Assembly: GCA_006218065.1 (NCBI GenBank)
Contig: VBWE01000002.1
Location: 10,154 to 74,153 of the forward strand
DNA: 64,000 nucleotides
Reading direction: 5' to 3'
Source of the DNA: Bacteroidota bacterium
GTDB taxonomy: Bacteria; Bacteroidota; Bacteroidia; Palsa-965
Shown here: in pieces, positions 1 through 64,000 of the stretch
Position numbering within the stretch: the stretch's first letter is position 1
How the letters are laid out: each line of letters starts with the position of its first letter
Program-made: the position numbers and the translations under genes
The notes under the pieces: model-generated
What the model was told of the DNA's origin: nothing
Database searches by the model: none
Seen by the model: only the letters and a program-made list of their open reading frames with translations

Positions 1-1494
1 GTCGAGGTTCTCGTTGCGCAGGCTCAGGAAGTAACTGTAATTGTTCAGCACGTAGGCGTTGTCGGGATCGAGCACCAGCGCTTTGTCAAAATACTCGTCC
101 GATTTGTCATGCTTCTTCAGTCCGTTGTATGCATCGCCGATCGCGGTGTAAAACTGGACCTGCAGCGCGTTATTATCCACCACGAAAGCCGAGCCGGTCT
201 GCAGGTTGCTGATCGCGTCCTGGTATTGCTTTTTCTTGATCAGCGTGAGCCCGAGGAAAAAATACGGCGTGGGCTGGCTCGGGAAAAGTTCCACAGCCTG
301 CTTTGCATCGATCAGCTGCGACTCGTCATCGTTCAGCTGCGAGTTGAGCAAAAGCAATTCATTCCAGATCGCGAAACGGTTTTTATCCAGTGCGAGCGCT
401 TTGCGGTACATCTCCCGCGCTTCTTTTCGCTTTTCTTCGCGGGAAAGGAAATCGCCGTAAATGGAAAACGCTTTTGCTTCGTCGGGATGCACCCGGATCA
501 GCGTTTTGCAGATCGAATCCGCTTCTATTTTAAGATCGGGCATCTGCCGTTCGGGATTATCCGTGGCGTAATAATAGTTGAGCAGGATCTTCACTTTCGT
601 ATCGATGTCCACCGAGGGCTGGCGGAAAGCGGCGATCATTTCGGAAAACGCACGCGCGTGATCTTTCTGCCGGCGGTAATATTCCGAAAGCGAAAGATGT
701 ACGTACCCGTTTTCGGGATCTACCAGCAACAGCTGGTTGTAAAGCTCCGCTGCTTTTTCCGGCTTGCCGGTTTTCTGGTAATAATCGCCGAGCATGCCGT
801 AGTAACGGCTTTCTTTCGGGTTGGTATCGATCAGCTCCTGCAGGGTTTTGATTATTTTTTCTTCGTCGCCTTTCCGCTCCAGGATTTTGAACTTTTGCAG
901 GAGCAGTGCTTCTGAAGGGCCGGTAATCTGTTCGATGCGGTCGAATACTTTCAGGGCTTCGTCCGGTTTATTCGCATACAATAATGCGTCGGCATATTCG
1001 GCGAGAAACTCCACTTTGCCCGGGTAGGTTTTGGTGAGCTTCTGCAGAACGGAGGCGGCTTCATCGAATTTGTAATTCTGCTGCAGCACCACCGCGTAAA
1101 GCCGCTGGTACCAGGGATTCGCGGGGTCGAGCAGGGCGGCTTCCTTTGCGTGCGGGAGTGCGAGGGCCGACTGGCTGCGTTCGCTGTACAGGTCGGCCAC
1201 TTCGTAATGTGCGGCGGCATTTTTCGGGTTCATCGAAATGCAGCGCTCGTAAAGCTTCATCGCTTCGGCGTAATTGCCCAGCATTTTTTCCCTGCTCGCG
1301 TCGATGAAAATGGCCTGCTGTTCGAGCTCTTCGGTGGGAATTACTTTGGGCACGCTGTTGCCGCCGGCGGGATTCGTTTTTGTTTTTCCCTTGTTGTCGC
1401 CCGAATAGGCGGTTGCAGGCGCACCGCTTTTGCAGGAAGCGAGCAGCAGGCAGAAGCCCGCGAGGAAAAAACAAATATGTCGGCTGTTTTTCAA
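1..1494 (-). CDS. TPR-repeat lipoprotein (partial; C-terminal end lies beyond window start)
   Basis: The minus-strand frame is open from the window edge to ~1494. The translation has a signal peptide with a lipobox (..FCLLLASC..) followed by TPR-like repeats (..AIGDAYNGLKKHDKSDEYFDKALVLDPDNAYVLNNYSYF..). There is no in-frame ATG at the N-terminus, so a TTG start (rc of 1492-1494) is inferred. It is absent from the ORF track because it lacks an ATG or a stop within the window. The listed + ORF 109..915 is its antisense shadow. Confidence 0.65.
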   Translation of the reverse strand, partial: MKNSRHICFFLAGFCLLLASCKSGAPATAYSGDNKGKTKTNPAGGNSVPKVIPTEELEQQAIFIDASREKMLGNYAEAMKLYERCISMNPKNAAAHYEVADLYSERSQSALALPHAKEAALLDPANPWYQRLYAVVLQQNYKFDEAASVLQKLTKTYPGKVEFLAEYADALLYANKPDEALKVFDRIEQITGPSEALLLQKFKILERKGDEEKIIKTLQELIDTNPKESRYYGMLGDYYQKTGKPEKAAELYNQLLLVDPENGYVHLSLSEYYRRQKDHARAFSEMIAAFRQPSVDIDTKVKILLNYYYATDNPERQMPDLKIEADSICKTLIRVHPDEAKAFSIYGDFLSREEKRKEAREMYRKALALDKNRFAIWNELLLLNSQLNDDESQLIDAKQAVELFPSQPTPYFFLGLTLIKKKQYQDAISNLQTGSAFVVDNNALQVQFYTAIGDAYNGLKKHDKSDEYFDKALVLDPDNAYVLNNYSYFLSLRNENLD

Positions 1495-1495
1495 A

Positions 1496-2506
1496 TCAGT
1501 TTCCGTGAATCGTTGTATAGTCACCGATGCTCAGATCGGCCGGTTTTCCACAAAGTTCGGCGTGATTTCCGATCATCGCACCGGCCACAACCGCGTTACT
1601 TATCCTGGAATTATTCTGCACGATGGTATTCCGTATAACGCTGTTTTCCACTACGGTGTTGTTCCCGATGGACGCATGCGGACCGATAACCGAGTTTCGG
1701 ATCACCACGCCTTCGCCGATAAAGCAGGGCGGAATGATCACGCTGTTCTCGTTTTTGTGGTTCCCGGTCAGTTCCGGCTGTCCTTTGCAGAACTCGAGCA
1801 CGCGCTGGTTGGTATAAACCGTGGCGTCCTTGTTTCCGCAGTCGAGCCATTCGGATACTTTACCCGGTGCAAATTTCACGCCCTTTTGCTTCATATTCTC
1901 CAGGGCATTGGTCAGCTGGTACTCGCCTTTGTCGCGGATATTGTTGTCCAGCAGGAACTGCAGTTCGCGTTTCAGGAAATCGCCGTCGCGGAAATAATAA
2001 ATCCCGATGATGGCCAGGTCGGAAACAAAAGCCTGCGGTTTTTCCACGAAATCGGTGATATGCCCGGCATCGTCTACTTTCACCACGCCGAAAGCGCGCG
2101 GGTCTTCGATCTTCTGCACCCAGATGATGCCTTCCTGCGTGGTATCCATTTTAAAATCGGCTTTGAAAAGCGTATCGGCGAAAGCCACCACAACCTTCCC
2201 GCTGATCACGGGTGCGGCGCACATGATGGCATGCGCGGTGCCGAGGGCTTCTTCCTGGTACCAGATACTTCCTTTGGCGCCGAGCTTCCCGGCCACATCG
2301 GTGAGCATGTTTTCCACTTCTTTTCCGAAAGAGGGACCGATCACAAAAGCGATTTCCTCGAGCGGTTCGTGGCATACTTTGGCGATATCCTCTACCAGCC
2401 GCTGTACGATCGGCTTGCCGGCTACCGGCAGTAAAGGTTTCGGAATAGTAAGCGTATGCGGGCGCATCCGTTTTCCCATACCCGCCATTGGAACGATGAT
2501 TTTCAT
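1496..2506 (-). CDS. sugar-phosphate nucleotidyltransferase with C-terminal left-handed beta-helix (GlmU/RmlA-like)
   Basis: The N-terminus carries the nucleotidyltransferase signature MKIIVPMAGMGKRMRP..LLPVAGKP. The C-terminus has hexapeptide repeats (VIGPHASIGNNTVVENSVIRNTIV..). Confidence 0.8.
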   Translation of the reverse strand: MKIIVPMAGMGKRMRPHTLTIPKPLLPVAGKPIVQRLVEDIAKVCHEPLEEIAFVIGPSFGKEVENMLTDVAGKLGAKGSIWYQEEALGTAHAIMCAAPVISGKVVVAFADTLFKADFKMDTTQEGIIWVQKIEDPRAFGVVKVDDAGHITDFVEKPQAFVSDLAIIGIYYFRDGDFLKRELQFLLDNNIRDKGEYQLTNALENMKQKGVKFAPGKVSEWLDCGNKDATVYTNQRVLEFCKGQPELTGNHKNENSVIIPPCFIGEGVVIRNSVIGPHASIGNNTVVENSVIRNTIVQNNSRISNAVVAGAMIGNHAELCGKPADLSIGDYTTIHGN

Positions 2507-2521
2507 ACTTCCTGTTTCATG

Positions 2522-2543
2522 GGGCGATGCAGTGCATCGCCCT
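2522..2543. other. GC-rich hairpin between dut and the downstream nucleotidyltransferase gene
   Basis: gggcgatgca/tgcatcgccc is a perfect 10-nt inverted repeat, 16 nt upstream of the 2506 start codon on the minus strand. Confidence 0.3.
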
Positions 2544-2579
2544 TACATTTGTACGGGCGTCCGTCGCCCGGTTGGATTT

Positions 2580-3011
2580 TTATTTCCCCGTATGCCCGAA
2601 GCCGCCGCTTCCGCGTTCGCTGCCGGCAAGTTCATCCGCGGGTTGCCATTCCACTTTGGCGTGCGCTGCTACTACCAGCTGGGCGATGCGTTCGCCGTCG
2701 TTGATGGTAAACGCCTGGTTGGAAAGATTGACCAGTATGACTTTAACTTCGCCGCGGTAATCGGCGTCGATGGTTCCCGGCGAGTTGAGCACGGTAACGC
2801 CGTTTTTGGCCGCCAGCCCGCTGCGCGGACGAACCTGTGCTTCAAACCCTTGCGGTATTTCCAGGAAAAGCCCGGTAGGAACCAACGCTCTTTCGAGCGG
2901 AGCGAGTGTAACGGGCTCGTCGAGCTGCGCGCGCAGGTCCATCCCGGCTGCGCCGGCAGTGGCGTATTCCGGTAACGGGTGGCGTGATTTGTTGATGATG
3001 CGGACGTTCAT
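2580..3011 (-). CDS. dut: dUTP diphosphatase
   Basis: The 143-aa product carries canonical dUTPase motifs ([42 protein letters not shown]). Confidence 0.95.
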
Positions 3012-3032
3012 ATTTTCTTACGCGAATTTAGC

Positions 3033-4496
3033 TCATTTTTTGCGAAGGGCCGGTCCTTCCAGTTTCCAAAGCAGCAGCAGGTACGGCACCAGCAACACGT
3101 TTTTCAGCAGCAGGTCGGGCCAGAACGAACCGGTACTGATGAGCGTGGAAAGCAGGAAAAGCCCGATCGCGATAGCCAGGTAGGTCAGTATCCTGCGTAC
3201 GCTGTATTTCACCGGGAAATATTTCTGCCCGAAATAATACGAAGCGATCGCCATGAACGAATAGCAGATAAGCGTGGCCCAGGCCGAACCCATATAGCCG
3301 ATGCGCGGGATCCAGAAGATATTCAGCCCGACCGTAATCGCCGCGCCCGCCAGTGTGAGCCAGGCGCCGAACATGGTGCGGTTGGTGAGCTTGTACCAGA
3401 TGGAAAGGTTGAAATAAATACCCAGCGCGAGGTTGGCCAGCAGCAGGATCGGTACAACGCCCAGCCCGGAACGGTATTCGGTGCCGACGAGATACTGTAT
3501 CCACGACATGTTGACCATGGTGCCGAGGAAGATGATGGAGCAGGCGATCACGAAATATTTCATCACCCGGGCGTACACTTTTTTGTTTTCGCCTTCTTTC
3601 TGCTGCGCGAAGAAAAACGGTTCGGCGGCGTACTGGAAAGCCATGCGGAAAATGGTCATCAGGATGGCGATTTTATAACAGGCCCCGTAAATGCCCACGT
3701 CCGTCATAGCCTGGCTTTCGGGCAGCATATACTTCAGCAGCACGCGGTCCAGCGTTTCGTTCACCATGCCCGCCAGCCCGACCACCAGCAGCGGCAGGGC
3801 GTAGCGCATCATCCTTTTCCAGAGTTCGCGGTCAAAATCGTATTTAGGCGCGCGCATGTCCGGCAGGAGCAGCAGGAGCGAAACCATATTCGCCGCGAGG
3901 TTGGCCACAAACGCATAGCCGATACCGATGTTCGGGTTATAAAGCCCGGCCCAGAAACTGCCTGTTCCGTGTTCGTATTCCGATTTGCACCAGCCGATGA
4001 AAAACAGGTTGAGCAGTACGTTCACAAAAATGTTCACCAGCTTGATCGCGGCGAAACGCCTGGCTTTGTTCTGTTCGCGGAGTTTGGCGAAAGGAACCGC
4101 CGCCACCGCATCCGTACCCACGATCAGGATGCACCAGATGATAAAGTCGGCATGCCCGGGATAACGGAGCATCCCGGAAACCGGCCCGGCGAAAAGCAGG
4201 AAAGGAAGTACCAGCACCAGCGTGGAAACCCCTACGGAAACCAGGGCGGTATGATATACTTTTTGCTTGTCGGGCTCGGAATTGGAGAAATTGAACAGGG
4301 CCGTTTCCATCCCGTAGGTGAAAATGACATTCAGGAAAGAAATGTAGGCGAAGAACTCGGTATTCGTTCCGAAGTCGGCCGGCGCATCGAAAAGGTAGGT
4401 GTAAAACGGGACCAATGCATAATTGATAGCCCTGCCGAGTATCGTACTCAGCCCGTAAACGGCCGTCTGGCCCGCGAGTTTTTTCAGCGGGTTCAA
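3033..4496 (-). CDS. polysaccharide biosynthesis protein / oligosaccharide flippase (Wzx-like, multi-TM)
   Basis: The 487-aa product is highly hydrophobic with many predicted TM helices. Its N-terminus MNPLKKLAGQTAVYGLSTILGRAINYALVPFYT is typical of the PF01943 polysaccharide-biosynthesis family. Confidence 0.8.
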   Translation of the reverse strand: MNPLKKLAGQTAVYGLSTILGRAINYALVPFYTYLFDAPADFGTNTEFFAYISFLNVIFTYGMETALFNFSNSEPDKQKVYHTALVSVGVSTLVLVLPFLLFAGPVSGMLRYPGHADFIIWCILIVGTDAVAAVPFAKLREQNKARRFAAIKLVNIFVNVLLNLFFIGWCKSEYEHGTGSFWAGLYNPNIGIGYAFVANLAANMVSLLLLLPDMRAPKYDFDRELWKRMMRYALPLLVVGLAGMVNETLDRVLLKYMLPESQAMTDVGIYGACYKIAILMTIFRMAFQYAAEPFFFAQQKEGENKKVYARVMKYFVIACSIIFLGTMVNMSWIQYLVGTEYRSGLGVVPILLLANLALGIYFNLSIWYKLTNRTMFGAWLTLAGAAITVGLNIFWIPRIGYMGSAWATLICYSFMAIASYYFGQKYFPVKYSVRRILTYLAIAIGLFLLSTLISTGSFWPDLLLKNVLLVPYLLLLWKLEGPALRKK

Positions 4497-4647
4497 CGGG
4501 TATGCAGGCTTGGTTTCTTCATGGCAGTTTTAACCATGCTACGAAGGTGAAGCAAAACGCCGCCGGGCTTCTACGGCCTTTGCCGTATTTTTGCACCGTC
4601 ACAAGTTGAAAAGCCCCGGCAGATCACTTAAACGAACGGGAAAGGGC

Positions 4648-4655
4648 TACATTTG
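4648..4655 (+). promoter_or_regulatory. candidate Bacteroidota -7 promoter element (TAcaTTTG) upstream of the lipoprotein gene
   Basis: A TAnnTTTG consensus match lies ~42 nt upstream of the ATG at 4697. No clear -33 TTG was identified. Confidence 0.3.
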
Positions 4656-4696
4656 CATGAAGTTTGTTAAACAATGCCAAACCAACACAACCAGCT

Positions 4697-5185
4697 ATGA
4701 AAAAATTGTCCTTTCTCCTTATGATCGGCTTATTCAGCATCGTATTCATGGGATGCCCCTACAGTGCGGAAATAGGGATCGACATGACGCCTTCTGTGAA
4801 AATCGATGAAAAACTGCTCGGAAAATGGGAGTCGAAATCCTCAAGCGATTATGCTTATACGGTTACCAAGTCCGATGCGAATACTTACGCGATCGAAAAA
4901 AAGAGCGCCAGCTCGGGAGATATAACTTCTTATAAAGGTTTCCTGTCGAATATCGGCGGAACGGTTTATATGAACGTTTACGAAGACGGCTCGACTACAA
5001 AAACGTACTATTTCTACAAAATCGAAATTTCCGGCAGTGGCGCAAAAACAAGCATGACGCCGGTTACGGAAAACATCACCGAGAAATTCACTACTTCGTC
5101 CGAGTTGAAAGAATTCTTCAAGAAGAACCAGATCAACAGTTATTTCTTCGATAAAGATGCAGACGTGTATATCAAAGCGGACTGA
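4697..5185 (+). CDS. hypothetical lipoprotein
   Basis: The product starts MKKLSFLLMIGLFSIVFMGC, a signal peptide with a lipobox Cys. The start was chosen at the internal Met of ORF 4664..5185. Confidence 0.6.
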   Translation: MKKLSFLLMIGLFSIVFMGCPYSAEIGIDMTPSVKIDEKLLGKWESKSSSDYAYTVTKSDANTYAIEKKSASSGDITSYKGFLSNIGGTVYMNVYEDGSTTKTYYFYKIEISGSGAKTSMTPVTENITEKFTTSSELKEFFKKNQINSYFFDKDADVYIKAD

Positions 5186-5375
5186 TTAAAAAGCAAAAGC
5201 AATATGCAAAAGGCAATATCCCAACGGTATTGCCTTTTGCTTTTTTGTCCTTTGCTGGTTGCGTTTCATACTTGCGAAGCATTCCGATCTCCAACGATAT
5301 TGCCTTTTGCATATTGCTTTTGCCCTTTGCTTTTTGTTTTGCACACTTGCGAAGCATTCCGCATATTTGAGCGTT
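5186..5375. repeat. intergenic repeat cluster: two ~72-bp degenerate tandem units carrying a 13-bp palindromic motif in both orientations and a 17-bp exact direct repeat
   Basis: gcaaaaggcaatat/atattgccttttgc occurs in both orientations. acttgcgaagcattccg occurs twice ~74 bp apart. The first copy forms a hairpin right after the stop of the lipoprotein gene. Confidence 0.6.
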
Positions 5376-5711
5376 ATGATCGTTACGTCCGACAGCACCG
5401 AGATATTCGAATTCCTGCATGACATTCACCGTTCCCCGCGCGACTATAAACGCGACGAGGTGCTGGCGGTGGAACACGAGCAGAATTTTCATATCGTGGT
5501 GTATCGCGCGGATGGCGACCGGAAAGGTTTTGTGATGTATTCCGTGGCTGATTTCCGGAACAATCCTTCGGCGCTCAACGGACTTTTTCTTTTCCTGCAG
5601 GAGATGCGGGACGAGGAACTTCCCGAAGCGCTTCGCGTGAAAGCCTTGCAGGAAGTAGAAAGCCGTCTCCACGCCCGGCCATCGGATTCGCTTTTTTACG
5701 ATGCGCACTGA
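5376..5711 (+). CDS. hypothetical protein
   Basis: A 111-aa ORF starts at the internal ATG 5376 (MIVTSDSTEIFEFL..). Sequence upstream of this ATG lies inside the repeat cluster. Confidence 0.5.
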   Translation: MIVTSDSTEIFEFLHDIHRSPRDYKRDEVLAVEHEQNFHIVVYRADGDRKGFVMYSVADFRNNPSALNGLFLFLQEMRDEELPEALRVKALQEVESRLHARPSDSLFYDAH

Positions 5712-5723
5712 TCCTGCCGCAAC

Positions 5724-6173
5724 ATGCCATTCAAAACAGAAGTTTACGGGGAATGCCTGCTGTTCATCAGCCGCAAAATCGAGGCGCTGAAAAAACAGTT
5801 GTCCGACCTGGTAGAAGATGCGAAGAACGACAGCAAAAGCACCGCCGGCGACAAGCACGAAACGGCACGCGCCATGATGCAGATTGAGCAGGAAAAACTC
5901 GGGCGGCAACTGCGGCAGCTCGAAGAACAAAAAGCGATCCTCGAAAAAACAGGCGAGACCAAACCCGCAGAAAAAATTATTCCCGGGAGCCTGGTGAAAA
6001 CAAACAAGGGCTGGATTTACCTGCTGACAGCGCTCGGCGAAATAAAAGTAAACGGAACGCCTGTTTTTATCATCTCCATGCAGTCGCCGCTCGCTATCAA
6101 ACTGGCCGGGCTGGTGAAAGGGGAGGCTGCGGAAATCAACGGAACACAATACATTGTCGAAGGAATCAGCTGA
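5724..6173 (+). CDS. GreA/GreB-like domain protein (family often annotated as transcription elongation factor-like)
   Basis: The N-terminal half is coiled-coil-like (..SAGDKHETARAMMQIEQEKLGRQLRQLEEQ..). The C-terminus (..GSLVKTNKGWIYLL..GEIKVNGT..) is FKBP-like, resembling GreA C-terminal domain proteins. Confidence 0.5.
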   Translation: MPFKTEVYGECLLFISRKIEALKKQLSDLVEDAKNDSKSTAGDKHETARAMMQIEQEKLGRQLRQLEEQKAILEKTGETKPAEKIIPGSLVKTNKGWIYLLTALGEIKVNGTPVFIISMQSPLAIKLAGLVKGEAAEINGTQYIVEGIS

Positions 6174-6179
6174 GCGAAA

Positions 6180-6974
6180 TCACAACCGCGACAATTTTTT
6201 TTTCCAGGAATACAAACCGAATTTCCGGCCGTGATACGCACAATCGCGGAAAGCGACAATCTGCGTTCCTGTTCCGTACGATTCGATCAGTAAATCTTCG
6301 TCATCGATTTCCCCTTTCACGCCGCGGTCTTCGTAAAGCACGCTCACCTGTCCGCCGAAGTGAATCACCGTGCCGCGTTCCGGCGGCCCGCTGAGCGTAT
6401 CGAGATATTTTTTGATACCCATCGGTCCGCAGTAGGGAACTTTAAATCCTTCCCGGCGTTTCCCGTAAATAGCCAGCTCCGCACAATCGGCGCCAGCGCG
6501 TATGTCCGCCTGGTGACCTGCGTGCGGAACCTGCATGGGCGGAAGAATGAACGGCGTGTGCAGCAGCTCGGTGAGATAGCCCACGTAATCGTCGCGCTCG
6601 CGGACCACGATCTGCACGCAGTTCTGTTTAAAAAACAGGTGCGGCGGTTTGACCGAGCGAATCGTATCAGGTAGCGAAACCGGGACGCTGCCGGTGGACC
6701 AGGCGAAATAATACGTGCCGGGAAACGCAGCATGAAAAGAAAGATCATCGGTATAAAACGGTTTTTGCGCCGCGCGATACGTAACCGGAACGAGGGAAAG
6801 CGTGCCCTGGCGCAGGTTTTCATATTCGCCCGGAACGGCTTCGTATGCGACGACATTACCATAAATCCGCAGCCGTAAGGTATCGCCGGTGCGAAGCAGG
6901 TGCGTGGCGGTGCTGTCGCCGGCGGAAAGCAGCGTCGAAAAAAATAACGCAAAAAACAAAAACCCGTTTTTCAT
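6180..6974 (-). CDS. secreted hypothetical protein
   Basis: The 264-aa product has an N-terminal signal peptide MKNGFLFFALFFSTLLSAG. Its 3' end overlaps the next gene by 4 bp. Confidence 0.6.
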   Translation of the reverse strand: MKNGFLFFALFFSTLLSAGDSTATHLLRTGDTLRLRIYGNVVAYEAVPGEYENLRQGTLSLVPVTYRAAQKPFYTDDLSFHAAFPGTYYFAWSTGSVPVSLPDTIRSVKPPHLFFKQNCVQIVVRERDDYVGYLTELLHTPFILPPMQVPHAGHQADIRAGADCAELAIYGKRREGFKVPYCGPMGIKKYLDTLSGPPERGTVIHFGGQVSVLYEDRGVKGEIDDEDLLIESYGTGTQIVAFRDCAYHGRKFGLYSWKKKLSRL

Positions 6975-8320
6975 TGGCGTTTCTCTGCTGTTGCGCCGAG
7001 GATATAAATTTCAGAAATGCAGACGTCGTCGTATTTGCTGCCGGGGTAAATTTCTTTCACCGTCAGCCGCAGTTTTTTCGCGCAGAGCGAAGCGTCGCCC
7101 ATGTCGCAGGCAATGGTACACGAAGCCCAGGGGATTTTGGCATTCACCGGTTTCCAGGCACTGTCGCAATCGGAATAGGATTCAAAACTCTCGCGGTTTG
7201 AAATGTATGCTTCCGGATCGCAGGTCCCCGATGCGTCCATTTGCTTCACCCGGTTGTTCTTGTAAAAAAGTTCTTCGCTGCGCGCGAACCCGTTTACGAT
7301 CAGCACGGCAAAAACCTGCATCGTGCTGTCGAACTCAATGTCGATAAACTGTCCCGCGCCATCTTCTCCCGCACCGTCGGCCCAGCAGGTGTTCAGGTTA
7401 CCGTCAGTCATTTTTTCCGCGACATAATTATCGCCGAGCGAAGAACTTGTCCTGATGGATTTGATATGCTTGTTGATATTTTGATTTCCCGTAAGGTACC
7501 GGCCGAATTTCTGAAAGGCGCTGTTGTCGTACATAATCCGTAAACGGCCGAGGTCGCCGAGTTTTACGTTGACGCCGTCGTATTCGAATATGCCGGTGAT
7601 TTTTTCACGCAGCGTCATACCGCCGAACGCGATGGATCCACCGTTATAAACGACTTGTTGCGCATCGATCTGCATATTGAATTTTCCGGCAACACCTTTT
7701 CCCCAATAGCTGGCGGGCGTAAAATCGTAAACCATGGTCCGGTCGGAATAATACGCGAAAAAACTTTTGGAAGTGGCCCAGTCTTCAAAACCGTTCCGTG
7801 TTTTAAACTGCACGCGGATGGTCGCTTTTTTACCGGCGGGAATTTTCAGCTTCGCCACGTGCCAGCGCCTCCAGGTGGAGAAAAGTTCCAGTTGTTTGTT
7901 ACCCCCGGTGTCTTTTGAAAGAATGGAGTCGGGGCGCTGCCGGTTGGGCTCGTTGTAAAATGTTGTGCTTACGGGAACATCATTGAAGAACAATTCGAAA
8001 TCGTCGCCTTTCAGCGAATCCGACCAGCGTCCTTCCATCCATTCGATCTGGCGTACATCAACCGGGAAGCCGTACGTGACCTCCTGGTCGGTTTTTTGTT
8101 CGTTGAGCAGCGTGTACGTTACATACACAAAACCGCTGTCGCCCGCCAGGCGGATGCGGAGATCCTCGCTGAGTAATCTGATCTGCGCCTGCCGCAGCGG
8201 AACGATATTCCCCGTGGCGTAAAATTCCGACCCGTCCACCGGCCCGCCATTCGCGCGCAGCGTTGCGTGAAAAAAGAAGGACAGGAGAAAAACGGAAAAG
8301 AAGCGGCGGTTCATTTTCAT
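6971..8320 (-). CDS. secreted protein with C-terminal F5/8 type C (discoidin/galactose-binding-like) domain
   Basis: The start is placed at MKMNRRFFSVFLLSFFFHATLRA (signal peptide). The C-terminal region ..TDGNLNTCWADGAGEDGAGQFIDIEF.. resembles discoidin-like domains. Confidence 0.55.
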   Translation of the reverse strand: MKMNRRFFSVFLLSFFFHATLRANGGPVDGSEFYATGNIVPLRQAQIRLLSEDLRIRLAGDSGFVYVTYTLLNEQKTDQEVTYGFPVDVRQIEWMEGRWSDSLKGDDFELFFNDVPVSTTFYNEPNRQRPDSILSKDTGGNKQLELFSTWRRWHVAKLKIPAGKKATIRVQFKTRNGFEDWATSKSFFAYYSDRTMVYDFTPASYWGKGVAGKFNMQIDAQQVVYNGGSIAFGGMTLREKITGIFEYDGVNVKLGDLGRLRIMYDNSAFQKFGRYLTGNQNINKHIKSIRTSSSLGDNYVAEKMTDGNLNTCWADGAGEDGAGQFIDIEFDSTMQVFAVLIVNGFARSEELFYKNNRVKQMDASGTCDPEAYISNRESFESYSDCDSAWKPVNAKIPWASCTIACDMGDASLCAKKLRLTVKEIYPGSKYDDVCISEIYILGATAEKRQ

Positions 8321-8375
8321 GGAGCGGATTAATAGAAGTAAATGTCGAGAATTATCCGACACCTTTCAATTTGAA

Positions 8376-8466
8376 AATGGACCGATTTGAAAATTGAGAA
8401 AATGCCCTTGCGCGTTGAGTTGCGCGCATCTTCAAATTTTCAAATCGAGTCATTTTCAAATTAACC
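8376..8466. repeat. imperfect palindromic repeat element copy A (AT-rich arms gatttgaaaat../..attttcaaatc around GC-rich hairpin tgcgcgttgagttgcgcgca)
   Basis: The arms cgatttgaaaattgagaaaatgc and gcatcttcaaattttcaaatcg are reverse complements over 12+ nt. A second copy in inverted orientation lies at 9165-9245. Confidence 0.7.
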
Positions 8467-8530
8467 CGCATACTTTCCGAAGAAAAAGAAACTTGGTTTT
8501 CCGGCGGTCGCTGAGGAGAAAGCGTAGTAT

Positions 8531-9061
8531 TTACGCACCTTTGATCAGTTCCACGTGGCAGAGCAGTTTTACCTCATCGCTCACCACCAGTCCGCCGGTT
8601 TCCGTCGCTGCGCTCCAGTGCAGGCCGAATTCCTTCCGGTTGATTTTGCCGCTGATTTCAAATCCTGCGCGCAGGTTGCCCCAGGGATCTTTCATTGTTC
8701 CGCCGAATTCCACCTGGAGATCGATCGCCTTAGTAACGCCGCGCATGGTCAGGTCGCCCGACATGTTAAACTGATCGTCGCCGCTTTTGGTGATCGTATT
8801 CGAAACGAACGTTACGAGCGGATGCGTTTCCGCGTCGAAAAAGTCAGGCGATTTCAGGTGACCGTCGCGCTGCTCGTTCCCGGTCGTGATGCTGTTTACA
8901 TCGGCGGAGAAAAAAATACGCGCCGAAGTAAAATCATCGCCGTCCGTTTCGGCTTTCACATCATATTTCGTGAAGCTGCCGGTAACGGTGGAAATGACAA
9001 GATGCTTTACTTTAAAAGTGATTTCCGAATGGGAAGGATCGATGCTCCAGTTGGTTTTCAT
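8531..9061 (-). CDS. yceI: YceI family protein
   Basis: The 176-aa product matches the YceI-like domain (..HSEITFKVKHLVISTVTGSFTKYDVKAE..GNEQRDGHLKSPDFFDAE..). Confidence 0.9.
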   Translation of the reverse strand: MKTNWSIDPSHSEITFKVKHLVISTVTGSFTKYDVKAETDGDDFTSARIFFSADVNSITTGNEQRDGHLKSPDFFDAETHPLVTFVSNTITKSGDDQFNMSGDLTMRGVTKAIDLQVEFGGTMKDPWGNLRAGFEISGKINRKEFGLHWSAATETGGLVVSDEVKLLCHVELIKGA

Positions 9062-9086
9062 GTCTTTGTCTGTTTGGTTAACAGCA

Positions 9087-9094
9087 CAAAGATA
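9087..9094 (-). promoter_or_regulatory. candidate -7 element (TAtcTTTG on minus strand) for yceI
   Basis: rc of cacaaagata gives a TAnnTTTG match ~27 nt upstream of the yceI ATG. Confidence 0.3.
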
Positions 9095-9164
9095 TAAATA
9101 AATGTTACAACATCTAATGTTGTTGCTTTAATTGTTTTATATTGATAACCACTGTATTGTAATT

Positions 9165-9245
9165 TGAAGATTCCCCGATTTGAAAATGGGGAAGATGCAC
9201 GCAGATCAAAGCGCATAGGCATTTTCTCAATTTTCAAAGGCAATG
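9165..9245. repeat. imperfect palindromic repeat element copy B (inverted relative to copy A)
   Basis: The rc of this segment (gcctttgaaaattgagaaaatgcctatgcgctttgatctgcgtgcatcttccccattttcaaatcgggg) aligns base-for-base with copy A, with a few substitutions. Confidence 0.7.
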
Positions 9246-9267
9246 ATTGCCGAGTTGGGACAAAGGG
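9229..9267. repeat. left inverted repeat bounding the AT-rich insertion
   Basis: aattttcaaaggcaatgattgccgagttgggacaaaggg matches rc of 14257-14296 (ccaatttgaaaaggcaatgattgctgtaatgggacaaagg) at ~36 of 41 positions. Confidence 0.6.
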
Positions 9268-9362
9268 TAAACTGAAATTTTAATCAAGCCCTGTGCTATT
9301 AGCGTCTTATTATTGGCACTTAGAATAATTGAACGAAATAACGAAAAGTATGCCGAATTGAG

Positions 9363-9869
9363 CTATTGCGGGGCTTTAATTAAGGTGCAAATTTGAGCGT
9401 ATTTTTTTCTAATACTAATCTTTATAGATGGCCCGGGAGGCTTTTCCATTAACACCCCGTTTTCAAATATTTTTACGACCGTATGAGGATACATACATTC
9501 CTCCGGATCATGAACCACTTTTAACTCATATTTGTTAGCTGGGATAGAGGTGTTTTGAATTACAATGTTTTCTATTTCTTTTATGGAAATGCGTACGATC
9601 CCATAATGAAAATAGTGGGTATTGGAAGTAGAACTAAATAATACATCCTCTGGGGTCAAGCAAAAATCTTGGCGATTGCAAGACATATTATCAGTGCTAA
9701 ATATGCTCTGGTCTATATCTCCTTTATCCGAAATAGAAAGTTTTCCGTTTTGTATTTTAGGAAAGCGGCGATAAAGCCCCTCGTCAATAGAAAAGATTTG
9801 CTGGTCTTGTCGATTGTCTTTGTGCAGATATTCTGGTATGCCCAGTTCCGTGCAAAAATTATTCGCCAT
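9363..9869 (-). CDS. hypothetical protein (gene 3 of three-gene operon)
   Basis: 168 aa with no recognisable motif. Its start overlaps the stop of the upstream gene (9859-9869). AT-rich. Confidence 0.55.
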   Translation of the reverse strand: MANNFCTELGIPEYLHKDNRQDQQIFSIDEGLYRRFPKIQNGKLSISDKGDIDQSIFSTDNMSCNRQDFCLTPEDVLFSSTSNTHYFHYGIVRISIKEIENIVIQNTSIPANKYELKVVHDPEECMYPHTVVKIFENGVLMEKPPGPSIKISIRKKYAQICTLIKAPQ

Positions 9870-10374
9870 GGGGTATTATGTCAAGCTTTTCCTTTAAACG
9901 ATTAAAAGTCAAGTCTTCACATTCAACAGTTTCCCCGCCAATATCTTTTAGCCAACCAATTTGCCCTTCATTATCAATCTCTATAGCAGAGTAAATATCT
10001 TTATATTTCATTTCAAACAAAAGACCACCATCGGGCGAGACGCTTATTTCATGCTCTATGCCCATGCTATTCAATGTATCTAAAACTGTATTTGCGATAG
10101 ATATGGAAATCTTGCTTGGAACATCTTTAATTCCTCGTTCCGATGCCCCGTCGGATTGAATTGCCTGCAAAAACAGCCTATGTTTATAAACAGTCTGCTT
10201 ATTTTTTGTTTGCTCGGATATTGCTTTAATGAGTTTATAACACTCTTCATTTTTTATTATATTTCCATAATGGGATGTTGCCGAAGATGGTTCTTTTAAA
10301 AAGCGCACATCTTCTATGACTTCAACTTTTTTTGCCGAGGCCGGGGGTATGTATGCGGGCGTACTTAAAGCCAT
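9859..10374 (-). CDS. hypothetical protein (gene 2 of three-gene operon)
   Basis: 171 aa with no recognisable motif. A 2-bp gap separates it from the upstream gene and it overlaps the downstream gene. Confidence 0.55.
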   Translation of the reverse strand: MALSTPAYIPPASAKKVEVIEDVRFLKEPSSATSHYGNIIKNEECYKLIKAISEQTKNKQTVYKHRLFLQAIQSDGASERGIKDVPSKISISIANTVLDTLNSMGIEHEISVSPDGGLLFEMKYKDIYSAIEIDNEGQIGWLKDIGGETVECEDLTFNRLKEKLDIIPHGE

Positions 10375-10376
10375 TT

Positions 10377-10724
10377 TTATTCGCCTTTAGATTCTGATTT
10401 CGATTCCGATCTTATTTTTTCAATTGCGTTGATATTGGCTTGAAGCCAATCTATCAACGTCTTTGCGGTATTAACATCCATCAAAAGACCAACTTGGACT
10501 TCTCTAACAGAGCCGTCTCTTTCATCTCTTTCGACTTCGGTAGAATGCGGAATTTGCGAAGATATTTCATTTATAATTTTTCGAGGGATAACGACTCTAT
10601 CAGTAAAAACATTCATGTCTATAAGGCCCTGAATGGTAACACCGCCAAAAGCCCCCGTTACTATAACGGTTTTATAGTCATTGTTTTTTATATAATGAAA
10701 GGAATGTTTGATTCTATCTTCCAT
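10377..10724 (-). CDS. hypothetical protein (gene 1 of three-gene operon)
   Basis: 115 aa with a glycine-rich motif ..KTVIVTGAFGGVTIQGLIDMN... It is divergent from the transposase gene. Confidence 0.55.
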   Translation of the reverse strand: MEDRIKHSFHYIKNNDYKTVIVTGAFGGVTIQGLIDMNVFTDRVVIPRKIINEISSQIPHSTEVERDERDGSVREVQVGLLMDVNTAKTLIDWLQANINAIEKIRSESKSESKGE

Positions 10725-10946
10725 GTTGCAAAGGTAATATAACTTGTTTGAGTTGGATAGCCAAAAATAGCTAATATTAAATACAATGGCTGTTGTGTTT
10801 AGTTAAGGTTGGAGCAAATTTTGCTGTTTTTTCATAAAAAAGTTACGCGTTTTTGCCTTGAAACGCAACAAAATCAACGCTTTCAGCGTTTAAGTAGTAT
10901 AACTTTTCGATACAATACCGAACCGACTTTAGCCCTGATTTTGCTT

Positions 10947-11852
10947 ATGAACCTGATTGACTTCTCCCGCTATTTTTCTACCGAAGAAATCTGCAAAAAA
11001 CATCTTGAACAAATGCGCTGGCCGAATGGCGTAACGTGTCCTTTTTGCGCAAGCGAACGTATCTACGTAACCAAGCGCGGGTATAAATGCGCCGACAAAA
11101 ACTGTTACAAGAAGTTCAGCGTAACAGTTGGTACGTACTTACAGGGAACGAAAATCCCGCTTGTAAAATGGTTCATGGCAATCTACATTTCAACGGCGCA
11201 CAAGAAAGGAATCAGTTCGCACCAGCTTGCAAAAGACATCGGGATAACTCAAAAATGGGCTTGGTTTATGTTACAACGCATTCGCGGCATTATGACCGAA
11301 AAGAACGCGGTTAAACTCAAGGGTGTAATTCAGGCCGATGAAACGCTGATAGGCGGTAAGGAGAAGAATAAACACGCTGTAAAACGCAATCCCAAAGCAT
11401 ACGGACGCGGGGGAAACAAAACAGTCGTGCTTGGTGTTCGTGATTTTGGCGGCGAAGTAAAAGCGTGGGTTATTCCCGACGCAAGCAGGCAGTATATCAC
11501 ACCCCTGATTCAGCAGAATGTAAAACAGGGTTCGTTTCTGTTTACCGATACATGGGGCGGCTACAATGATTTAAGTAAGTCGTTCGTCCATTTCAAAATC
11601 AATCACATCGAAGGGCAATACGTGCGCGGGTTTGTACATACGAATGGTATTGAAAATTTCTGGTCGCAGATGAAGCGGGGAATCAACGGCATTTATCATC
11701 AGGTTAGCCCGAAGCATTTGCACAGGTACGTTAGCGAATATTCGTTTCGGTACAACACGCGCAAGATCGGCGATTCGCTCCGGGTAGATTTTGCATTCGC
11801 ACAGTGCGCGGGTCGTCTGAAATGGAACGACCTGATAGCGGATAAAGTGTAA
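10947..11852 (+). CDS. IS1595-family transposase (N-terminal zinc-ribbon + DDE domain)
   Basis: The product from the internal ATG 10947 shows ..WPNGVTCPFCAS..YKCADKNCYKKFSVTVGT.. (transposase zinc ribbon). The ..VIQADETLIGG.. and ..FLFTDTWGGYNDL..HFKINH.. segments are ISXO2/IS1595 DDE-like. Confidence 0.85.
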   Translation: MNLIDFSRYFSTEEICKKHLEQMRWPNGVTCPFCASERIYVTKRGYKCADKNCYKKFSVTVGTYLQGTKIPLVKWFMAIYISTAHKKGISSHQLAKDIGITQKWAWFMLQRIRGIMTEKNAVKLKGVIQADETLIGGKEKNKHAVKRNPKAYGRGGNKTVVLGVRDFGGEVKAWVIPDASRQYITPLIQQNVKQGSFLFTDTWGGYNDLSKSFVHFKINHIEGQYVRGFVHTNGIENFWSQMKRGINGIYHQVSPKHLHRYVSEYSFRYNTRKIGDSLRVDFAFAQCAGRLKWNDLIADKV

Positions 11853-11860
11853 CTTTGAAC

Positions 11861-12007
11861 ATGGCCAAGAAGAAACCATCCAAGAAAAAAAAGAAGGTCT
11901 CCAAGTATCACGAGAAGATCAAGATTGACGGGTCGTTCGACGAAGTGCTAAAAGCAATGATTAATACCCCAAAACAGAAGGCATCCAAAAAAGAGAAAAA
12001 CAAATAA
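11861..12007 (+). CDS. small lysine-rich ORF (49 aa) immediately downstream of transposase
   Basis: MAKKKPSKKKKKVSKYHEKIKIDGSFDEVLKAMINTPKQKASKKEKNK. It is below the ORF-track size cut-off and its coding status is uncertain. Confidence 0.25.
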   Translation: MAKKKPSKKKKKVSKYHEKIKIDGSFDEVLKAMINTPKQKASKKEKNK

Positions 12008-12013
12008 AAGGCC

Positions 12014-12214
12014 CTAATAGGAAATAGGTCCAATAACAAATATTTCGTCATGCTCAAGAGCGTCACTATAAATTATGATGCTATGTTTCATGACTTCACT
12101 AAGGGTATCTTCGCAAGCAGAACCCTCATAATAACTCGACTCTCTTGAGGTTGTGTTATTGATAACGTAACAAGGAGAGAGAATTATACTTTCAGTATAT
12201 GTTGCTCTGTTCAT
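12014..12214 (-). CDS. small hypothetical protein downstream of SDH protease
   Basis: A 66-aa ORF on the same strand as the protease, 16 bp downstream of it. Confidence 0.3.
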   Translation of the reverse strand: MNRATYTESIILSPCYVINNTTSRESSYYEGSACEDTLSEVMKHSIIIYSDALEHDEIFVIGPISY

Positions 12215-12230
12215 TGCCTTACAAAGTTAA

Positions 12231-13265
12231 TTATTTTTTCGGTTCCGACAATATTTCGTGCCTCCAACCTTCAAAAGTCCTATTGTCTTGAATGCTGGTA
12301 TTTTGAATCGCAGCCCCTCCAGGTCCTTGAATACTTATTGGCTGTTTGTTATATGATCCTTCCGTGGTATATACATGACAACCATTGACAAGGCTTTCTA
12401 CGATAACCCGCCTATATGAATAATTAAGGTCATTCGTTGCTGCCATAAGTATTTTAGGTTCAAGAGGCACAGTCAAAAGCATTTCTGTTTCAATGCTTTT
12501 GTATATGCTGTTTATTATTGAATACAGATTATCGTCTGGCTTTTCAATAGGCAACCCCAGCTCCTCTTTTGCTTCTTTGCGATAAATCGTGTAATCATGG
12601 CTACCGGATTCGCTACACAAGAAGTTGATAATTGGTGTTTGTTTATCTTCTTCTGTAACCCCCTGCTTTGTTAACAGCTTTTTAGCAAGCATTTGAATTT
12701 GGCTTCGTGTCCTATATACTTCACCCAAAGACATGGGATGAATCTTTTCGGACAAAGCAATATAAATATCAGCAAGCGCACGCGGGTCTGTGATTTTTAA
12801 TTCTTCCTTTGCCATTCCTAAATACGCGCTTACAACCTCAACGCTTACAGGAACACGAACCCTTTGGCCATTGTGTTCTATCAAGGGATTCATCATGCCA
12901 TTTGTGCTTGGATCTATTGGCCCCAACGTAGCCTGTTTGGTCATGATGATATTATTAGCGCCAAGGCACATTAATGTTCCGGCGCTATGACAATGTAATG
13001 GAACTATTATTTCCAGTTGCTTGCAGAAACTCCTCAATAAGTTTACTATGCTCCATGCCGCAATAGTATTTCCTCCCCTTGTGTAAAGAAATAGAGAGAT
13101 TTTTTCAGTGTCGCCGATTTTATCCAAGTGCTCCGTAAAATGCGGCAGCACTTCTTGACTAAGCTGTGTTTCAAGCCCACGCCGATCACCTGTAACGTAA
13201 ACCAAGAGCTTGGACTTTCTTAGTTTCTCAAGCTCTGCGTACAATTTTATTCTTTCTTTGAACAT
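12231..13265 (-). CDS. SDH-family Clp-fold serine proteinase (SppA/ClpP-like)
   Basis: The ..LFLYTRGGNTIAAWSIVNLL.. and ..HCHSAGTLMCLGANNIIM.. segments resemble the PF01972 serine dehydrogenase proteinase family. Confidence 0.6.
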   Translation of the reverse strand: MFKERIKLYAELEKLRKSKLLVYVTGDRRGLETQLSQEVLPHFTEHLDKIGDTEKISLFLYTRGGNTIAAWSIVNLLRSFCKQLEIIVPLHCHSAGTLMCLGANNIIMTKQATLGPIDPSTNGMMNPLIEHNGQRVRVPVSVEVVSAYLGMAKEELKITDPRALADIYIALSEKIHPMSLGEVYRTRSQIQMLAKKLLTKQGVTEEDKQTPIINFLCSESGSHDYTIYRKEAKEELGLPIEKPDDNLYSIINSIYKSIETEMLLTVPLEPKILMAATNDLNYSYRRVIVESLVNGCHVYTTEGSYNKQPISIQGPGGAAIQNTSIQDNRTFEGWRHEILSEPKK

Positions 13266-13372
13266 ACGGGGGAGGTCTTCAAGCAGACAATTAATGGGTT
13301 TTTTACAAGTATTTTCAAAGTCCGTTGATAACTATTTTTCAACTAATTGAAAATCAAGATAATTCATTCGAA

Positions 13373-13603
13373 TCACATCCCCTTCACCAATTCCGAAACC
13401 GTCACATTCAGCGCCTTCGCCAACTTAATCATGCTGGAAAGTTTTATGTCTGCGCCCCGCTCCCATTGGTTAATCTGAACGCGACCGAATCCGTGATCGT
13501 AAGCAAATATCTCTTGGCTCGTATAGCCAGCTTTCTTACGTAGCTCCTTTACCCTTGCTCCGAAGGTTTCCAAATCACCTTTCTTTTTGGCCTGCTTTTT
13601 CAT
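13373..13603 (-). CDS. XRE-family helix-turn-helix transcriptional regulator
   Basis: ..FGARVKELRKKAGYTSQEIFAYDHGFGRVQINQWERGADIKLSSMIKLAKALNVTVSELV is an HTH_3 pattern. The start is taken at the internal Met (MKKQAKKK). Confidence 0.7.
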   Translation of the reverse strand: MKKQAKKKGDLETFGARVKELRKKAGYTSQEIFAYDHGFGRVQINQWERGADIKLSSMIKLAKALNVTVSELVKGM

Positions 13604-13681
13604 GTATGCAAGGGAAGAAATACCATAATTCTTTACAACGTCATGCAATATGACATATTACAATAGTCTTTTTTAGTATGT

Positions 13682-14140
13682 TTGCCCGAAAACGGCACTA
13701 TGAAAATCATTCCAAGACGCGACATTCATAAGCTATTCCCGGTAGGCTTGAAGGACTGGCTGAAATCGAAAGACTGCCACATGAGAAAGAATTACGTGCA
13801 GGCTATTTCAGAGGGACGTTTCAGCAAGTGGGGTTATCTTCGGTTACTGGAAGCGTACCCGGAATATCAACACTGGTTTCAGCACGAAGGGTTCCGGTTG
13901 GTTACTTCGCCTTTACACCGAAAGAAATACAAGTTCCTGATCTGCCCGGTAGGGAGTACCGCGCTACCGGAAACGATTAAGCAGGGAATGAAAGAGCAGG
14001 GGATGCGCTCGGTACATGAACTGCTGCTTACATACGACTACCTGCAAATGCGTATGTACGAAATCCTGCATAACAGTGATTGGAAAGATTTCATTCGTGC
14101 GCTGCATCATTACAGATGCTACGACATGTTAGAGGTATAG
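13682..14140 (+). CDS. hypothetical protein divergent from XRE regulator
   Basis: 152-aa ORF, AT-rich, with no recognisable domain. Confidence 0.45.
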   Translation: MPENGTMKIIPRRDIHKLFPVGLKDWLKSKDCHMRKNYVQAISEGRFSKWGYLRLLEAYPEYQHWFQHEGFRLVTSPLHRKKYKFLICPVGSTALPETIKQGMKEQGMRSVHELLLTYDYLQMRMYEILHNSDWKDFIRALHHYRCYDMLEV

Positions 14141-14256
14141 ACTTTACCCCGAAGCGCACACGGGGAAAGTTGTGCGTTAAAAATGCAATCTGGTATATGA
14201 CGGGAAAGGGGCCATGCTATTCGCGTACTTCATAGAAGCCCCTTTCTTTATTAATA

Positions 14257-14296
14257 CCTTTGTCCCATTACAGCAATCATTGCCTTTTCAAATTGG
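14257..14296. repeat. right inverted repeat bounding the AT-rich insertion
   Basis: See the left inverted repeat at 9229-9267. Confidence 0.6.
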
Positions 14297-14325
14297 CTCA
14301 ATTGAGTAATCCGGAAAACGGAATT

Positions 14326-15657
14326 TTACAGGAATTCATTCGCCAGGTTGGCCAGCTCGCTGCGTTCGCCTTTGGTCAGTGTGATATGTGCGTAAATGGA
14401 CTGACCTTTCAAACGGTCGATCAGGTACGAAAGTCCGTTTGATTGCGTGTCGAGATAAGGTGTATCGATCTGGTAAATATCCCCGGTGAAAACGATTTTC
14501 GTGTTTTCGCCGGCGCGGCTGATGATGGTTTTCACTTCGTGCGGCGTCAGGTTCTGCGCTTCATCCACGATAAAGAACACGTTACTGAGGCTTCTTCCGC
14601 GGATGTATGCGAGCGGGCACACGATGAGTTTTTCGTTTTCCACCATCTCGTTGATCTGCTTGAACTCCTTGTCTTTTTCGCTGTACTGGCTCTTGATGTA
14701 TTTCAGGTTGTCCCAGAGCGGTTCCATATATGGATTCAGCTTCGACTTGATATCGCCGGGCAGGTAACCGATGTCTTTATTGCTCAGCGGGACTACCGGG
14801 CGTGCCAGGTAAATCTGGTGATAGTTCCTGCGTTGCTCCAGCGCGCCGGCCAGCGACAGCAGGGTTTTCCCCGTTCCTGCAACGCCCTGTATGGAAACCA
14901 GGCGGATATCGGGACGCAGGATGGCGTCGAGCGCAAAAGCCTGCTCGGCATTCCGCGGGGTAATGTTGAACGCGATATTTTTCCTGACGCGTTCCAGCAG
15001 TTCATTCACCGGGTTATAATACGCAAGCACCGATTTCTGCCCGTTGCGCAGGATGTAAAAGTGATTGGATGTCGGTTTTGTTTTTTTCATCACGTCCGCA
15101 ACGGCGCAGGATTCTTTTTCATAAATCTCGTTGATGGATGCGATCGGCGCTTTTTCAATGGTGGAATTGCCCGTGTAAAGTTCGCTCAGGTCCTTGATCT
15201 TGCCGGTTTCATAATCTTCGGCCTGCAGGTTCAGCGACTTGGCCTTGATGCGCAGGTTGATGTCCTTGGTAACCAGGATGACTTTGCGCCCGGGGTTTTT
15301 TTGTGATAAATGCAGTGCGGTATTGAGGATGCGGTGATCGGCTTTGCGTTCGCCGAAGATTTTTTCAGCATCTGTTTTTGACGACTGGTTCATTTCGATT
15401 TTGAACATGCCATGCCCTTTGCCGTTGATGTTTATCCAGTCCTGGAGCGTATTTCTGCCGGAAATTTTATCAATATAACGTGTGAACTCGCGGGCAGCGA
15501 AATTCTTCGTGTCGTTTCCTTTCTTGAAATTATCCAATTCCTCCAGGACCGTTATCGGTACCACGACGTCGTGCTCTTTGAAACTTTTTATCGCGTTGTG
15601 ATCGTAAATGATCACCGATGTGTCGAGCACGAATATCTTTTTTTCTTTACTGTTCAT
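14326..15657 (-). CDS. phoH: PhoH family protein (N-terminal PIN domain + PhoH-like ATPase; YlaK-like)
   Basis: The N-terminus has PIN acidic residues (..IFVLDTSVIIYD..). A Walker A (GVAGTGKT) and the PhoH core (..VFFIVDEAQNLTPHEVKTIISRAGENTKIVFTGD..) follow. Confidence 0.9.
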   Translation of the reverse strand: MNSKEKKIFVLDTSVIIYDHNAIKSFKEHDVVVPITVLEELDNFKKGNDTKNFAAREFTRYIDKISGRNTLQDWININGKGHGMFKIEMNQSSKTDAEKIFGERKADHRILNTALHLSQKNPGRKVILVTKDINLRIKAKSLNLQAEDYETGKIKDLSELYTGNSTIEKAPIASINEIYEKESCAVADVMKKTKPTSNHFYILRNGQKSVLAYYNPVNELLERVRKNIAFNITPRNAEQAFALDAILRPDIRLVSIQGVAGTGKTLLSLAGALEQRRNYHQIYLARPVVPLSNKDIGYLPGDIKSKLNPYMEPLWDNLKYIKSQYSEKDKEFKQINEMVENEKLIVCPLAYIRGRSLSNVFFIVDEAQNLTPHEVKTIISRAGENTKIVFTGDIYQIDTPYLDTQSNGLSYLIDRLKGQSIYAHITLTKGERSELANLANEFL

Positions 15658-16250
15658 AGAACGAGATTCAGCAGTTAGAGACGCTCATAAAACTATTAAA
15701 ACAGGATTCGGCTTTCAGGAGGTGCGGATCAAAGAAATGAACAACGGCCTGTTATCATCGGGAATGCCCTGAAACGATGGGGCCCGCAACATGACCGGGA
15801 TAAAAAAATGAACAGGTCCTTGTTATTAAGTAACATCATGAAAAAAAGAAGCGGCCGGGGGCAGACTTCCTATTTCCGACCTGAAAGGGGCTTATGGAAT
15901 TTGTTAAACAGTCAACCCCAATTTATGCACCAAACAGGATTTATCCCATGACAGGAAAAAATCAAAACCCGGAGCTTGTTTTTATCGTAACCGGCTGATA
16001 ACAAAAACACTGTAACTACGTATAACCCGCTGTTACAGCATGTTCGTAGAAATACAGTATGCTGTTATAGTGTGAAATCCGCGGTTTAGCTCCCGATTAC
16101 ACGGGTTCATCGAAAAACTTTGCTTTTCGGCCCCCGGTTTCATATCTATGTATGTTACCAAAGCCACTGTTTACCGGCAAAATAGTCGCGCCGGGAGAAC
16201 AGTGAACCACGCACAGAATTACCAGGATTGTCTCAGCAATACCACACACC

Positions 16251-19200
16251 ATGAAGAAGCAGATCTACTCTTTTGCCATTCTTTCATTATTTGTAACCGG
16301 CAGCGTCAACGCCCAGAACTGGAAGGCCCCGATGGCCGATCCGAACGTATCGTTTTACGATATCAAGGCGGATTTTTACCAGGACTGGGGCGCAAAAGAG
16401 CAGCAGCTTTTCCAGGCACGGCAGGACCAGGCTATGGCGCAGGGCAAGTTCGGCAACATGAACCAGCGCGGCACCCCGATGCCGGATATGAAAGGCGGGT
16501 ACAAACAATTCAAACGCTGGGAATCGTATATGGAGCCCCGCGTTTATCCTTCCGGCGATTTGACATTACCCTCGCATAATTTCGAAAACTTCCTCGCCTA
16601 CATGGCGCAGAACCAGGAAGCGCGTTCACAGTACTATGCCACCTACGGCGGAAACCCGATCAACCTGGGCAATACCACCAGCCAGCTCAACAGCCCGCAG
16701 CCGCCCTCCGTTATGAGTAATATCTGGGGACTCGTCGGTCCGAGCGGTCCGCCCACAAACGGGGGCGCCGGTCGTATCAACCGCGTTGTCATTGATCCAA
16801 CAAACAACAATACGCTTTACGCCTGCGCACCTGCCGGGGGATTGTGGAAATCAACCAACGCCGGAACCACATGGAGCATTCTCGCCAGTACGGATGCGCT
16901 CAATTCCATCGGCTGTACCGACCTCGCGATTGATCCTACGAATACACAGATCATGTACCTCGCCACGGGCGATGGTGACGCCGGCGATACATACAGCATC
17001 GGTGTAATGAAATCTACCGACGGCGGAACAACCTGGGCTGCCACCGGACTCGCCTGGACTACGAACCAGGGCCGTACGATCGGGCGCCTGCTGATCAACC
17101 CGAGTAATACGCAGATTGTCATGGCGTTTACCAGCAACGGTATTTACCGCACCACGACCGGCGGAACCGGCGCCTGGACCCAGGTACAGAACACGGATCC
17201 TTTCCGTGATGCGGAATACAAACCGGGTGATCCGAATACGGTGTATGCCACAGGAACGGAATTCTGGAAATCGACCAACGGCGGTGCAGCCTGGACGCAG
17301 ATCACCTCGGGACTTCCCACATCTGCAAACGTTGACCGTCTTTCCGTTGCGGTAACAGCAGCAAATACCGCGTACGTGTATGTTCTTGCCGGAAGCGCTG
17401 CAAACAATGGTTTTTACGGGTTATACCGCTCCACCGACAGCGGCACAACATTTACCACGCGCTCTACAACACCGAACGTCATGGGCTGGGCCAGCGCAGG
17501 AAATGATACCGGCGGACAAAGCTGGTATGACCATGGTCTTGGCGTTTCTCCGACCAACCAGGATGTCGTGGTTGTGGGAGGTGTAAATGTATGGCGTTCG
17601 ACAAACGGCGGAACGGGCTGGACCCTGCACGCACATTGGACAGGCTCCGGAGCGCCGTATGTACATGCCGATATTCATGATATTACTTTCCAGCCGGGAA
17701 GCTCCACAACATATTATATCAGCAACGACGGCGGTGTCGCCAAAACGACAAACACCGGAACAAACTGGACCGATGTGAGCGCCAACATGGCCATTGCACA
17801 ACCTTACCGTATTGGCCTTTCCGCATCAACAGCAAACCTGTGGCTTACCGGTCACCAGGATAACGGAACGAACCGCTACAACGGAACCTATGCCGAAGTA
17901 ATGGGCGGCGACGGTATGGATTGTTTTATCGATCGTACGAACAATAACAACATGTACGGCGAACAATACAACGGCGCATTCAACCGCTCCACCAACGGTG
18001 GGACAACCTGGGCCGGCTACACGACCGGTCTTACGGGTACCGCCAACTGGGTTACTCCGTGGATACAGGATCCGACAAATGCATTGTATCTCTGGGCCGG
18101 TTATACCAACGTGTTCCGCAGGAATACGAGTACCGGAAGCTGGACGCAGATGGGAACCATCACGGGAACCGGAACAATCATCGATGTTAAAGTCGCTCCT
18201 TCCAACGGTGCCGTTATTTATGCCGCACGCAGCAACCAGCTCTGGAAATCAACGAATACAGGCGGTACATGGACGAATATAACCGGAACGCTTCCTGTTG
18301 GAAGTGCGGCGATTACACGCATTGCCATCGATCCTTCGGATGCGAATAATGCCTGGGTGACTTTCTCCGGCTATTCCGCAGGCAATAAAGTATTTGTAAC
18401 AACCAACGGCGGGACAAGCTGGACCAGCGTTTCCACGGGCCTTCCCAACCTGCCGGTGAATTGTATTGTTTATACACCCGGATCCACAACAGACGCCATT
18501 TACGTAGGCTGTGATATTGGTGTTTATTACAAAGACAACAGCAGCGCAACCTGGCAGCCGTATTTCACCGGCCTTCCGAACGTACCTGTTTTCGACCTGG
18601 AAATTTATTCACCGACCAGCAAGGTGCGTGCAGCAACCTATGGCCGCAGCGTATGGGAAGTAGATATCTACAACCCGGGAACATTGCCGCCGATAGCCGC
18701 TTTCGCAGCAAGCTCGACAACAGTATGCTCCGGCTCACCGGTCAGCTTCACCGACCAGTCGAGTTTCACACCCACTTCCTGGAGCTGGACATTCCCCGGC
18801 GCGACGCCCGGAACATCCACAGCACAGAACCCGACCGGTATTGTATGGAACACGCCCGGAACATATACGGTAACACTTACTGCAACCAATGCAAACGGAA
18901 GCAGCAACGCAACCCAGGTGGTCACCGTAATGGGAACAGTGCTTCCGCCGCTCACGCAAGGATTTGAAGCAGTTACATTCCCGCCCACAAACTGGCTGAG
19001 CAACGACGTAAACGCTGACGGTGTTTTCTGGTCGCGCACAACGGCAGCAAGCGGGTTCGGAACAAGTACGGCCTGCATGAAGTTTGATAACTATAACAAC
19101 GACGTGGCCGGCGCAAGAGATGAAATTCTCACACCGCGTATGAACTATACCGGTTATACGGGTCTGCAGATGACCTTTGATGTTGCATACGCACGATATA

Positions 19201-22200
19201 GCGCAACATATTCCGATACGCTGGAGGTGCTCATTTCAAATAACTGCGGAACATATACACAACTCTATATTAAAGGCGGAACATTGCTGGCCACCGCAGC
19301 AGATCAAACCGCTACGGAATTTGTTCCCACCGCCGCCCAGTGGCGCACCGAAACAATCAACCTGAGCGCCTACAACGGAAGCGGAAGTCTCCAGGTTATT
19401 TTCCGGAACCGCGGCCGTTATGGTCAGTCGATCTACGTTGATAACGTAAACATCACCGGATCTCTTACCGGTCCGCCGCCAACTGCCTCATTCACGGCCA
19501 GCGCAACAACGGTTTGTGCAGGCACTGCGGTTAACTTCACGGATGCTTCTACAGGCTCTCCCACTTCCTGGAGCTGGGCATTCCCGAGCGGAACCCCGGC
19601 AACGGCAACTACACAAAACGTAACAGGAGTTGTCTGGAATACGGCAGGAACGTACACCGTTACGCTTACTGCAACCAACGCCAACGGCAGCAGCAACAGT
19701 ACGCAGGTCATTACGGTAAATGCAAGACCTACAGTAACTGCAACTGCCGGATCACCGACAATATGTTCGGGCAACAGCACCACGCTCACCGGTGGCGGCG
19801 CAAGTACGTACACCTGGAACCCGGGTTCGCTTAGCGGATCACCGGTTACGGTAACGCCGGGAGGAACTACCACGTATACCGCTACCGGAACGGCGGTGAA
19901 CGGCTGTACCAATACGCAGACGGTTATGGTTACGGTGAATACAACGCCGACAGTGAGCACGACCGCTTCAAGTACGACGATCTGTTCGGGCAGCAGCACC
20001 ACACTTACCGGCAGCGGTGCATCAACGTACCTGTGGATGCCCGGTTCACTTACGGGAACATCAGTAGTTGTATCACCGGCAATAACAACGACGTACACTG
20101 TAACCGGTACAGCAGCAAATGGATGTACCGCAACCAGCACACGTACTATAACGGTTAATACTACACCAACGGTAAATGCTACTGCAGGCAGTGTTACGAT
20201 TTGTACCGGCGGAAGCACCACGCTTACCGGCAGCGGCGCATCTACTTATTTGTGGATGCCGGGCTCATTAAGCGGAACGACTGTTTCCGTTACACCCGGT
20301 TCAACAACAACCTATACGGTAACCGGCACAGCAGCCAACGGCTGCACAGATACACAAACCGTAACTGTAACCGTAACCGGTACACCAACGGTAGTAGCCA
20401 CAGCGGGCAGCAGCACCATCTGTTCGGGCAGCAGCACCACACTTACCGGCAGCGGCGCATCGACATATAGCTGGATGCCGGGTTCGCTCAGCGGCACAAC
20501 CGTAACTGTATCACCAACATTGACCACTACGTACACCGTAACCGGAACAGCTCCCGGCGGATGTACCAATACGCAAACGGTTACCGTTACAGTGAACACC
20601 ACGCCGACAGTAACCACTTCCGCATCGAGCACAACGATTTGTTCGGGCAGCAGTACAACACTCACCGGCAGCGGCGCGTCAACGTATGCGTGGATGCCCG
20701 GATCGCTGAGTGGCACATCCGTAGTAGTATCGCCGGCAACGACAACAACGTACACTGTAACCGGTACAGCGGCTAACGGCTGCACAGCCACCAGTACGAG
20801 AACGATCACGGTCAATACCTCGCCGACCGTTACGGCATCAGCAGGCAGCGGTACGATCTGTACTGGTGCAAGTACTACGCTTACCGGCAGCGGCGCATCA
20901 ACCTATGCGTGGATGCCCGGCTCATTAAGCGGAACTACAGTTTCCATAACTCCGGCAACAACCACAACCTATACGGTAACCGGCACAGCAGCCAACGGTT
21001 GTACAAACACACAAACCGTTAATGTAACTGTAACCAGTACGCCAACAGTGGTAGCTACTGCCAGCAGCCCGACCATCTGTATCGGCGGCAGCACCACGCT
21101 CACCGGCAGCGGCGCGTCAACCTATGCGTGGATGCCCGGATCGCTGAGCGGAACAACAGTAACCGTCTCACCGACATCAACAACAACGTACACGGTAACT
21201 GGTACGGCTCCCGGCGGCTGTTCAAATACGCAGACCGTTACAGTAACGGTAACTGGTACACCGACCGTAACAGCAACAGCCAGCAGCCCGACCATCTGCA
21301 CAGGGGGCAGCACCACGCTCACCGGCAGCGGCGCAACTACATACACCTGGATGCCTGGCTCATTGAGCGGCACAGCTGTAACCGTCTCACCGACATCAAC
21401 AACAACCTACACGGTAACGGGAACGGTGCCTGGCGGATGCACGAATACACAAACTGTAACTGTAACTGTAACCGGTTCACCGACAGTTACAGCAACAGCC
21501 GGCAGCGGTTCTGTCTGCAACGGCAGCAGTACCACGCTTACCGGCAGCGGCGCAACTACATATTCCTGGATGCCGGGTTCACTGAGCGGCACAACCGTAA
21601 CTGTATCACCGACTTCAACGACAACCTACACGGTAACCGGAACAGCTCCGGGCGGATGCACAAACACGCAGACAGTCACGGTTACGGTAAATTCACTTCC
21701 GACAGTGACAACGTCAGCGTCTGCCACGACAATTTGTGCCGGAAACTCGGTAACAATTACCAGCTCGGGCGCTTCAAGCTATTTGTGGATGCCCGGCTCC
21801 ATGACAGGTTCTTCTGTTGTCGTTACACCGTCAAGCACCACCACGTATACGGTTACCGGAACGGCTGTAAACGGCTGCACAAATACCGCGACAAGAACGA
21901 TCAACGTTGTTGCCTTGCCCAACGTAACGGCAACTGCTTCCAGCAGTACAATCTGCACAGGAGGAAGCACCACACTTACAGCATCCGGGGCAAACACATA
22001 TCTCTGGAATCCCGGTTCGATGAGTGGGGCCGTGGTAACCGTATCGCCAACCGCAACCACAACCTACACGGTAACCGGTTCGAACGGTACCTGCATCAAT
22101 ACATTTACCATTACGGTAACGGTGACCAGCACACCGACAGTTACGGCAACCGCTTCCAGCCCGAGTATCTGCGGCAGCGGCAGCGCAACGCTTACAGCAG

Positions 22201-23078
22201 GCGGCGCCACCACGTACGTTTGGATGCCGGGTTCGTTAAGCGGTTCATCGGTGATCGTCTCGCCATCATCCACAACGACATACACGGTAACGGGAACCGT
22301 TCCCGGTGGCTGCTCGAATACAGAAACCATCACGATAACGGTAGCTTCCCCACCCACGGTCGGCGCTACCGCATCGAATGCCACAATCTGCGATGGCGAC
22401 AGCACAACACTCACCGCTTCGGGCGCGAGCACGTACAACTGGATGCCGGGCTCGCTGAGCGGAACAAGCGTAACAGTAACGCCGGCATTCTCAACTGCAT
22501 ATACTGTAACGGGGACCGACATAAACGGCTGCACAAACACATTCACTGTTACGGTGAACGTAAACCCGCTGCCCACGGTATCGCTCACTTTGCCGCAGAC
22601 CACGATCTGTCTTGCTGATGGACCGACACTGCTGACCGGCGAATCTCCCTCGGGAGGAACGTTCTCCGGCACAGGTGTTTCGGGTGGCGTATTCGATCCT
22701 GCAGCAGCGGGACTCGGAACACACGCGATCACGTACAGCTACACCGATGGCAACAACTGTTCGAATACGGCGATGCAGAATATCACGGTTGATATCTGCA
22801 CAGGCGTAATACCGGTTACTGATCCTGGCCTTGGAATTAACGTTGTTCCGAACCCGAATAACGGAACCTTCCAGCTCAACATTCACGTGGGCGTAACGGA
22901 CGACTACCGGATCGAGATCATCAACACGCTCGGTCAGCGAGTGTATCTTGAGGAACTGAAAGGATTCAGCGGAAACGCCAGCCGCAACCTCGATGTGAAA
23001 CAGTTCGGAACAGGTATGTACCTTGTCCGCCTGCACTCGGTCGATAAAGAACTCATCGTGAAGATGTCCGTTCAGTAA
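16251..23078 (+). CDS. giant T9SS-secreted cell-surface protein with three parts
   Basis: The 2275-aa product has a signal peptide. The N-terminal beta-propeller (BNR/Asp-box-like) region carries many S/T-x-N/D-G-G-T-W motifs (WKSTNAGTTW, STDGGTTW, STNGGTGW). Two PKD-like domains follow (..FTDQSSFTPTSWSWTFPGATPGT..). The C-terminal Ig-like region is 13 tandem ~73-aa repeats. The C-terminus (..NPNNGTFQLNIH..YRIEIINTLGQRVY..GMYLVRLHS..) is a T9SS type A sorting domain. Confidence 0.9.
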   Translation: MKKQIYSFAILSLFVTGSVNAQNWKAPMADPNVSFYDIKADFYQDWGAKEQQLFQARQDQAMAQGKFGNMNQRGTPMPDMKGGYKQFKRWESYMEPRVYPSGDLTLPSHNFENFLAYMAQNQEARSQYYATYGGNPINLGNTTSQLNSPQPPSVMSNIWGLVGPSGPPTNGGAGRINRVVIDPTNNNTLYACAPAGGLWKSTNAGTTWSILASTDALNSIGCTDLAIDPTNTQIMYLATGDGDAGDTYSIGVMKSTDGGTTWAATGLAWTTNQGRTIGRLLINPSNTQIVMAFTSNGIYRTTTGGTGAWTQVQNTDPFRDAEYKPGDPNTVYATGTEFWKSTNGGAAWTQITSGLPTSANVDRLSVAVTAANTAYVYVLAGSAANNGFYGLYRSTDSGTTFTTRSTTPNVMGWASAGNDTGGQSWYDHGLGVSPTNQDVVVVGGVNVWRSTNGGTGWTLHAHWTGSGAPYVHADIHDITFQPGSSTTYYISNDGGVAKTTNTGTNWTDVSANMAIAQPYRIGLSASTANLWLTGHQDNGTNRYNGTYAEVMGGDGMDCFIDRTNNNNMYGEQYNGAFNRSTNGGTTWAGYTTGLTGTANWVTPWIQDPTNALYLWAGYTNVFRRNTSTGSWTQMGTITGTGTIIDVKVAPSNGAVIYAARSNQLWKSTNTGGTWTNITGTLPVGSAAITRIAIDPSDANNAWVTFSGYSAGNKVFVTTNGGTSWTSVSTGLPNLPVNCIVYTPGSTTDAIYVGCDIGVYYKDNSSATWQPYFTGLPNVPVFDLEIYSPTSKVRAATYGRSVWEVDIYNPGTLPPIAAFAASSTTVCSGSPVSFTDQSSFTPTSWSWTFPGATPGTSTAQNPTGIVWNTPGTYTVTLTATNANGSSNATQVVTVMGTVLPPLTQGFEAVTFPPTNWLSNDVNADGVFWSRTTAASGFGTSTACMKFDNYNNDVAGARDEILTPRMNYTGYTGLQMTFDVAYARYSATYSDTLEVLISNNCGTYTQLYIKGGTLLATAADQTATEFVPTAAQWRTETINLSAYNGSGSLQVIFRNRGRYGQSIYVDNVNITGSLTGPPPTASFTASATTVCAGTAVNFTDASTGSPTSWSWAFPSGTPATATTQNVTGVVWNTAGTYTVTLTATNANGSSNSTQVITVNARPTVTATAGSPTICSGNSTTLTGGGASTYTWNPGSLSGSPVTVTPGGTTTYTATGTAVNGCTNTQTVMVTVNTTPTVSTTASSTTICSGSSTTLTGSGASTYLWMPGSLTGTSVVVSPAITTTYTVTGTAANGCTATSTRTITVNTTPTVNATAGSVTICTGGSTTLTGSGASTYLWMPGSLSGTTVSVTPGSTTTYTVTGTAANGCTDTQTVTVTVTGTPTVVATAGSSTICSGSSTTLTGSGASTYSWMPGSLSGTTVTVSPTLTTTYTVTGTAPGGCTNTQTVTVTVNTTPTVTTSASSTTICSGSSTTLTGSGASTYAWMPGSLSGTSVVVSPATTTTYTVTGTAANGCTATSTRTITVNTSPTVTASAGSGTICTGASTTLTGSGASTYAWMPGSLSGTTVSITPATTTTYTVTGTAANGCTNTQTVNVTVTSTPTVVATASSPTICIGGSTTLTGSGASTYAWMPGSLSGTTVTVSPTSTTTYTVTGTAPGGCSNTQTVTVTVTGTPTVTATASSPTICTGGSTTLTGSGATTYTWMPGSLSGTAVTVSPTSTTTYTVTGTVPGGCTNTQTVTVTVTGSPTVTATAGSGSVCNGSSTTLTGSGATTYSWMPGSLSGTTVTVSPTSTTTYTVTGTAPGGCTNTQTVTVTVNSLPTVTTSASATTICAGNSVTITSSGASSYLWMPGSMTGSSVVVTPSSTTTYTVTGTAVNGCTNTATRTINVVALPNVTATASSSTICTGGSTTLTASGANTYLWNPGSMSGAVVTVSPTATTTYTVTGSNGTCINTFTITVTVTSTPTVTATASSPSICGSGSATLTAGGATTYVWMPGSLSGSSVIVSPSSTTTYTVTGTVPGGCSNTETITITVASPPTVGATASNATICDGDSTTLTASGASTYNWMPGSLSGTSVTVTPAFSTAYTVTGTDINGCTNTFTVTVNVNPLPTVSLTLPQTTICLADGPTLLTGESPSGGTFSGTGVSGGVFDPAAAGLGTHAITYSYTDGNNCSNTAMQNITVDICTGVIPVTDPGLGINVVPNPNNGTFQLNIHVGVTDDYRIEIINTLGQRVYLEELKGFSGNASRNLDVKQFGTGMYLVRLHSVDKELIVKMSVQ
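19724..22571. repeat. 13 tandem 219-bp repeats inside the adhesin CDS
   Basis: Units such as TPTVTATASSPTICTGGSTTLTGSGASTYAWMPGSLSGTTVTVSPTSTTTYTVTGTAPGGCTNTQTVTVTVT repeat with high nucleotide identity. A 14th degenerate unit follows. Confidence 0.9.
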
Positions 23079-23094
23079 ACAAATAAGCAAAAAC

Positions 23095-23138
23095 AAAAAC
23101 CGCCCCGTCTCAGTTACATCGAGACGGGGCGGTTTTTA
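23095..23138. terminator. bidirectional rho-independent terminator between convergent genes
   Basis: aaaaaccgccccgtctc-agttacatc-gagacggggcggttttta has a perfect 15-bp stem flanked by A and T runs. Confidence 0.85.
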
Positions 23139-23168
23139 TTTGGTAAAAAACGTTTTGATCTTTTCCGA

Positions 23169-25271
23169 TCAGCGGATGATGCCGAGTTTTTTAAATACTG
23201 CGCACCGGCCATCGCTTACCCGGAACATATACATTCCCGCAGGGAAACCGGAAAGATCGAAATGAACGGCATGCTGTCCCGGGACGAATGATTCGTTCAG
23301 CAGCGCAGCAACCCGCTTTCCCGACAAATCGAAAAGATCAACCTGTACCGGGGACGTTTCGCTGCAGCTGAACTCGAGCGTCATCATCCCATCCGTCGGG
23401 TTCGGATAAACGTGTGCAGCGAAAAAATCGTTTTCCGCATCCGGCTGATTTAATCCGCTCAGGATAGGAGGAGTGGTGAAATAAACGATCAGGTCGTTAT
23501 TGTTCCAGGGCGCCTGGATCACGGCCAGCGGGTTCCCGAGATCGTCCTGCGCTTTCAGCAGCGAAAGGCTCTGCCCGTTGTCCACGATCAAGCTCAGCAT
23601 ACTGTTCAGCGGCAGCAGCGACGAAGGAACCGTGATCACCAGCGTATCTGTAAACAGTTCCGTGGTGAACTGCACGCTGTCGCGCGAACGCCAGTAATCG
23701 CCATACGTTTCCAGGTCGCAGATAAATGTATTCGGCGGAAGCTGGCTGATGAGACTCATCTCGGCGGAAAGTTTGTACATCCTGTTCGGGTGAATCAGTA
23801 AAACAGCCGGGGCATAATTCGCCTGCGTCCGCTGTACCACGTCGAGCCAGGTGGTTACTTTCTGCGGATAGTTGGCTTCTGAAATCGGGTTGCCCGAAAA
23901 CACATCGGAAATAACCATCGGCAATTCCCATACGTTCTGCGAAAGCATGCCCGAGGAATTACGATCATACCGTCCGCGGAAAGGGAAATTCGTCAGCACA
24001 TCCGGCGCCGAATTTGAACTGTTAAAAACATACCCGAGCGTGTCCAGCGCATTGATCATCTGGTCGTGATACGCAAGATGCCCGGAACGAAACGTGCGGA
24101 CCGTCGTCCCGCAATCGGCCAGCAGCAGGTTTTTCGAAACCTCCGTTTCGCCGTACACCGAACCTCCTGCGGTCGGACCGCTGTTCGCATAGTAGGGCTG
24201 GTAGGTGATCGTCGTATTGCCGGTGTTTCCGAGCGGGAAAATCGTTTCGTTGTCGAAGTCGGGAAAGTGACCTACGGAATGACTCGCCAGTTTATGTCCT
24301 TTGGTAAGCAGGTATTGCACTTTCGGAATGCTCGACGCGTTATAAAAATCGCTTAGCCAGTCGTCGTTGATATAATGCGTTGTAATCAGGTACGTAGTCG
24401 ATATACCCATACCGTATTCGTAATCCGCATAGTAACTCATCGTATCGAAAGCGGTAGTCGCATCCACATCGTGCGTGATCAGCAGGGAAGAGCGGGTATT
24501 GTACGGACTCGTATGCAGCCAGGCGGAATAGGAGATATGCGTGGTGTAAATTCCTTTTACAAAAAGAATCACGGCATCGGTAGTCGGTTCAAAACCGTTC
24601 GAGTAAATACGCTGGGCATCGAAATCGTTGTTCAGCAGGTTGTTCTGGATAATGTTTTTGAACGAATAGCCCAGCGTGTACGCTTTTCCCGATCCGTACG
24701 GGTGGCGCGTCAGGGCAATGGAACTGTCTTCGTAAAAAGCGATCGCCTGCGCATTCTGAACGGAATAGGCGCGGGTGGTGAAAATATTCGGATAAGTCGT
24801 TCTTCCCAGGCTGATCTTCACCTCCGCCGTATCGTTCAGCCAGCGGCATTCCGCGTTGGCCGCTACCGTATCGAAACGCATGGTGTAACGCGTAGTGGAC
24901 GTTTGCTCGCCGCTGATCCCGAAAAGATTGTAAAGCGCGGCGTCGGTGACGATCGGTGTAAAAAGAATACCGCCGCTGAAAACGTAACTGTAAAGCGAAT
25001 CGCGCTCGGCCTGTACCAGCGTGCTGCTTTGCAGGCGCGAAGAAGTCACGATCATCCCGTAATCGATCGCCACGTAAACATCCGTCGTTTTGATATACGG
25101 GATGCCGGCGACTTTAAGCAAATGCTCGGCCGAAAAAAGTTCCGCATCGTTTGCTTCTGCATTGCGTACGGTACAATCCAGCAGGGCTACCGTGCGGCTG
25201 TTGCTGTTGGCGGAGCATGCCAGGCCACAAAAGAGCAGTATGGTCGTAAGTATGAAAAAGAAACGTATCAT
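23169..25271 (-). CDS. polysaccharide deacetylase (NodB-like) family protein with T9SS C-terminal sorting domain
   Basis: The product has a signal peptide. ..LLITHDVDATTAF.. and ..HSVGH.. are NodB-like motifs. The C-terminus ..YPNPTDGMMTLEF..GMYMFRV.. is a T9SS tail. Confidence 0.7.
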   Translation of the reverse strand: MIRFFFILTTILLFCGLACSANSNSRTVALLDCTVRNAEANDAELFSAEHLLKVAGIPYIKTTDVYVAIDYGMIVTSSRLQSSTLVQAERDSLYSYVFSGGILFTPIVTDAALYNLFGISGEQTSTTRYTMRFDTVAANAECRWLNDTAEVKISLGRTTYPNIFTTRAYSVQNAQAIAFYEDSSIALTRHPYGSGKAYTLGYSFKNIIQNNLLNNDFDAQRIYSNGFEPTTDAVILFVKGIYTTHISYSAWLHTSPYNTRSSLLITHDVDATTAFDTMSYYADYEYGMGISTTYLITTHYINDDWLSDFYNASSIPKVQYLLTKGHKLASHSVGHFPDFDNETIFPLGNTGNTTITYQPYYANSGPTAGGSVYGETEVSKNLLLADCGTTVRTFRSGHLAYHDQMINALDTLGYVFNSSNSAPDVLTNFPFRGRYDRNSSGMLSQNVWELPMVISDVFSGNPISEANYPQKVTTWLDVVQRTQANYAPAVLLIHPNRMYKLSAEMSLISQLPPNTFICDLETYGDYWRSRDSVQFTTELFTDTLVITVPSSLLPLNSMLSLIVDNGQSLSLLKAQDDLGNPLAVIQAPWNNNDLIVYFTTPPILSGLNQPDAENDFFAAHVYPNPTDGMMTLEFSCSETSPVQVDLFDLSGKRVAALLNESFVPGQHAVHFDLSGFPAGMYMFRVSDGRCAVFKKLGIIR

Positions 25272-25383
25272 ATGTTATTTTTGCCGGTCTAAATTACGAC
25301 AAATCGCCGGACCGCTGCCCACAGAAAATTCAGCAGGACGAGCCGGCATATCGCATTTTTCTCTAAATTTCAGTACCTCGTCA

Positions 25384-26832
25384 ATGAATGAATCGAATGA
25401 TATAGACTCCCTCCGCGCAGAAATAGAAGCCCTGCGCAGCGAGAATGAAAAACTGCGCCGGCGTTTCCCGGGCGTCGGCGGGGAAACTGTACGCGTACCC
25501 GAAGCCATCCGCCCGCTTTTTGAAGAAGCGCAGAAAACCGTCGGTGAATATTTCAGCCGGCTGAAATTCGATCCCACGCACGGCACGATTGAAATCGACG
25601 AACAGCGCTACGTACTTGTGCGCGCGTCTTCGCTTTCGTACGAATTCCTGCACACTATCCGGAACCTGTATGCCGACCGCGACGAGAAAGAATCATTCAT
25701 CATCGGCCGCAACTTTCTCTTCGATATTGCGCACGTGATCGGGCTGGAAGATGCGCATGCCTTTCACAACCGGATGCACCTGAGCGACCCGATTTCAAAA
25801 CTTTCGGCAGGGCCGGTGCATTTCGCCTATTCCGGCTGGGCTTTCGTGGATATTCACCCGGACAGCAGGCCGTCTCCCGATGAAAATTTTTTCCTGAAGT
25901 ACGATCACCCGTTTTCATTCGAAGCGGATTCCTGGATCAGGGCGGGAAAAAAATCGGACCTCCCGGTTTGCATTATGAATGCCGGTTATTCTTCCGGATG
26001 GTGCGAAGCCAGTTTCGGCATCCCGCTCACCGCGGTTGAAATCAGCTGCAAAGCCTGCGGCGACGAAAGCTGTTCGTTCATCATGGCGCCGCCGCAACGT
26101 ATTCACGAATATCTTGACAAGTCCAAAATCCCGGCCAGGCAATCCAGCTACGATGTCCCGGAATTTTTCGAACGTAAAAAAAATGAAGAGCAGATAGAAG
26201 CTTCGCTGCGTGAAAAAGAAGTGCTGCTCAAAGAAGTGCATCACCGGGTGAAAAATAACCTGCAGGTGATTTCCAGCCTGCTCAACCTGCAGTCGTCTTT
26301 CATCGAAGATAAAGCCGCCAAAGGGAAGTTCTACGACAGCATCGATCGGATTAAAAGTATGGCCCTGCTGCACGAGATGCTCTACCGTTCGAAAGATCTT
26401 TCCGGGATACGCCTGCAGGATTATCTCGACAACCTGGTCGATTCGCTGCTCAACAGTTATTCACTGGTGAAAGGAAAAGTAAAAACGGTTATCGCGGTGA
26501 CTGTAAAAAACGACCGGCTCCACCTCGATAAAGCGGTTCCTTTTGGTTTGCTGATTAATGAACTGGTGACCAATGCGCTGAAATATGCTTTTGAAGGAAG
26601 GGCAGCAGGAGAAATTACGATTTGTCTCACCGAAGAACCGGGGGATCGTGAACATTTTTACTGCCTTGAAGTAAAGGACAACGGTATCGGTCTGCCTGCA
26701 GATATATCCATTGAACAACCCAAAACACTGGGACTGGAACTGGTTGCCGCCTTGGCCAGCCAGCTCGACGGTATCTATACTGTAGAACGCAGCAATGGTA
26801 CCAGGTACAGTTTTCTTTTTAACTGGAGCTGA
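25384..26832 (+). CDS. sensor histidine kinase (coiled-coil, V4R-like sensor, HisKA_2, HATPase_c)
   Basis: The start is at the internal ATG 25384, because ORF 25090 overlaps the convergent upstream gene. The N-terminus LRAEIEALRSENEKLRRR is coiled-coil. ..SGWCEASFGIPLTAVEISCKACGDESCSFIM.. is V4R-like. ..LLKEVHHRVKNNLQVISSLLNLQSS.. is a HisKA_2 H-box. ..LKVKDNGIGLP.. is the ATPase G-box. Confidence 0.75.
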   Translation: MNESNDIDSLRAEIEALRSENEKLRRRFPGVGGETVRVPEAIRPLFEEAQKTVGEYFSRLKFDPTHGTIEIDEQRYVLVRASSLSYEFLHTIRNLYADRDEKESFIIGRNFLFDIAHVIGLEDAHAFHNRMHLSDPISKLSAGPVHFAYSGWAFVDIHPDSRPSPDENFFLKYDHPFSFEADSWIRAGKKSDLPVCIMNAGYSSGWCEASFGIPLTAVEISCKACGDESCSFIMAPPQRIHEYLDKSKIPARQSSYDVPEFFERKKNEEQIEASLREKEVLLKEVHHRVKNNLQVISSLLNLQSSFIEDKAAKGKFYDSIDRIKSMALLHEMLYRSKDLSGIRLQDYLDNLVDSLLNSYSLVKGKVKTVIAVTVKNDRLHLDKAVPFGLLINELVTNALKYAFEGRAAGEITICLTEEPGDREHFYCLEVKDNGIGLPADISIEQPKTLGLELVAALASQLDGIYTVERSNGTRYSFLFNWS

Positions 26833-26862
26833 AAAAGCAAACGACTGCCGTTTGCTTTTTCA
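26833..26862. terminator. rho-independent terminator after histidine kinase gene
   Basis: aaaaagcaaacg-actgc-cgtttgcttttt. Confidence 0.7.
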
Positions 26863-27037
26863 TGCCGGATGTATATGCCGCCGGTTTTGTCCCGAATTAC
26901 GCACCAGGTGAAAATGGGCTTGTTTCGGCCTAATGCTTTCGGGATTATCAAATCCAGGCACCACCAAATCAGCAGGGATAAAAAACAAGTCCTTGAATAT
27001 TTTCTAATGCCTGATTTGGCTTTACTTTTTTCGCTGT

Positions 27038-28183
27038 TCAGTTGCGGATGATTTTTTGTACCAGCACTTTTTCTTCCGATGCAAGTACCAACTGGTAAAT
27101 ACCGGGAGCCCAAGCGGCGGCGCTGATTACGAAATGCTCCTGCTGGCCTGTGCATGCGCCGGAGAAAATAAGTTTACCGTCCGTAGCAAATATGTTCACC
27201 TTGAAATCACCCGGCTCTTCTATCCGTAAATGCAGTTCGTTCTGCACCGGGTTGGGAAAAGCCGCAACCGTTTCGTTCGCCGGATGGTTTTCGTTAACTG
27301 CAAGGGTGGAAGTGCAGGTGGAATTGCACTGGCAGTTGGAAACGTTTGCACCGAAAAGGCCTAAATTCTGGTTAATGCCGGCGCACATGTCGAGGTAGCT
27401 GCCGTCTTGTCCGAAATAATTATAATTCTGCGCTACGCCGCCGACAGAAAACCCTGCACAGGGGGCGCTCGGTGTTAGCGGTCCCGTTACAATGCCGAGA
27501 TTGGTAAACCAGCCGGTAACCATTACCCGGCAGGTAGTATGAAATACCCCAAGGTTGCCAAAAAGATCACCTACCGTGAGGGGCCCCGAATTCGTAAAAT
27601 TACCGATAAACACTTCCTGCGAAATGTTTTCAAAATCGCCGCCGGTGGTGATATCGCCGGTATTGGTGCCTTCCACTTCGTTGAGCCACATGTTGTTTGA
27701 AATAGTCATGCTTCCTGCATTATGAAAAAACAGGGTGGTTGGTGAAGTGGTCGGCGAAATGATCTCCATACGGAAACCGTTGCCGGAGTATATTCCCGTA
27801 TTGGTGAACTGCATATTGGCTCCAAAACCGGAAAGCGAATCGACGGAAGCAGTGCCGGAATTTTCAAGTGTTCCGGAACTGATGTTGACCATGGGCGAAG
27901 TAATTGTTCCCGAAGAAGTGAGCATGCCCGAATTAATGGTAATGGTGGCTCCGCTGATATTGCCGCTGTTGCAAACGATGCCGCCATTGATGGTAATATT
28001 ACCCTGCAGAATACCGGAGGGGCTGATGCATAAGGTTTGACCGGGCCCTACGGTTTGTGCGGCTGTAACTGTTCCCGAAAGGGTGCTGGTGCAGTTGGTA
28101 CATTGTGCCCGCGCAGGGCTTACCAAAAGACTGAGCAGGCCTGCGATGCAGGTTATACCGATAGAATTGATTTTCGTTTTCAT
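27038..28183 (-). CDS. T9SS C-terminal sorting domain protein (paralog 1)
   Basis: The product has a signal peptide. After the signal peptide comes ..AQCTNCTSTLSGTV... The C-terminus ..FPNPVQNELHLRIEE..GIYQLVL.. is a T9SS tail. Confidence 0.7.
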   Translation of the reverse strand: MKTKINSIGITCIAGLLSLLVSPARAQCTNCTSTLSGTVTAAQTVGPGQTLCISPSGILQGNITINGGIVCNSGNISGATITINSGMLTSSGTITSPMVNISSGTLENSGTASVDSLSGFGANMQFTNTGIYSGNGFRMEIISPTTSPTTLFFHNAGSMTISNNMWLNEVEGTNTGDITTGGDFENISQEVFIGNFTNSGPLTVGDLFGNLGVFHTTCRVMVTGWFTNLGIVTGPLTPSAPCAGFSVGGVAQNYNYFGQDGSYLDMCAGINQNLGLFGANVSNCQCNSTCTSTLAVNENHPANETVAAFPNPVQNELHLRIEEPGDFKVNIFATDGKLIFSGACTGQQEHFVISAAAWAPGIYQLVLASEEKVLVQKIIRN

Positions 28184-28226
28184 GATATTTCTTTTTAAAG
28201 TCCGTTCTGTTAAATGTTTTGCCAGA

Positions 28227-29375
28227 TCAGTTACGGATGATCTTCCGGATAAATACCTGGTCGCCGGCTGTTATAACCAGCTGATAAATACCCGCATCCC
28301 AGTGCGACGTGTCGATCGTCAGTTTTGATAAACCTTTGTAATCGCCCGCGTAAACGATTCTGCCGTCAATGGCGTAAACCATGACGCTGCCGGCGACCGT
28401 TTGAGAAACTTCTACGTTTAACTGATCCTGTACCGGGTTGGGAAAAACGCCCGCTGCAATTTCTTCTGCAGATATGCTGCCCGTGGAGGTCGTTACTGTA
28501 CAAACACTGTTGCACTGGCAAAGCGTAATATTACTACCCGGCGGCGGGCCGGCGTCAAAATAACCGCCGGCAGCACACATGTCGAGGTAACTGCCGTCTT
28601 GTCCGAAAAGCATCATATTGTCGGCCCAGCCCGAAACGGAAAAACCGGCACAGGGTGCTGATGAACTGCTGGGACCGGTTACAATGCCGAGATTAACCCA
28701 CGACCCGTTAACGATGACGCGGCAGTTCGTGTGAAAAACGTCGAAGTTCTCGAACATTCCGGTAACCTGGAGCGGGCCATCATTGGTGAATGAACCGGCA
28801 TACACCCATTGCGACATGCTGGCAAAACCATTGCCGGTAGTGATGGAGCCTGTGTTGGTGGCGTTGATTTCCATCAGGTAAAGTTTTCCGGAAAGCGTCA
28901 TCGTGCCGGCATTCAGAAAGAACAGGTTAGTAGATGATTGCGAAAGATTTGCCCGCTCCAGCCTTAGCCCGGTACCGGTGTACACACCGTAGTTGTTGAA
29001 GTGGATATTCGCTCCCAGGCCGTCCACGGAATCTACCGCTGCTGTGCCGGTGCTGGTAAATGTTCCAGAACTGATACCGAACAAGGTTGTACTCAGCAAG
29101 CCGGCGCTGGTTATAGTACCGCTGTTGAGTACAATGGACGCATTTGCAATTGTGCCATCGTTGCAAACCGTTCCGCCGTTAATCACCAGGTTGCCCTGCA
29201 ATACACTGTTGGGTGCAATGCACAAGGTTTGTCCTGCGCCAACGGTTTGCGTGGCACTAACCGTTCCTGTTATGGTACTGGTGCAGCCGGTACATTGTGC
29301 CTGCAATTGCGAAAGGAAAACAACAGGCAATACGGCTGAAAAAAGAAAGTGTTTAAAAACAGTTTTGGTATTCAT
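28227..29375 (-). CDS. T9SS C-terminal sorting domain protein (paralog 2)
   Basis: Same architecture as 27038..28183 (AQCTGCTSTITGTV.. and ..FPNPVQDQLNVEVS..GIYQLVI..). The two are colinear paralogs. Confidence 0.7.
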   Translation of the reverse strand: MNTKTVFKHFLFSAVLPVVFLSQLQAQCTGCTSTITGTVSATQTVGAGQTLCIAPNSVLQGNLVINGGTVCNDGTIANASIVLNSGTITSAGLLSTTLFGISSGTFTSTGTAAVDSVDGLGANIHFNNYGVYTGTGLRLERANLSQSSTNLFFLNAGTMTLSGKLYLMEINATNTGSITTGNGFASMSQWVYAGSFTNDGPLQVTGMFENFDVFHTNCRVIVNGSWVNLGIVTGPSSSSAPCAGFSVSGWADNMMLFGQDGSYLDMCAAGGYFDAGPPPGSNITLCQCNSVCTVTTSTGSISAEEIAAGVFPNPVQDQLNVEVSQTVAGSVMVYAIDGRIVYAGDYKGLSKLTIDTSHWDAGIYQLVITAGDQVFIRKIIRN

Positions 29376-29624
29376 CGTCTTGTTTTTATTTTGATTCTAC
29401 TCGTCAGGCTTTTCGATTTCCGCCCCGGTTTTTACATGGCTAACCGGCTCCACGTCGATCCCCTTCTTGTTTGTTCTCCTGCTGCAAATTTTCGGGATAT
29501 CGGGCGTTAACCCAAACCAAATAGTTTTATTTTTACGGAAAGTAAATGCCTGAAAACAACAAATAGAATTCATAAATCGATGTAAAACAATAAGTTATAA
29601 TTATCGGAATTAATAATTATTACG

Positions 29625-31184
29625 ATGGCTCGCCTCCCTTCTGACAAGGTTTTTAGTTTAGTAAAATCACTCCGCGCGGGTGAAAAAAAGGCTTTCCGTC
29701 AGCAGGCAAAACAAAACGGGGCAGCAGATCAGTTGCTTTACCTGCGCCTGTTTGATGTGCTGGATGCGATGGAAGCATACGATGAAGCTGCAGTACTGAA
29801 AAAAATACCGGCACTGCCGGCACGGCAATTGTCGAATCAGAAAAACTATCTCTTTCAGCAGCTTACCGATTCGCTTTCGACGACCCGTACGGTGAACGAA
29901 ATTACCCGTCAGTTCACGCGCGCGATGCTTCGTGCCGATGTGCTGTTCACGAAAAAAATGTACGCCGCTGCCCTCGATGAACTGGATGCCGCACTGCTTA
30001 CCGCCAAACGCCATTGCCGCCATACCATGGTACTGGAACTGCTTACAACGAAAAGAATGATCATCATCAAAATGCGGCGCCCGGATATGGCGGAAAGAAT
30101 GTCGCAGGGGCTGGAAGAGTTTTCGATGCACTCGAAATACCTCGACGAAATGCACCGGATGCGTTTGCTGCACCAGGAAATCTCAAAGTTTACACTTGCC
30201 TACAGCAGCCTGCGCGACAAAGCGACGCTGGATGCTTTCGAAGCCATTTTTGTTTCAGCGGGTTTTGATTTTTCCTACGCTTCGTCCGACTATATGAACC
30301 AGAACATGCACTACTCGGTTCGCTGCATCTATCACCGTTACCGGCGCGAATGGCAGCCATTTTATGAGCAGGCGAAAGCGGGCATGATGCATGCTGAATC
30401 GGATCCAATACTTTTTACCTGCTACCGGGATAAACATTTGCTGAGCACACACCAGTTTCTGATTGCGCTGGCGAAAGCAGGAAGTATGGACGATATCGAA
30501 ATGGTGCGCGACCGTATTCACAGTTACCTCGACATGCCCGAAAAAATAATGGGGCGCGAGAACCGGATCATTGCCGTAAACACCAGCACTATTTTTATCA
30601 TCGTGCTGAACAAGCGGGGGCTTTTTGAAGAAGCGGTTGCTTTCGTAAAAAAGATCGCCCCGCATTTTAATGACTGTATCGGGTCGATGCATACCATCAG
30701 TGTGGCGAATTATTACAACCTCGCAACGCTGGCCTTTTTCGGTTCGGGCGATTACAAAGCGGCGTTGAAATTCGTACTGAAAGGGCTTGCGCTGAGTGAT
30801 CGGCAGATGCTGCGCGAACACCGGATTTATCTTCGCTTTTTTCAGCTGCTGATCCATTTCGAGCTCGACACTATTTTGCTGCTGGATAACCTGGTTAAAT
30901 CCGTGTACAAATTTCTGCTGCAGCTTGGTCCCGGCTTCCGGTTCGAATCGCTGATCATCGATTTCATCCGGATGAAACTGCCGAAAATCAATTCGCGTAC
31001 AGAACTGCTCCGGGCTTTTTCGGAACTGAAGAAACAGGTTGAAGCACTGGCCCTTGACCCGATGGAAGGAGTATCGCTCGACTATTTTGACTGGCCAGCC
31101 TGGCTGGAAAGTAAAATCACAGGCAAATCGTTCTCCGCGCTGGCAAAAAGAAACTTTGCGAAGTCGCAGGCAGCAGAATCGTGA
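29625..31184 (+). CDS. hypothetical protein (519 aa)
   Basis: A long ORF with balanced, mostly helical-looking composition. The overlapping minus ORFs are Arg/Gln-rich antisense artefacts. Confidence 0.55.
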   Translation: MARLPSDKVFSLVKSLRAGEKKAFRQQAKQNGAADQLLYLRLFDVLDAMEAYDEAAVLKKIPALPARQLSNQKNYLFQQLTDSLSTTRTVNEITRQFTRAMLRADVLFTKKMYAAALDELDAALLTAKRHCRHTMVLELLTTKRMIIIKMRRPDMAERMSQGLEEFSMHSKYLDEMHRMRLLHQEISKFTLAYSSLRDKATLDAFEAIFVSAGFDFSYASSDYMNQNMHYSVRCIYHRYRREWQPFYEQAKAGMMHAESDPILFTCYRDKHLLSTHQFLIALAKAGSMDDIEMVRDRIHSYLDMPEKIMGRENRIIAVNTSTIFIIVLNKRGLFEEAVAFVKKIAPHFNDCIGSMHTISVANYYNLATLAFFGSGDYKAALKFVLKGLALSDRQMLREHRIYLRFFQLLIHFELDTILLLDNLVKSVYKFLLQLGPGFRFESLIIDFIRMKLPKINSRTELLRAFSELKKQVEALALDPMEGVSLDYFDWPAWLESKITGKSFSALAKRNFAKSQAAES

Positions 31185-31240
31185 AGAAAAAAGGGCAAAG
31201 CTTTTGTTGCCTCGCCCTTGTATGACAAAATAAGAACAGC

Positions 31241-32761
31241 TTATTTGTTCTCTTCTTTCTTTTCTCCCTCGTCGCTGATTGTTCCGAGGTACGACGGAAG
31301 TTCGAGTCCTGCCTGGCGGAAAACGTCCTGCAGCGGCGGAACCGAGCGGTAAAGTCCCGAGAGGAAATTCGCCGTTGACGATTGTCCGCCGTTGGCGCCG
31401 TTTCCGCTGTCCCATACGGTAACCTTGTCGATCTTGATGTTCTTGATGGCTTCGCTCTGCAGTTTGACGAGTTCCGGCAGTTTGTCCACGATCATGAGCA
31501 TGACCGCGTCTTTCGAACTGTCACCGGCCGCTTTCACGAGCCTTTCGAAACCTTCGGCCTGCTTGCTGAGGATTTCGAAAATACCTTTCGCTTCGGCTTC
31601 CATTTTCATATAAATCGCGTCGGCGTCACCTTTGGCTTTGCGGCGCGTCTGTTCGGCGAACGCTTCGGCTTCGATTTCCACGCGCTGCTTTTCGATTTCG
31701 GCGGGAACGATGATATCGGCTACGCGCGAAGCTTTATCGCGTTCGGCGCGTTTGTTTTCGGCGCTTTGTTCGGCCTTGTAGGATTCTTCGAGGGCGAGGG
31801 CGCGGTTCACTTTTTCGGCCGTTACCGCTTTACGTTCGGCTTCGGCGGCTTTTTCACGGCGTTCGGCTTCCGAATTCGCGATGGTGATCTTCGCCATGTT
31901 TTCCCCTTCTACCGCTTTCGAATTGGCTTCGGCGACGGAGACGCGTTCTTTCTGCTGCGCAGCGGCTTCACCCATCTTGGCGTTCGCTTCGGCATTCGAT
32001 ACGTTGATACGTTCGTTCTGATCGGCGTTCGCTTCCCCGATTTTCGCTTCGGCCAGTGCGGCGGAAACGTTTACGCGCTGGTCTTTCTGTGCGTTTGCTT
32101 CCCCGATAGAACCGTCGCGGTTTTTCTCGGCCACGCTTACACGGGCGTCGTTGATGGCTTTTGCGGCGGCTTCTTTACCGAGCGCTTCGATGTAACCGGA
32201 TTCATCCTTGATATCGGTTACGTTTACGTTGATCAGTTTCAGGCCGATCTTTTTCAGTTCAGCTTCCACGTTCGCTGCAACGTTCGAAAGAAATTTATCG
32301 CGGTTCGAGTTGATCTCTTCAATGTCCATCATGGCGATTACGAGGCGAAGCTGACCGATGATGATGTCTTTCGCGAGATCGTGGATCTGCGGCATGCCCA
32401 GGCCGAGCAGTCGTTCCGCCGCATTGGTCATCGTTCCCGGCTCGGTGGAAATACCGACCGTAAAACGGGAAGGAACATCCACGCGGATATTCTGCCGGCT
32501 GAGCGCGTTGGTCAGCGCAACTTCGATGGAAATCGGCGTGAGGCTCAGGAAAGCATATTCCTGGATCACCGGCCAGATAAAGGCCGCGCCGCCGTGAATG
32601 CATCTTGCAGACAATCCGCCGCCTTCGGCATTCGAACCGACTTTACCGTAAACGACGAGGATTTTATCGGAAGGACAGCGCTTGTAACGCTTGAACATCC
32701 CGAGAATAATGATGAACAGGAAAAATATACCTGCTACAATCCCGATGAGTAGATAATTCAT
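31241..32761 (-). CDS. flotillin family (SPFH/band-7) protein
   Basis: The product has an N-terminal TM helix, an SPFH domain and a long Ala/Glu-rich coiled region (..EAERKAVTAEKVNRALALEESYKAEQSAENKRAERDKA..). Confidence 0.9.
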   Translation of the reverse strand: MNYLLIGIVAGIFFLFIIILGMFKRYKRCPSDKILVVYGKVGSNAEGGGLSARCIHGGAAFIWPVIQEYAFLSLTPISIEVALTNALSRQNIRVDVPSRFTVGISTEPGTMTNAAERLLGLGMPQIHDLAKDIIIGQLRLVIAMMDIEEINSNRDKFLSNVAANVEAELKKIGLKLINVNVTDIKDESGYIEALGKEAAAKAINDARVSVAEKNRDGSIGEANAQKDQRVNVSAALAEAKIGEANADQNERINVSNAEANAKMGEAAAQQKERVSVAEANSKAVEGENMAKITIANSEAERREKAAEAERKAVTAEKVNRALALEESYKAEQSAENKRAERDKASRVADIIVPAEIEKQRVEIEAEAFAEQTRRKAKGDADAIYMKMEAEAKGIFEILSKQAEGFERLVKAAGDSSKDAVMLMIVDKLPELVKLQSEAIKNIKIDKVTVWDSGNGANGGQSSTANFLSGLYRSVPPLQDVFRQAGLELPSYLGTISDEGEKKEENK

Positions 32762-32791
32762 AAACGTGTTTTGTTGGTTGGTGTGTTGTGG

Positions 32792-33379
32792 TTATTGTTT
32801 GGTTACTAAAAGAATGCTGTCGCTGACGATATCGACAATTTTGATCACGCTGCCGGTTTTCAGATCCTCCGCATCGCTGGTCATCGCATCGAGCTCGCGG
32901 AGCGAACCCTGTACTTTGACCGATACTTTGCCCATGCCGCCTTTGTTGGCCGGGATGGTGAGATACACTTCGCCCACGGCGCCGATCGCGTTTTTCATTT
33001 TGAGCGTGCCGCTGTCCACCAGCTTGCTCATGCGCCAGAGCAGCCAGGCCATCGCCACCATCACTACCGCGCCGCAAACGATCGAGATGCCGATCGCTGC
33101 TGCAGGAGCAAACCCGGCCTGCAGGAAACCCAGCCCGGACCAGCCCATCACGGTGAAAAAAGCGATGAAATTCTTGATCGTGAAAATCTGGAAGCTGCCG
33201 GCTTCATCTTCGTAATGTGACGTGCCGTCGTCGCTGGTTTCCAGGTCAACATCGGAGTCTGCGCCGACAAAAGTCATGATCAGCTGGATGACCATGAGCA
33301 GGGAGAACGGAACGGCAAGACACCAGAAAACTTTTTGCAGAGTGGTGAGGGCTTCCCACCAGGCGGAGAATGAATCCAT
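32792..33379 (-). CDS. NfeD-family membrane protein (YqiJ-like partner of flotillin)
   Basis: The product has an N-terminal TM, a central TM cluster and a C-terminal OB-fold-like ..GEVYLTIPANKGGMGKVSVKVQG.. segment. It sits directly upstream of the flotillin gene. Confidence 0.75.
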   Translation of the reverse strand: MDSFSAWWEALTTLQKVFWCLAVPFSLLMVIQLIMTFVGADSDVDLETSDDGTSHYEDEAGSFQIFTIKNFIAFFTVMGWSGLGFLQAGFAPAAAIGISIVCGAVVMVAMAWLLWRMSKLVDSGTLKMKNAIGAVGEVYLTIPANKGGMGKVSVKVQGSLRELDAMTSDAEDLKTGSVIKIVDIVSDSILLVTKQ

Positions 33380-33703
33380 ATTTCAGTATAAGTTGACTTG
33401 TTTACGAATATATAAAAAAGAGAAAAGGTACAAGGGAAATAAAGCACAAACACGCCGCAGGGCGGCTAAAAGTATTACCAATAACAGGCAAATAGTCAAA
33501 ATGTTTACACGGGCCTGAATTTTTTTATGGTCTTTATACTAAAAGCGCAGGCAAAGGTTACATCCGGCAGGAAGCTGCAATTTCACAGGGTTTATATGCC
33601 CTGAAAGCCGGGTAATCCTGAAATACGCATTAGCGATAAAACCAACCTTTTATGGGCGAATGCTATCGGTATAATTTCTATCTTGTATCAAACTTTAACC
33701 ACG

Positions 33704-34771
33704 ATGAAAAAAATCTTTACCCTGGCAGCTGTTGCTGTTTCGCTCGCTTCTTTCGCACAAACCTTCAGCTCGCCCGAAAGCGTGGAGTACGACGGCGTAA
33801 ATAACCGCTGGATCGTCGGTCAGAACGGCGCGAACCGCATCGATATTTACAGCCCGGCATCCTCGACGCTGACCCCGTTCGGTACTACGATCACTTCGGG
33901 TCCGCACGGCATCGAAGTACTCGGCAGCGTGGCCTATGCCTGCGACGGCGGACGCATCCGCGGGTATGATCTTTCCAACGGCTCGGAAGTTTTTAACGTG
34001 AACCTGGGCGCAACATTCCTGAACGGCCTGACCAGCGACGGGGGATATTTCCTTTTCGCTACGGATTACAGCGCCAAGCAGATCTTCCGCATCAATACGC
34101 AGACCAATGCTTTTAACCTGATGACCAGTACGACCTATTCACCGAACGGGATTTATTACGATGGCGCGAATAACCGCTGCGTATTCGTCAACTGGGGATC
34201 CAATGCGCGCGTGCAGGCCATGAGCCTGGCGGATTCTACGATCTCGAACCTGTACACCACCAGCACGAGCAACATCGACGGCATTACCCGCGACCAGGCC
34301 GGTTACTGGTACATCACCACCTGGGGCGGCAATGCGCTGCGCATGTTCGATCCGACCTTTTCCGCTGCACCCACTTCCGTGATGACCGGCCTGAGCAACC
34401 CAGCGGATATCGACATCAACGCTGCCGGCGATTCCATCGGCATTCCGAATTCCGGTAGCGCGAATAACGTTGTGTTTTACACCGGCATCACCACGGGAAT
34501 AAAACCGGTTGATTTCGGTATGCTGCCGATGACCTGCACGCCGAACCCCGCCACCACGCAGGCATTGGTAACACTCGAACAGCCGGTTGAAAACGCGAAG
34601 CTGATCGTATCCGACATGGCCGGCCGTAAAATGAGCGAGCAGGTGATGAACGGAAAAAGTCTTTCCGTTACCCGCGGCGCGCTGCCCGACGGGTTTTATT
34701 ATTTCTCGCTGTACAATGCCGGCGGGAAACTGATCGCGAACCAGAAAGTGGCGTTCATCAAAGGAGAATAA
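33704..34771 (+). CDS. T9SS C-terminal sorting domain protein with beta-propeller (SMP-30/gluconolactonase/LRE-like) region
   Basis: The start is placed at MKKIFTLAAVAVSLASFAQ (signal peptide). The C-terminus ..CTPNPATTQALVTLEQ..GFYYFSLYNAGGKLIANQKVAFIK is a T9SS tail. Confidence 0.65.
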   Translation: MKKIFTLAAVAVSLASFAQTFSSPESVEYDGVNNRWIVGQNGANRIDIYSPASSTLTPFGTTITSGPHGIEVLGSVAYACDGGRIRGYDLSNGSEVFNVNLGATFLNGLTSDGGYFLFATDYSAKQIFRINTQTNAFNLMTSTTYSPNGIYYDGANNRCVFVNWGSNARVQAMSLADSTISNLYTTSTSNIDGITRDQAGYWYITTWGGNALRMFDPTFSAAPTSVMTGLSNPADIDINAAGDSIGIPNSGSANNVVFYTGITTGIKPVDFGMLPMTCTPNPATTQALVTLEQPVENAKLIVSDMAGRKMSEQVMNGKSLSVTRGALPDGFYYFSLYNAGGKLIANQKVAFIKGE

Positions 34772-34777
34772 TTTTCC

Positions 34778-35950
34778 ATGAAGCATAAAATTTTATCCCT
34801 GCTGCTGGTTTCGGTTTTGGCGGCATCCGCTGCTTTTGCCCGCTCGGGCGTGAACCGGGATTCAATCGAAAAACTTCCGCACGACTCGCTGAAAGCCAAA
34901 GCCTGGCTCACCGCCGGGTCCGTCAGCTACGGTGAAGGCGATTTCGTGAAAAGCCTGGAATATACGTTCAAGGCCATGTCGCATGCCGAAAAAGGCGGAA
35001 GCAAAAAAATCTATCGTTCGGCCATCCTGCAGCTATCCGCGCTTTACATGGCGCAGGACAATACGGAAAAAGCGCTTGAGTATATTCAGCAGGCGTTCCG
35101 GCTCTGTGAAGAAGCGGGCGACGAGCGCGGCAGAAGAATCGCCCTGCACAACATGGCCGTGATTTATTCGCACGCGCTGAACTATGATAAAGCGAAAGAA
35201 GCGGCGATAAAAGCGCTGAAGCTCGCGGAAAAAAGTATGGATAAGCGCGGGCAGGCAAACGAACTGGCGCTGCTCGGTGATATTTCCGTCGGCCTGAGAG
35301 CCTTTGAAAAAGGAATTGAATACTACAAGAAAAGCCTGGCCATCACGGAAGAAACCGCTGACCTGGACGGCCAGAACCACATATTGTCTAAACTGTCTTT
35401 AGCGTATGCGGAAAAAGAAGCATACAAAGAAGCGCTTGAGTATGGCAACAAAGCCCTGGCCATTGCAGAACAGACCGGCGATAAGTACGAACTTGTACAG
35501 GGCCGAAAACGGCTCGGCGACATTTATGTAAAACAGAAAAAATACGCAGAAGCAGAAAAATTGCTGAAACAATCCTGGACAGAAGCGAATGAAATAGGTG
35601 ATGCCGGCATGAAGATGTCCGCCGCCGCCGCGCTCAAAGAACTTTACCGCGCGCAGGGAAAAACGGAAGAGATGCAGCAATGGCTGCGCGCGGAAACAAC
35701 GATAGTCGATAGCCTTGAGCGAGATCATACCGAAGAGTATAGCCAAAAAATGGAAGCGGAAAAAAGGATGATGGCCGAAAAGATGGAAATGCAAAAACGG
35801 AAACTGGAAGAAGAAATGAGCAAACGCAAATCCATCGGCGTTTCTGTACTCGTCGCTATCGGTTTCGGTATCGTTGCGCTGATCGGGGCGATCGTCTTCG
35901 TCATCATCCGTGTATCGAGAGGAAATCAGAATAACAGGAAGATTTATTAA
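34778..35950 (+). CDS. TPR-repeat protein with signal peptide and C-terminal TM anchor
   Basis: The protein contains multiple 34-aa TPR-like repeats (..ALEYIQQAFRLCEEAGDERG..). Its C-terminus is the TM helix SIGVSVLVAIGFGIVALIGAIVFVII. Confidence 0.7.
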   Translation: MKHKILSLLLVSVLAASAAFARSGVNRDSIEKLPHDSLKAKAWLTAGSVSYGEGDFVKSLEYTFKAMSHAEKGGSKKIYRSAILQLSALYMAQDNTEKALEYIQQAFRLCEEAGDERGRRIALHNMAVIYSHALNYDKAKEAAIKALKLAEKSMDKRGQANELALLGDISVGLRAFEKGIEYYKKSLAITEETADLDGQNHILSKLSLAYAEKEAYKEALEYGNKALAIAEQTGDKYELVQGRKRLGDIYVKQKKYAEAEKLLKQSWTEANEIGDAGMKMSAAAALKELYRAQGKTEEMQQWLRAETTIVDSLERDHTEEYSQKMEAEKRMMAEKMEMQKRKLEEEMSKRKSIGVSVLVAIGFGIVALIGAIVFVIIRVSRGNQNNRKIY

Positions 35951-35959
35951 ACAAAGCGA

Positions 35960-36823
35960 TCACTTCCCGCTCTTCTTCCCCGGCGGCGACATCGGCTCAA
36001 GCATTTTCTGCACTTCCTTCACCATGGACGGCATGGCAAACGGCTTCTCGAAAAAATCCGTTACGATCATCATAAAAAGTTCCGGTTTTTCTTTGGCTAC
36101 GAAATGCGTGGTCCCCGGCAGTATGCATAACTGGGAATTCGGAATGGACTGAAATATTTTCACCGTATGTTCCTCCCGGATAGCATCGCGGTCGCCGGCC
36201 ATGACCAGGACAGGCGCTTTTATTTTTTTCAGGCTGTCGAACGGAATATGCGGTTGTTCCAGCAGCAGGCGCATGTGTTTGCGCGCCATCGTATCCGGAA
36301 CCTGCGCGTACATCATCGTCCCCATTTTTATCAGCTCCGGGAAAACGGCGCTGCTGTCGGGCTGCAGGTTGGCGCCGGAGGTGACGAGCCGTTTTATTTT
36401 TTCCGGGTACTTGTACGCTAAGATTAAACCGAGAATACCGCCGTCGCTGTGTCCCCAAACCAGGCACGAATCAATCTTCAACTGGTCGAGCAACTTCTTC
36501 ACGTCGGAGGCCATCAGCTCATACGTCAGCTCTTTCACGCCGCAGCCGGTTTTCCCGTGGCAGCGGCTGTCCACGGCGATCACTTTGTATTTCTTCGCGA
36601 ATTCGGGGATTTCTTTTTTTCGTCCGCCGATCGACCCGCCGTTGCCGTGCAGCAGCAGGAGCGGCTGGCCTGCACCGTAAATTTCATAGTACATTTTAAT
36701 GCCGTTCACTTCGGCGTATTTTCCCGCGGCGGAATTGTTGCCGTATGGAACGGGATTTTGTGCGGACAGGGAAACAGCGGCAAAAAATGCTGTAACAAAA
36801 AGGAGATGAAAACGTCTTAGCAT
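35960..36823 (-). CDS. alpha/beta hydrolase
   Basis: The start is placed at MLRRFHLLFVTAFFAAVSLSAQ. ..LLLLHGNGGS.., the nucleophile elbow ..VWGHSDGGILG.. and a C-terminal His are present. The upstream extension of the ORF-track call looks non-coding. Confidence 0.8.
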   Translation of the reverse strand: MLRRFHLLFVTAFFAAVSLSAQNPVPYGNNSAAGKYAEVNGIKMYYEIYGAGQPLLLLHGNGGSIGGRKKEIPEFAKKYKVIAVDSRCHGKTGCGVKELTYELMASDVKKLLDQLKIDSCLVWGHSDGGILGLILAYKYPEKIKRLVTSGANLQPDSSAVFPELIKMGTMMYAQVPDTMARKHMRLLLEQPHIPFDSLKKIKAPVLVMAGDRDAIREEHTVKIFQSIPNSQLCILPGTTHFVAKEKPELFMMIVTDFFEKPFAMPSMVKEVQKMLEPMSPPGKKSGK

Positions 36824-36889
36824 CGGCGTGGTTATTTTCTTGTAAAGGTAAAAAACGTAGTTTGGGCAGGATTGTAAAAAACAGACAAA

Positions 36890-37741
36890 ATGGAAACGGA
36901 AGCAGCAATGATCAGTATCCGGCGATATTATCCGCAGCATGTTCTCCTGAAAAGCCTGGTGGAATGTTACCAGTGGTTTTCCGTTTCGTCCCCGCTGCAG
37001 ATCATGACCGTTCCGAACGGACGCGTGGATGCCTGGATCAATCTCAGCGGAAGTTTTGAATTCCGGGACGAAAAGAAAAACAGGTATTACGCCGCCCCCG
37101 CTATGGGATTTTTCCCGCTGAGCAACAGCAATACGCGCGTGAACATCGCGGAGAAACTGGTCTGCATCAATATCAAATTCCTGCCGCACATCCTGGCGTT
37201 CCCGGTTGTCGCTCCCCTGCTGAAAACCACGCGGACCCTGGGTTTTGAGAAGGTGTTCGACGCCGCGGAACTGGACAGTTTCAAAAGTATGCTGCTGCGG
37301 AAACCGGCGAAAGAACAAACGTTGCAGGCCCTGGAAGATTTTTTGTGCAGGACTGTTTTCCGGGATTCTTCTTCAGATGCACAACTCGTGACCTGCTTAA
37401 GAGAAATGGAAAACAGCGCAGCCGGTTCCGTTAAAATCAGCGCCGTTGCGGAGAAAGCAAACATGACGGTAAAAACGCTGGAACGAAAATTTAAAAAGCA
37501 GCTGGGTATTACACCGAAAGTATTCTGCAAGATCGTACGCTTTCAGAAAACCATCCGGCAGATGCAGCAGCAGGATCGCGGGGAAAGAGAAAGACAACTG
37601 ATCGATGCGCTGGGGAACGGGTACTTTGATTATTCGCATTTTACCAAGGACAGTCATGATTTCACCGGCTTATCGCCGAAAAACCTGCTGCGTTCTTTCC
37701 TGCCGGAAACGAGCGATGTGATTATAGAAAAGAGAAAATAA
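36890..37741 (+). CDS. AraC-family transcriptional regulator
   Basis: The C-terminal HTH_18/AraC pattern is ..ISAVAEKANMTVKTLERKFKKQLGITPKVFCKIVRFQKTI... Confidence 0.8.
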   Translation: METEAAMISIRRYYPQHVLLKSLVECYQWFSVSSPLQIMTVPNGRVDAWINLSGSFEFRDEKKNRYYAAPAMGFFPLSNSNTRVNIAEKLVCINIKFLPHILAFPVVAPLLKTTRTLGFEKVFDAAELDSFKSMLLRKPAKEQTLQALEDFLCRTVFRDSSSDAQLVTCLREMENSAAGSVKISAVAEKANMTVKTLERKFKKQLGITPKVFCKIVRFQKTIRQMQQQDRGERERQLIDALGNGYFDYSHFTKDSHDFTGLSPKNLLRSFLPETSDVIIEKRK

Positions 37742-37747
37742 ACAGCG

Positions 37748-38950
37748 CTATTTTTTCCCGCCGTTTGCCGTTACCGGTTTGATAAACGCCGCAATCACGA
37801 TCGTGAGCAGGGTTGCGCCCACGGCGATGTATCCCACCAGGTCGTAATTCGATATGCTCTTGTCCGGGTTTTCGGTAATGATATTTCCCGCGATCCAGGC
37901 CACCAGCCCGCCCGCAAGTTGCTGCACCGCCGAATTGATACTCAGGAATCCGCCACGCTGATGCGGAAGCGCGGTGGATGTGATCATGGTATTCGCCGGG
38001 ACGATTCTTCCGCCGGAAAAAATGAAAAATAGCGAAGTGAAAATCAAAACGATGTACAGTGGTGTAACGCCCATGTGCGTGATGAGCAGCAACGGAGCGG
38101 TGGCGCAGAGTGAAAGGATGGCGAATACTTTGAAACGCCCGAAACGGTCGGCGCAATACCCGATCAGGCGCAGGCTTACTACGCTCACCAGTCCGCCCAC
38201 GAGGTACATGTACGTAATGTCTTCCTGTTCGATGTGCGCATTTGAAACAAGGAAAGAAGGAATGTACGGGATCACCGAAAAATGTCCGCCCATCAGGACG
38301 CACATAAGCAGAAGTGCGAGCAACTGGTTCTTGTTGGTGAATATCGCGCCGATGGTTTCCAGCGGATTCCGTTTTTTCGCTTCTTCGATATGCCCGCTCA
38401 TTTTCGGGATGAATGCAAATACCGCGAACTGCACCAGGATAGCCAGCACACCCAGCGCCAGGAAAGGAACGTGCCAGCCGAAATGCACTGCTGCGTAATT
38501 TCCGAGCGGAACACCCAAAATCGCTGCTGCGGAAAATCCCATCATCACTACGCCCATAGCGGAAGCCCGGCGTTCGAGCGGCACGCTGTCGCCCACGACG
38601 CTGAGAATGACGGCGGACAAAACCCCGCCGAACATGCCGGTGAAAATCCGCGCAGCAAGCAAAAATTCATAGTTCGGTGCAAATCCGCAGGCGATGGTCC
38701 CCAGCGTGAAAAAAGCATAACAGAACACGATCACCTTTTTCCGGTCGAAACGGTCGATGAAAAAAGCGGAGAGGAAACTCACTAATCCCGCGCTGATATT
38801 ATACGACGCCACCAGCAAACCGAACTGCGCCCGGGTGATGTGAAACGTATCCACGAATAAATTGCTCAGCGGCATCATGATCATAAAGTCCATGATGTGC
38901 GTGAACTGGATAAACGCGAGGGTAACGAGTAAGAGGGTTTCTTTTTTCAT
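37748..38950 (-). CDS. MFS transporter
   Basis: The product has ~12 predicted TM helices and an MFS-type motif (..DRFDRKKV..). The start is at the internal Met (MKKETLLLVTLAFIQ). Confidence 0.8.
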   Translation of the reverse strand: MKKETLLLVTLAFIQFTHIMDFMIMMPLSNLFVDTFHITRAQFGLLVASYNISAGLVSFLSAFFIDRFDRKKVIVFCYAFFTLGTIACGFAPNYEFLLAARIFTGMFGGVLSAVILSVVGDSVPLERRASAMGVVMMGFSAAAILGVPLGNYAAVHFGWHVPFLALGVLAILVQFAVFAFIPKMSGHIEEAKKRNPLETIGAIFTNKNQLLALLLMCVLMGGHFSVIPYIPSFLVSNAHIEQEDITYMYLVGGLVSVVSLRLIGYCADRFGRFKVFAILSLCATAPLLLITHMGVTPLYIVLIFTSLFFIFSGGRIVPANTMITSTALPHQRGGFLSINSAVQQLAGGLVAWIAGNIITENPDKSISNYDLVGYIAVGATLLTIVIAAFIKPVTANGGKK

Positions 38951-39027
38951 AGATCGTACAGCACAGACCGGGCAGTGCAAATGTCCGCAAAGATTTCAAG
39001 AGCTGAAAAAATAATACGCCGGAAGGA

Positions 39028-41319
39028 TCAGGCAATGCGCACGCCGATCACCAGCACGTCATCCACCTGTTCGAGATCGCCTTTCCACCCGGCAAAGATC
39101 CGTGCGAGATGCTCCTGCTGAACCGGCGCGGGATCAGCGGCGCATTTGATAAGATTTTCGCGGAGGCGGGAGTATTTGAATTTTTTTCCGCCGGCGCCGC
39201 CGAACTGGTCTGCGAAACCATCGGTAAACAGGTAAAGCATATCGCCGGGCTGTACGGGAATCGTATGACTTGTAAAACCGTTTTTATGCTGAGACCAGCC
39301 GATGGGCATTTTGTCCGGGGCGAATTCGAGCAGTTCGCCGTTGCGCACCAGCCAGAGCGGGTTATTCGCCCCGGCGTATTCCACCGTGCGGTTCAGCGGA
39401 TCGAAAGCGCAAAGGGAACAGTCCATCCCGTCTTTTACTTCTGCAGATTCGTTTTCTTCCGGGTTGAGCACTTTCACGATTTCTTCGCGGACATGGTTGA
39501 GGATTTCCGCAGGCCGGGTGATTTTTTTTTCGTAAGTCGTTTCGTTGAGCTTGGTGATATTCAGCAGCGACATAAAAGCGCCGGGAACGCCGTGGCCGGT
39601 ACTGTCGCCGCAGAGTAACAGGAAACGGCCCGAAGGTTCGGCATACGCCCAGTAAAAATCGCCGCTCACGATATCTTTCGGCAGGTAAAAAATAAAATGC
39701 CCCGGCAGGTGACGCGAGATCAGCGACCCGGAAGCGAGCAAAGCCGTCTGGATGCGTTTGGCGTAATGAATGGAGCCGAGAATTTCCCCGTTTTTCTGTT
39801 CGATCAGTTCTTTCTGCGATTCGACCTGGCCCTTCTGTTTTTCAATGATCTGTTTTTGTTTACGCGTGATCCGGAAACGGTTGAAAAGCAGGACCAGCGA
39901 AACCAGTACGAGGAGCAATCCGCCCGAAACGAGCCAGATCACCAGCCGCTGCTGTGCGCTGCGGGCGTCGGCCAGGGCCTTGTCGGCGGCGTCTTTTATT
40001 TTCATCGTTTCCGTTTTCTTCTCGAAAGCTGCGGTGGCTTCGAGCCGGGCGATGGCGCGGTTGCGGTCGTCGGAGTTCAGGCTGTCATTAAGCTGCACAT
40101 ACTTCCGGAAATAAATCAGCGCATCAGCCGGCCGGTTCATTTTGTCGTACAGGTCGGAAAGACCTTTCAGCACCTCGACCTGGTTCTGTACGCGGTGAAA
40201 TTTTTCGGCCAGCGTTTTGGCGCGGAGCAGCATGCTTTCTGCTTCGGCCCGGAATTCTTTTTTTTCCTGGAGTACCGAGCCGAGGTTGATGAGCGGGCTG
40301 ATCGCATCCGAACTGTCCGTGCCCAGCCCGCAGCGCACCAGGCCGTCCCGGTAATACCGGATTGCAGAATCGAGCAGGTTTTCATTCGCTTGTGTTTCCA
40401 CGCCCGGCTTATACATACTCGCAAAAACACCGCCGAGGCTGTTCAGCGCAGAAACCTGCAGCCCCGGCAGTTCTGCGGAAACCGCCGTGGCATAAGCCTG
40501 CCGAAGATACATGGCCGCAGAATCGTAACGGGAAAGGAACATGAACGAATTCCCGATATTGGTCAGTGCATTGATTTCGCCTTTTTTATTTCCCTGCTCG
40601 TTGTACAATATGCGCGCTTTGCGAAAATAGCCGAGAGCGGTATTCCATTCTTTCAGTTTCCGGTAGATGATCCCGAGGTTCAGCATGGAAGAAGCCACTT
40701 CCGGCCGGAGATTTTGTTTTTCCCGGATCTGCAGCGCTTTCTGGTGAGCTTCCAGCGCTTCGGTAAGCTGGTCCAGGCGCTGGTGGCCTTGCCCGAGATT
40801 GTTGTATAGCCGCGCCTGCTGCGCCGGGGGAACTTTACTACACTGGTAGTCCAGCCCGGTATAATAGTGCGTCAGCGCTTCTTCGCAATATCCGCGTACG
40901 GAATAAAAATTTCCGAAATCGAGTTCTGCCCCGTGTATCTCCGACGAATCCTTCAGTTCGCGGAAAACATGCAGCGCTTTGCGCAGATGCTGCACGCAGA
41001 GTGAATCTTTTTTCAGGTCGTCATACGTGCGTCCCATCCGTCCGTAGGCTTGCGCGAGCCCGCGCGTATCAGCGAGTTTTTTTGCGAGCGCTTCCATTTT
41101 ACGGGCATAACCGAGCGCATTGTCGTACTGATTTTTCTTGTAATATGTATCTGCAATTTTACCCAGCAAAGAAACGCCGGAACTGTCGAGCCGTATCGAT
41201 TTTTCCAGTTGCAGCAGGCTATCCAGCCGGTTATCGCCCGCGTGCAGCAGGGAAGAAAAAAAGAAAGGAAGAAAAAACAGGAAAGAAAAAAAATATCGCC
41301 GGGTTGCCGCAATGCGCAT
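39028..41319 (-). CDS. TPR-repeat sensor protein with TM helix and C-terminal PP2C/SpoIIE-family phosphatase domain
   Basis: Signal/TM regions and TPR repeats are followed by ..LVIWLVSGGLLLVLVSLVLLF.. The PP2C-like C-terminus is ..DIVSGDFYWA..LLCGDSTGHGVPGAFMS..MLYLFTDGF... Confidence 0.75.
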   Translation of the reverse strand: MRIAATRRYFFSFLFFLPFFFSSLLHAGDNRLDSLLQLEKSIRLDSSGVSLLGKIADTYYKKNQYDNALGYARKMEALAKKLADTRGLAQAYGRMGRTYDDLKKDSLCVQHLRKALHVFRELKDSSEIHGAELDFGNFYSVRGYCEEALTHYYTGLDYQCSKVPPAQQARLYNNLGQGHQRLDQLTEALEAHQKALQIREKQNLRPEVASSMLNLGIIYRKLKEWNTALGYFRKARILYNEQGNKKGEINALTNIGNSFMFLSRYDSAAMYLRQAYATAVSAELPGLQVSALNSLGGVFASMYKPGVETQANENLLDSAIRYYRDGLVRCGLGTDSSDAISPLINLGSVLQEKKEFRAEAESMLLRAKTLAEKFHRVQNQVEVLKGLSDLYDKMNRPADALIYFRKYVQLNDSLNSDDRNRAIARLEATAAFEKKTETMKIKDAADKALADARSAQQRLVIWLVSGGLLLVLVSLVLLFNRFRITRKQKQIIEKQKGQVESQKELIEQKNGEILGSIHYAKRIQTALLASGSLISRHLPGHFIFYLPKDIVSGDFYWAYAEPSGRFLLLCGDSTGHGVPGAFMSLLNITKLNETTYEKKITRPAEILNHVREEIVKVLNPEENESAEVKDGMDCSLCAFDPLNRTVEYAGANNPLWLVRNGELLEFAPDKMPIGWSQHKNGFTSHTIPVQPGDMLYLFTDGFADQFGGAGGKKFKYSRLRENLIKCAADPAPVQQEHLARIFAGWKGDLEQVDDVLVIGVRIA

Positions 41320-41445
41320 ACAGAAATTTCCCCGGGTTGTCCGAAAAAATGTATGCCCCGGAAGCCATGACCTGATCATAGGTAACGGAATTGTTCCAGC
41401 CCTGAAAGTACGGAGAATCTTTTCCCGCGGAAAGCTGTGGAAAGG

Positions 41446-42369
41446 TTACACCAGAGAAATGTCGAACTGTACAAGATCAACAAACTCCTGCACGCGCTCG
41501 TCCACCTGTTCCTGCGTCAATCCCACGAGCCTTTCCACGCCGAATTTTTCCACGCAGAACGAAGCCATCGCCGAACCGAAAATGATGGCGCGCTTCATAT
41601 TGTCGAAGGAAATATCTTTTGTTTCGGCCAGGTAGCCGATGAATCCGCCTGCAAAACTGTCGCCGGCGCCGGTCGGATCGAAAACGTCTTCGAGCGGCAG
41701 GGCGGGAGCGAAGAAAACCTGCTCTTTATTGAAAAGCAGCGCGCCGTGCTCCCCTTTTTTGATGATGAGCACTTTCGGACCCATTGCGAGAATTTTCTGC
41801 GCGGCTTTCACCAGCGAATATTCACCGGAAAGCTGGCGGGCTTCGGCGTCGTTGATGGTCAGCACATCTACCATGCCCAGCGTTTTGTGCAGATCGTCCA
41901 TGGCGGTATCCATCCAGAAATTCATGGTATCGAGCACCACCAGTTTTGGTCGTTTTTTCAACTGCGCCATCACTTTCTGCTGGATGGAAGGCATCAGGTT
42001 ACCCAGCATCAGGAAATCGGGCTCTTTGATGGAATCGGGCACAACCGGGTCGAAATTAGCCAGTACGTTCAGCTCGGTGGCCAGCGTATCGCGGGTATTC
42101 ATGTCCGCATGGTAGCGTCCCGACCAGAAAAACGATTTTTCCCCGGCTTTCACCTGCAGGCCTTCGGTGCTGATGCCGTGTTTTTGCAGCATGTCGATTG
42201 ACGACGATGGGAAATCGTCGCCCACAACGGACACCAGCGTGATTTCCTTATTAAAATAAGAGGCTGCCAGCGAGATATAGGTAGCCGCTCCGCCGATAAT
42301 TTTATCTGTTTTTCCGAAGGGTGTTTCGATGGCGTCAAAAGCCACCGTACCAACAACAAGAAGGGACAT
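41446..42369 (-). CDS. PfkB-family carbohydrate/nucleoside kinase
   Basis: ..GGAATYISLAASYF.. is at the N-terminus and ..DPTGAGDSFAGGFIGYL.. carries the ribokinase-family signature. Confidence 0.8.
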   Translation of the reverse strand: MSLLVVGTVAFDAIETPFGKTDKIIGGAATYISLAASYFNKEITLVSVVGDDFPSSSIDMLQKHGISTEGLQVKAGEKSFFWSGRYHADMNTRDTLATELNVLANFDPVVPDSIKEPDFLMLGNLMPSIQQKVMAQLKKRPKLVVLDTMNFWMDTAMDDLHKTLGMVDVLTINDAEARQLSGEYSLVKAAQKILAMGPKVLIIKKGEHGALLFNKEQVFFAPALPLEDVFDPTGAGDSFAGGFIGYLAETKDISFDNMKRAIIFGSAMASFCVEKFGVERLVGLTQEQVDERVQEFVDLVQFDISLV

Positions 42370-42371
42370 AG

Positions 42372-42541
42372 TTCAGAGCTTGTTTAAATTAATTTTCTGC
42401 AACTCTTATGCATTTTTTCGAGTCATACTTCTTTGCTTTTTTTGGCCAGACGCCCTCCGGTATGACCTGCAAAAAGCGCCTTGTCTGCCTCGAAAACCTG
42501 CTTATAATAATTGCAGAAAATTAGTTTAAACAAGCTCTGAG
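42372..42541. repeat. 31-bp near-perfect inverted repeats (30 of 31) flanking a 108-bp spacer
   Basis: 42372-42402 ttcagagcttgtttaaattaattttctgcaa matches rc of 42511-42541 ctcagagcttgtttaaactaattttctgcaa. Confidence 0.8.
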
Positions 42542-42637
42542 TCTTAAAAATTTCGCCCAAAGATATTGTTTATTTGCTCTGAAACCTTAATTTTGCCGTC
42601 CGTTTCGGTTAAAAAACGGGCGTTCTTCAGAAAACTA

Positions 42638-42664
42638 CAACCAGAAATATTCCTCCTTAGCTCA
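42638..42664 (+). repeat. orphan copy of tRNA-Asn 5' end plus 12-nt upstream leader
   Basis: caaccagaaatattcctccttagctca matches 42729-42754 (caaccagaatattcctccttagctca) preceding and entering the intact tRNA. A GC hairpin (ccgcc..ggcgg) follows it. Confidence 0.7.
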
Positions 42665-42739
42665 TCCGCCTGCGCCCTGCTCCGGCGGACGGGGCTGGAA
42701 GAAAAGAAATAACGTTCTTTAATTATTCAACCAGAATAT

Positions 42740-42813
42740 TCCTCCTTAGCTCAGCTGGTTAGAGCACATGACTGTTAATCATGGGGTCCCTGGTTCGAGC
42801 CCAGGAGGGGGAG
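42740..42813 (+). tRNA. tRNA-Asn (anticodon GTT)
   Basis: Cloverleaf folded by hand: acceptor TCCTCCT/AGGGGGA, D arm GCTC/GAGC, anticodon stem CATGA/TCATG with loop CTGTTAA, T arm CCTGG-TTCGAGC-CCAGG, discriminator G. Confidence 0.85.
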
Positions 42814-42821
42814 CAGATATA

Positions 42822-42855
42822 AAGGCTTGGAAGTCAAAAACTTCTGAGCCTTTTT
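42822..42855 (+). terminator. tRNA terminator hairpin plus T-run
   Basis: aggcttggaagt-caaaa-acttctgagcct followed by ttttt. Confidence 0.5.
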
Positions 42856-42926
42856 CTTTTTGTGCATTTTTCAACGCACGCAAAAAAACAAAAAGGTGCG
42901 GAATCTGAGTGCGGAAATGCGGAAAA

Positions 42927-44384
42927 TTAATCGGTGATATCGGGGTCTTTATCGGGCGTACTCTTCTTTCGGAGTTCTTTGAGCTCTGCTTCTCGCTTCT
43001 CTTTGTTAAAGACAGTAAAGTTCTGTGCGGCGTGCGCCAATATGCGCTTGTCGGCATAGTGCTTCTTCATGATTTTTGTGTTCGCATGGCCGGTGATTGC
43101 CTGCGCGTTTTCCATGCCGAGTTCGCCGGAGAGGTGGCTGATATTTGTTCTGCGCAGGCACCCAAACGTCAGTTCCTTGCCGGTTTGTAATTGCTCGTAG
43201 TAGTGAGAAAACGAACGAGATAGAAAGCTCGTTATGGTATCCCGCTGCATTGTTTCATCGGGAGCAATGAGGTAGGCGTCCTTGCCTTTGTGTTCTTCTT
43301 CCCCGAGTCGAGTGAGCAGGTCGCGAAGCTCGCTTGTCATGGGAGCATAGTTATACTTCCAGTTCTCCTCAGAGAGTCCTTTTTGTCGATTGACTTTATA
43401 ATCGGGAACTTGCAGATGGAGCGGAACTCCATTTTTGTCATAAACAACATCACTCCACTTCATGCGGGCGACTTCTTCGCGTCGCCTGCCGGAATAGACA
43501 CCAAGCTCAAGCGCATCTTTAAACCATGGTTTATAGAGATTCTTACGTTTGCCGTTTAAGAGAGTCCGCCAGCCGAGTTCGGGCTTTTGAACGATTTCGA
43601 GGAGGCGCATAAATTCATCCTCGTCGATTGTTTCTATGTTTTCATTGACTGCCTGTCGGGTAACTGTCTCAAACGGGTTGCCGATCAAGTAGCCCTGACG
43701 GGCAAGGTGTTTGTAGAAGCTCGTGAGAATCGACATTGCCCGGTTATATGAGCGAGGGCCCTGTTTTAAGTCCTCTTGCAGATACTTGTGGAACTTGCCA
43801 ATCATAGTATCGTTGATCTGGTCAACACGGAGGCTCTCGATGTCATAACCGCTCTTTTTGAGAGATGCTGCGAAGTACCGAAACATGCGCTCAACCTGTT
43901 CAATATGCTCTTTGGTTCGTTCTTTTTGCCGATGCTCAGGAACATTCTCGTTATTGAGAAAGCCGATGTATTCGGACATGAGCTCAAGCAGGTTGTACGT
44001 TTTCTCTGGTGTCTGTTCTGTATTTGGGAACACAGGACGAACAAGAGGCTCGATGGGAGCGACTGACACAAGCGGTACGGGTGCCGTTTTCTCTATTTCT
44101 GGCTTTCCCGCTTCTTTAATCTCTTTTTGAAAGTCGAGGGCTTGTTTTACAGCCTCGTCGTACTCTCGCGTTTCAAGAATCTTTGTTTTTCTCTCATTCT
44201 TTGTGCCTGGAACATGCACAATGACCTTGTATCTCTGTTTGTCGCCATACGCGCAGGTAGAGAGCGACTTGCCTGATTGTTTACACTTCCCTTCAACGAG
44301 GGTGCCGCATCCATAGCAGTATATTTTCAGGCCGGGAATCTTTTTCTTTGGCGGTATATGGAGCGGCTTCTCATCCATGCTCAT
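42927..44384 (-). CDS. int: tyrosine-type site-specific integrase
   Basis: The C-terminal catalytic region is ..LRRTNISHLSGELGMENAQAITGHANTKIMKKHYAD.. (R, HxxR, Y). It is tRNA-adjacent. Confidence 0.9.
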   Translation of the reverse strand: MSMDEKPLHIPPKKKIPGLKIYCYGCGTLVEGKCKQSGKSLSTCAYGDKQRYKVIVHVPGTKNERKTKILETREYDEAVKQALDFQKEIKEAGKPEIEKTAPVPLVSVAPIEPLVRPVFPNTEQTPEKTYNLLELMSEYIGFLNNENVPEHRQKERTKEHIEQVERMFRYFAASLKKSGYDIESLRVDQINDTMIGKFHKYLQEDLKQGPRSYNRAMSILTSFYKHLARQGYLIGNPFETVTRQAVNENIETIDEDEFMRLLEIVQKPELGWRTLLNGKRKNLYKPWFKDALELGVYSGRRREEVARMKWSDVVYDKNGVPLHLQVPDYKVNRQKGLSEENWKYNYAPMTSELRDLLTRLGEEEHKGKDAYLIAPDETMQRDTITSFLSRSFSHYYEQLQTGKELTFGCLRRTNISHLSGELGMENAQAITGHANTKIMKKHYADKRILAHAAQNFTVFNKEKREAELKELRKKSTPDKDPDITD

Positions 44385-44386
44385 AA

Positions 44387-44761
44387 TTATATCCCGGTTA
44401 AATATTGTCGCAAGTCGGAAAGGAAGCGAGATGCATGTTTTCCGGATGATGTTTGCACAGGGATGGATTTTTTCTTAGTATCTTTATGGAGCGAAAGCAA
44501 AAAAGCAACATCTCCATTCTGATGAGCCACTAATACTTTTGGCAATTGACGTTCACTGTACCGAGTTCTGAGGTATTTGACTATTGTTTGTAACCGAGCG
44601 GCTTCAAATTCTGATTTGATTACGTATTTCAAGCGACTTCCCTGATCCGAAAGGATGGCGACACTATGATTACGACACCATTTGTGGACTGAGCGTAAAT
44701 CTTTGTATCCCAATAAGGTGGCAACACGGGCAAGCGATAAACATTCGAGCGACGGTTTCAT
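44387..44761 (-). CDS. putative excisionase-like HTH DNA-binding protein
   Basis: ..LSLARVATLLGYKDLRSVHKWCRNHSV.. resembles excisionase/MerR-type HTH. Its stop abuts the integrase start. Confidence 0.5.
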   Translation of the reverse strand: MKPSLECLSLARVATLLGYKDLRSVHKWCRNHSVAILSDQGSRLKYVIKSEFEAARLQTIVKYLRTRYSERQLPKVLVAHQNGDVAFLLSLHKDTKKKSIPVQTSSGKHASRFLSDLRQYLTGI

Positions 44762-45045
44762 TTTTCTCCTTCTCTGTGGTGTGCAGATATATGAAAAGGA
44801 GTAACTGTTACCGTTTGATATATATAATGTAGGGGCAGGCTTGAAAAAGAGGGCTGTTACCGAATAACATATACTATGTATGACCTAAAATCAGGCGAAT
44901 AATAAAGAGAAAACCAGCTAAAATAATCCATCGTGGAAAGGGGGAAATGTCCTCCCCAAGAACGGACATAACAATTGCTAAAATGTAAAAACTATGAAGA
45001 CTCACCGGAAAAAAGGCGCTCAAATGCGCCCAGAAAAAAGGGATT

Positions 45046-45765
45046 ATGCAAAAACAATCACGAAACCACCAAGTAGCGGCTGTTCTGGTGGCAGCAATTG
45101 CCCGCAATGCGGATACGCCTCTTGAGGCTGACAAAGCGTTTAATAAGTTTTGCAAGCTTTTTTACAACAAAGTTCTTTACATGTGCCTGGTATTGAGCAA
45201 AAGGTATAGAGTTCCAAACTACAAGCAAACAGCGGAAGAGGCTTGTCAGGACACTCTGCTTAATATTCGCAACAAGGCAAAACAGTATGACCCATTAAAG
45301 GGTTTTGTTTTCAGTTGGATTGCGGGTATTGCCGCGAATGAATTACTTCAACGATTAGAAAAAGAAGAATGCCATGTTTCCTTGGAAGACATAGAGATAC
45401 GCAAAGCCTTTCGGGAAAAACAAATACGGGAAAAAAGAGCAGAAGATGATAATGAGGAGTTGCTTTGGGATAATAACGAAGCAGGGCAGGCTCGCTCCAA
45501 AGGGAAAGAAATAAGGCGAGATCCAAGAATAAGCGAGGTCATCGCAATAGTTGAAAAGCTTAGTGAGGTACAGCAGGACATCTTAATGACAACAGTCCTC
45601 TACTCAGGAAGGCTTCCAGACTCTGAGAAAGAACGGATTTCAATAAGATACGGTATTGGAAAAAAATCGATCGATGCCTACCGCATGAGAGCAATAAAAG
45701 CAGTTGAGAAATGTATAGGTAGACCCATTGATATAGACTCACTAAAAACACATCTTGCCAGATAG
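45046..45765 (+). CDS. sigma-70 family RNA polymerase sigma factor (ECF-like)
   Basis: The C-terminal region-4-like HTH is ..VQQDILMTTVLYSGRLPDSEKERISIRYGIGKKSIDAYRMRAIKAVEKC... The region 2 assignment is weaker. Confidence 0.5.
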   Translation: MQKQSRNHQVAAVLVAAIARNADTPLEADKAFNKFCKLFYNKVLYMCLVLSKRYRVPNYKQTAEEACQDTLLNIRNKAKQYDPLKGFVFSWIAGIAANELLQRLEKEECHVSLEDIEIRKAFREKQIREKRAEDDNEELLWDNNEAGQARSKGKEIRRDPRISEVIAIVEKLSEVQQDILMTTVLYSGRLPDSEKERISIRYGIGKKSIDAYRMRAIKAVEKCIGRPIDIDSLKTHLAR

Positions 45766-45849
45766 ATGCTGGTGTGATATAGTGTAGACAGAATGATAAT
45801 CCGCTACCGTCTGAATGTCAGATAGTAGCGGATTTTAATTGAAACAAAG

Positions 45850-46050
45850 ATGAAAAAACAGAAAAAAAGTTCTTCAAAAGAACGAGTTAACATGACGGAG
45901 TCTGAGATTCAAGCAGAGTTCGAGAAAGTCCTTGGCGCTTCTGATGAAGAGTTTGCAAACATGACAAAACCCCATGAGCAGGATATGAAAGAACTGTCCT
46001 TCTCTGAAAAGAAGATTGATCAGATGGCTGCAAAAAGTCGCAGAAAGTAA
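45850..46050 (+). CDS. small hypothetical protein
   Basis: 66-aa charged ORF. Confidence 0.35.
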   Translation: MKKQKKSSSKERVNMTESEIQAEFEKVLGASDEEFANMTKPHEQDMKELSFSEKKIDQMAAKSRRK

Positions 46051-46086
46051 GATTCGATCCCAAGCCCCGCTATAGCGGCGGCTTTT

Positions 46087-46893
46087 TTATTTCACATCAA
46101 ACTTCTGTATCGGATAATTCGCTATCAACACCTCTATTTTCCGTTTCGTTTTTACTGCCCGGTTCGATGAGATCGCAATCGGTAGGTCGAGTTTTACCAT
46201 GTACCACCCATTTTGTGCGACCGCTTGGTCAAGCAGCATCGAAGGATATGAAGAGAGCAGGAATTTTCCTTTGATGGTTGCAAGTAGCTTAAGGAGTTCC
46301 AGATAATTTGCTTCAGAGTAACCGCTATAGTGGCCCTGATGAGTGCCGATATATGGCGGATCACAGTAAAAGAAGCTTGTTTCAGAATCACGGGAGCGAA
46401 TGACTTTAAGCGCATCCGTGCATTCGATCTGCGCATGTTCAAGGCGTTTGGCAAAGATGGCTGTGCAGTTTTCTTTCTTGTTATTGAAGCGATGGACGGC
46501 GGTGTTCTCTGTTCGGCCATATCCCCATGAACCGTTTAAACTCGATGCGTAACTCTGATAGATGCGCACCCAGACAGCCCAGGCGCGTTTGACCTTATCA
46601 AAAAACGCAGGGAGTGAAAGGATGAAGGATGCGTATTCATGGGCAGCACGAGCATACAGGGTATTTCGGATTTCTCTTTGCAACGCCGGGAAATTGTTTT
46701 TGACGACGTGATAGAAATTAACAAGCTCAAGATTCGTATCGTTAATGACTTCAATCTTCGATGCTTCCTTCGCGAAGAAAACCGCCCCGCCGCCGAAGAA
46801 TGGTTCCGCATAGAGCGTGTGTGGTGGGATGAGATGCAGGATTGTTTTTACCAAACGTTGCTTTCCTCCGTAATAGGAGAGGATGGGTTTCAT
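46087..46893 (-). CDS. dam: DNA adenine methyltransferase (Dam / D12 class N6-adenine MTase)
   Basis: ..LSYYGGKQRL.., ..EPFFGGGAVFF.. (AdoMet binding) and ..FFYCDPPYIGTH.. (DPPY catalytic motif) are present. The start is at the internal Met MKPILSYYGGK. Confidence 0.85.
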   Translation of the reverse strand: MKPILSYYGGKQRLVKTILHLIPPHTLYAEPFFGGGAVFFAKEASKIEVINDTNLELVNFYHVVKNNFPALQREIRNTLYARAAHEYASFILSLPAFFDKVKRAWAVWVRIYQSYASSLNGSWGYGRTENTAVHRFNNKKENCTAIFAKRLEHAQIECTDALKVIRSRDSETSFFYCDPPYIGTHQGHYSGYSEANYLELLKLLATIKGKFLLSSYPSMLLDQAVAQNGWYMVKLDLPIAISSNRAVKTKRKIEVLIANYPIQKFDVK

Positions 46894-47024
46894 GGATGAC
46901 GTGAGGAAGCCGCTCGCTTCCCTTTTGTGTATTGCTACCCTGTGAGAAAAGGGATCACTAACACACGAGAGCATTCAAGGATCTTCTTTCGAAGATGATG
47001 AACGCTACCTGATAATGTCGACTG

Positions 47025-47228
47025 TTAACGGTTGTGGGATTTGCCGTACAAATCGTCTATGGTGAGTCCGTCTTTGACGAGCATTCTGGCGTGCCGGATA
47101 AGTCCGGTACTGTGTTGCACTCCTCCAAAGACACGATCAAGTTCTGTATCGGAGAAATCTTTAATCTGCATGACCTTCATGCGTGCAAGTACTTCTTTTC
47201 TGATTCTAATAAAGTGAAATACGTTCAT
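47025..47228 (-). CDS. small hypothetical protein
   Basis: 67-aa ORF downstream of dam. Confidence 0.35.
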   Translation of the reverse strand: MNVFHFIRIRKEVLARMKVMQIKDFSDTELDRVFGGVQHSTGLIRHARMLVKDGLTIDDLYGKSHNR

Positions 47229-47263
47229 GAGTTATAACCCTTTTGTTTCTTTTTGTTTTTTAT

Positions 47264-47797
47264 TTATGTATAGCGCGTTTTTCGCGCTAAGGCAGCGACT
47301 TTTCGGCGCAGGGTCAGCGCGTTTTCTTCTCTGGTGTTAATTAAGACCTGCGCGTTTTTTTCGCTGGTGTGGAAAAGTGCCGGATGTGGCCGGAAGCAAA
47401 GGCGAAATTTTCCTTTCCGCTTTTCAGGCGTATCAAGCAAGGTCCCGTGAATATCAAAGACCCTGAATGCGCCTGTATCGACGCAGCGTTGAATAGCAGG
47501 TGAGATAGCCTTTCGAGAGAGGCCGGTTTTTGCCTGGAATTGGCTAATGGAAATCCAATCCATTTCTTTTCGTTCCGACATGGTTCTCTCATCACTCCAC
47601 CCGATTGTATTGCGTATGACAAGACTGAATACCATGAATGCCGAGCCGCTTTCAAGCTCCCGCATCCAATAATCAACAACCTCGTTCGGAACGGGGTACG
47701 TTTTGTGCCAGGCCATATATGGGCTTGCGATGTATTCTCTATTAAGCAATTCAGGAAGCCGTGTCGTATTCGTCCAAGCCAAGCTTGTCCAAATCAA
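47264..47797 (-). CDS. putative winged-helix DNA-binding protein (phage replication/regulatory-like)
   Basis: The HTH-like segment is ..ISISQFQAKTGLSRKAISPAIQRCVDTGAF... The start may be at the internal Met (47716), which would avoid overlap with ORF 47751..47990. Confidence 0.45.
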   Translation of the reverse strand: MIWTSLAWTNTTRLPELLNREYIASPYMAWHKTYPVPNEVVDYWMRELESGSAFMVFSLVIRNTIGWSDERTMSERKEMDWISISQFQAKTGLSRKAISPAIQRCVDTGAFRVFDIHGTLLDTPEKRKGKFRLCFRPHPALFHTSEKNAQVLINTREENALTLRRKVAALARKTRYT

Positions 47798-47990
47798 TCA
47801 CGGGCAGGTTATCGTCGGAATGTTTTGCCTCTCTATCGAACACGAAGAAATCTGTCTCTGGTTGCTGAAACAGGCGGAGATATGTTTTTCCGGCATTCGT
47901 TGTTTTTACAATGCCAATTCGAAACCACTTCACTTTCTGTTCTCCACCTTTGTTGTACACAACCCGTGTGCACACATCGAAAAGTCTCAT
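47751..47990 (-). CDS. small hypothetical protein
   Basis: 79-aa ORF. Its coding status is uncertain. Confidence 0.3.
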   Translation of the reverse strand: MRLFDVCTRVVYNKGGEQKVKWFRIGIVKTTNAGKTYLRLFQQPETDFFVFDREAKHSDDNLPVIDLDKLGLDEYDTAS

Positions 47991-48197
47991 AGATATATAC
48001 TTGTTATATGGGTAATTCGACCGCCGGAGAGACGAATTACTTATGCGTCATGTTGCCGCTCAACTCTGCTTTTGCGACATTGGGATGCACGTTTTGATGG
48101 CTTTAATAACGCTCAAACGTAGTTAGTCCCTTCGGCTGGACTGATTATACCAGTTATCTCAAGATAAACACAAGCAGAGCTATTTTTGTGAAGTATC

Positions 48198-49067
48198 CTA
48201 ATTCAAATAAGCCCGTGCTGTGTTTTCGAATTCAAGATCATTGTATTGCTCGTAAACGAATGTTGATATCGGGTTACTGTGGCCTAATCCTTTTTGAATG
48301 AATGCAAGCGGTGCAAGTTGATCTCGCCGTTTATGTGCCCAACCATGCCTGAAACTATGCGGAGTGATTTTTTCTTTTATTCCAGCTTTATGAACATAGT
48401 ACTGAACTCTTCGTTGCACAGAACGAGGAGTGAGTCGGATTGTCCACCCACGTGTGCACCAACCTACAAAAAGAGATTTAGCTCCATTCGTTTTATGTAA
48501 TCCCAGACGAATTGCCATATATTTCATTAAATACTCCTGTGTTGTTTGCGACCACATAATGATACGAGGCTTCCCTGTTTTCTTCGTAGCGATAACTGTT
48601 GAGGTCTTATTTTCGTCAATATTAGTGACTTCTAAATCGCATAATTCTGAAACACGTATACCGGTATCCCATAGAAGGTGTACCATTACTAAATCCCGTA
48701 AGGACATAAATTCATTCGATGGAATTACGGACGCTATCTTTTCAAATTCGGAGGCTGTAATCGCACGATGAGATTTGACGTGTATTCTTGGAAGCTTAAT
48801 AAGGGAAGGAGAAATACATCTGTAGTGCTGCTGTTGCCAAAACGCGAAAAAATTCTTGAGAACAACAATGGCAAATTGTATTGTTGCAGAATTATATCGC
48901 ACTTCCAGCCAAGAACGATATTTTACTATATCGCTGATCGCGTAGTGCTCAAGTGGTTTATTATCACAGAGACTACTAAAGCGAATCAGCCAGATTTTGT
49001 AATTGATGCTTGCTCGCGGCGCGTAAGTCCCCTTCCATTCTAAATATTCTTTTATTTTTTCTTGCAT
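48198..49067 (-). CDS. small tyrosine recombinase (XerC/XerD-like, phage integrase family)
   Basis: ..HSFRHGWAHKRRDQLAPLAFIQKGLGHSNPISTFVY.. (HxxR..Y) is present and an N-terminal SAM-like domain precedes it. The start is at the internal Met MQEKIKEYLEW. Confidence 0.85.
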   Translation of the reverse strand: MQEKIKEYLEWKGTYAPRASINYKIWLIRFSSLCDNKPLEHYAISDIVKYRSWLEVRYNSATIQFAIVVLKNFFAFWQQQHYRCISPSLIKLPRIHVKSHRAITASEFEKIASVIPSNEFMSLRDLVMVHLLWDTGIRVSELCDLEVTNIDENKTSTVIATKKTGKPRIIMWSQTTQEYLMKYMAIRLGLHKTNGAKSLFVGWCTRGWTIRLTPRSVQRRVQYYVHKAGIKEKITPHSFRHGWAHKRRDQLAPLAFIQKGLGHSNPISTFVYEQYNDLEFENTARAYLN

Positions 49068-49080
49068 AAAAACGCAAAAC

Positions 49081-49199
49081 CCACCAAGATGAACTGGCGG
49101 GTCTGCGCTATCCTGTTTCCAGGATACGCTAAAGCATAGCAAGAGATAAAGAAAAAATAAAGTGAAGAAGGCTATTGGACCCCGCTGTTCATCTGGTTC
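49081..49199. repeat. ~22-bp imperfect inverted repeats flanking a 74-bp segment, between divergent recombinase and NYN genes
   Basis: 49083-49103 accaagatgaactggcgggtc matches rc of 49178-49199 aaccagatgaacagcggggtcc at ~18 of 21. An inner hairpin atcctg..caggat is present. Confidence 0.55.
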
Positions 49200-49343
49200 T
49201 TGTTAGAACCGCTCCTCTCGGAGCAACGGATTTCAATATTAATCTTTTAATAGGACGAGTTATTTGTCGCATTATAAGAACAACTTGTCAAGTAAATGAA
49301 TTTTATCTCGCTTCCTTGGCATCAGGCATGATAAGATGATTTC

Positions 49344-49841
49344 ATGAAAAAAGATCGAAAAAGCTTTGCCTATATAGACAGCGCAAATTTGTACAAAGGA
49401 TGTATCGCAGAAGGGTTTAGAGTGGATTACAAAAAACTAAGAATATATTTAGAGGAACGGCATGGTGTAAAAACCGCTTATATGTTCATCGGTTTTGTCG
49501 GAGGCAATGAAGAAATGTATAAAAACTTTCAAGAGTGGGGCTATACACTTATTTTCAAGCCAACTATACCGGGTGAAAATGGCGTTATTAAAGGCAACTG
49601 CGATGCTGAATTAGTGTTGCAATCAGTCTCTGATTTTTATGAGCAGAAATACGAGCAGTCTGTCATTGTTTCAAGCGACGGTGATTTTGCATGCCTGATT
49701 AAATTTCTCTTAAAGCGTGATGCGCTTGATTGTATATTAAGCCCGAGGGCAGAAGAAAAATGCTCAAGCCTGCTGAAGACGGTTGGGGCAAAACTGACAT
49801 TCCTGCCGCAAGTAAGAGACAAGATCAGCTTGCAGAAATGA
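49344..49841 (+). CDS. NYN-domain (LabA-like, PIN-fold) protein
   Basis: ..FAYIDSANLYKG.., ..NCDAELVL.. and ..VIVSSDGDFACL.. are acidic residues typical of the NYN ribonuclease domain. Confidence 0.7.
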   Translation: MKKDRKSFAYIDSANLYKGCIAEGFRVDYKKLRIYLEERHGVKTAYMFIGFVGGNEEMYKNFQEWGYTLIFKPTIPGENGVIKGNCDAELVLQSVSDFYEQKYEQSVIVSSDGDFACLIKFLLKRDALDCILSPRAEEKCSSLLKTVGAKLTFLPQVRDKISLQK

Positions 49842-50113
49842 AAATCCCCCATTGCGGACGGAACCGCAACAGGGGAATCTTCCTGGTGACTTACGTATAT
49901 AATATATTAAGTGTTTAATAGATGCAAGCGTTATCAAGAAGATCACTATCCCCTTCTTTTTAGCACCATTTTTAAGGTTTGCATTTTGCTCAAGGAATAG
50001 AGGTTTATTAGAAATAAAAATACCGCCTTCAACTTAGGAATTCCGTCAGCCAAACGGGGCTTTTGCCCACAGGCATGTTTATTGAATAGCAAAGAGATCA
50101 AAAAGAAATAAAG

Positions 50114-50497
50114 CTATTTCAGCCTCGGTGTTCCTGCAATAGTAATAGCCCTCATTGCCTTTACTGTTTTCTTCCCCTTACGCATGAAATAGGTCTGCAG
50201 CATGACACGCTTGCGCGGGGCAAGATCGCAGAGATTGGCATGACCGGAGAGCTCGAGCGTGTCGCCTGCTGTACCGATGTGATACGCTTCGATTTCAATA
50301 GACTGATACGTTATATACTTCGCTTTGTTTTTGATACGGAGCGATACGTTTACGCATGAATCGTTTTGCGACAGGACGGTGATTTTTGTTTTGAGATACT
50401 TGCCGTGATCGATGCGCTCATTTTTGATGCGGGCTTCACGAGAAGACGTGCAGGCGAATAAAAGAGACAAGAGGAAAAGAAGAAGCGCTCGTATCAA
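50114..50497 (-). CDS. hypothetical lipoprotein
   Basis: The product starts with a signal peptide and lipobox: MIRALLLFLLSLLFAC. Its start overlaps the upstream gene. Confidence 0.55.
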   Translation of the reverse strand: MIRALLLFLLSLLFACTSSREARIKNERIDHGKYLKTKITVLSQNDSCVNVSLRIKNKAKYITYQSIEIEAYHIGTAGDTLELSGHANLCDLAPRKRVMLQTYFMRKGKKTVKAMRAITIAGTPRLK

Positions 50498-51282
50498 AGC
50501 CTGAAACGGAGATATGCGTTTGCGAATACGCCATTAAATTCTAATGAAGCTTGTTTCTGAGTCCCCGATGCGCCTATTTCCCATACTTCTCCATAAACAT
50601 CTTTGAGCTCCGAGATGGTGTGGTATCGGTATCCTGATTGTATGCCGAAGTAGATTGTTTTTGATATGATTGGATATTCGATTTGAAGCGATGGAGCGAT
50701 AGAAATTCCCTGTCCTTTCATTTCAGCGGTATTTGCGATGACTACTAATGCGAATGCCGTGTCGCTCGGAGTATAGACATCTATTCTTGTTTTCCCGAAA
50801 CCATACCCGGCCTCAACTATGCCGTTTATTCCAAGCCGTTGGATGAACGGCTTTGTACTCTTGCCGAATCCGCAGAGCGAACTGACGGATACTTGCGGCT
50901 GGATGCTGACAACGTGCGAAGAGACGGTGAAAAATGATTTGCCGTAATATGTGCGCTGCACGGTTTGGTTGTTTATCACTTCCCACGTAATGAACTCCGG
51001 TGTTCCTTCCCGCTTCCCTGCCAGGTATGCGTACGAGAATCCAAGACTCCACGTGGAATCAAAACTGTACATCATCGAGCCGGTAATTCCGATGCCGGAG
51101 GAAACTCCTTTTGGAAATAGTTTTGCAGGCACAGCGAATTCGTCAAAATACCTTTTGTTCAATGATGCCATGCTGAATTGATGGAAGCCTGAGCCGCCGG
51201 AGAGGGAGAGTTTCCGCTCTTGGGAAAACGTCATCAACGCACAACAGAAAAGAAAGACAAGCACCGTTAAAAACCGCTTCAT
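50494..51282 (-). CDS. putative outer-membrane beta-barrel protein
   Basis: The product has a signal peptide, alternating hydrophobic beta-strand pattern and a C-terminal ..YLRFRL. Confidence 0.5.
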   Translation of the reverse strand: MKRFLTVLVFLFCCALMTFSQERKLSLSGGSGFHQFSMASLNKRYFDEFAVPAKLFPKGVSSGIGITGSMMYSFDSTWSLGFSYAYLAGKREGTPEFITWEVINNQTVQRTYYGKSFFTVSSHVVSIQPQVSVSSLCGFGKSTKPFIQRLGINGIVEAGYGFGKTRIDVYTPSDTAFALVVIANTAEMKGQGISIAPSLQIEYPIISKTIYFGIQSGYRYHTISELKDVYGEVWEIGASGTQKQASLEFNGVFANAYLRFRL

Positions 51283-51283
51283 A

Positions 51284-52243
51284 TTAGAAATGTATTTTTA
51301 CTTCGCCGGTTCCGTCGGCGTTCATGATGTAAATATTGCTCTCCGAGAATATAGTATTATCGCCAATCAATTTCTGATCCCATCTGCTTGCAATAATCTT
51401 GCTGCCGTCTCCGGAAATATCGATAACCACATACAATTTGGTGTCGCAGAATGTCTTGATGATCTGCGTCTGTAAACCGGGCAGGTCTGTTATGAAAAAA
51501 GAACGTGATGTTTTCCAAAGCAGGCGCTGAGAATCCGGGAACCAGTCGCTGTAGCTGATGATGTCTTTCGCGTCGCCGATCTCGATGGCAGCGACTTCCG
51601 AAATCTGCCCGGTGTTCGGATTGATACTGATAATTGCATTTGATGAAGGGCCAGTGCTCACGGGAGAAGATATTTTTTGGCTGTCATTTGACCAGGAGCC
51701 GTTGCTCAATATAAATCCGGGAAGCGTATCGAGAGGATTGCCCTCATCATCTGCAATGATCGAATAGTTATTTGCCCCGTCTGTCCGCCGGAACACGTAT
51801 CTATCCCCCGCATAATTCCACACGGCATCGAAGCATGACGAGGTGAATGTTAGTTGAGTCAGACTGTCGCCGTTGCTTTTGATCTTCCACACATTGTTGT
51901 CGCCGTGATTGAAAAGAATCCAGCCGTTTCTTCCCCAGTCGGGTTTTTGAAATATGCTTGTTGTGAGAAGATAGTCGTTACCGGTCGAGCGGTTTTTTAT
52001 TCGCAGTTCCGTTTGACCGGTACTTTTCGTTTCTCGCACATAGACGAATTCATTACTGTTATTTGGATTGAAGCACGGAGCGAGATAGAGAGAGGCCGGA
52101 TATTGGTATGAATATCCAAACGGTCCCGTTGATGGCGGGAAGTCAAAACAATTCCCCTCAAGCGAGAAAGCAATATCCTTGCTGCATGAAAAAAACAACA
52201 TGCAGCAAGAGATAATCGCTATGGCTCGGTGTAAAGAAATCAT
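51284..52243 (-). CDS. lipoprotein with TolB-like (PD40/WD40-like) beta-propeller repeats
   Basis: The product has a lipobox (..CCMLFFSCSK). Repeated ..DG..I.F.S.R.G..NIY...DG.. patterns are present. Confidence 0.5.
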   Translation of the reverse strand: MISLHRAIAIISCCMLFFSCSKDIAFSLEGNCFDFPPSTGPFGYSYQYPASLYLAPCFNPNNSNEFVYVRETKSTGQTELRIKNRSTGNDYLLTTSIFQKPDWGRNGWILFNHGDNNVWKIKSNGDSLTQLTFTSSCFDAVWNYAGDRYVFRRTDGANNYSIIADDEGNPLDTLPGFILSNGSWSNDSQKISSPVSTGPSSNAIISINPNTGQISEVAAIEIGDAKDIISYSDWFPDSQRLLWKTSRSFFITDLPGLQTQIIKTFCDTKLYVVIDISGDGSKIIASRWDQKLIGDNTIFSESNIYIMNADGTGEVKIHF

Positions 52244-55200
52244 TTGTGTACCACTATCATTTTTTTCTGGATACTCCCTTTTTCAGTTGTAACCGTGGCA
52301 ATATATGCACCATCTGAGACATCTGTCGTTTCAATTGTCGTCGTGTGCATTCCCTCTGCTAATTTCCCCATATTCGTCGACTTAACCAACCGTCCTTGCA
52401 TATCGTAAAGATCGACGGTTACTGCGCTTGCTTCACTCAACGAGACTGGAATCGAAAAAGAATTGTTAGACGGGTTCGGAAACGGTTCACCGACATTGAC
52501 AGCATTGCTTGCCGATTCGGTCATGCCGGTAAGCGTGGGATCGAAGGTCAAAACACTGAACGCGCAGAGTGTCCCGAATTGTGTCGTTGGGAGGAAAGTA
52601 TTCACGGCCTGTCCTGTCGTTAAGTTAAACGTAAAATGATAAAAGTATGTTTCCATGACCGCCTGGTTATTGGTATAGGAAACGATTGTGCTCCACGCTT
52701 CAGTGCCGATAGGGTTTGACAGACTCCATCCGAATGATGAGTTATAGCGGGGCCACGCCGAGAGAATCGTTTCTCCGACCGGAATCGGAGCGTAGTTTAG
52801 TGTATGGGTAACTTTATGGATATCGGCAAGATACGCTCCTGCGGCAACGCTCTGGTAATTGTTTGGAAGAATGACGGCGACGTTTTGCGCAAATAAGCTC
52901 GGACTGACGCTTGATCCAGTCGTGTTTGTTGCAAAGTGATAGACCTTGTACGCGGGATAGTTCACGAAGGTAAGCGACTGGCCCGCGTTGATTCTGCCGT
53001 ACCCGGTGTATTGGTCATACCCCGGCGCAGACGGTGACACGGAAAGATCAACTGCAGCAGCCTGGAGGAGATACTCAATATCCTCGGGAGCAAGATGAAA
53101 CAGGAATGGAGTGGTCTGTGTGTTTACTTTGCTCACCATCAATGCGGCAGTTCCTGACACATGGGGTGCGGCGGCAGATGTCCCGTCGAATGGCTGATAA
53201 CCGTTTGTGATTGATTCAAGCGTGTACACAATATCAAGATCACCGGGTGCGCAAAAATCCATCCCTCCGCCATAGCTTGACGAATAGCTTGAGCTGCCGT
53301 TGCTTGGGGTCTTGTATTCTCCGTCATTGCCGGTTGAGCCGACGTTTAAGACGAACTCATCGTTGTAGCATGCAGGAACGGTAATATTCGAGTTCCCGTC
53401 ATTTCCCCGAGCTCCGACAACGACGACATTATTTCTCGCAGCGAAACGGACGGCATCTTTCAGAAGCGATATGCTGGCTGCAGGAAGCGGCCCGGCATCA
53501 CCCCTCCAACTGTTATTCATAATATGCAGACCATAACCGCCCTGGGTTGTACTGGTCGCTCCTCCGACGACTCCGTTTGCGATCAGCGAATAGGTCGCAA
53601 CGGCACTATTCGCGTCAAAGAGTTTCATGTCAAAAAGCGTCACGCCATCATATTGCGCCGTGCCGTTTCCCCCGGCAATGCCTGCTATGCCGGTACTGTT
53701 ATCCCGCAGGGCACCGATAATCCCTGCACATGCAGTTCCGTGTCCGAGCAGATCGTACGTCGGCGCAAGCGGAGCGTTGGTAATAAAGTTGAATCCCCCG
53801 GCGACTTTTCCTTGCAGGTCGGGATGTGTTTGGTCGATGCCGGAGTCATAAACGCCGACACGGATAGTTGCGTTCCCTTTCTCGATATCCCACGCCGGTT
53901 CAATATTGATTCCTGCACTCGGGAAGGGATTATTTGGATGCAGGCTGAATTGGTTGCTTATGTATTGCGGATCATTCGGCACATCGGCCAGTTCGGCAAC
54001 GTAGTTCGGATGTGCGTACCAAATTTCCGGCTGCACGGTATTGAGCGAATCGGCGACAGCGATTTCCATACCTGGCTGCACGAACAGCCGGAGTGCGGCC
54101 CAAAAAGACGAGATCGGAACAGTATCGCCGAGTCTTGATATTGAAACGGTGTCGTTTGTCGAGAGCTTTAAAAATATCTTCGCAACTTTCCAATCGGTTA
54201 CGTCCGTACCGAGCTTTGCGTTCATCACCGCAATCGCAGACGGTTTGACGAACTCGTGCAAGACACCAAATTGTTTATCGGGATCATTGACGGCAGGAGT
54301 ATCGATAACGCTCGGGTCGAAACGAACAACGACTTCACCGGTTGCAAATGCCATTCCCGGCAAGCTTGTTGTATCAACCACAAGGGCCGTTTCAAGGAAT
54401 GAGTATTTGATTGTCGCGTACTGATCGGCGTTGCCGGTCGATGATTTTCCAGTGACATACATCGTGCTGTTTCGTATCGACACGTCAAACGATTTGTCAC
54501 TCGCATTTGTGGGAGCATTGAAAAAATTCTCCCAGGCCTTCGTGCCGGAGCTGTCGTACTTGATTGTCAGGTAATCTTTGTTTCCGGCAGCGTTCGTCAT
54601 TTCCCCGGTTACATACACATTTCCGGAATTATCGACGGTCAGCTTATGTGCTTCTCCGAAGTCCGTCGGCGAGGGTGCCGCTTCTCGTTTTACCCATTGT
54701 TGTATTCCGGCAGCCGAATATTTTGCGGTCGTAAAATCCTTGCCGCCGTTTGTTTTCTTGGTGTACCCGGTGAAGATCACGTCGCCGTTTGCGTTAAGAG
54801 CGAGCGCATTGGCGCAGTCCTCAAGATTTTCGCCGTTGTATTGCTGCACCCACTGCAATGTGAGAGCCGTGTTCAGTTTCAGCACGAGTGCATTGCCTGC
54901 GGTTGTATTCTGTGCAGTACCGCCAGAGACGAACACATTGCCTGCATTATCGAGCGTGATCGCTGTCGCCTTGTCATAGCCGTTGCCTGAAATAGCATGA
55001 CGATACGCTCCGACTTGTGTTCCTGCCGTGTTGTATTTGATTACGGTAATGTCGGAATTGAAGAAACTGCTTGCGCTTGAGCCCGCAACATAGCTATTCC
55101 CGGCGTTATCAACTGCAAGCCCGAACGGAATATCCGGGAGGTTAGCGAAGTTGTATCGCTTCACCCATTGTTGCATACCGGCACCGTTGTATTTGATCGT

Positions 55201-55728
55201 CACGAAATCGGAGTTCAGTGCATTTCCCGTGCCAACGCTTGCGCCGGTTATGTACACGTTGCCGGTATTGTCGAGGGCTATTGCCGCTGCAATATCGTTT
55301 TTGTTGCCAGTACCGTTATACAATACGCTCCAGAGGAGACTGCCGGTTGCACTGTATTTGAGCGTTACAAAATCATAGCTGCTCGTCGCATTACTCCAAG
55401 TTGCACCAGTTACGAAAATATTACCGCTATTGTCCCGGATGATCGCGCTGCCGAAATCAGGACCGTTCGATGTTCCGTTGTATTGCTGTTGCCAGCAAAT
55501 CGTTCCGTTAGAATTGTATTTGACGGTCAGGAGATTCGTTCCTTGACTTATTGTCTTGGTATTTCCGACAATAACAGCGCAGCCGCTGTTATCTATAGCC
55601 GTCATGGTGAAATCAACCGTATCGGGAAACGCGTTGACGGCTTCCCATTCGCGATTACATAATGTTGTTTGTCCGTCTACACCGTATGCTCCAGCTATCA
55701 GGAGAGAAATAAGAATAGCCTTTTTCAT
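52240..55728 (-). CDS. S8-family subtilisin-like serine peptidase with N-terminal SBBP beta-propeller repeats and T9SS C-terminal sorting domain
   Basis: SBBP repeats recur (..DNSGNIFVTG..DFVTLKYS..G..W..). The subtilase catalytic triad motifs are GVYDSGID (Asp), HGTACAGIIG (His) and GTSAAAPHVSG (Ser). The T9SS tail is ..FPNPSNNSFSIPVS..GAYIATVTT... Confidence 0.85.
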   Translation of the reverse strand: MKKAILISLLIAGAYGVDGQTTLCNREWEAVNAFPDTVDFTMTAIDNSGCAVIVGNTKTISQGTNLLTVKYNSNGTICWQQQYNGTSNGPDFGSAIIRDNSGNIFVTGATWSNATSSYDFVTLKYSATGSLLWSVLYNGTGNKNDIAAAIALDNTGNVYITGASVGTGNALNSDFVTIKYNGAGMQQWVKRYNFANLPDIPFGLAVDNAGNSYVAGSSASSFFNSDITVIKYNTAGTQVGAYRHAISGNGYDKATAITLDNAGNVFVSGGTAQNTTAGNALVLKLNTALTLQWVQQYNGENLEDCANALALNANGDVIFTGYTKKTNGGKDFTTAKYSAAGIQQWVKREAAPSPTDFGEAHKLTVDNSGNVYVTGEMTNAAGNKDYLTIKYDSSGTKAWENFFNAPTNASDKSFDVSIRNSTMYVTGKSSTGNADQYATIKYSFLETALVVDTTSLPGMAFATGEVVVRFDPSVIDTPAVNDPDKQFGVLHEFVKPSAIAVMNAKLGTDVTDWKVAKIFLKLSTNDTVSISRLGDTVPISSFWAALRLFVQPGMEIAVADSLNTVQPEIWYAHPNYVAELADVPNDPQYISNQFSLHPNNPFPSAGINIEPAWDIEKGNATIRVGVYDSGIDQTHPDLQGKVAGGFNFITNAPLAPTYDLLGHGTACAGIIGALRDNSTGIAGIAGGNGTAQYDGVTLFDMKLFDANSAVATYSLIANGVVGGATSTTQGGYGLHIMNNSWRGDAGPLPAASISLLKDAVRFAARNNVVVVGARGNDGNSNITVPACYNDEFVLNVGSTGNDGEYKTPSNGSSSYSSSYGGGMDFCAPGDLDIVYTLESITNGYQPFDGTSAAAPHVSGTAALMVSKVNTQTTPFLFHLAPEDIEYLLQAAAVDLSVSPSAPGYDQYTGYGRINAGQSLTFVNYPAYKVYHFATNTTGSSVSPSLFAQNVAVILPNNYQSVAAGAYLADIHKVTHTLNYAPIPVGETILSAWPRYNSSFGWSLSNPIGTEAWSTIVSYTNNQAVMETYFYHFTFNLTTGQAVNTFLPTTQFGTLCAFSVLTFDPTLTGMTESASNAVNVGEPFPNPSNNSFSIPVSLSEASAVTVDLYDMQGRLVKSTNMGKLAEGMHTTTIETTDVSDGAYIATVTTEKGSIQKKMIVVHK

Positions 55729-56025
55729 TGTTATTCATTTTTAAGGGTCAATACTCCGTTTGTATTGCTCGGGGAGAAGCAATTGCATTTTAAAAATGGA
55801 TTCGAATATGAAGCAAGGATATGCCTTACTTCATATTCAATCGGGACGGATCGCCAAATCCTATGTGATACGGGGGATGGGTTCAGTTACGCTTGCTCTT
55901 CAGATATTCTTAGCGTAAGACGAATATATAAATTATTCGTTGCTTGGTACAAATTAAAATTTGTCATTTTTATACATGTCCAACTGATCGTTAACGAATG
56001 AGGAGAAGAGAAAAAATAACCGGTT

Positions 56026-56475
56026 TCATTGGACATCTTTAATTTTCATGGCCATGATCTTCCAGATATCCTCTTTGCATTGCAGATAGCATTCACCAGA
56101 AAATTGTATTACCGATCCTTTTTGATAAAACGTACAAATTGTCGGCGACTTGACCTTTTCTTTCGGTTCTTCCATTACGATCTGAATGTCTTGTATATAA
56201 CCGTCGGGGAGAGAAGTACTGGCCAGCCATATGTTTTTATTAGGAGATCCTTTTGCAGTCCATTTGAGCACATAGAATGAGCCAAACCCTTCATTGTGTT
56301 CTTCATGTATGCTTGTTTTCTCAAAATGTGTTATTAAAAATTCACCCGTTGATTTAAAATTGATCCATTGGGTAAAAAAATCTTGAACAACAGTAAGCTG
56401 TTTATCTGTCTCTGTGTTCCCACAAGAGATGAAGCCACAGATAAAAAGGAAACCGAAAATTAGGTTCGTTTTCAT
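56026..56475 (-). CDS. hypothetical lipoprotein
   Basis: The product starts MKTNLIFGFLFICGFISCGN. Confidence 0.5.
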   Translation of the reverse strand: MKTNLIFGFLFICGFISCGNTETDKQLTVVQDFFTQWINFKSTGEFLITHFEKTSIHEEHNEGFGSFYVLKWTAKGSPNKNIWLASTSLPDGYIQDIQIVMEEPKEKVKSPTICTFYQKGSVIQFSGECYLQCKEDIWKIMAMKIKDVQ

Positions 56476-56508
56476 GAGAAACAGGTTTTAGGGTAAAACG
56501 TAGATGTA

Positions 56509-57687
56509 TTATCGGATTTTCTTCAAGAGTTCTTCCGTCCCGGAGACATCGGAAACGCCTTCAATTTTTGCCAGCCGAATTGCTTCGCGCGCAGATTTCT
56601 CCGCATCTTCTTTCCGGCCGAGCGTGTAGAGAAGAGCGGCATACGTGTCGGTATTGGCATAGGCGGCGTGCATGTCGATGGATTTTTTCGCCCACCCAAG
56701 TGCTTTGGCGAGATAGACGGTATCGCTCACCTGTTTATAGAACGCCCATGCCATATTATTTAACCCCCAGATATCATTCGCAGGCATGTGCTGTTCGACA
56801 AACCGCGTGGCCGTTTTTGCATAGGCGTTCCAGTTTTTTGTACGCTCGTAATACGAGATATCCATGCCAGTCAAAAAACGGTCGGCATTCGGCAGCTTGA
56901 GCGCAAGAACATCACTCCGGAGTTTCAGATAGCCGAGCGTATCGACCGGTTTTTTTTCAAAGAGCGTATTTCTCATTGCACCCCGGTACACGCGTTCAAT
57001 CACCAACGCGACGGAATCAGCCGTGTAACGGTTTTCAAAGGCAGACCGGTGGGAGCAGAGATATTGGAAAGAATGTGTATTCGGGTCTGACACAAAATCA
57101 CGGAGTACGGTCCAGCTTTCCCGGTTGAGGTATTCGGTCTCGGAAAGTGTGGCTAAAAACGCGTTCGTTTCCTCTTCTACCGGCAGGCAGCAGGCGCGTT
57201 TCATGTTCATATAGTGGATAAGCTCCTTCGCCTGCATCTTCCCTGTTTCATACTGTGTTTGGTATGCGGCAAAGCATGTTTGCGGAGTACTGGTTTTCTC
57301 GCCAATAGCAACAAATGGCGCGACCAGATATGCTCCGCTGACCCTATGGATAAGCACTCCTTTCTCGTCGAGAAATAGATATGTCGGGAAGCAGCGCACA
57401 TCGTACCGCTTGGCGATCTCGATTCCCTCTCCTTTTTCCATGTCGAATTTGCTGGAGATAAAATGAGTGTTGTAAAACTGCGCTGCCGTATCGTTGGCAA
57501 AGACATTTTTGTCCATCCACTTGCACGGCCCGCACCAGGTTGTGTAGCAGTCGAGAAAAACAAGTTTGTGTTTCGTTTGCGCTTTCTCAAGCACGCAAGC
57601 GAGTGAGCCGCTTTCAAAGCGGATTTGCGCGGAAAGGGATGCTACAAGGAGCAGCAGGGCGAGGATAAAGAGAGATCGGTTTTTCAT
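56509..57687 (-). CDS. secreted thioredoxin-fold protein
   Basis: The product has a signal peptide. ..FLDCYTTWCGPCKWMDKNVF.. carries a CxxC thioredoxin motif. The C-terminal half is helical and TPR-like. Confidence 0.7.
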   Translation of the reverse strand: MKNRSLFILALLLLVASLSAQIRFESGSLACVLEKAQTKHKLVFLDCYTTWCGPCKWMDKNVFANDTAAQFYNTHFISSKFDMEKGEGIEIAKRYDVRCFPTYLFLDEKGVLIHRVSGAYLVAPFVAIGEKTSTPQTCFAAYQTQYETGKMQAKELIHYMNMKRACCLPVEEETNAFLATLSETEYLNRESWTVLRDFVSDPNTHSFQYLCSHRSAFENRYTADSVALVIERVYRGAMRNTLFEKKPVDTLGYLKLRSDVLALKLPNADRFLTGMDISYYERTKNWNAYAKTATRFVEQHMPANDIWGLNNMAWAFYKQVSDTVYLAKALGWAKKSIDMHAAYANTDTYAALLYTLGRKEDAEKSAREAIRLAKIEGVSDVSGTEELLKKIR

Positions 57688-57783
57688 GGCTTTCTATGAT
57701 TTTGTGCGATAAATCTAACAATTATTCTATAAAGTGAGATATATCTCACACATTTATTCTGTACTGGATAGATTTTTGTTTGT

Positions 57784-58014
57784 GTGAAGGGCAAGAGTTC
57801 AAAACAGTTTCGAAAAGCGCTTGGGCAAAGGATTCGGGTACTCCGGAAAAGCCAGAAGATTTCCCAGGCTCAGCTTGCGTATGAAGTCGGTGTTACCCGC
57901 GAGACAATCGTGTATATCGAGCGCGGAGTACAGAATGCGACGACGGATGCGATCTACAATATTGCGGTTGCTCTCGGCATATCCATGAAGGAATTGCATG
58001 ATTTTGAGTGGTAG
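57784..58014 (+). CDS. XRE-family HTH transcriptional regulator
   Basis: ..LGQRIRVLRKSQKISQAQLAYEVGVTRETIVYIERG.. Confidence 0.75.
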   Translation: MKGKSSKQFRKALGQRIRVLRKSQKISQAQLAYEVGVTRETIVYIERGVQNATTDAIYNIAVALGISMKELHDFEW

Positions 58015-58108
58015 CCTCCTTTCTCTTTTAGTGATACAAGAATAACGAAAAAACGAACATGTAGCGTATGCGCTACAATAAATTTTATGCGATCAGGAAC
58101 TTCAATTC

Positions 58109-58351
58109 GTGAATGCGTCAGACAAGAAGTACCTGTGTGCGCTTGGAAAGGCTATCCGCGAACTGCGGGAAGCTCAAGGAATTTCTCAAGATCAGCTTGC
58201 ATATGAAAGCGGTCTCCACCGGACGACTATAAATCGGATTGAAAACGGTCACTTCGATGCTGGTGCGTTAGCGCTTCGCGCAATCGCCAAAGCACTCAAT
58301 GTTCCGACGACCGGTGAGATTTTCTTGTTTGAGAAGAAGGAGGGGAAATAA
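58109..58351 (+). CDS. XRE-family HTH transcriptional regulator (paralog of 57784..58014)
   Basis: ..LGKAIRELREAQGISQDQLAYESGLHRTTINRIENG.. Confidence 0.75.
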   Translation: MNASDKKYLCALGKAIRELREAQGISQDQLAYESGLHRTTINRIENGHFDAGALALRAIAKALNVPTTGEIFLFEKKEGK

Positions 58352-58354
58352 AAA

Positions 58355-58384
58355 AGCCCCCGGAAGTAAAATACTTCGGGGGCT
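58355..58384 (+). terminator. stem-loop terminator after XRE genes
   Basis: agcccccggaagt-aaaat-acttcgggggct has a perfect 12-13 bp stem. A weak T-tract follows. Confidence 0.55.
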
Positions 58385-58811
58385 GACAATTAACGCATCA
58401 GTCTAACCAAAACCAAGAGGTCGCTGAGAGAAATACTATACACTATTGCGTATATAGATGTCAACAAATGTTAAACGATTTTAAATTGGAGAAATAATCG
58501 CATTCAAACCTAAACCCGCTCTCACCGGCGGGATTTTTATTTTATAACGATTCCCGAGGAGCGCAAGCGCATCGTTCACCTTTTTCCCGCCAAGTTTCTT
58601 TTCCTGATCGTCCAAGAACCTTTTTGGTCGGCAAAGATATTTCCTGCCTGGTCGGGAGCAAGGCAGGATGAATGAGGCTCGAAGAAAACTCCGTTCCCCC
58701 TCTGGAGGGAACCCACGAACTTTTCTTCGACCTCGCCTTGCACCCTCATGTCAGCGCACGTAAAAGTGGGCCTTCAAAAAAAGGTTCCCCTGGCGACAGG
58801 GTGAAGAAAAA

Positions 58812-59282
58812 ATGAAGGCCATGAAAAAGAAACAATTTGTCAGCGATGTTCAACTCACCTACCAACGGACCGACATTCCGACGGTCAAAATTCTCTCATC
58901 CTTTGATGCCGTACAGCCATGTATCGACCTTATTCCAAAAGGACAAATCGCGTTACGTGAATTCTTCGGCACGCTTCTCCTGAATCGGACAAACCACGTA
59001 TTGAATCGCTGCCTGCTTTCCTCGGGAGGCTCCTGCTCAACAGTCGTTGATATCAAACACCTGATGCAATACGTCATTCTTTCCAATGCAGTTGGGATCG
59101 TTTTATTTCACAATCACCCGTCAGGAAATGTCCGGCCCTCTGCCCAGGACTGCAGCACGACAAGGCAGATCAAAGAAGCCTGCCGGATTTTCGATATCAA
59201 TCTGCTCGATCACATTATCCTTTCAGGATACCCGCTTGAAGATCCGGGCTTCTTCAGCTTCTCGGATAACGGGATGCTGTAA
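58812..59282 (+). CDS. radC: RadC-like JAB-domain protein
   Basis: ..VVDIKHLMQYVILSNAVGIVLFHNHPSGNVRPSAQD.. is the JAMM/RadC signature (HNHPSG). Confidence 0.85.
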   Translation: MKAMKKKQFVSDVQLTYQRTDIPTVKILSSFDAVQPCIDLIPKGQIALREFFGTLLLNRTNHVLNRCLLSSGGSCSTVVDIKHLMQYVILSNAVGIVLFHNHPSGNVRPSAQDCSTTRQIKEACRIFDINLLDHIILSGYPLEDPGFFSFSDNGML

Positions 59283-59381
59283 GGTGGTTCATTTTATATA
59301 CCGCGGCTCGATCTTTGAATCGAGTCGCGGTTCGTTTGTATCAGCAATTAAACTATTTTGGTAATACCTATAAGAAAACTC

Positions 59382-60050
59382 ATGAGAACGATTTTATTAT
59401 TCCTCCTGGCAACAACACTTCTTTGTACAGGTACCGGCGCGATTAATAAAGAAAAACCCTGTTCGGAAACGTTTAGTGGAAAAAGGCGTGAAATAGTAAA
59501 AACAAACATTGCAAGCGGAGTACAGACAACAATTACTATTTCCGAACTATATAACAGGCCGATGCCGAGTGAAAAAACAATGAAAGAAAAGTATAAAGTG
59601 ACCGATAAATCTGGACGGAGTGAACCGGAAAAGGAAAACGTAACAATTATCTGCTGGTTATATACCTATGTTCATGAAGGAGATGGTGACTATCATCTTA
59701 TTATTGGAAGCTCGTCGGACAAGGATAAAGCGCGATTTTTTAGTGCAGAAATATCTGGCTTACCGAAAAAGACGTCCATAAATTATAAATATTACAACCA
59801 GCTAAAAAAAGCAAGGGACCAGTTTAAATCGCTTATCGCAGATTATTCACCATGTCCTTCGACATACGTCCAAAGTCTTTTCGATAAACCCATGAAAATT
59901 GAAGTTACTGGAAATCTTTATTGGGATACCGAGCATGCTGGTGGTAGTTGCTGCTCGGGAACAACAAGAAAGAAGGATGGGTTTGTATTTAAATCAGAAT
60001 CACCTTGGGAAATTCATCCTGTAACAGAGATTCATCCCATTGAAGATTAG
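59382..60050 (+). CDS. secreted hypothetical protein
   Basis: The product starts with the signal peptide MRTILLFLLATTLLCTGTGA. No recognisable domain is present. Confidence 0.5.
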   Translation: MRTILLFLLATTLLCTGTGAINKEKPCSETFSGKRREIVKTNIASGVQTTITISELYNRPMPSEKTMKEKYKVTDKSGRSEPEKENVTIICWLYTYVHEGDGDYHLIIGSSSDKDKARFFSAEISGLPKKTSINYKYYNQLKKARDQFKSLIADYSPCPSTYVQSLFDKPMKIEVTGNLYWDTEHAGGSCCSGTTRKKDGFVFKSESPWEIHPVTEIHPIED

Positions 60051-60093
60051 AAAAACAATTCTAAAATGATTAAGAGTAGAGCAGGTAGAAACG

Positions 60094-60621
60094 TTAAAAC
60101 CAATTGAATGATTTTGTGTTTGAAAGCCTGAATGTCATAGCCTGACTGCTAACGTTAAAGAGGTTTGCCAACTCTTGGATTGAACCCTCTTCGGTTAAAT
60201 CGTAGTTGTGATTCTTAATTTCCCGAAACAATATTTTTTCAGGCATCAGCAAAGCAGCAGCAAATGCATTGGCTTCTTGTTCTTTTCGAATTTCTTTCGT
60301 GGTAGACTTTTGGCTCCTAAATTCAACTCTAAATCCTTTATCAATAAAAAGACCGCCGATATTTCCATGTAGAACGAAATGGCCAAATTCATGAGCAATA
60401 GTAAATCGCTGTCGTAATGTCGATTCGTTTGGATTATATCCAATAATGCCAACACCATTACTTATTACCAAAACTCCCGAAACATCTTCTCCTAAATCGT
60501 AGGGTTTGACCTCAAGTCCATAGCTAGTTGCAATTTTGTCAACAGGTATAGGGAGTTCATTAATTTGCAAATCATCCAGGATTTTTGCGGTTTTTCTTTC
60601 AATGGCTGATCTGTCATTCAT
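60094..60621 (-). CDS. ImmA/IrrE-family metallo-endopeptidase
   Basis: The HEXXH motif is ..FTIAHEFGHFVLH... It follows an XRE gene with a 2-bp gap. Confidence 0.8.
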   Translation of the reverse strand: MNDRSAIERKTAKILDDLQINELPIPVDKIATSYGLEVKPYDLGEDVSGVLVISNGVGIIGYNPNESTLRQRFTIAHEFGHFVLHGNIGGLFIDKGFRVEFRSQKSTTKEIRKEQEANAFAAALLMPEKILFREIKNHNYDLTEEGSIQELANLFNVSSQAMTFRLSNTKSFNWF

Positions 60622-60973
60622 GGCGCACAGAGATTTGTGTATGAACGTGTTCGATGAAATCAATTAGTTGCTCTTTGGAGCGTTTTCCGATATTAGATTC
60701 TTTGACGATTCGTTTTTGTATTTCAGAATTTGCAACTTCTGAAGTAGTAAAGCCTGGGAGCAGCTTTGCCACATCTATTTTAAGCACTTTTGCCATATCC
60801 CACAGTGTATGAGTCGGAGTATGTTGTCTCCCCTTTTCGATATTCACTATGGACGCTCTGCTAAGCTTGAGTAATTTAGCAAGAGTTTCTTGCTTTAAGC
60901 CAGCGGTAACCCTGGCAGTCTTGATGTGTGCACCAAGGGCTTCATAAAACCGTTTTTGTTCGGAAACAGTCAT
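60614..60973 (-). CDS. XRE-family HTH regulator (ImmR-like partner of ImmA)
   Basis: ..LGAHIKTARVTAGLKQETLAKLLKLSRASIVNIEKG.. Confidence 0.75.
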   Translation of the reverse strand: MTVSEQKRFYEALGAHIKTARVTAGLKQETLAKLLKLSRASIVNIEKGRQHTPTHTLWDMAKVLKIDVAKLLPGFTTSEVANSEIQKRIVKESNIGKRSKEQLIDFIEHVHTQISVRHE

Positions 60974-61387
60974 TACTAAGGATTGGTTGGGCAAATATAG
61001 GTAAAAGTTGAATATCGCAAACTGTTTGTATTATTTTACTTTTGTAAAATTGATTATTTGCAGTATTTGACATTTTAAAAAAAAATTATATTTTTGTTTC
61101 AACACCACTATTGTTAAAGATAACGTATGAATGTGAAAATCCCCAGATGGTGGTTCATCCAGGGATTTTAGGAATGCAAACAGTTGGACTTTGAGCAAGG
61201 CAGAGCCTTGTGCATTCCCCTTTTGTTACGCGAGTAACGGCACAAATATAACGGCGATTATTTGCTTAGCAAATAAATCTGCTGTCGTATCTGGCCCGGC
61301 ACAACAAAAGTATCCATCAAAGCTGCCGGGATCAGTCTCTTCCCGTGATTTTGAGGCATATTAATTAAACTTCAAATCTGTAAAAAG

Positions 61388-61612
61388 ATGGCGAAGAAAA
61401 ATGTGCATGTAGTTCCCCGCGGTAAAAATTGGGCCGTTGTCGGAGCCGGAAACGAAAAAGCAACTGCGGTGACAAACACCCAGGCTGAAGCAATCAAAAT
61501 TGCAAAGCCTATTGCGAAAAACCAGCAATCTGAACTTGTCGTTCATGGCACCGATGGCAAAATCAGAGAAAAGAACTCATACGGGCCAGATTCCTTTCCA
61601 CCGAAAGGATAA
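61388..61612 (+). CDS. DUF2188-family small protein
   Basis: MAKKNVHVVPRGKNWAVVGAGNEKATAVTNTQAEAIKIAKPIAKNQQSELVVHGTDGKIREKNSYGPD.. matches the DUF2188 pattern recalled from memory. Confidence 0.65.
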   Translation: MAKKNVHVVPRGKNWAVVGAGNEKATAVTNTQAEAIKIAKPIAKNQQSELVVHGTDGKIREKNSYGPDSFPPKG

Positions 61613-61698
61613 ATGTGAAAGGTTAAATTATAGAAGTGGGCGTTAGCCTGCTTCTATTTTTCTTTTTAATTAAATCGGCAAACACAAAAAGCAAACAC

Positions 61699-62100
61699 AT
61701 GAAAAACCTATACTTAATTCTTGATATTACCGAGGGAGCGACTGTGGACGAAATAAAGAAAGCTTACCGCGCACTCGCAAAGCAACACCACCCGGATAAG
61801 AATAATGGCAGTAAAGAATCGGAAGAACGTTTCAAGAAGATTCGAGAAGCCTATGAAATCTTGAGTGACGAGGACAAAAAGAGAGCATATGACTTCGAAC
61901 TTGCGCAGGCTCGTCGGGCCGAAGCGCAGGCGAAACGATATTCAAGCAATAGAACCGGATCAGCCAATACACATGGGATGCCATATCCCTCAATACCAAA
62001 ATTCAATTGGGGTGCAGCAGTAGCATTCTTTTTAATCTTTATTGCAATTGCAGCAGCATTCGCATCGGATGATAAACCCTCAAACTCAAAAATCGGATAG
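61699..62100 (+). CDS. J-domain (DnaJ-like) protein with C-terminal transmembrane anchor
   Basis: The J domain carries an HPD motif (..DEIKKAYRALAKQHHPDKNNGSKESEERFKKIREAYEILSD..). The C-terminal TM helix is ..WGAAVAFFLIFIAIAAAFA... Confidence 0.75.
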   Translation: MKNLYLILDITEGATVDEIKKAYRALAKQHHPDKNNGSKESEERFKKIREAYEILSDEDKKRAYDFELAQARRAEAQAKRYSSNRTGSANTHGMPYPSIPKFNWGAAVAFFLIFIAIAAAFASDDKPSNSKIG

Positions 62101-62102
62101 TT

Positions 62103-62942
62103 ATGGTATTTGTTAAACAAATCGGGAAGGGCGGACTTGGAATCGTCCAACTCTACAAGCATGAAAGAAGTGGAAATCTTTATGCTGTGAAGCGCATGCA
62201 GTGCGCCTGGGATAACAACCACTTTGAACGGTTTGTTCGTGAGATTAAACTCATGGCGAATCTCGTGCACAAGAACATCATGAAAATTTTGAAGCATGAT
62301 ATCGAAAACACAAGCCCATACTACATTATGCCGTTCTATAAAGAAGGAAGCTTGCGAGACCGGTTGAATGACATGAGCGGCAAAGGGAAAGTGTTTTCTC
62401 AGGAAGCTGCTGCATCAATCATTTTTGTTTTAGCTGAAGCGCTTGCCTATTCACATAAAAAAGGTGCTATTCATAGGGATTTGAAACCCGAGAACATCAT
62501 GTTTGAAGGAAGAGAGCCCATAATTGCAGATTGGGGCCTTGGAAAGTTTATTCACCGGGAATCAAAAGTACTTACAGGTGCCGGGTTAGGAACTCCTTTA
62601 TACTGTGCTCCCGAGCAATGGAATTACGGCAAGGCAGACGCAAGGTCTGATATTTATTCATTAGGGAGAATATTTAACGAGCTCCTTACGGGCAATATTT
62701 TTGGGCATGTAGCGAATGATCGGTTGCGGGCAATCATTAAAAAAATGACTCGAGAGAATCCGAATGAACGATACCAGAATATGGACGAGGTTATTGTTGC
62801 GATCAAGAACCTGCATGTAGTGAATGAAGAAGCCCCAATGGATGCATTTTGGGAAGGCTTGTTGATTGCCGGTGCTGCTATTGTGGCGGCAGCAGCAATA
62901 GCAGGGCTTCTCGCCTGGGCTTTTGGTGATAACTCCAATTAA
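62103..62942 (+). CDS. Hanks-type Ser/Thr protein kinase with C-terminal transmembrane anchor
   Basis: The glycine-rich loop is IGKGGLGIV. Also present are the catalytic Lys in AVKRM, the HRDLKPENIM catalytic loop, DWG in place of DFG, and APE in GTPLYCAPE. The C-terminal TM helix is ..LLIAGAAIVAAAAIAGLLAWAF... The start is 3 bp after the J-domain stop. Confidence 0.8.
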   Translation: MVFVKQIGKGGLGIVQLYKHERSGNLYAVKRMQCAWDNNHFERFVREIKLMANLVHKNIMKILKHDIENTSPYYIMPFYKEGSLRDRLNDMSGKGKVFSQEAAASIIFVLAEALAYSHKKGAIHRDLKPENIMFEGREPIIADWGLGKFIHRESKVLTGAGLGTPLYCAPEQWNYGKADARSDIYSLGRIFNELLTGNIFGHVANDRLRAIIKKMTRENPNERYQNMDEVIVAIKNLHVVNEEAPMDAFWEGLLIAGAAIVAAAAIAGLLAWAFGDNSN

Positions 62943-62983
62943 TAGGTAAGTGTAAAAAAGTAATACAATCCTAAAGCATTTTT

Positions 62984-64000
62984 ATGTCCATATCCAATAT
63001 TCCCGACCCTGTTAAATTTATTCTTTGGGCAAAGGCAGCAGGTCGTTGCCAATATGAAGGATGTCCGAAAATCCTGTACTTGGAAGATTTCACAAAAGCG
63101 GAATTCAATCAGGCTTATACCGCACACATAATTGCCGATGTGCCGACTGGTCCTCGCGGCGATGCAGTGCTATCTAAAAAGTTAAAGAAGGATATATCTA
63201 ATCTTATGTTGCTCTGCGATGCACACCATCGGTTGATAGACAAAGTAGATATAGCAGGACATCCCGTTGAACGTTTGTGTGAGATGAAACAGCGACATGA
63301 AAAAAGAATGGAGCTGCTTACTGCAATTCAAGAGAGTAAGCGGAGCCATGTTCTAATGTACGGGGCAAACATCGGGAAGCATGAAACTCCCCTTACTAAA
63401 AGTGAAGCCCATTTGGCAATGATACCTGAACGATATCCTGCAGAGGCAAATCCTCTTGAGTTAGGAATGAAAGCAAGCTCGCTCGAGGATCGAAATGAGA
63501 TTTTTTGGAAAGTGGAAGAAGAGCATTTGCAAACACGCTTTCAACAACGTGTCTCGCCTTTAAAGGGTACTCATGAAGTACAGCATTTCTCTGTATTTGC
63601 GATGGCTCCTCAACCGTTATTAATCAGGCTCGGCACGTTACTTTCGGATTTGTATCCCGCAGACGTATATCAACGACATCGGGAGCCAGCTACTTGGAAA
63701 TGGCAGGATAAGGCCGATGTCGAGGATTTCGAATTGATTGAGCCGACTGATAAGAGTGGTATACCGGCCCTTGTCTTTGCCCTGAGTGCAACCATAAACG
63801 ATGATCGCATCACGACTGCACTTGAGAACAAAGCTTCTATCTGGAAAGTCATGGTATCGAAGCCCGGGAATAACTTTCTAAGAAAGAAAGACCTGCTTGA
63901 AAAATTCCGAATGCGGACAAGACATCTTCTGAATGAAATAAAAGCTCACCACGGAGAGTATGCGAACATTCATGTTTTTCCCGCTATGCCGGTTTCTACA
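62984..64000 (+). CDS. HNH endonuclease-domain protein with C-terminal uncharacterised (possibly SAVED/CARF-like) region; partial, continues beyond window
   Basis: The frame is open for 339 codons from ATG 62984 to the window edge. It is not in the ORF track because there is no stop. The N-terminal HNH motifs are ..GRCQYEGCPK.., ..AHIIADVPTGPRGD.. and ..NLMLLCDAHHRLIDK... The C-terminal ~200 aa (..HFSVFAMAPQPLLIRLGTLL..IHVFPAMPVST) has no confident assignment. Confidence 0.7.
   Translation, partial: MSISNIPDPVKFILWAKAAGRCQYEGCPKILYLEDFTKAEFNQAYTAHIIADVPTGPRGDAVLSKKLKKDISNLMLLCDAHHRLIDKVDIAGHPVERLCEMKQRHEKRMELLTAIQESKRSHVLMYGANIGKHETPLTKSEAHLAMIPERYPAEANPLELGMKASSLEDRNEIFWKVEEEHLQTRFQQRVSPLKGTHEVQHFSVFAMAPQPLLIRLGTLLSDLYPADVYQRHREPATWKWQDKADVEDFELIEPTDKSGIPALVFALSATINDDRITTALENKASIWKVMVSKPGNNFLRKKDLLEKFRMRTRHLLNEIKAHHGEYANIHVFPAMPVST

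Follow-up and report, generated by a model that had tools for sequence, protein, structure and literature searches.

Analysis of the terminal part of the window, i.e., the whole stretch of 64,000 nucleotides of DNA under study, showed that this region is the front, promoter-proximal half of a CBASS operon, and not a self-contained four-gene system. The reading that we favor, and regard as reasonably probable, is that of a CapH/CapP-controlled CBASS on a mobile element that carries a nested, co-regulated and most likely autonomous module composed of a J-domain protein and a Ser/Thr kinase. The element is an integrative mobilisable or conjugative one, residing in a Bacteroidota genome. A preliminary description had taken the locus to be the distal end of the island, which did not hold, as a relaxase and a coupling protein are encoded approximately 7-9 kb further on. 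The four co-directional genes that it had delineated (DUF2188, J-domain protein, kinase and HNH nuclease) agree in coordinates and spacing with the present analysis, with gaps of 86 bp between the DUF2188 and J genes, 2 nt between the J stop and the kinase ATG, and 41 bp between the kinase gene and that of the nuclease, identified here as Cap5 (Table 1). Moreover, profile searches confirmed the DUF2188, DnaJ and Pkinase assignments, and found in the HNH protein a SAVED domain as well.

Table 1. Features of the locus; positions beyond 64000 are window-equivalent and were read on the matching contig.
Feature	Position	Strand	Basis
capP-like M78/ImmA-type zinc metallopeptidase (175 aa, HEFGH motif)	60094..60621	-	PADLOC capP 1.5e-36; Pfam Peptidase_M78 4.9e-24
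capH-like XRE-family HTH repressor (119 aa)	60614..60973	-	PADLOC capH 3.8e-9; HTH_VI 2.7e-10; Pfam HTH_3 1.3e-10
Putative divergent control region	60992..61096	both	Promoter motifs and palindrome (consensus matches only)
DUF2188 small protein (74 aa), operon leader gene	61388..61612	+	Pfam PF09954 1.9e-23; PADLOC PDC-S16 9e-35
Terminator-like hairpin (12-bp stem, 4-nt loop) followed by TTTTCTTTTT	61630..61667	+	Terminator scan, RNA fold
Tail-anchored J-domain protein (133 aa)	61699..62100	+	Pfam DnaJ PF00226 3e-26 over residues 3-65
Tail-anchored Hanks-type Ser/Thr kinase (279 aa)	62103..62942	+	Pfam Pkinase 6e-42
Cap5 (HNH-SAVED CBASS effector nuclease)	62984..64000 in the window; true end 64114	+	Pfam SAVED, PADLOC, PDB
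CdnG-like CD-NTase (DncV-like NTase, 413 aa)	64126-65367		Same contig, downstream of Cap5
Stand-alone CBASS E2 (149 aa)	65342-65791		Same contig; 26-bp overlap with the cyclase end

A contig retrieved by exact look-up, identical to the window over positions 52103-64000, was used to read past base 64000, and yielded the end of the nuclease gene followed by genes for a CD-NTase and an E2. In total, 339 of the 376 codons of Cap5 lie inside the window. Its translation shows the HNH motifs (CxxxxC...C..HH, with H48/N73), and what had been described as a large uncharacterised C-terminal domain is SAVED (PF18145; 5.6e-35 for the window part and 7.6e-50 for the full length). In addition, Cap5 matches the PADLOC models for the CBASS endonuclease effector (4.7e-156) and SAVED_HNH (1.2e-139), and its sequence matches the Cap5 structure in the PDB (7rwk, 1.8e-91). 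The CD-NTase gene starts 11 bp after the end of Cap5, and its product matches the PADLOC cyclase (4e-132), the Pfam families DncV-like_NTFase and SMODS, and the solved proteins cGAS-like 9woo (6.7e-56) and SmCdnG 8hsb_A (3.4e-36). The E2 matches its PADLOC counterpart (3.2e-46) and the E2 of the SmCdnG complex (8hsb_B, 7.7e-17); no Cap3/JAB gene follows it on the contig, this being an E2 without E1 or JAB. Judged by these sequence matches, Cap5, the CdnG-like CD-NTase and the stand-alone E2 are a CdnG-Cap5-E2 (type II-short) CBASS. The SAVED receptor would already have a cyclic-nucleotide signal from the adjacent CD-NTase, and the nuclease should not need the kinase. Characterised CdnG-Cap5 pairs signal through 3',2'-cGAMP.

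Upstream of the defence genes, on the opposite strand, lies a divergent HTH/M78 pair (60094-60973), in which the start of the capP-like gene overlaps the stop of the capH-like gene by 8 bp. The presence of this pair had been recognised earlier under the name ImmR/ImmA, but by sequence its members match CapH/CapP, the divergent, DNA-damage-responsive regulators of immune operons. CapH/CapP as divergent regulators of immune operons, and operons containing DUF2188 in association with them, have been reported in a published survey (bioRxiv 10.1101/2022.04.27.489752). Since a sigma-70 promoter scan is uninformative for Bacteroidota, it was replaced by a search for the Bacteroidetes-type motif TTTG-N17-23-TAnnTTTG. 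In 20.8 kb of locus L001 (both strands), this motif was found only three times, always in the spacer between capH and DUF2188 (plus strand, 61066-61096; minus strand, 61021-60992 and 61273-61243), and it was absent before the J gene and before Cap5. An imperfect palindrome in the same spacer (61003-61043) is a candidate CapH operator. An Rfam search of this spacer and of the gap between DUF2188 and the J gene gave one sub-threshold chance match only.

DUF2188 is a recurrent small first gene of CapH/CapP-controlled operons. Homologues with 47-51% identity immediately precede Cap5 or the CD-NTase in four of 80 related CBASS loci; in one of these loci (L117), an M78 and HTH pair diverges from a DUF2188-Cap5-CdN arrangement, with approximately 4 nt separating DUF2188 from Cap5. 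Moreover, a published drawing shows a DUF2188 gene adjoining a Pseudomonas aeruginosa CBASS. Between DUF2188 and the J gene, the terminator-like hairpin folds with -22.8 kcal/mol (z = -3.6; none of 200 shuffles folds as well), and is followed by a T-run, which argues against DUF2188 being just one more member of a tightly fused operon with the genes that follow. We assume that transcription of the J, kinase and CBASS genes proceeds from the CapH-controlled promoter, past the hairpin. As the gap between the kinase and Cap5 has no promoter or terminator motif, the J, kinase and CBASS genes are probably expressed together.

In the J-domain protein, a charged helical linker joins the HPD-bearing J domain to a C-terminal transmembrane helix (residues 105-123); the start codon at 61699 is supported by an alignment of homologues. 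The HPD tripeptide, invariant in three aligned family members, is intact, as expected of a J-domain (Hsp40) co-chaperone, which is what we predict the protein to be. Homologue searches were dominated by generic J domains, and the combination of J domain and transmembrane helix was common to only five protein clusters above 139 bits. One further locus of this architecture (L182) could be read, its sequence ending inside a second J-domain gene. As an observation on their surroundings, such J genes in the window, in L180 and in L182 share their position, in that a RadC gene of related elements precedes each of them by 1.5-3 kb.

Regarding the kinase, the transmembrane helix spans approximately residues 253-271. 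The claim of a single C-terminal helix on both proteins was borne out by hydropathy, with Kyte-Doolittle 19-mer scores of 2.42 for the J protein and 2.54 for the kinase; within the kinase family, 26 of 30 members score above 1.6, and three of the other four (1.46-1.57) have their helix at the same C-terminal position. Likewise, the DWG (D143-W144-G145) that replaces DFG among otherwise intact catalytic motifs is as had been described, and is invariant in 30 family sequences, together with K30, E47, HRDLKPEN and PEQW; a PM-x-DFWEG motif is also conserved. CK2 alpha, an active kinase, carries DWG as well. The AlphaFold2 model (pLDDT 86) shows a canonical bilobal fold and a C-terminal helix (residues 245-274); among solved structures, PknB is the closest in fold. 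Sequence and model thus agree in presenting the protein as a Hanks-type Ser/Thr kinase, with the glycine loop, the VAIK lysine and alpha-C glutamate, the HRD loop and the APE motif all in place, DWG aside. The family comprises approximately 62 clusters, in Bacteroidota, with a sharp drop in score at its boundary. A genome scan keyed on the generic HRDLKPEN pattern returned 80 unrelated kinases (at most 39% identity), a scan of viral contigs with a family-specific sub-alignment (DWG[IL]GKF, YC[AS]PEQW) gave no match, and tblastn of the kinase against plasmids gave generic matches only, below 35% identity.

Ten kinase neighbourhoods were read. The kinase is mostly on its own, has a J partner in three of them and a CBASS in two; neither accompanies it in L083, L085, L088, L091, L095, L098 and L181. 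Its neighbours include PD-T4-1 (1.4e-73), PDC-S06 (2e-155), PDC-M62A/B, a type I R-M system and Abi_2, and divergent HTH/M78 regulators stand upstream in three loci (the window, L085 and L181). The orthologue in L091 sits among housekeeping-type genes. In all three J-kinase pairs, the J stop and the kinase ATG are separated by 1-3 nt. One of these pairs, in L180, lies upstream of a gene for an LmuB-like (Lamassu-like) SMC ATPase, with no CBASS, Cap5 or DUF2188. The metagenomic locus L094 is the only other one with a J-kinase-Cap5 arrangement, and keeps the order J-kinase-Cap5-CD-NTase (40%, 69%, 73% and 64% identity to the window, respectively). There, the J gene is the first of the unit, with no DUF2188 or CapH/CapP within 1.3 kb upstream. 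The GC content of the J and kinase genes (0.435-0.438) gives no distinction from that of the CBASS genes (0.41-0.43). Overall, we infer that J and kinase are a cassette of two genes, membrane-tethered in its products and translationally coupled, which was inserted between DUF2188 and Cap5. It would be co-transcribed with the CBASS, yet most likely works independently of it, as a second module serving defence or stress.

It is possible, though unlikely, that the two proteins are instead accessory regulators of the CBASS, in which a membrane-tethered kinase, held or matured by DnaK via its J partner, would phosphorylate the cyclase, the E2, Cap5 or CapH, thereby priming or restraining signalling; such a role would be analogous to that of Cap2/Cap3 or HORMA/TRIP13 in other CBASS types. 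The order and tight spacing kept in the window and L094, the lack of a promoter or terminator motif from kinase to Cap5, the arrangement in L094, by which J, kinase and CBASS would travel as one block, and the fact that neither locus has a damaged open reading frame or catalytic motif are in agreement with this proposal. However, a single ancestral insertion explains both loci, and neither the J nor the kinase gene was present in any of the 80 related Cap5 loci (48-57% identity), a sample that is effectively smaller than its count, as approximately 30 of them are the same human-gut element. Moreover, the J-kinase pair of L180 occurs without CBASS, the kinase occurs with neither partner in seven other contexts, and the CBASS already has a regulator of its own in the E2. 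None of the papers found by full-text literature searches connects CBASS with Hanks kinases or with J domains.

A quite improbable alternative is that the J-kinase pair is non-immune cargo, serving membrane signalling of the element or the host (transfer, envelope stress or growth), and merely lies beside the CBASS. This would fit the recurrent position behind RadC and the housekeeping-type surroundings in L091; in addition, Hanks kinases are generic regulators, the nearest solved fold is PknB, and the PADLOC matches of the kinase are limited to its catalytic core. Against it, most kinase neighbourhoods hold many genes of known or candidate defence function, the HTH/M78 regulators seen in three of them are typical of toxic immune operons, and the distribution is patchy, as for mobile defence genes, with a context that differs in nearly every locus.

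Finally, that DUF2188, J, kinase and HNH form one new four-gene system, with the kinase controlling the nuclease, is hardly credible, for even though the genes are co-directional, close together and part of a mobile element, with an ImmR/ImmA-type pair upstream of them, the nuclease has a SAVED sensor and, behind its gene, those of a CD-NTase and an E2, a terminator-like hairpin splits DUF2188 from the rest, and all four occur together in no other locus examined. Co-conservation, which had been named as a check, failed in L094 (which lacks DUF2188), in L180 and in the 80 Cap5 loci, and a kinase family mostly without J and without any HNH/SAVED gene also counts against such a set. What stands of the preliminary description is the defence cargo with a nuclease effector on a mobile element, together with the view that a J-domain protein paired with a kinase is not known from any described system. 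Its architecture does not stand, the nuclease being a Cap5 with a predicted CD-NTase signal of its own, and the four-gene unit was not upheld.

For the CapH/CapP-controlled CBASS with its autonomous J-kinase module, the following course of events may be proposed, its CBASS part following what is established for these protein families. DNA damage or infection would generate single-stranded DNA that activates CapP, which would cut the repressor CapH and so increase transcription from the shared control region. Upon infection, the cyclase would make a cyclic dinucleotide, with the E2 tuning its activity; binding of this signal by SAVED would lead Cap5 to oligomerise and its HNH domains to degrade DNA, resulting in abortive infection. 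In parallel, the J domain may couple DnaK/Hsp70 to the tail-anchored kinase, so that a chaperone or membrane disturbance during infection would set the kinase free to act and, through phosphorylation, bring processes of the host or the phage to a halt. This latter chaperone-guard mechanism is purely conjectural; we know of no experiment or structure that ties a J-domain protein to a bacterial Hanks kinase. A precedent for the involvement of the DnaJ network is the host DnaJ-dependent sensing of phage by bNACHT25 (PMC12169576).

The public record of this metagenome-assembled Bacteroidota genome lists four of the six proteins as hypothetical, one as a curved DNA-binding protein and one as a putative kinase, and their re-annotation as a complete CapH/CapP-controlled CdnG-Cap5-E2 CBASS is in itself an ordinary result. 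A bolder, rather unlikely proposal is that the J protein acts with the DWG kinase as an infection sensor of a new kind, reading out Hsp70/DnaK or membrane status, which in this lineage serves as a phospho-regulator of the CBASS (on the cyclase, E2 or Cap5). In a weaker form of the proposal, Bacteroidota would have in this pair, or in the kinase by itself, a new anti-phage system that works independently. If the phospho-regulator form were true, CBASS would gain a class of accessory genes not recognised before. Few defence systems have been tested in the phylum Bacteroidota, and membrane-anchored Hanks kinases with an invariant DWG, located in its defence islands and repeatedly near DNA-damage-type regulators, are a candidate new defence gene family. 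Furthermore, chaperone guarding by bacterial immune proteins so far rests on one host-DnaJ example, and if the J-kinase pairing ties Hsp70 status to kinase signalling, it would offer a simple genetic handle on this process. Nested in a CBASS operon, the pair is also a natural construct for asking whether kinase and cyclic-nucleotide signalling cooperate.

With respect to known systems, bNACHT25 resembles the J-kinase pair in that a J-domain co-chaperone is involved in the perception of infection by an immune protein (PMC12169576), but there an NLR-like protein relies on the housekeeping DnaJ, while the minimal J protein of the present locus is a dedicated, membrane-anchored one whose gene adjoins that of a kinase, making the likeness a lead only. 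CapK/CapS, whose kinase acts on a STAS-domain substrate and regulates the immune operons that it accompanies, was considered and rejected as a match, since CapK is an anti-sigma-factor-type kinase of a superfamily different from the Hanks fold (PMC13373217). PD-T4-6 and Stk2 of Staphylococcus epidermidis are Ser/Thr-kinase defence systems of a single gene. The present family is of the Hanks type, mostly encoded alone and located in defence islands, a context that supports a similar role, and the PADLOC models of both systems match it (PD-T4-6 up to 7e-45, Stk2 1.2e-31), though over the catalytic core only (residues 5-198), as any Hanks kinase would; the present family differs by its invariant DWG, PM-x-DFWEG and C-terminal anchor, and by a subclade with a coupled J partner. 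The regulatory pair shares with CapH/CapP an XRE-type HTH and an M78 metallopeptidase with HExxH, encoded upstream of a defence operon on the opposite strand, and departs from them in its modest capH match (3.8e-9) and in the terminator-like hairpin after the first gene. Lastly, the closest characterised examples of the CBASS core are the CdnG-Cap5 of Asticcacaulis and Lactococcus, whose mechanism has been described (PMC8568899), and the CdnG-E2 complex of Serratia marcescens (PDB 8hsb). The locus agrees with them in its adjacent HNH-SAVED effector, CdnG-like CD-NTase and small E2, all strongly matching solved proteins, and is set apart by the tail-anchored J-domain and Hanks kinase genes that lie between its leader gene and Cap5.

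An exact-sequence look-up with the kinase identified a 196-kb metagenomic contig identical to the window across 52103-64000, which supplied the sequence past 64000 that the preliminary description had wanted, including the end of the HNH gene and its downstream partners. There, the full HNH gene encodes 376 aa, and its C-terminal part, earlier taken as an uncharacterised domain, is a SAVED domain (7.6e-50). A gene for a 413-aa DncV-like nucleotidyltransferase starts 11 bp after it, followed by a 149-aa E2-CBASS gene that overlaps the nucleotidyltransferase gene by 26 bp. The HNH protein matches the PADLOC model of the CBASS endonuclease effector (4.7e-156) and Cap5 in the PDB (7rwk, 1.8e-91); the nucleotidyltransferase matches the PADLOC cyclase (4e-132), the cGAS-like 9woo (6.7e-56) and CdnG from S. 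marcescens (8hsb_A, 3.4e-36); and the third protein matches the PADLOC E2 (3.2e-46) and 8hsb_B (7.7e-17). The three genes make up a CdnG-Cap5-E2 CBASS, the type in which 3',2'-cGAMP made by CdnG switches on Cap5, which degrades DNA (PMC8568899). The reading of the locus as a novel four-gene system is not supported; the CBASS genes continue past the window edge. Directly past the operon, and convergent with the E2 gene, a 271-aa caspase-like protein is encoded on the minus strand (13855-14670 of L001, the 20.8-kb locus taken from the matching contig; window-equivalent 65957-66772); it matches Peptidase_C14 (1.2e-05) and has no match in PADLOC.

As observations, the earlier ones were largely accurate, although the gene set was truncated by the window edge. 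The DUF2188, J-domain, kinase and HNH genes are all present, with spacings of 86 bp, 2 nt and 41 bp. Both the J-domain protein and the kinase carry a C-terminal hydrophobic 19-mer (Kyte-Doolittle means of 2.42 and 2.54, respectively), while the maximum in all other proteins of the locus is at most 1.35. The catalytic motifs of the kinase are complete, and DWG, in place of DFG, is invariant in 30 aligned family members. In an AlphaFold2 model (pLDDT 86), the protein adopts the canonical bilobal kinase fold and continues into a long helix at its C-terminus; PknB is the nearest solved fold. In a Bacteroidota metagenome-assembled genome, NCBI labels Cap5, the cyclase, E2 and DUF2188 as hypothetical, and the J-domain protein as "curved DNA-binding protein".

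Features of the island and the defence locus in window coordinates
Feature	Position	Strand	Details
tRNA-Asn	42740-42814		abutted by tyrosine integrase
Tyrosine integrase	42927-44384		abuts tRNA-Asn
Adenine methyltransferase	46087-46974		orphan, D12-class (Dam-type)
Promoter motif	61021-60992	-	consensus match; faces capH
Imperfect palindrome	61003-61043		between two promoter motifs
Promoter motif	61066-61096	+	consensus match; faces defence genes
Promoter motif	61273-61243	-	consensus match; third copy
DUF2188 gene	61388-61612	+	74 aa; PF09954, 1.9e-23
Hairpin after DUF2188	61630-61667	+	12-bp stem and T-run; -22.8 kcal/mol, z = -3.6
J-domain protein gene	61699-62100	+	133 aa; PF00226, 3e-26
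Kinase gene	62103-62942	+	279 aa; Pkinase, 6e-42
HNH gene (Cap5)	from 62984, past window end	+	SAVED, PADLOC and PDB matches

The island begins (42740-49841) with the tRNA-Asn, the tyrosine integrase, a sigma-70-like protein, the D12-class methyltransferase, a second XerC-like integrase and an NYN-domain protein, and it also carries RadC. The locus had been placed at the distal end of this island; since the island runs on past the window for at least 9 kb and reaches genes for a relaxase and a type IV coupling protein, the locus is instead mid-island cargo. Upstream of the defence genes there is indeed a divergent pair, previously named ImmR/ImmA, but its PADLOC matches (capP, 1.5e-36; capH, 3.8e-9), its HTH_3 and M78 domains, the latter with an HEFGH motif, and its orientation match those of CapH/CapP, the repressor and metallopeptidase regulators defined by position and orientation relative to an immune operon (bioRxiv 10.1101/2022.04.27.489752). 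Three copies of the Bacteroidetes-type promoter pattern TTTG-N17-23-TAnnTTTG are present in the 20.8-kb locus, all of them within the long (414 bp) capH-DUF2188 spacer at 60974-61387, and none lies ahead of the J gene or Cap5. From this arrangement we infer one CapH-controlled start that would serve the entire plus-strand gene set, attenuated after DUF2188; no hairpin of the kind following DUF2188 is found where DUF2188 directly abuts Cap5. Should transcription start from the plus-strand motif, about 285 nt of leader would precede DUF2188 in its mRNA; this leader includes a 14-nt-arm hairpin (61136-61169) and has no match in Rfam.

Scanning metagenomes with a Cap5 alignment gave 80 related loci (Cap5 identity 48-57%), approximately 30 of them a single human-gut element. 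Of the 80, 73 have an adjacent CD-NTase and 40 an adjacent E2, at least nine carry a capP-like gene upstream, and in four a DUF2188 homologue (47-51% identity) directly precedes Cap5 or the cyclase. In one locus (L117), DUF2188-Cap5-cyclase runs divergently from genes for an M78 peptidase and an HTH protein, and only about 4 nt separate DUF2188 from Cap5. Given these loci, the DUF2188 operons listed in the CapH/CapP paper (bioRxiv 10.1101/2022.04.27.489752), the DUF2188 neighbour in a published figure of P. aeruginosa CBASS, and the PADLOC candidate PDC-S16, which is DUF2188, this gene is a recurrent leader of CapH/CapP-type operons. DUF3892 and DUF2188 are two small families reported jointly in CapH/CapP-associated operons, and just upstream of the CBASS-less J-kinase pair of L180 a 93-aa gene (2563-2844) has a sub-threshold DUF3892 match (5.8e-4; 20.7 bits, cut-off 22.3). 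Small leader genes of this sort may be a general property.

By homologue search, the kinase family is sharply bounded, with approximately 62 clusters (45-100% identity, 270-280 aa) whose scores run from 633 to 269 bits and then fall to 164; members with an organism named by the source are Bacteroidota. Among ten distinct kinase loci, most have a clearly defence-rich context: the J-domain gene is present in three, CBASS in two and divergent HTH/M78 regulators in three.

Gene neighbourhoods of ten distinct kinase loci
Locus	Kinase identity	Neighbourhood
Window	100%	J-kinase-Cap5-cyclase-E2
L094	69%	J-kinase-Cap5-cyclase
L181:2911-5910	62%	M78 and HTH divergent from 138-aa HNH, 158-aa protein, kinase
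L180	61%	RadC, weak DUF3892, J-kinase, three small/unknown genes, LmuB-like SMC ATPase; without CBASS
L095:3902-8659	61%	WYL(-WCX) regulator, 369-aa unknown, tail-anchored kinase, second Hanks kinase, PP2C phosphatase; co-directional
L098	60%	flanked by PD-T4-1 (1.4e-73) and PDC-S06 (2e-155)
L088	56%	Fic and nucleotidyltransferase genes nearby
L083:2436-4438	53%	abuts tyrosine integrase; about 3.5 kb from BubE/ThiF-DUF6791/Multi_ubiq operon (ubiquitin-like conjugation)
L085	51%	HTH-M78 fusion divergent upstream; PDC-M62A/B, type I R-M, Abi_2 alongside
L091	45%	mostly housekeeping

L181 offers another example, the second, of the kinase under CapH/CapP-like control, here with different partners; its HNH protein has a glycine-zipper-like tail, and a relaxase adjoins the gene set. 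The L095 genes suggest a candidate kinase/kinase/phosphatase system with a CapW-like regulator, and its second kinase (270 aa) matches the PD-T4-6 model across its full length (2.2e-50).

All three J-domain proteins keep the HPD intact, have a charged linker and carry a C-terminal TM helix as well as a short SD..P..KI tail, and their profile retrieved just two more clusters above 139 bits, thereafter generic J domains only. Behind one further member (L182:10001-10734), a J-domain gene unlike the first starts 14 bp on and is truncated where the contig stops; it is unusual to find such tandem genes downstream of RadC. Each of the three J-kinase pairs has 1-3 nt between the J stop and the kinase start, which suggests that the two genes are translationally coupled and that their products probably form a complex.

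The simplest history would start from an ancestral unit, CapP-CapH divergent from DUF2188-Cap5-CdnG-E2, with a single entry of the J-kinase cassette between DUF2188 and Cap5, from which L094 would also descend. In L094, the 1.3 kb upstream of the J-kinase-Cap5 unit holds no DUF2188, CapH/CapP or convincing genes; at 941-991 it contains a long, near-perfect inverted repeat (GATTGCAAGTTGCCGGT ... ACCGGCAACTTGCAATC). The J-kinase-Cap5-cyclase order is kept between the window and L094 across 27-60% protein divergence, and the J-kinase and CBASS genes must be co-expressed, both of which speak for functional coupling. We nevertheless consider such coupling unlikely, and judge the modules to be functionally separable yet co-regulated, because none of the 80 related Cap5 loci (about 30 being the one human-gut element) carries J-kinase, while the pair, and the kinase alone, occur without CBASS among the ten neighbourhoods.

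For the J-kinase module, the J domain may recruit DnaK to the tail-anchored kinase, whose activity would be freed by chaperone or membrane disturbance caused by infection. Support for this proposal consists of three points: the two genes are coupled, HPD and the catalytic motifs are intact, and there is a precedent in bNACHT25, for which phage sensing is mediated by host DnaJ (PMC12169576). Full-text literature searches found no description of a tail-anchored J plus DWG kinase pair; this embedded pair is, on that basis, the new part of the locus and deserves modest follow-up. The CBASS, CapH/CapP and DUF2188 parts are of kinds already known, and the nesting of J-kinase within CBASS is an arrangement typical of defence islands.

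What the first reader, a model, noticed from the sequence alone, without database searches (positions are those of the whole stretch)
62984..64000. HNH nuclease with possible SAVED-like sensor domain (Cap5-like CBASS effector architecture), truncated by window edge
The N-terminal ~110 aa carry textbook HNH motifs (CxxxxC, HII-D, LCxxHH). The remaining 200+ aa form a separate domain with alternating hydrophobic beta-strand-like segments (..HFSVFAMAPQPLLIRLGTLL.., ..IHVFPAMPVS..) reminiscent of CARF/SAVED folds. HNH fused to SAVED is the Cap5 effector of CBASS systems. If this is correct, a CD-NTase cyclase might lie just past the window end. Alternatively the upstream kinase module could be an unconventional partner. 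The SAVED assignment is a guess from sequence pattern only.
Basis: inference. Interest (0 to 1): 0.65.

Follow-up and report, generated by a model that had tools for sequence, protein, structure and literature searches.

The report
Cap5 nuclease of an E2-type CBASS
The gene cut off by the window edge is a genuine Cap5, the DNA-cutting suicide effector of a standard three-gene bacterial anti-phage alarm system (CBASS) whose signal-making enzyme lies just past the window end, so it is a correct but ordinary finding.

Summary
The ORF at 62984..64000 (+) is open for 339 codons. It matches Pfam SAVED (E=5.6e-35), PADLOC CBASS endonuclease effector models (E=9e-137) and the crystal structure of Asticcacaulis Cap5 (7RWK).

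A public contig that is 100% identical to the last 11.9 kb of the window (L001) shows what follows. The full protein is 376 aa. Twelve bases after its stop comes a clade-G-like CD-NTase (413 aa), then an E2-only protein (149 aa). This is a type II-short (E2) CBASS, in the same gene order as the published CdnG-Cap5 operons.

The HNH catalytic and zinc residues, the SAVED residues shown to matter in AsCap5, the cyclase Asp triad, the cyclase C-terminal Gly and the E2 Cys are all present. An AlphaFold model (pLDDT 90) retrieves only Cap5 structures as its top hits.

The upstream DnaJ-kinase pair is not a conserved CBASS partner. None of 37 informative related Cap5 loci, and none of the three next-closest relatives, has it. 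The kinase family mostly occurs without CBASS. One diverged locus does repeat DnaJ-kinase-Cap5-CdnG, so a lineage-specific link is not excluded.

Verdict: a new member of a well-known kind, of low interest.

The parts
62984..64000 (+). cap5: HNH-SAVED CBASS effector nuclease. This is the first 339 of 376 codons. The gene continues to window-equivalent 64114 (L001 10882..12012).
62984..63313 (+). HNH nuclease domain, about aa 1-110. It carries the catalytic His48, the Mg2+ ligands His82 and Asp86, Asn73, and the zinc ligands Cys22, Cys27, Cys78 and His81.
   Evidence: The alignment to PsCap5 8fm1 maps H56, H91 and D95 of PsCap5 (PMC12141522) onto H48, H82 and D86. C22, C27, H48, N73, C78, H82 and D86 are invariant in 36 and in 61 homologues. 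Position 81 is Cys in 22 of 36 and His in 14 and is nearly invariant His in the 61.
63527..64000 (+). SAVED sensor domain (Pfam match from aa 182), cut at aa 339 by the window end. R233, D222 and R313 lie inside the window. K350 and D352 lie beyond it.
   Evidence: Pfam PF18145. Mapping to AsCap5 R231, D220, R310, K347 and D349.
62943..62983 (+). A 41-nt AT-rich spacer between the kinase stop and the cap5 start. It has no terminator-like hairpin.
62103..62942 (+). Hanks-type Ser/Thr kinase with a C-terminal transmembrane helix. It is a neighbour and probably not part of the CBASS.
   Evidence: Pfam Pkinase E=6e-42. Contexts of 10 family loci.
61699..62100 (+). J-domain (DnaJ) protein with a C-terminal transmembrane helix. 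It ends 2 nt before the kinase start. It is a neighbour module.
   Evidence: Pfam DnaJ E=4e-26. The same architecture is seen in L085 and L088.
60094..60973 (-). An ImmA/IrrE-type metallopeptidase (60094..60621) and an XRE HTH protein (60614..60973). This CapP/CapH-like pair is divergent from the + strand genes and is a possible transcriptional regulator of them.
   Evidence: PADLOC capP E=1.2e-36 and capH E=3.3e-9. The arrangement is compared with Lau et al. 10.1101/2022.04.27.489752.

Best explanation
The ORF is cap5, the effector of a three-gene type II-short (E2-only) CBASS anti-phage system with gene order cap5-cdnG-E2. The system sits as cargo on a tRNA-Asn-integrated mobile element of a Bacteroidota bacterium.

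Inferred mechanism, taken from characterised homologues:
1. On phage infection the clade-G CD-NTase makes a cyclic dinucleotide, most likely 3',2'-cGAMP.
2. The E2 protein processes and covalently holds the cyclase through the cyclase's conserved C-terminal Gly407, using E2 Cys92, and so regulates it.
3. The nucleotide binds between the SAVED domains of Cap5.
4. Binding reorganises Cap5 dimers into an active oligomer, and the HNH domains (His48, His82, Asp86, Mg2+) degrade double-stranded DNA non-specifically.
5. The infected cell dies before the phage completes its cycle.

Shown here: the domain identities, the conserved functional residues, the operon composition and its conservation in relatives. 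Inferred: the ligand, the trigger and the abortive-infection outcome.
For: Cap5 identity:
- Pfam SAVED and PADLOC Cap5-type effector models cover the protein end to end.
- The full-length protein matches AsCap5 7RWK at E=1.8e-91 over aa 10-368, and also the Deinococcus, Lactococcus and Pseudomonas Cap5 structures.
- The AF2 model (pLDDT 90.4) retrieves only Cap5 chains as its top 37 Foldseek hits.

Functional residues:
- H48, H82 and D86 correspond to PsCap5 H56, H91 and D95.
- R233, D222, R313, K350 and D352 correspond to AsCap5 R231, D220, R310, K347 and D349, which were mutationally important or ligand-discriminating.

Operon:
- L001 is 100% identical to window 52103..64000.
- It carries the cyclase 12 nt downstream (PADLOC Cyclase E=4e-132; PDB 9woo, SmCdnG 8hsb_A and BdCdnG 7ljn).
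- It then carries the E2 (PADLOC E2 E=3e-46; SmE2 8hsb_B E=7.7e-17), which overlaps the cyclase gene by 26 nt.
- The cyclase has D78, D80, D136 and G407. The E2 Cys92 is invariant in 29/29 relatives.

Conservation:
- In 53 related metagenome loci, wherever the contig allows, the genes found are Cap5-CdnG-E2 (33 loci) or CdnG-E2-Cap5 (5 loci).
- The next-closest relatives, L091 and L092, have the same trio in unrelated surroundings.

Literature for the mechanism: PMC8568899, PMC12141522, PMC12948482.
Against: - No biochemical or phage data exist for this locus.
- The cyclase has QGGF where 36 of 36 aligned relatives and L085 have QGS. Gly fits the general NTase motif hG[GS], but it is atypical for CD-NTases and could lower or alter activity.
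- The ligand is inferred only from homology to 3',2'-cGAMP-responsive Cap5 proteins (41% identity to AsCap5) and the conserved Arg233.
- The downstream genes are read from an identical public contig, not from the window itself.
Confidence: 0.93

Rival explanations
1. The upstream membrane-anchored DnaJ protein and Hanks-type kinase form one five-gene system with the CBASS. They would act, for example, as an envelope-stress or phage sensor, or as a regulator that phosphorylates the cyclase, E2 or Cap5.
For: - All five genes are on the same strand with tight spacing. DnaJ to kinase is 2 nt, and kinase to cap5 is 41 nt with no terminator-like hairpin.
- A strong terminator-like hairpin lies before DnaJ and a long hairpin lies after E2. 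GC content is uniform at 0.41-0.44.
- A second, diverged locus (L085: kinase 70%, Cap5 73%, CdnG 64%, DnaJ 40% identity) repeats DnaJ-kinase-Cap5-CdnG. Its upstream flank is unrelated.
- The kinase hits PADLOC defence kinase models (PD-T4-6, mad6).
- Kinase-based regulation of immune operons has a precedent of a different kinase type, CapK/CapS (PMC13373217).
Against: - None of the 37 related Cap5 loci with at least 2 kb of upstream sequence has a kinase or DnaJ upstream.
- The three next-closest Cap5 relatives (61, 59 and 57% identity) lack them.
- Of 10 kinase-family loci examined, only 2 have CBASS and only 3 have DnaJ.
- L088 shares RadC, DnaJ and kinase with the window but has other genes downstream. 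L094 shares the relaxase and kinase. The kinase therefore looks like mobile-element backbone and the CBASS like swappable cargo.
- The CBASS trio is complete by published definitions without any extra genes.
Confidence: 0.08
2. The HNH-SAVED protein is an orphan, or belongs to another signalling system such as type III CRISPR or a Cap4-like system, rather than being a CBASS Cap5.
For: SAVED domains also occur in CRISPR-associated and other effectors. Weaker Foldseek hits include Cap4, SAVED-CHAT and TM-SAVED.
Against: - The best sequence and fold matches are all Cap5, by many orders of magnitude.
- A CD-NTase and an E2 immediately follow in the identical contig.
- No hits to cas gene models or CRISPR arrays came up in the family scans of neighbouring proteins or in the Rfam scan.
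Confidence: 0.01
3. The system is a decayed, non-functional remnant.
For: The unique Ser-to-Gly change in the cyclase QGS motif. The island is full of mobile-element genes.
Against: - All three ORFs are intact and full length relative to their profiles.
- All other catalytic and regulatory residues are conserved.
- The GGA codon is identical in two independent assemblies.
- Gly is allowed in the general NTase hG[GS] motif (established knowledge).
Confidence: 0.06

Closest known systems
Asticcacaulis sp. CdnG-Cap5 system (AsCap5, PDB 7RWK; Fatma et al. 2021, PMC8568899)
   Same: - The domain architecture is the same: HNH, a short linker, then SAVED.
- The gene order is the same: cap5, cdnG, then a third small gene.
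- It matches at E=1.8e-91 over aa 10-368.
- AsCap5 R231, D220, R310, K347 and D349 are all conserved here as R233, D222, R313, K350 and D352, and the CCCH zinc site is conserved too.
   Different: Identity is only about 41% in the structural alignment. The host is a Bacteroidota MAG rather than an alphaproteobacterium. No biochemistry exists for this protein. The ligand is inferred.
Pseudomonas syringae Cap5 (PDB 8FM1/8FMF/9DIF; PMC12141522)
   Same: The fold is the same (Foldseek E about 1e-27, TM 0.67-0.69). The catalytic His/His/Asp are conserved (H56, H91, D95 correspond to H48, H82, D86).
   Different: Identity is about 24%. PsCap5 has Cys where this protein has His81 as the fourth zinc ligand. 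The tetramer activation mechanism is assumed here, not shown.
Serratia marcescens E2-CBASS (SmCdnG-SmE2, PDB 8HSB/9KKB; PMC12948482)
   Same: - The cyclase is long, 413 aa.
- It has a conserved C-terminal Gly, here in F-H-G407 followed by a 6-aa tail.
- The E2-only partner has an invariant Cys (C92, corresponding to SmE2 C101).
- No E1 or JAB gene hit PADLOC CBASS models. A RadC-type JAB protein lies about 3.7 kb upstream.
   Different: - Similarity is moderate: cyclase E=3.4e-36, mostly over the C-terminal half, and E2 E=7.7e-17.
- The cyclase motif is QGGF instead of QGSV.
- The cyclase and E2 genes overlap by 26 nt.
CapH/CapP regulators of CBASS (Lau et al., 10.1101/2022.04.27.489752)
   Same: An XRE HTH gene and a PF06114-type Zn-metallopeptidase gene lie upstream of the CBASS, on the opposite strand and within 10 kb. 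They hit PADLOC capH and capP. They directly face a DUF2188 gene, an association also reported in that paper.
   Different: - The peptidase is 175 aa and matches only positions 4-154 of the 242-position capP profile, so the C-terminal GAF region is missing.
- DUF2188, a terminator-like hairpin, DnaJ and the kinase separate the pair from cap5.
- The pair is not found next to related CBASS loci.
- It may equally be the ImmR/ImmA-type switch of the mobile element.

Membership tests
Cap5 (HNH-SAVED CBASS effector) | N-terminal HNH nuclease with a catalytic His and Mg2+-binding His/Asp | tested here: met
   H48, H82 and D86 align to PsCap5 H56, H91 and D95. They are invariant in 36 and in 61 homologues.
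Cap5 (HNH-SAVED CBASS effector) | Structural zinc site in the HNH domain | tested here: met
   C22, C27 and C78 are invariant. Position 81 is His or Cys (14 versus 22 of 36). AsCap5 has the same C..C / CDAHH pattern.
Cap5 (HNH-SAVED CBASS effector) | C-terminal SAVED domain (fused double CARF-like fold) | tested here: met
   Pfam PF18145 E=7.6e-50 over 190/190 positions. NCBIfam SAVED E=5.2e-38. The AF2 model matches the SAVED-only chains 8ysq and 7rws with TM 0.85-0.86 and rmsd about 3 A.
Cap5 (HNH-SAVED CBASS effector) | Ligand-pocket and back-face residues shown to matter in AsCap5/LlCap5 | tested here: met
   R233, D222, R313, K350 and D352 align to AsCap5 R231, D220, R310, K347 and D349. 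R233 and K350 are invariant in 36 homologues.
Cap5 (HNH-SAVED CBASS effector) | Encoded in an operon with a CD-NTase | tested here: met
   The cyclase starts 12 nt after the cap5 stop in L001, which is 100% identical to the window tail.
Cap5 (HNH-SAVED CBASS effector) | Cyclic-dinucleotide-activated dsDNA degradation | not testable with these tools
   Requires a nuclease assay with 3',2'-cGAMP and related nucleotides.
Type II-short (E2-only) CBASS | CD-NTase with an NTase active site (G[GS] ... DxD ... D) | tested here: met
   Q59-G-G-F, D78, D80 and D136 are present. The Asp residues are invariant or nearly so in 37 relatives. The Ser-to-Gly change at position 61 is unique.
Type II-short (E2-only) CBASS | Cyclase of clade G, extended length, with a conserved C-terminal Gly | tested here: met
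   The only PDB hits are cGAMP synthase 9woo, SmCdnG and BdCdnG. Length is 413 aa. G407 is conserved in 33/37 relatives. No formal clade phylogeny was built.
Type II-short (E2-only) CBASS | Small E2-like protein with a catalytic Cys, and no E1 domain or JAB (Cap3) gene | tested here: met
   The protein is 149 aa. PADLOC E2 E=3e-46 and SmE2 E=7.7e-17. Cys92 is invariant in 29/29. The only JAB-type protein nearby is a RadC-family gene 3.7 kb upstream. It has no PADLOC hit, and a related RadC occurs in L088, which lacks CBASS.
Type II-short (E2-only) CBASS | Covalent E2-cyclase linkage and phage defence | not testable with these tools
   Needs co-expression with SDS-PAGE or mass spectrometry, and plaque assays.
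CapH/CapP transcriptional regulator pair | HTH repressor plus Zn-metallopeptidase upstream of, and opposite to, the immune operon | tested here: inconclusive
   The orientation and the PADLOC hits fit. However, three genes and a terminator-like hairpin intervene, and ImmR/ImmA pairs of mobile elements look the same.
CapH/CapP transcriptional regulator pair | CapP three-domain architecture (peptidase, HTH-like linker, C-terminal GAF) | tested here: not met
   The protein is 175 aa and matches only positions 4-154 of the 242-position capP profile. It has no significant PDB match to CapP or IrrE.
CapK/CapS kinase regulators of immune operons | Anti-sigma-factor-type kinase plus a STAS-domain repressor | tested here: not met
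   The kinase here is Hanks-type (PF00069) and its partner is a J-domain protein. CapK/CapS are described as anti-sigma kinase and STAS proteins (PMC13373217).

The most novel reading that the evidence does not exclude
In one Bacteroidota lineage (this locus and the diverged freshwater locus L085), a membrane-anchored J-domain protein and a membrane-anchored Hanks-type kinase have been recruited as upstream accessory genes of an E2-CBASS. They would form a five-gene unit in which envelope- or chaperone-linked signals reach the cyclase, E2 or Cap5 by phosphorylation.
Probability: 0.08. Interest if true: 0.6.

Novelty: new member of a known kind. Interest (0 to 1): 0.15.

Why it matters
It matters little beyond annotation. 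The protein is deposited as 'hypothetical protein FD123_409' in a Bacteroidetes MAG and can be renamed Cap5 of an E2-type CBASS. It adds a Bacteroidota example carried on a tRNA-Asn-integrated mobile element.

Two things could repay follow-up:
- the unique Gly in the cyclase QGS motif;
- the recurrent DnaJ-kinase pair immediately upstream, which would be a new kind of CBASS accessory module if it proved functionally coupled.

Tried and rejected
- Kinase as a CBASS partner. I scanned GTDB genomes with the kinase. The one close relative, L003, stands alone without DnaJ or CBASS.
- Viral contig scans. The kinase scan found nothing, and the DnaJ scan found only generic J-domains.
- CapK/CapS. I considered and rejected this for the kinase because the kinase fold is different.
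- RadC-type JAB protein at 58812..59282 as a Cap3 equivalent. I rejected this. It has no PADLOC hit, and a related RadC is also present in the CBASS-less element L088.
- Caspase-like gene downstream on the opposite strand (L001 13855..14670). It has no PADLOC hit and no recurrence next to relatives, so I did not include it.
- Rfam scan of the window and L001. It found only the tRNA.
- Literature search for CBASS together with DnaJ or a kinase. It gave nothing relevant.
- PDB sequence search for the CapP-like peptidase. It gave no CapP or IrrE hit.

Full report
**Observation**

The sequence from 62984 has an ATG followed by 339 sense codons up to the last base of the window.
- C22-QYEG-C27.
- A-H48-IIAD.
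- LL-C78-DA-H81-H82-RLI-D86.

The protein is clearly real. Pfam finds a SAVED domain (PF18145, E=5.6e-35, aa 182-338, cut at model position 155/190 by the window end). NCBIfam finds SAVED at E=5.2e-38. PADLOC's CBASS 'Effector/Endonuclease' and 'SAVED_HNH' models match end to end (PDLC00739 E=9.4e-137, aa 2-338 on profile 4-340/378). A sequence search of the PDB gives AsCap5 (7RWK) at E=3.6e-75, followed by four more Cap5 entries, the LlCap5 SAVED-domain chain (7rws) and an HNH endonuclease (9om4).

**Getting past the window edge**

The complete kinase protein just upstream (62103..62942) was looked up by exact sequence. It lies on an ENA metagenome contig of 196 kb (L001) and on an independent Logan assembly (L002). 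L001 is 100.000% identical to window 52103..64000 over 11,898 bases with no gaps. I therefore treat it as the continuation of the window, with window coordinate = L001 coordinate + 52102.

In L001 the following genes are seen:
- The ORF ends at 12012, which gives a 376-aa protein.
- Twelve bases later a 413-aa ORF starts (12024..13265).
- Overlapping that ORF by 26 nt, a 149-aa ORF follows (13240..13689).

PADLOC calls the two downstream ORFs CBASS 'Cyclase' (PDLC00780, E=4e-132) and 'E2' (PDLC00864, E=3.2e-46). Pfam sees DncV-like NTase/SMODS in the first.

In the PDB the cyclase hits only three sequences: a cGAMP synthase (9woo, 6.7e-56), Serratia SmCdnG (8hsb_A, 3.4e-36) and BdCdnG (7ljn). 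The E2 hits SmE2 (8hsb_B, 7.7e-17).

The locus is thus a type II-short, E2-only CBASS. It has the same cap5-cdnG-third-gene layout that Fatma et al. described for the Asticcacaulis and Lactococcus systems (PMC8568899).

**Functional residues**

*Cap5, HNH domain.* Using the printed alignments to solved Cap5 proteins, the PsCap5 catalytic His56 and Mg2+ ligands His91 and Asp95 (PMC12141522) correspond to His48, His82 and Asp86 here.

*Cap5, SAVED domain.* The AsCap5 residues that recognise or respond to 3',2'-cGAMP are R231, D220, R310, K347 and D349. They correspond to R233, D222, R313, K350 and D352 here. The last two lie beyond the window end.

*Conservation.* Among 36 non-redundant homologues extracted from related loci, and among 61 database homologues, C22, C27, H48, N73, C78, H82, D86 and K350 are invariant. 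R233 is invariant among the 36 and at least 90% conserved among the 61.

*Cyclase.* It has D78, D80 and D136, and the C-terminal F-H-G407 followed by a 6-residue tail. G407 is conserved in 33/37 relatives. This matches the 'conserved terminal glycine' that SmE2 cleaves and conjugates (PMC12948482).

*E2.* Cys92, which aligns with the SmE2 catalytic Cys region, is invariant in 29/29.

*One oddity.* The cyclase reads QGGF where 36/36 aligned relatives, the closest locus L085, and L091-L093 read QGS. The GGA codon is identical in both assemblies. Gly is permitted by the general nucleotidyltransferase motif hG[GS] (established knowledge), so I do not read this as inactivation. It is untested.

**Fold check**

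An AlphaFold2 model of the full protein (P0121, identical to the window protein) was built with a 61-sequence alignment. It has mean pLDDT 90.4.

Foldseek against the PDB returns Cap5 chains as the top 37 hits (7rwk_A E=3.6e-40). The isolated SAVED domains of Deinococcus and Lactococcus Cap5 align with target-normalised TM 0.85-0.86 and rmsd about 3 A. Cap14, TM-SAVED, Cap4 and SAVED-CHAT follow far behind. The high whole-chain rmsd values reflect the mobile HNH-SAVED hinge described in the literature, not a different fold.

**Is the kinase module a partner?**

*Arguments for a link:*
- DnaJ (61699..62100), the kinase (62103..62942) and cap5 (62984..) are co-directional. They are separated by 2 and 41 nt, with no terminator-like hairpin before cap5.
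- A 12-bp hairpin with a T-run lies just before DnaJ (window 61630..61657). A 15-bp inverted repeat lies right after E2.
- One diverged freshwater contig, L085, repeats DnaJ-kinase-Cap5-CdnG. Identities are DnaJ 40%, kinase 70%, Cap5 73% and CdnG 64%. Its upstream flank is unrelated.

*Arguments against a link:*
- A metagenome scan with Cap5 returned 53 loci at 33-52% identity. Where the contig allows, they carry Cap5-CdnG-E2 (33 loci) or CdnG-E2-Cap5 (5 loci). Of the 37 loci with at least 2 kb upstream, none has a kinase or J-protein there. The single weak kinase hit, in L042, is downstream on the other strand.
- The three next-closest Cap5 proteins in the large database (61, 59 and 57% identity) sit in other settings, and none has the kinase or DnaJ. 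L091 is inside a type I R-M operon and L092 is next to a Fic gene; both have the full trio. L093 lies among housekeeping genes and has Cap5 and an SMODS cyclase followed by a 254-aa protein with no Pfam hit rather than an E2.
- The kinase belongs to a family of about 60 short (about 270-280 aa) kinases; the few that carry a source name are from Bacteroidota MAGs. In the ten distinct loci I could inspect, CBASS is present in two and DnaJ in three.
- L088 shares RadC, DnaJ and kinase with the window but carries different genes downstream. L094 shares the relaxase and the kinase.

The simplest reading is that the kinase, with or without DnaJ, belongs to the backbone or accessory region of a family of Bacteroidota mobile elements. 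The CBASS trio is then interchangeable cargo placed next to it. I leave about 8% for a real, lineage-specific functional coupling. CapK/CapS, the published kinase regulators of immune operons, are of the anti-sigma/STAS type and are not related to this pair.

**Wider setting**

- tRNA-Asn (42740..42814) is followed by a tyrosine integrase (42927..44384).
- L001 ends with a relaxase and a TraG-like coupling protein.
- Between them lie a D12 adenine methyltransferase, a second integrase, an NYN protein, RadC, two small XRE proteins and a DUF2188 gene (PADLOC candidate PDC-S16).
- The CBASS is therefore cargo on an integrated mobilisable or conjugative element.

An ImmA/IrrE-type peptidase (60094..60621, minus strand) and an XRE protein (60614..60973, minus strand) face the + strand genes. 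They hit PADLOC capP (1.2e-36) and capH (3.3e-9). Lau et al. report such pairs upstream of, and opposite to, CBASS and also DUF2188 operons.

Three points count against calling them CapH/CapP. The peptidase lacks the C-terminal third of CapP. It is separated from cap5 by DUF2188, a terminator-like hairpin, DnaJ and the kinase. It is not found beside related CBASS loci. Whether the pair controls the CBASS or the element itself (ImmR/ImmA-like) is open.

**Mechanism**

These steps are inferred from homologues and not shown here.
1. A phage cue activates the CdnG-type cyclase. Prohead-protease cleavage of an activation loop has recently been proposed for clade G enzymes (preprint 10.64898/2026.03.04.709575).
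2. The E2 holds and processes the cyclase through Gly407 and Cys92.
3. The 3',2'-cGAMP product bridges Cap5 SAVED domains.
4. Active HNH sites assemble and the cell's DNA is degraded (PMC8568899, PMC12141522, PMC12948482).

**Verdict**

The observation and the main interpretation are confirmed. This is a new, well-conserved member of one of the most abundant CBASS types. The source record annotates it only as 'hypothetical protein'. Interest is low. The only mildly unusual points are the cyclase Gly61 and the recurring DnaJ-kinase neighbour.

Noticed in passing
L001 12198..12209 (window-equivalent 64300..64311): The CD-NTase has QGGF at aa 59-62. All 36 aligned relatives, and also L085, L091, L092 and L093, have QGS. 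The GGA codon is identical in two independent assemblies. The effect on activity is unknown.
   Followed up: partly
window 61699..62942 (+): A J-domain protein and a Hanks-type Ser/Thr kinase, each with a C-terminal transmembrane helix, lie 2 nt apart. The pair recurs in L085 and L088. The kinase family has about 60 members of 270-280 aa; the few with a source name are from Bacteroidota MAGs. It sits in mobile-element or defence-island contexts and hits PADLOC PD-T4-6 and mad6 kinase models. Its function is unknown.
   Followed up: partly
window 60094..60973 (-) and 61388..61612 (+): A CapP-like (short, no GAF domain) and CapH-like pair is divergent from a DUF2188 gene (PADLOC PDC-S16, E=9e-35). 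The DUF2188 gene is followed by a strong terminator-like hairpin at 61630..61657. This resembles the CapH/CapP-DUF2188 operons mentioned by Lau et al.
   Followed up: partly
window 42740..44384: tRNA-Asn (GTT) is immediately followed by a tyrosine integrase on the opposite strand. With the relaxase and TraG-like genes at L001 19291..20840, this suggests a tRNA-Asn-integrated mobilisable or conjugative element of about 30 kb or more that carries the CBASS. The att repeats were not searched for.
   Followed up: no
L001 13855..14670 (-) (window-equivalent 65957..66772): A 271-aa protein with a weak caspase (Peptidase_C14, E=1.2e-5) match lies convergent to the E2 gene. It has no PADLOC hit and is not seen beside related CBASS loci.
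   Followed up: partly
L064 770..2437: One related metagenome locus encodes the cyclase and E2 as a single 557-aa fusion. This is consistent with the covalent CdnG-E2 linkage reported for E2-CBASS and with PADLOC model PDLC00816.
   Followed up: no
L091 2885..11185: The closest database relative after L085 (Cap5 61% identity, Ignavibacteriales MAG) has its Cap5-CdnG-E2 trio inserted between the hsdM and a second hsdS gene of a type I restriction-modification operon.
   Followed up: no
window 46087..46974 (-), 48198..49142 (-), 49344..49841 (+), 58812..59282 (+): Further mobile-element or defence-island genes: a D12-class N6-adenine methyltransferase (orphan or type II-like), a second tyrosine recombinase, an NYN/LabA-like nuclease-domain protein and a RadC-like JAB protein.
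   Followed up: no
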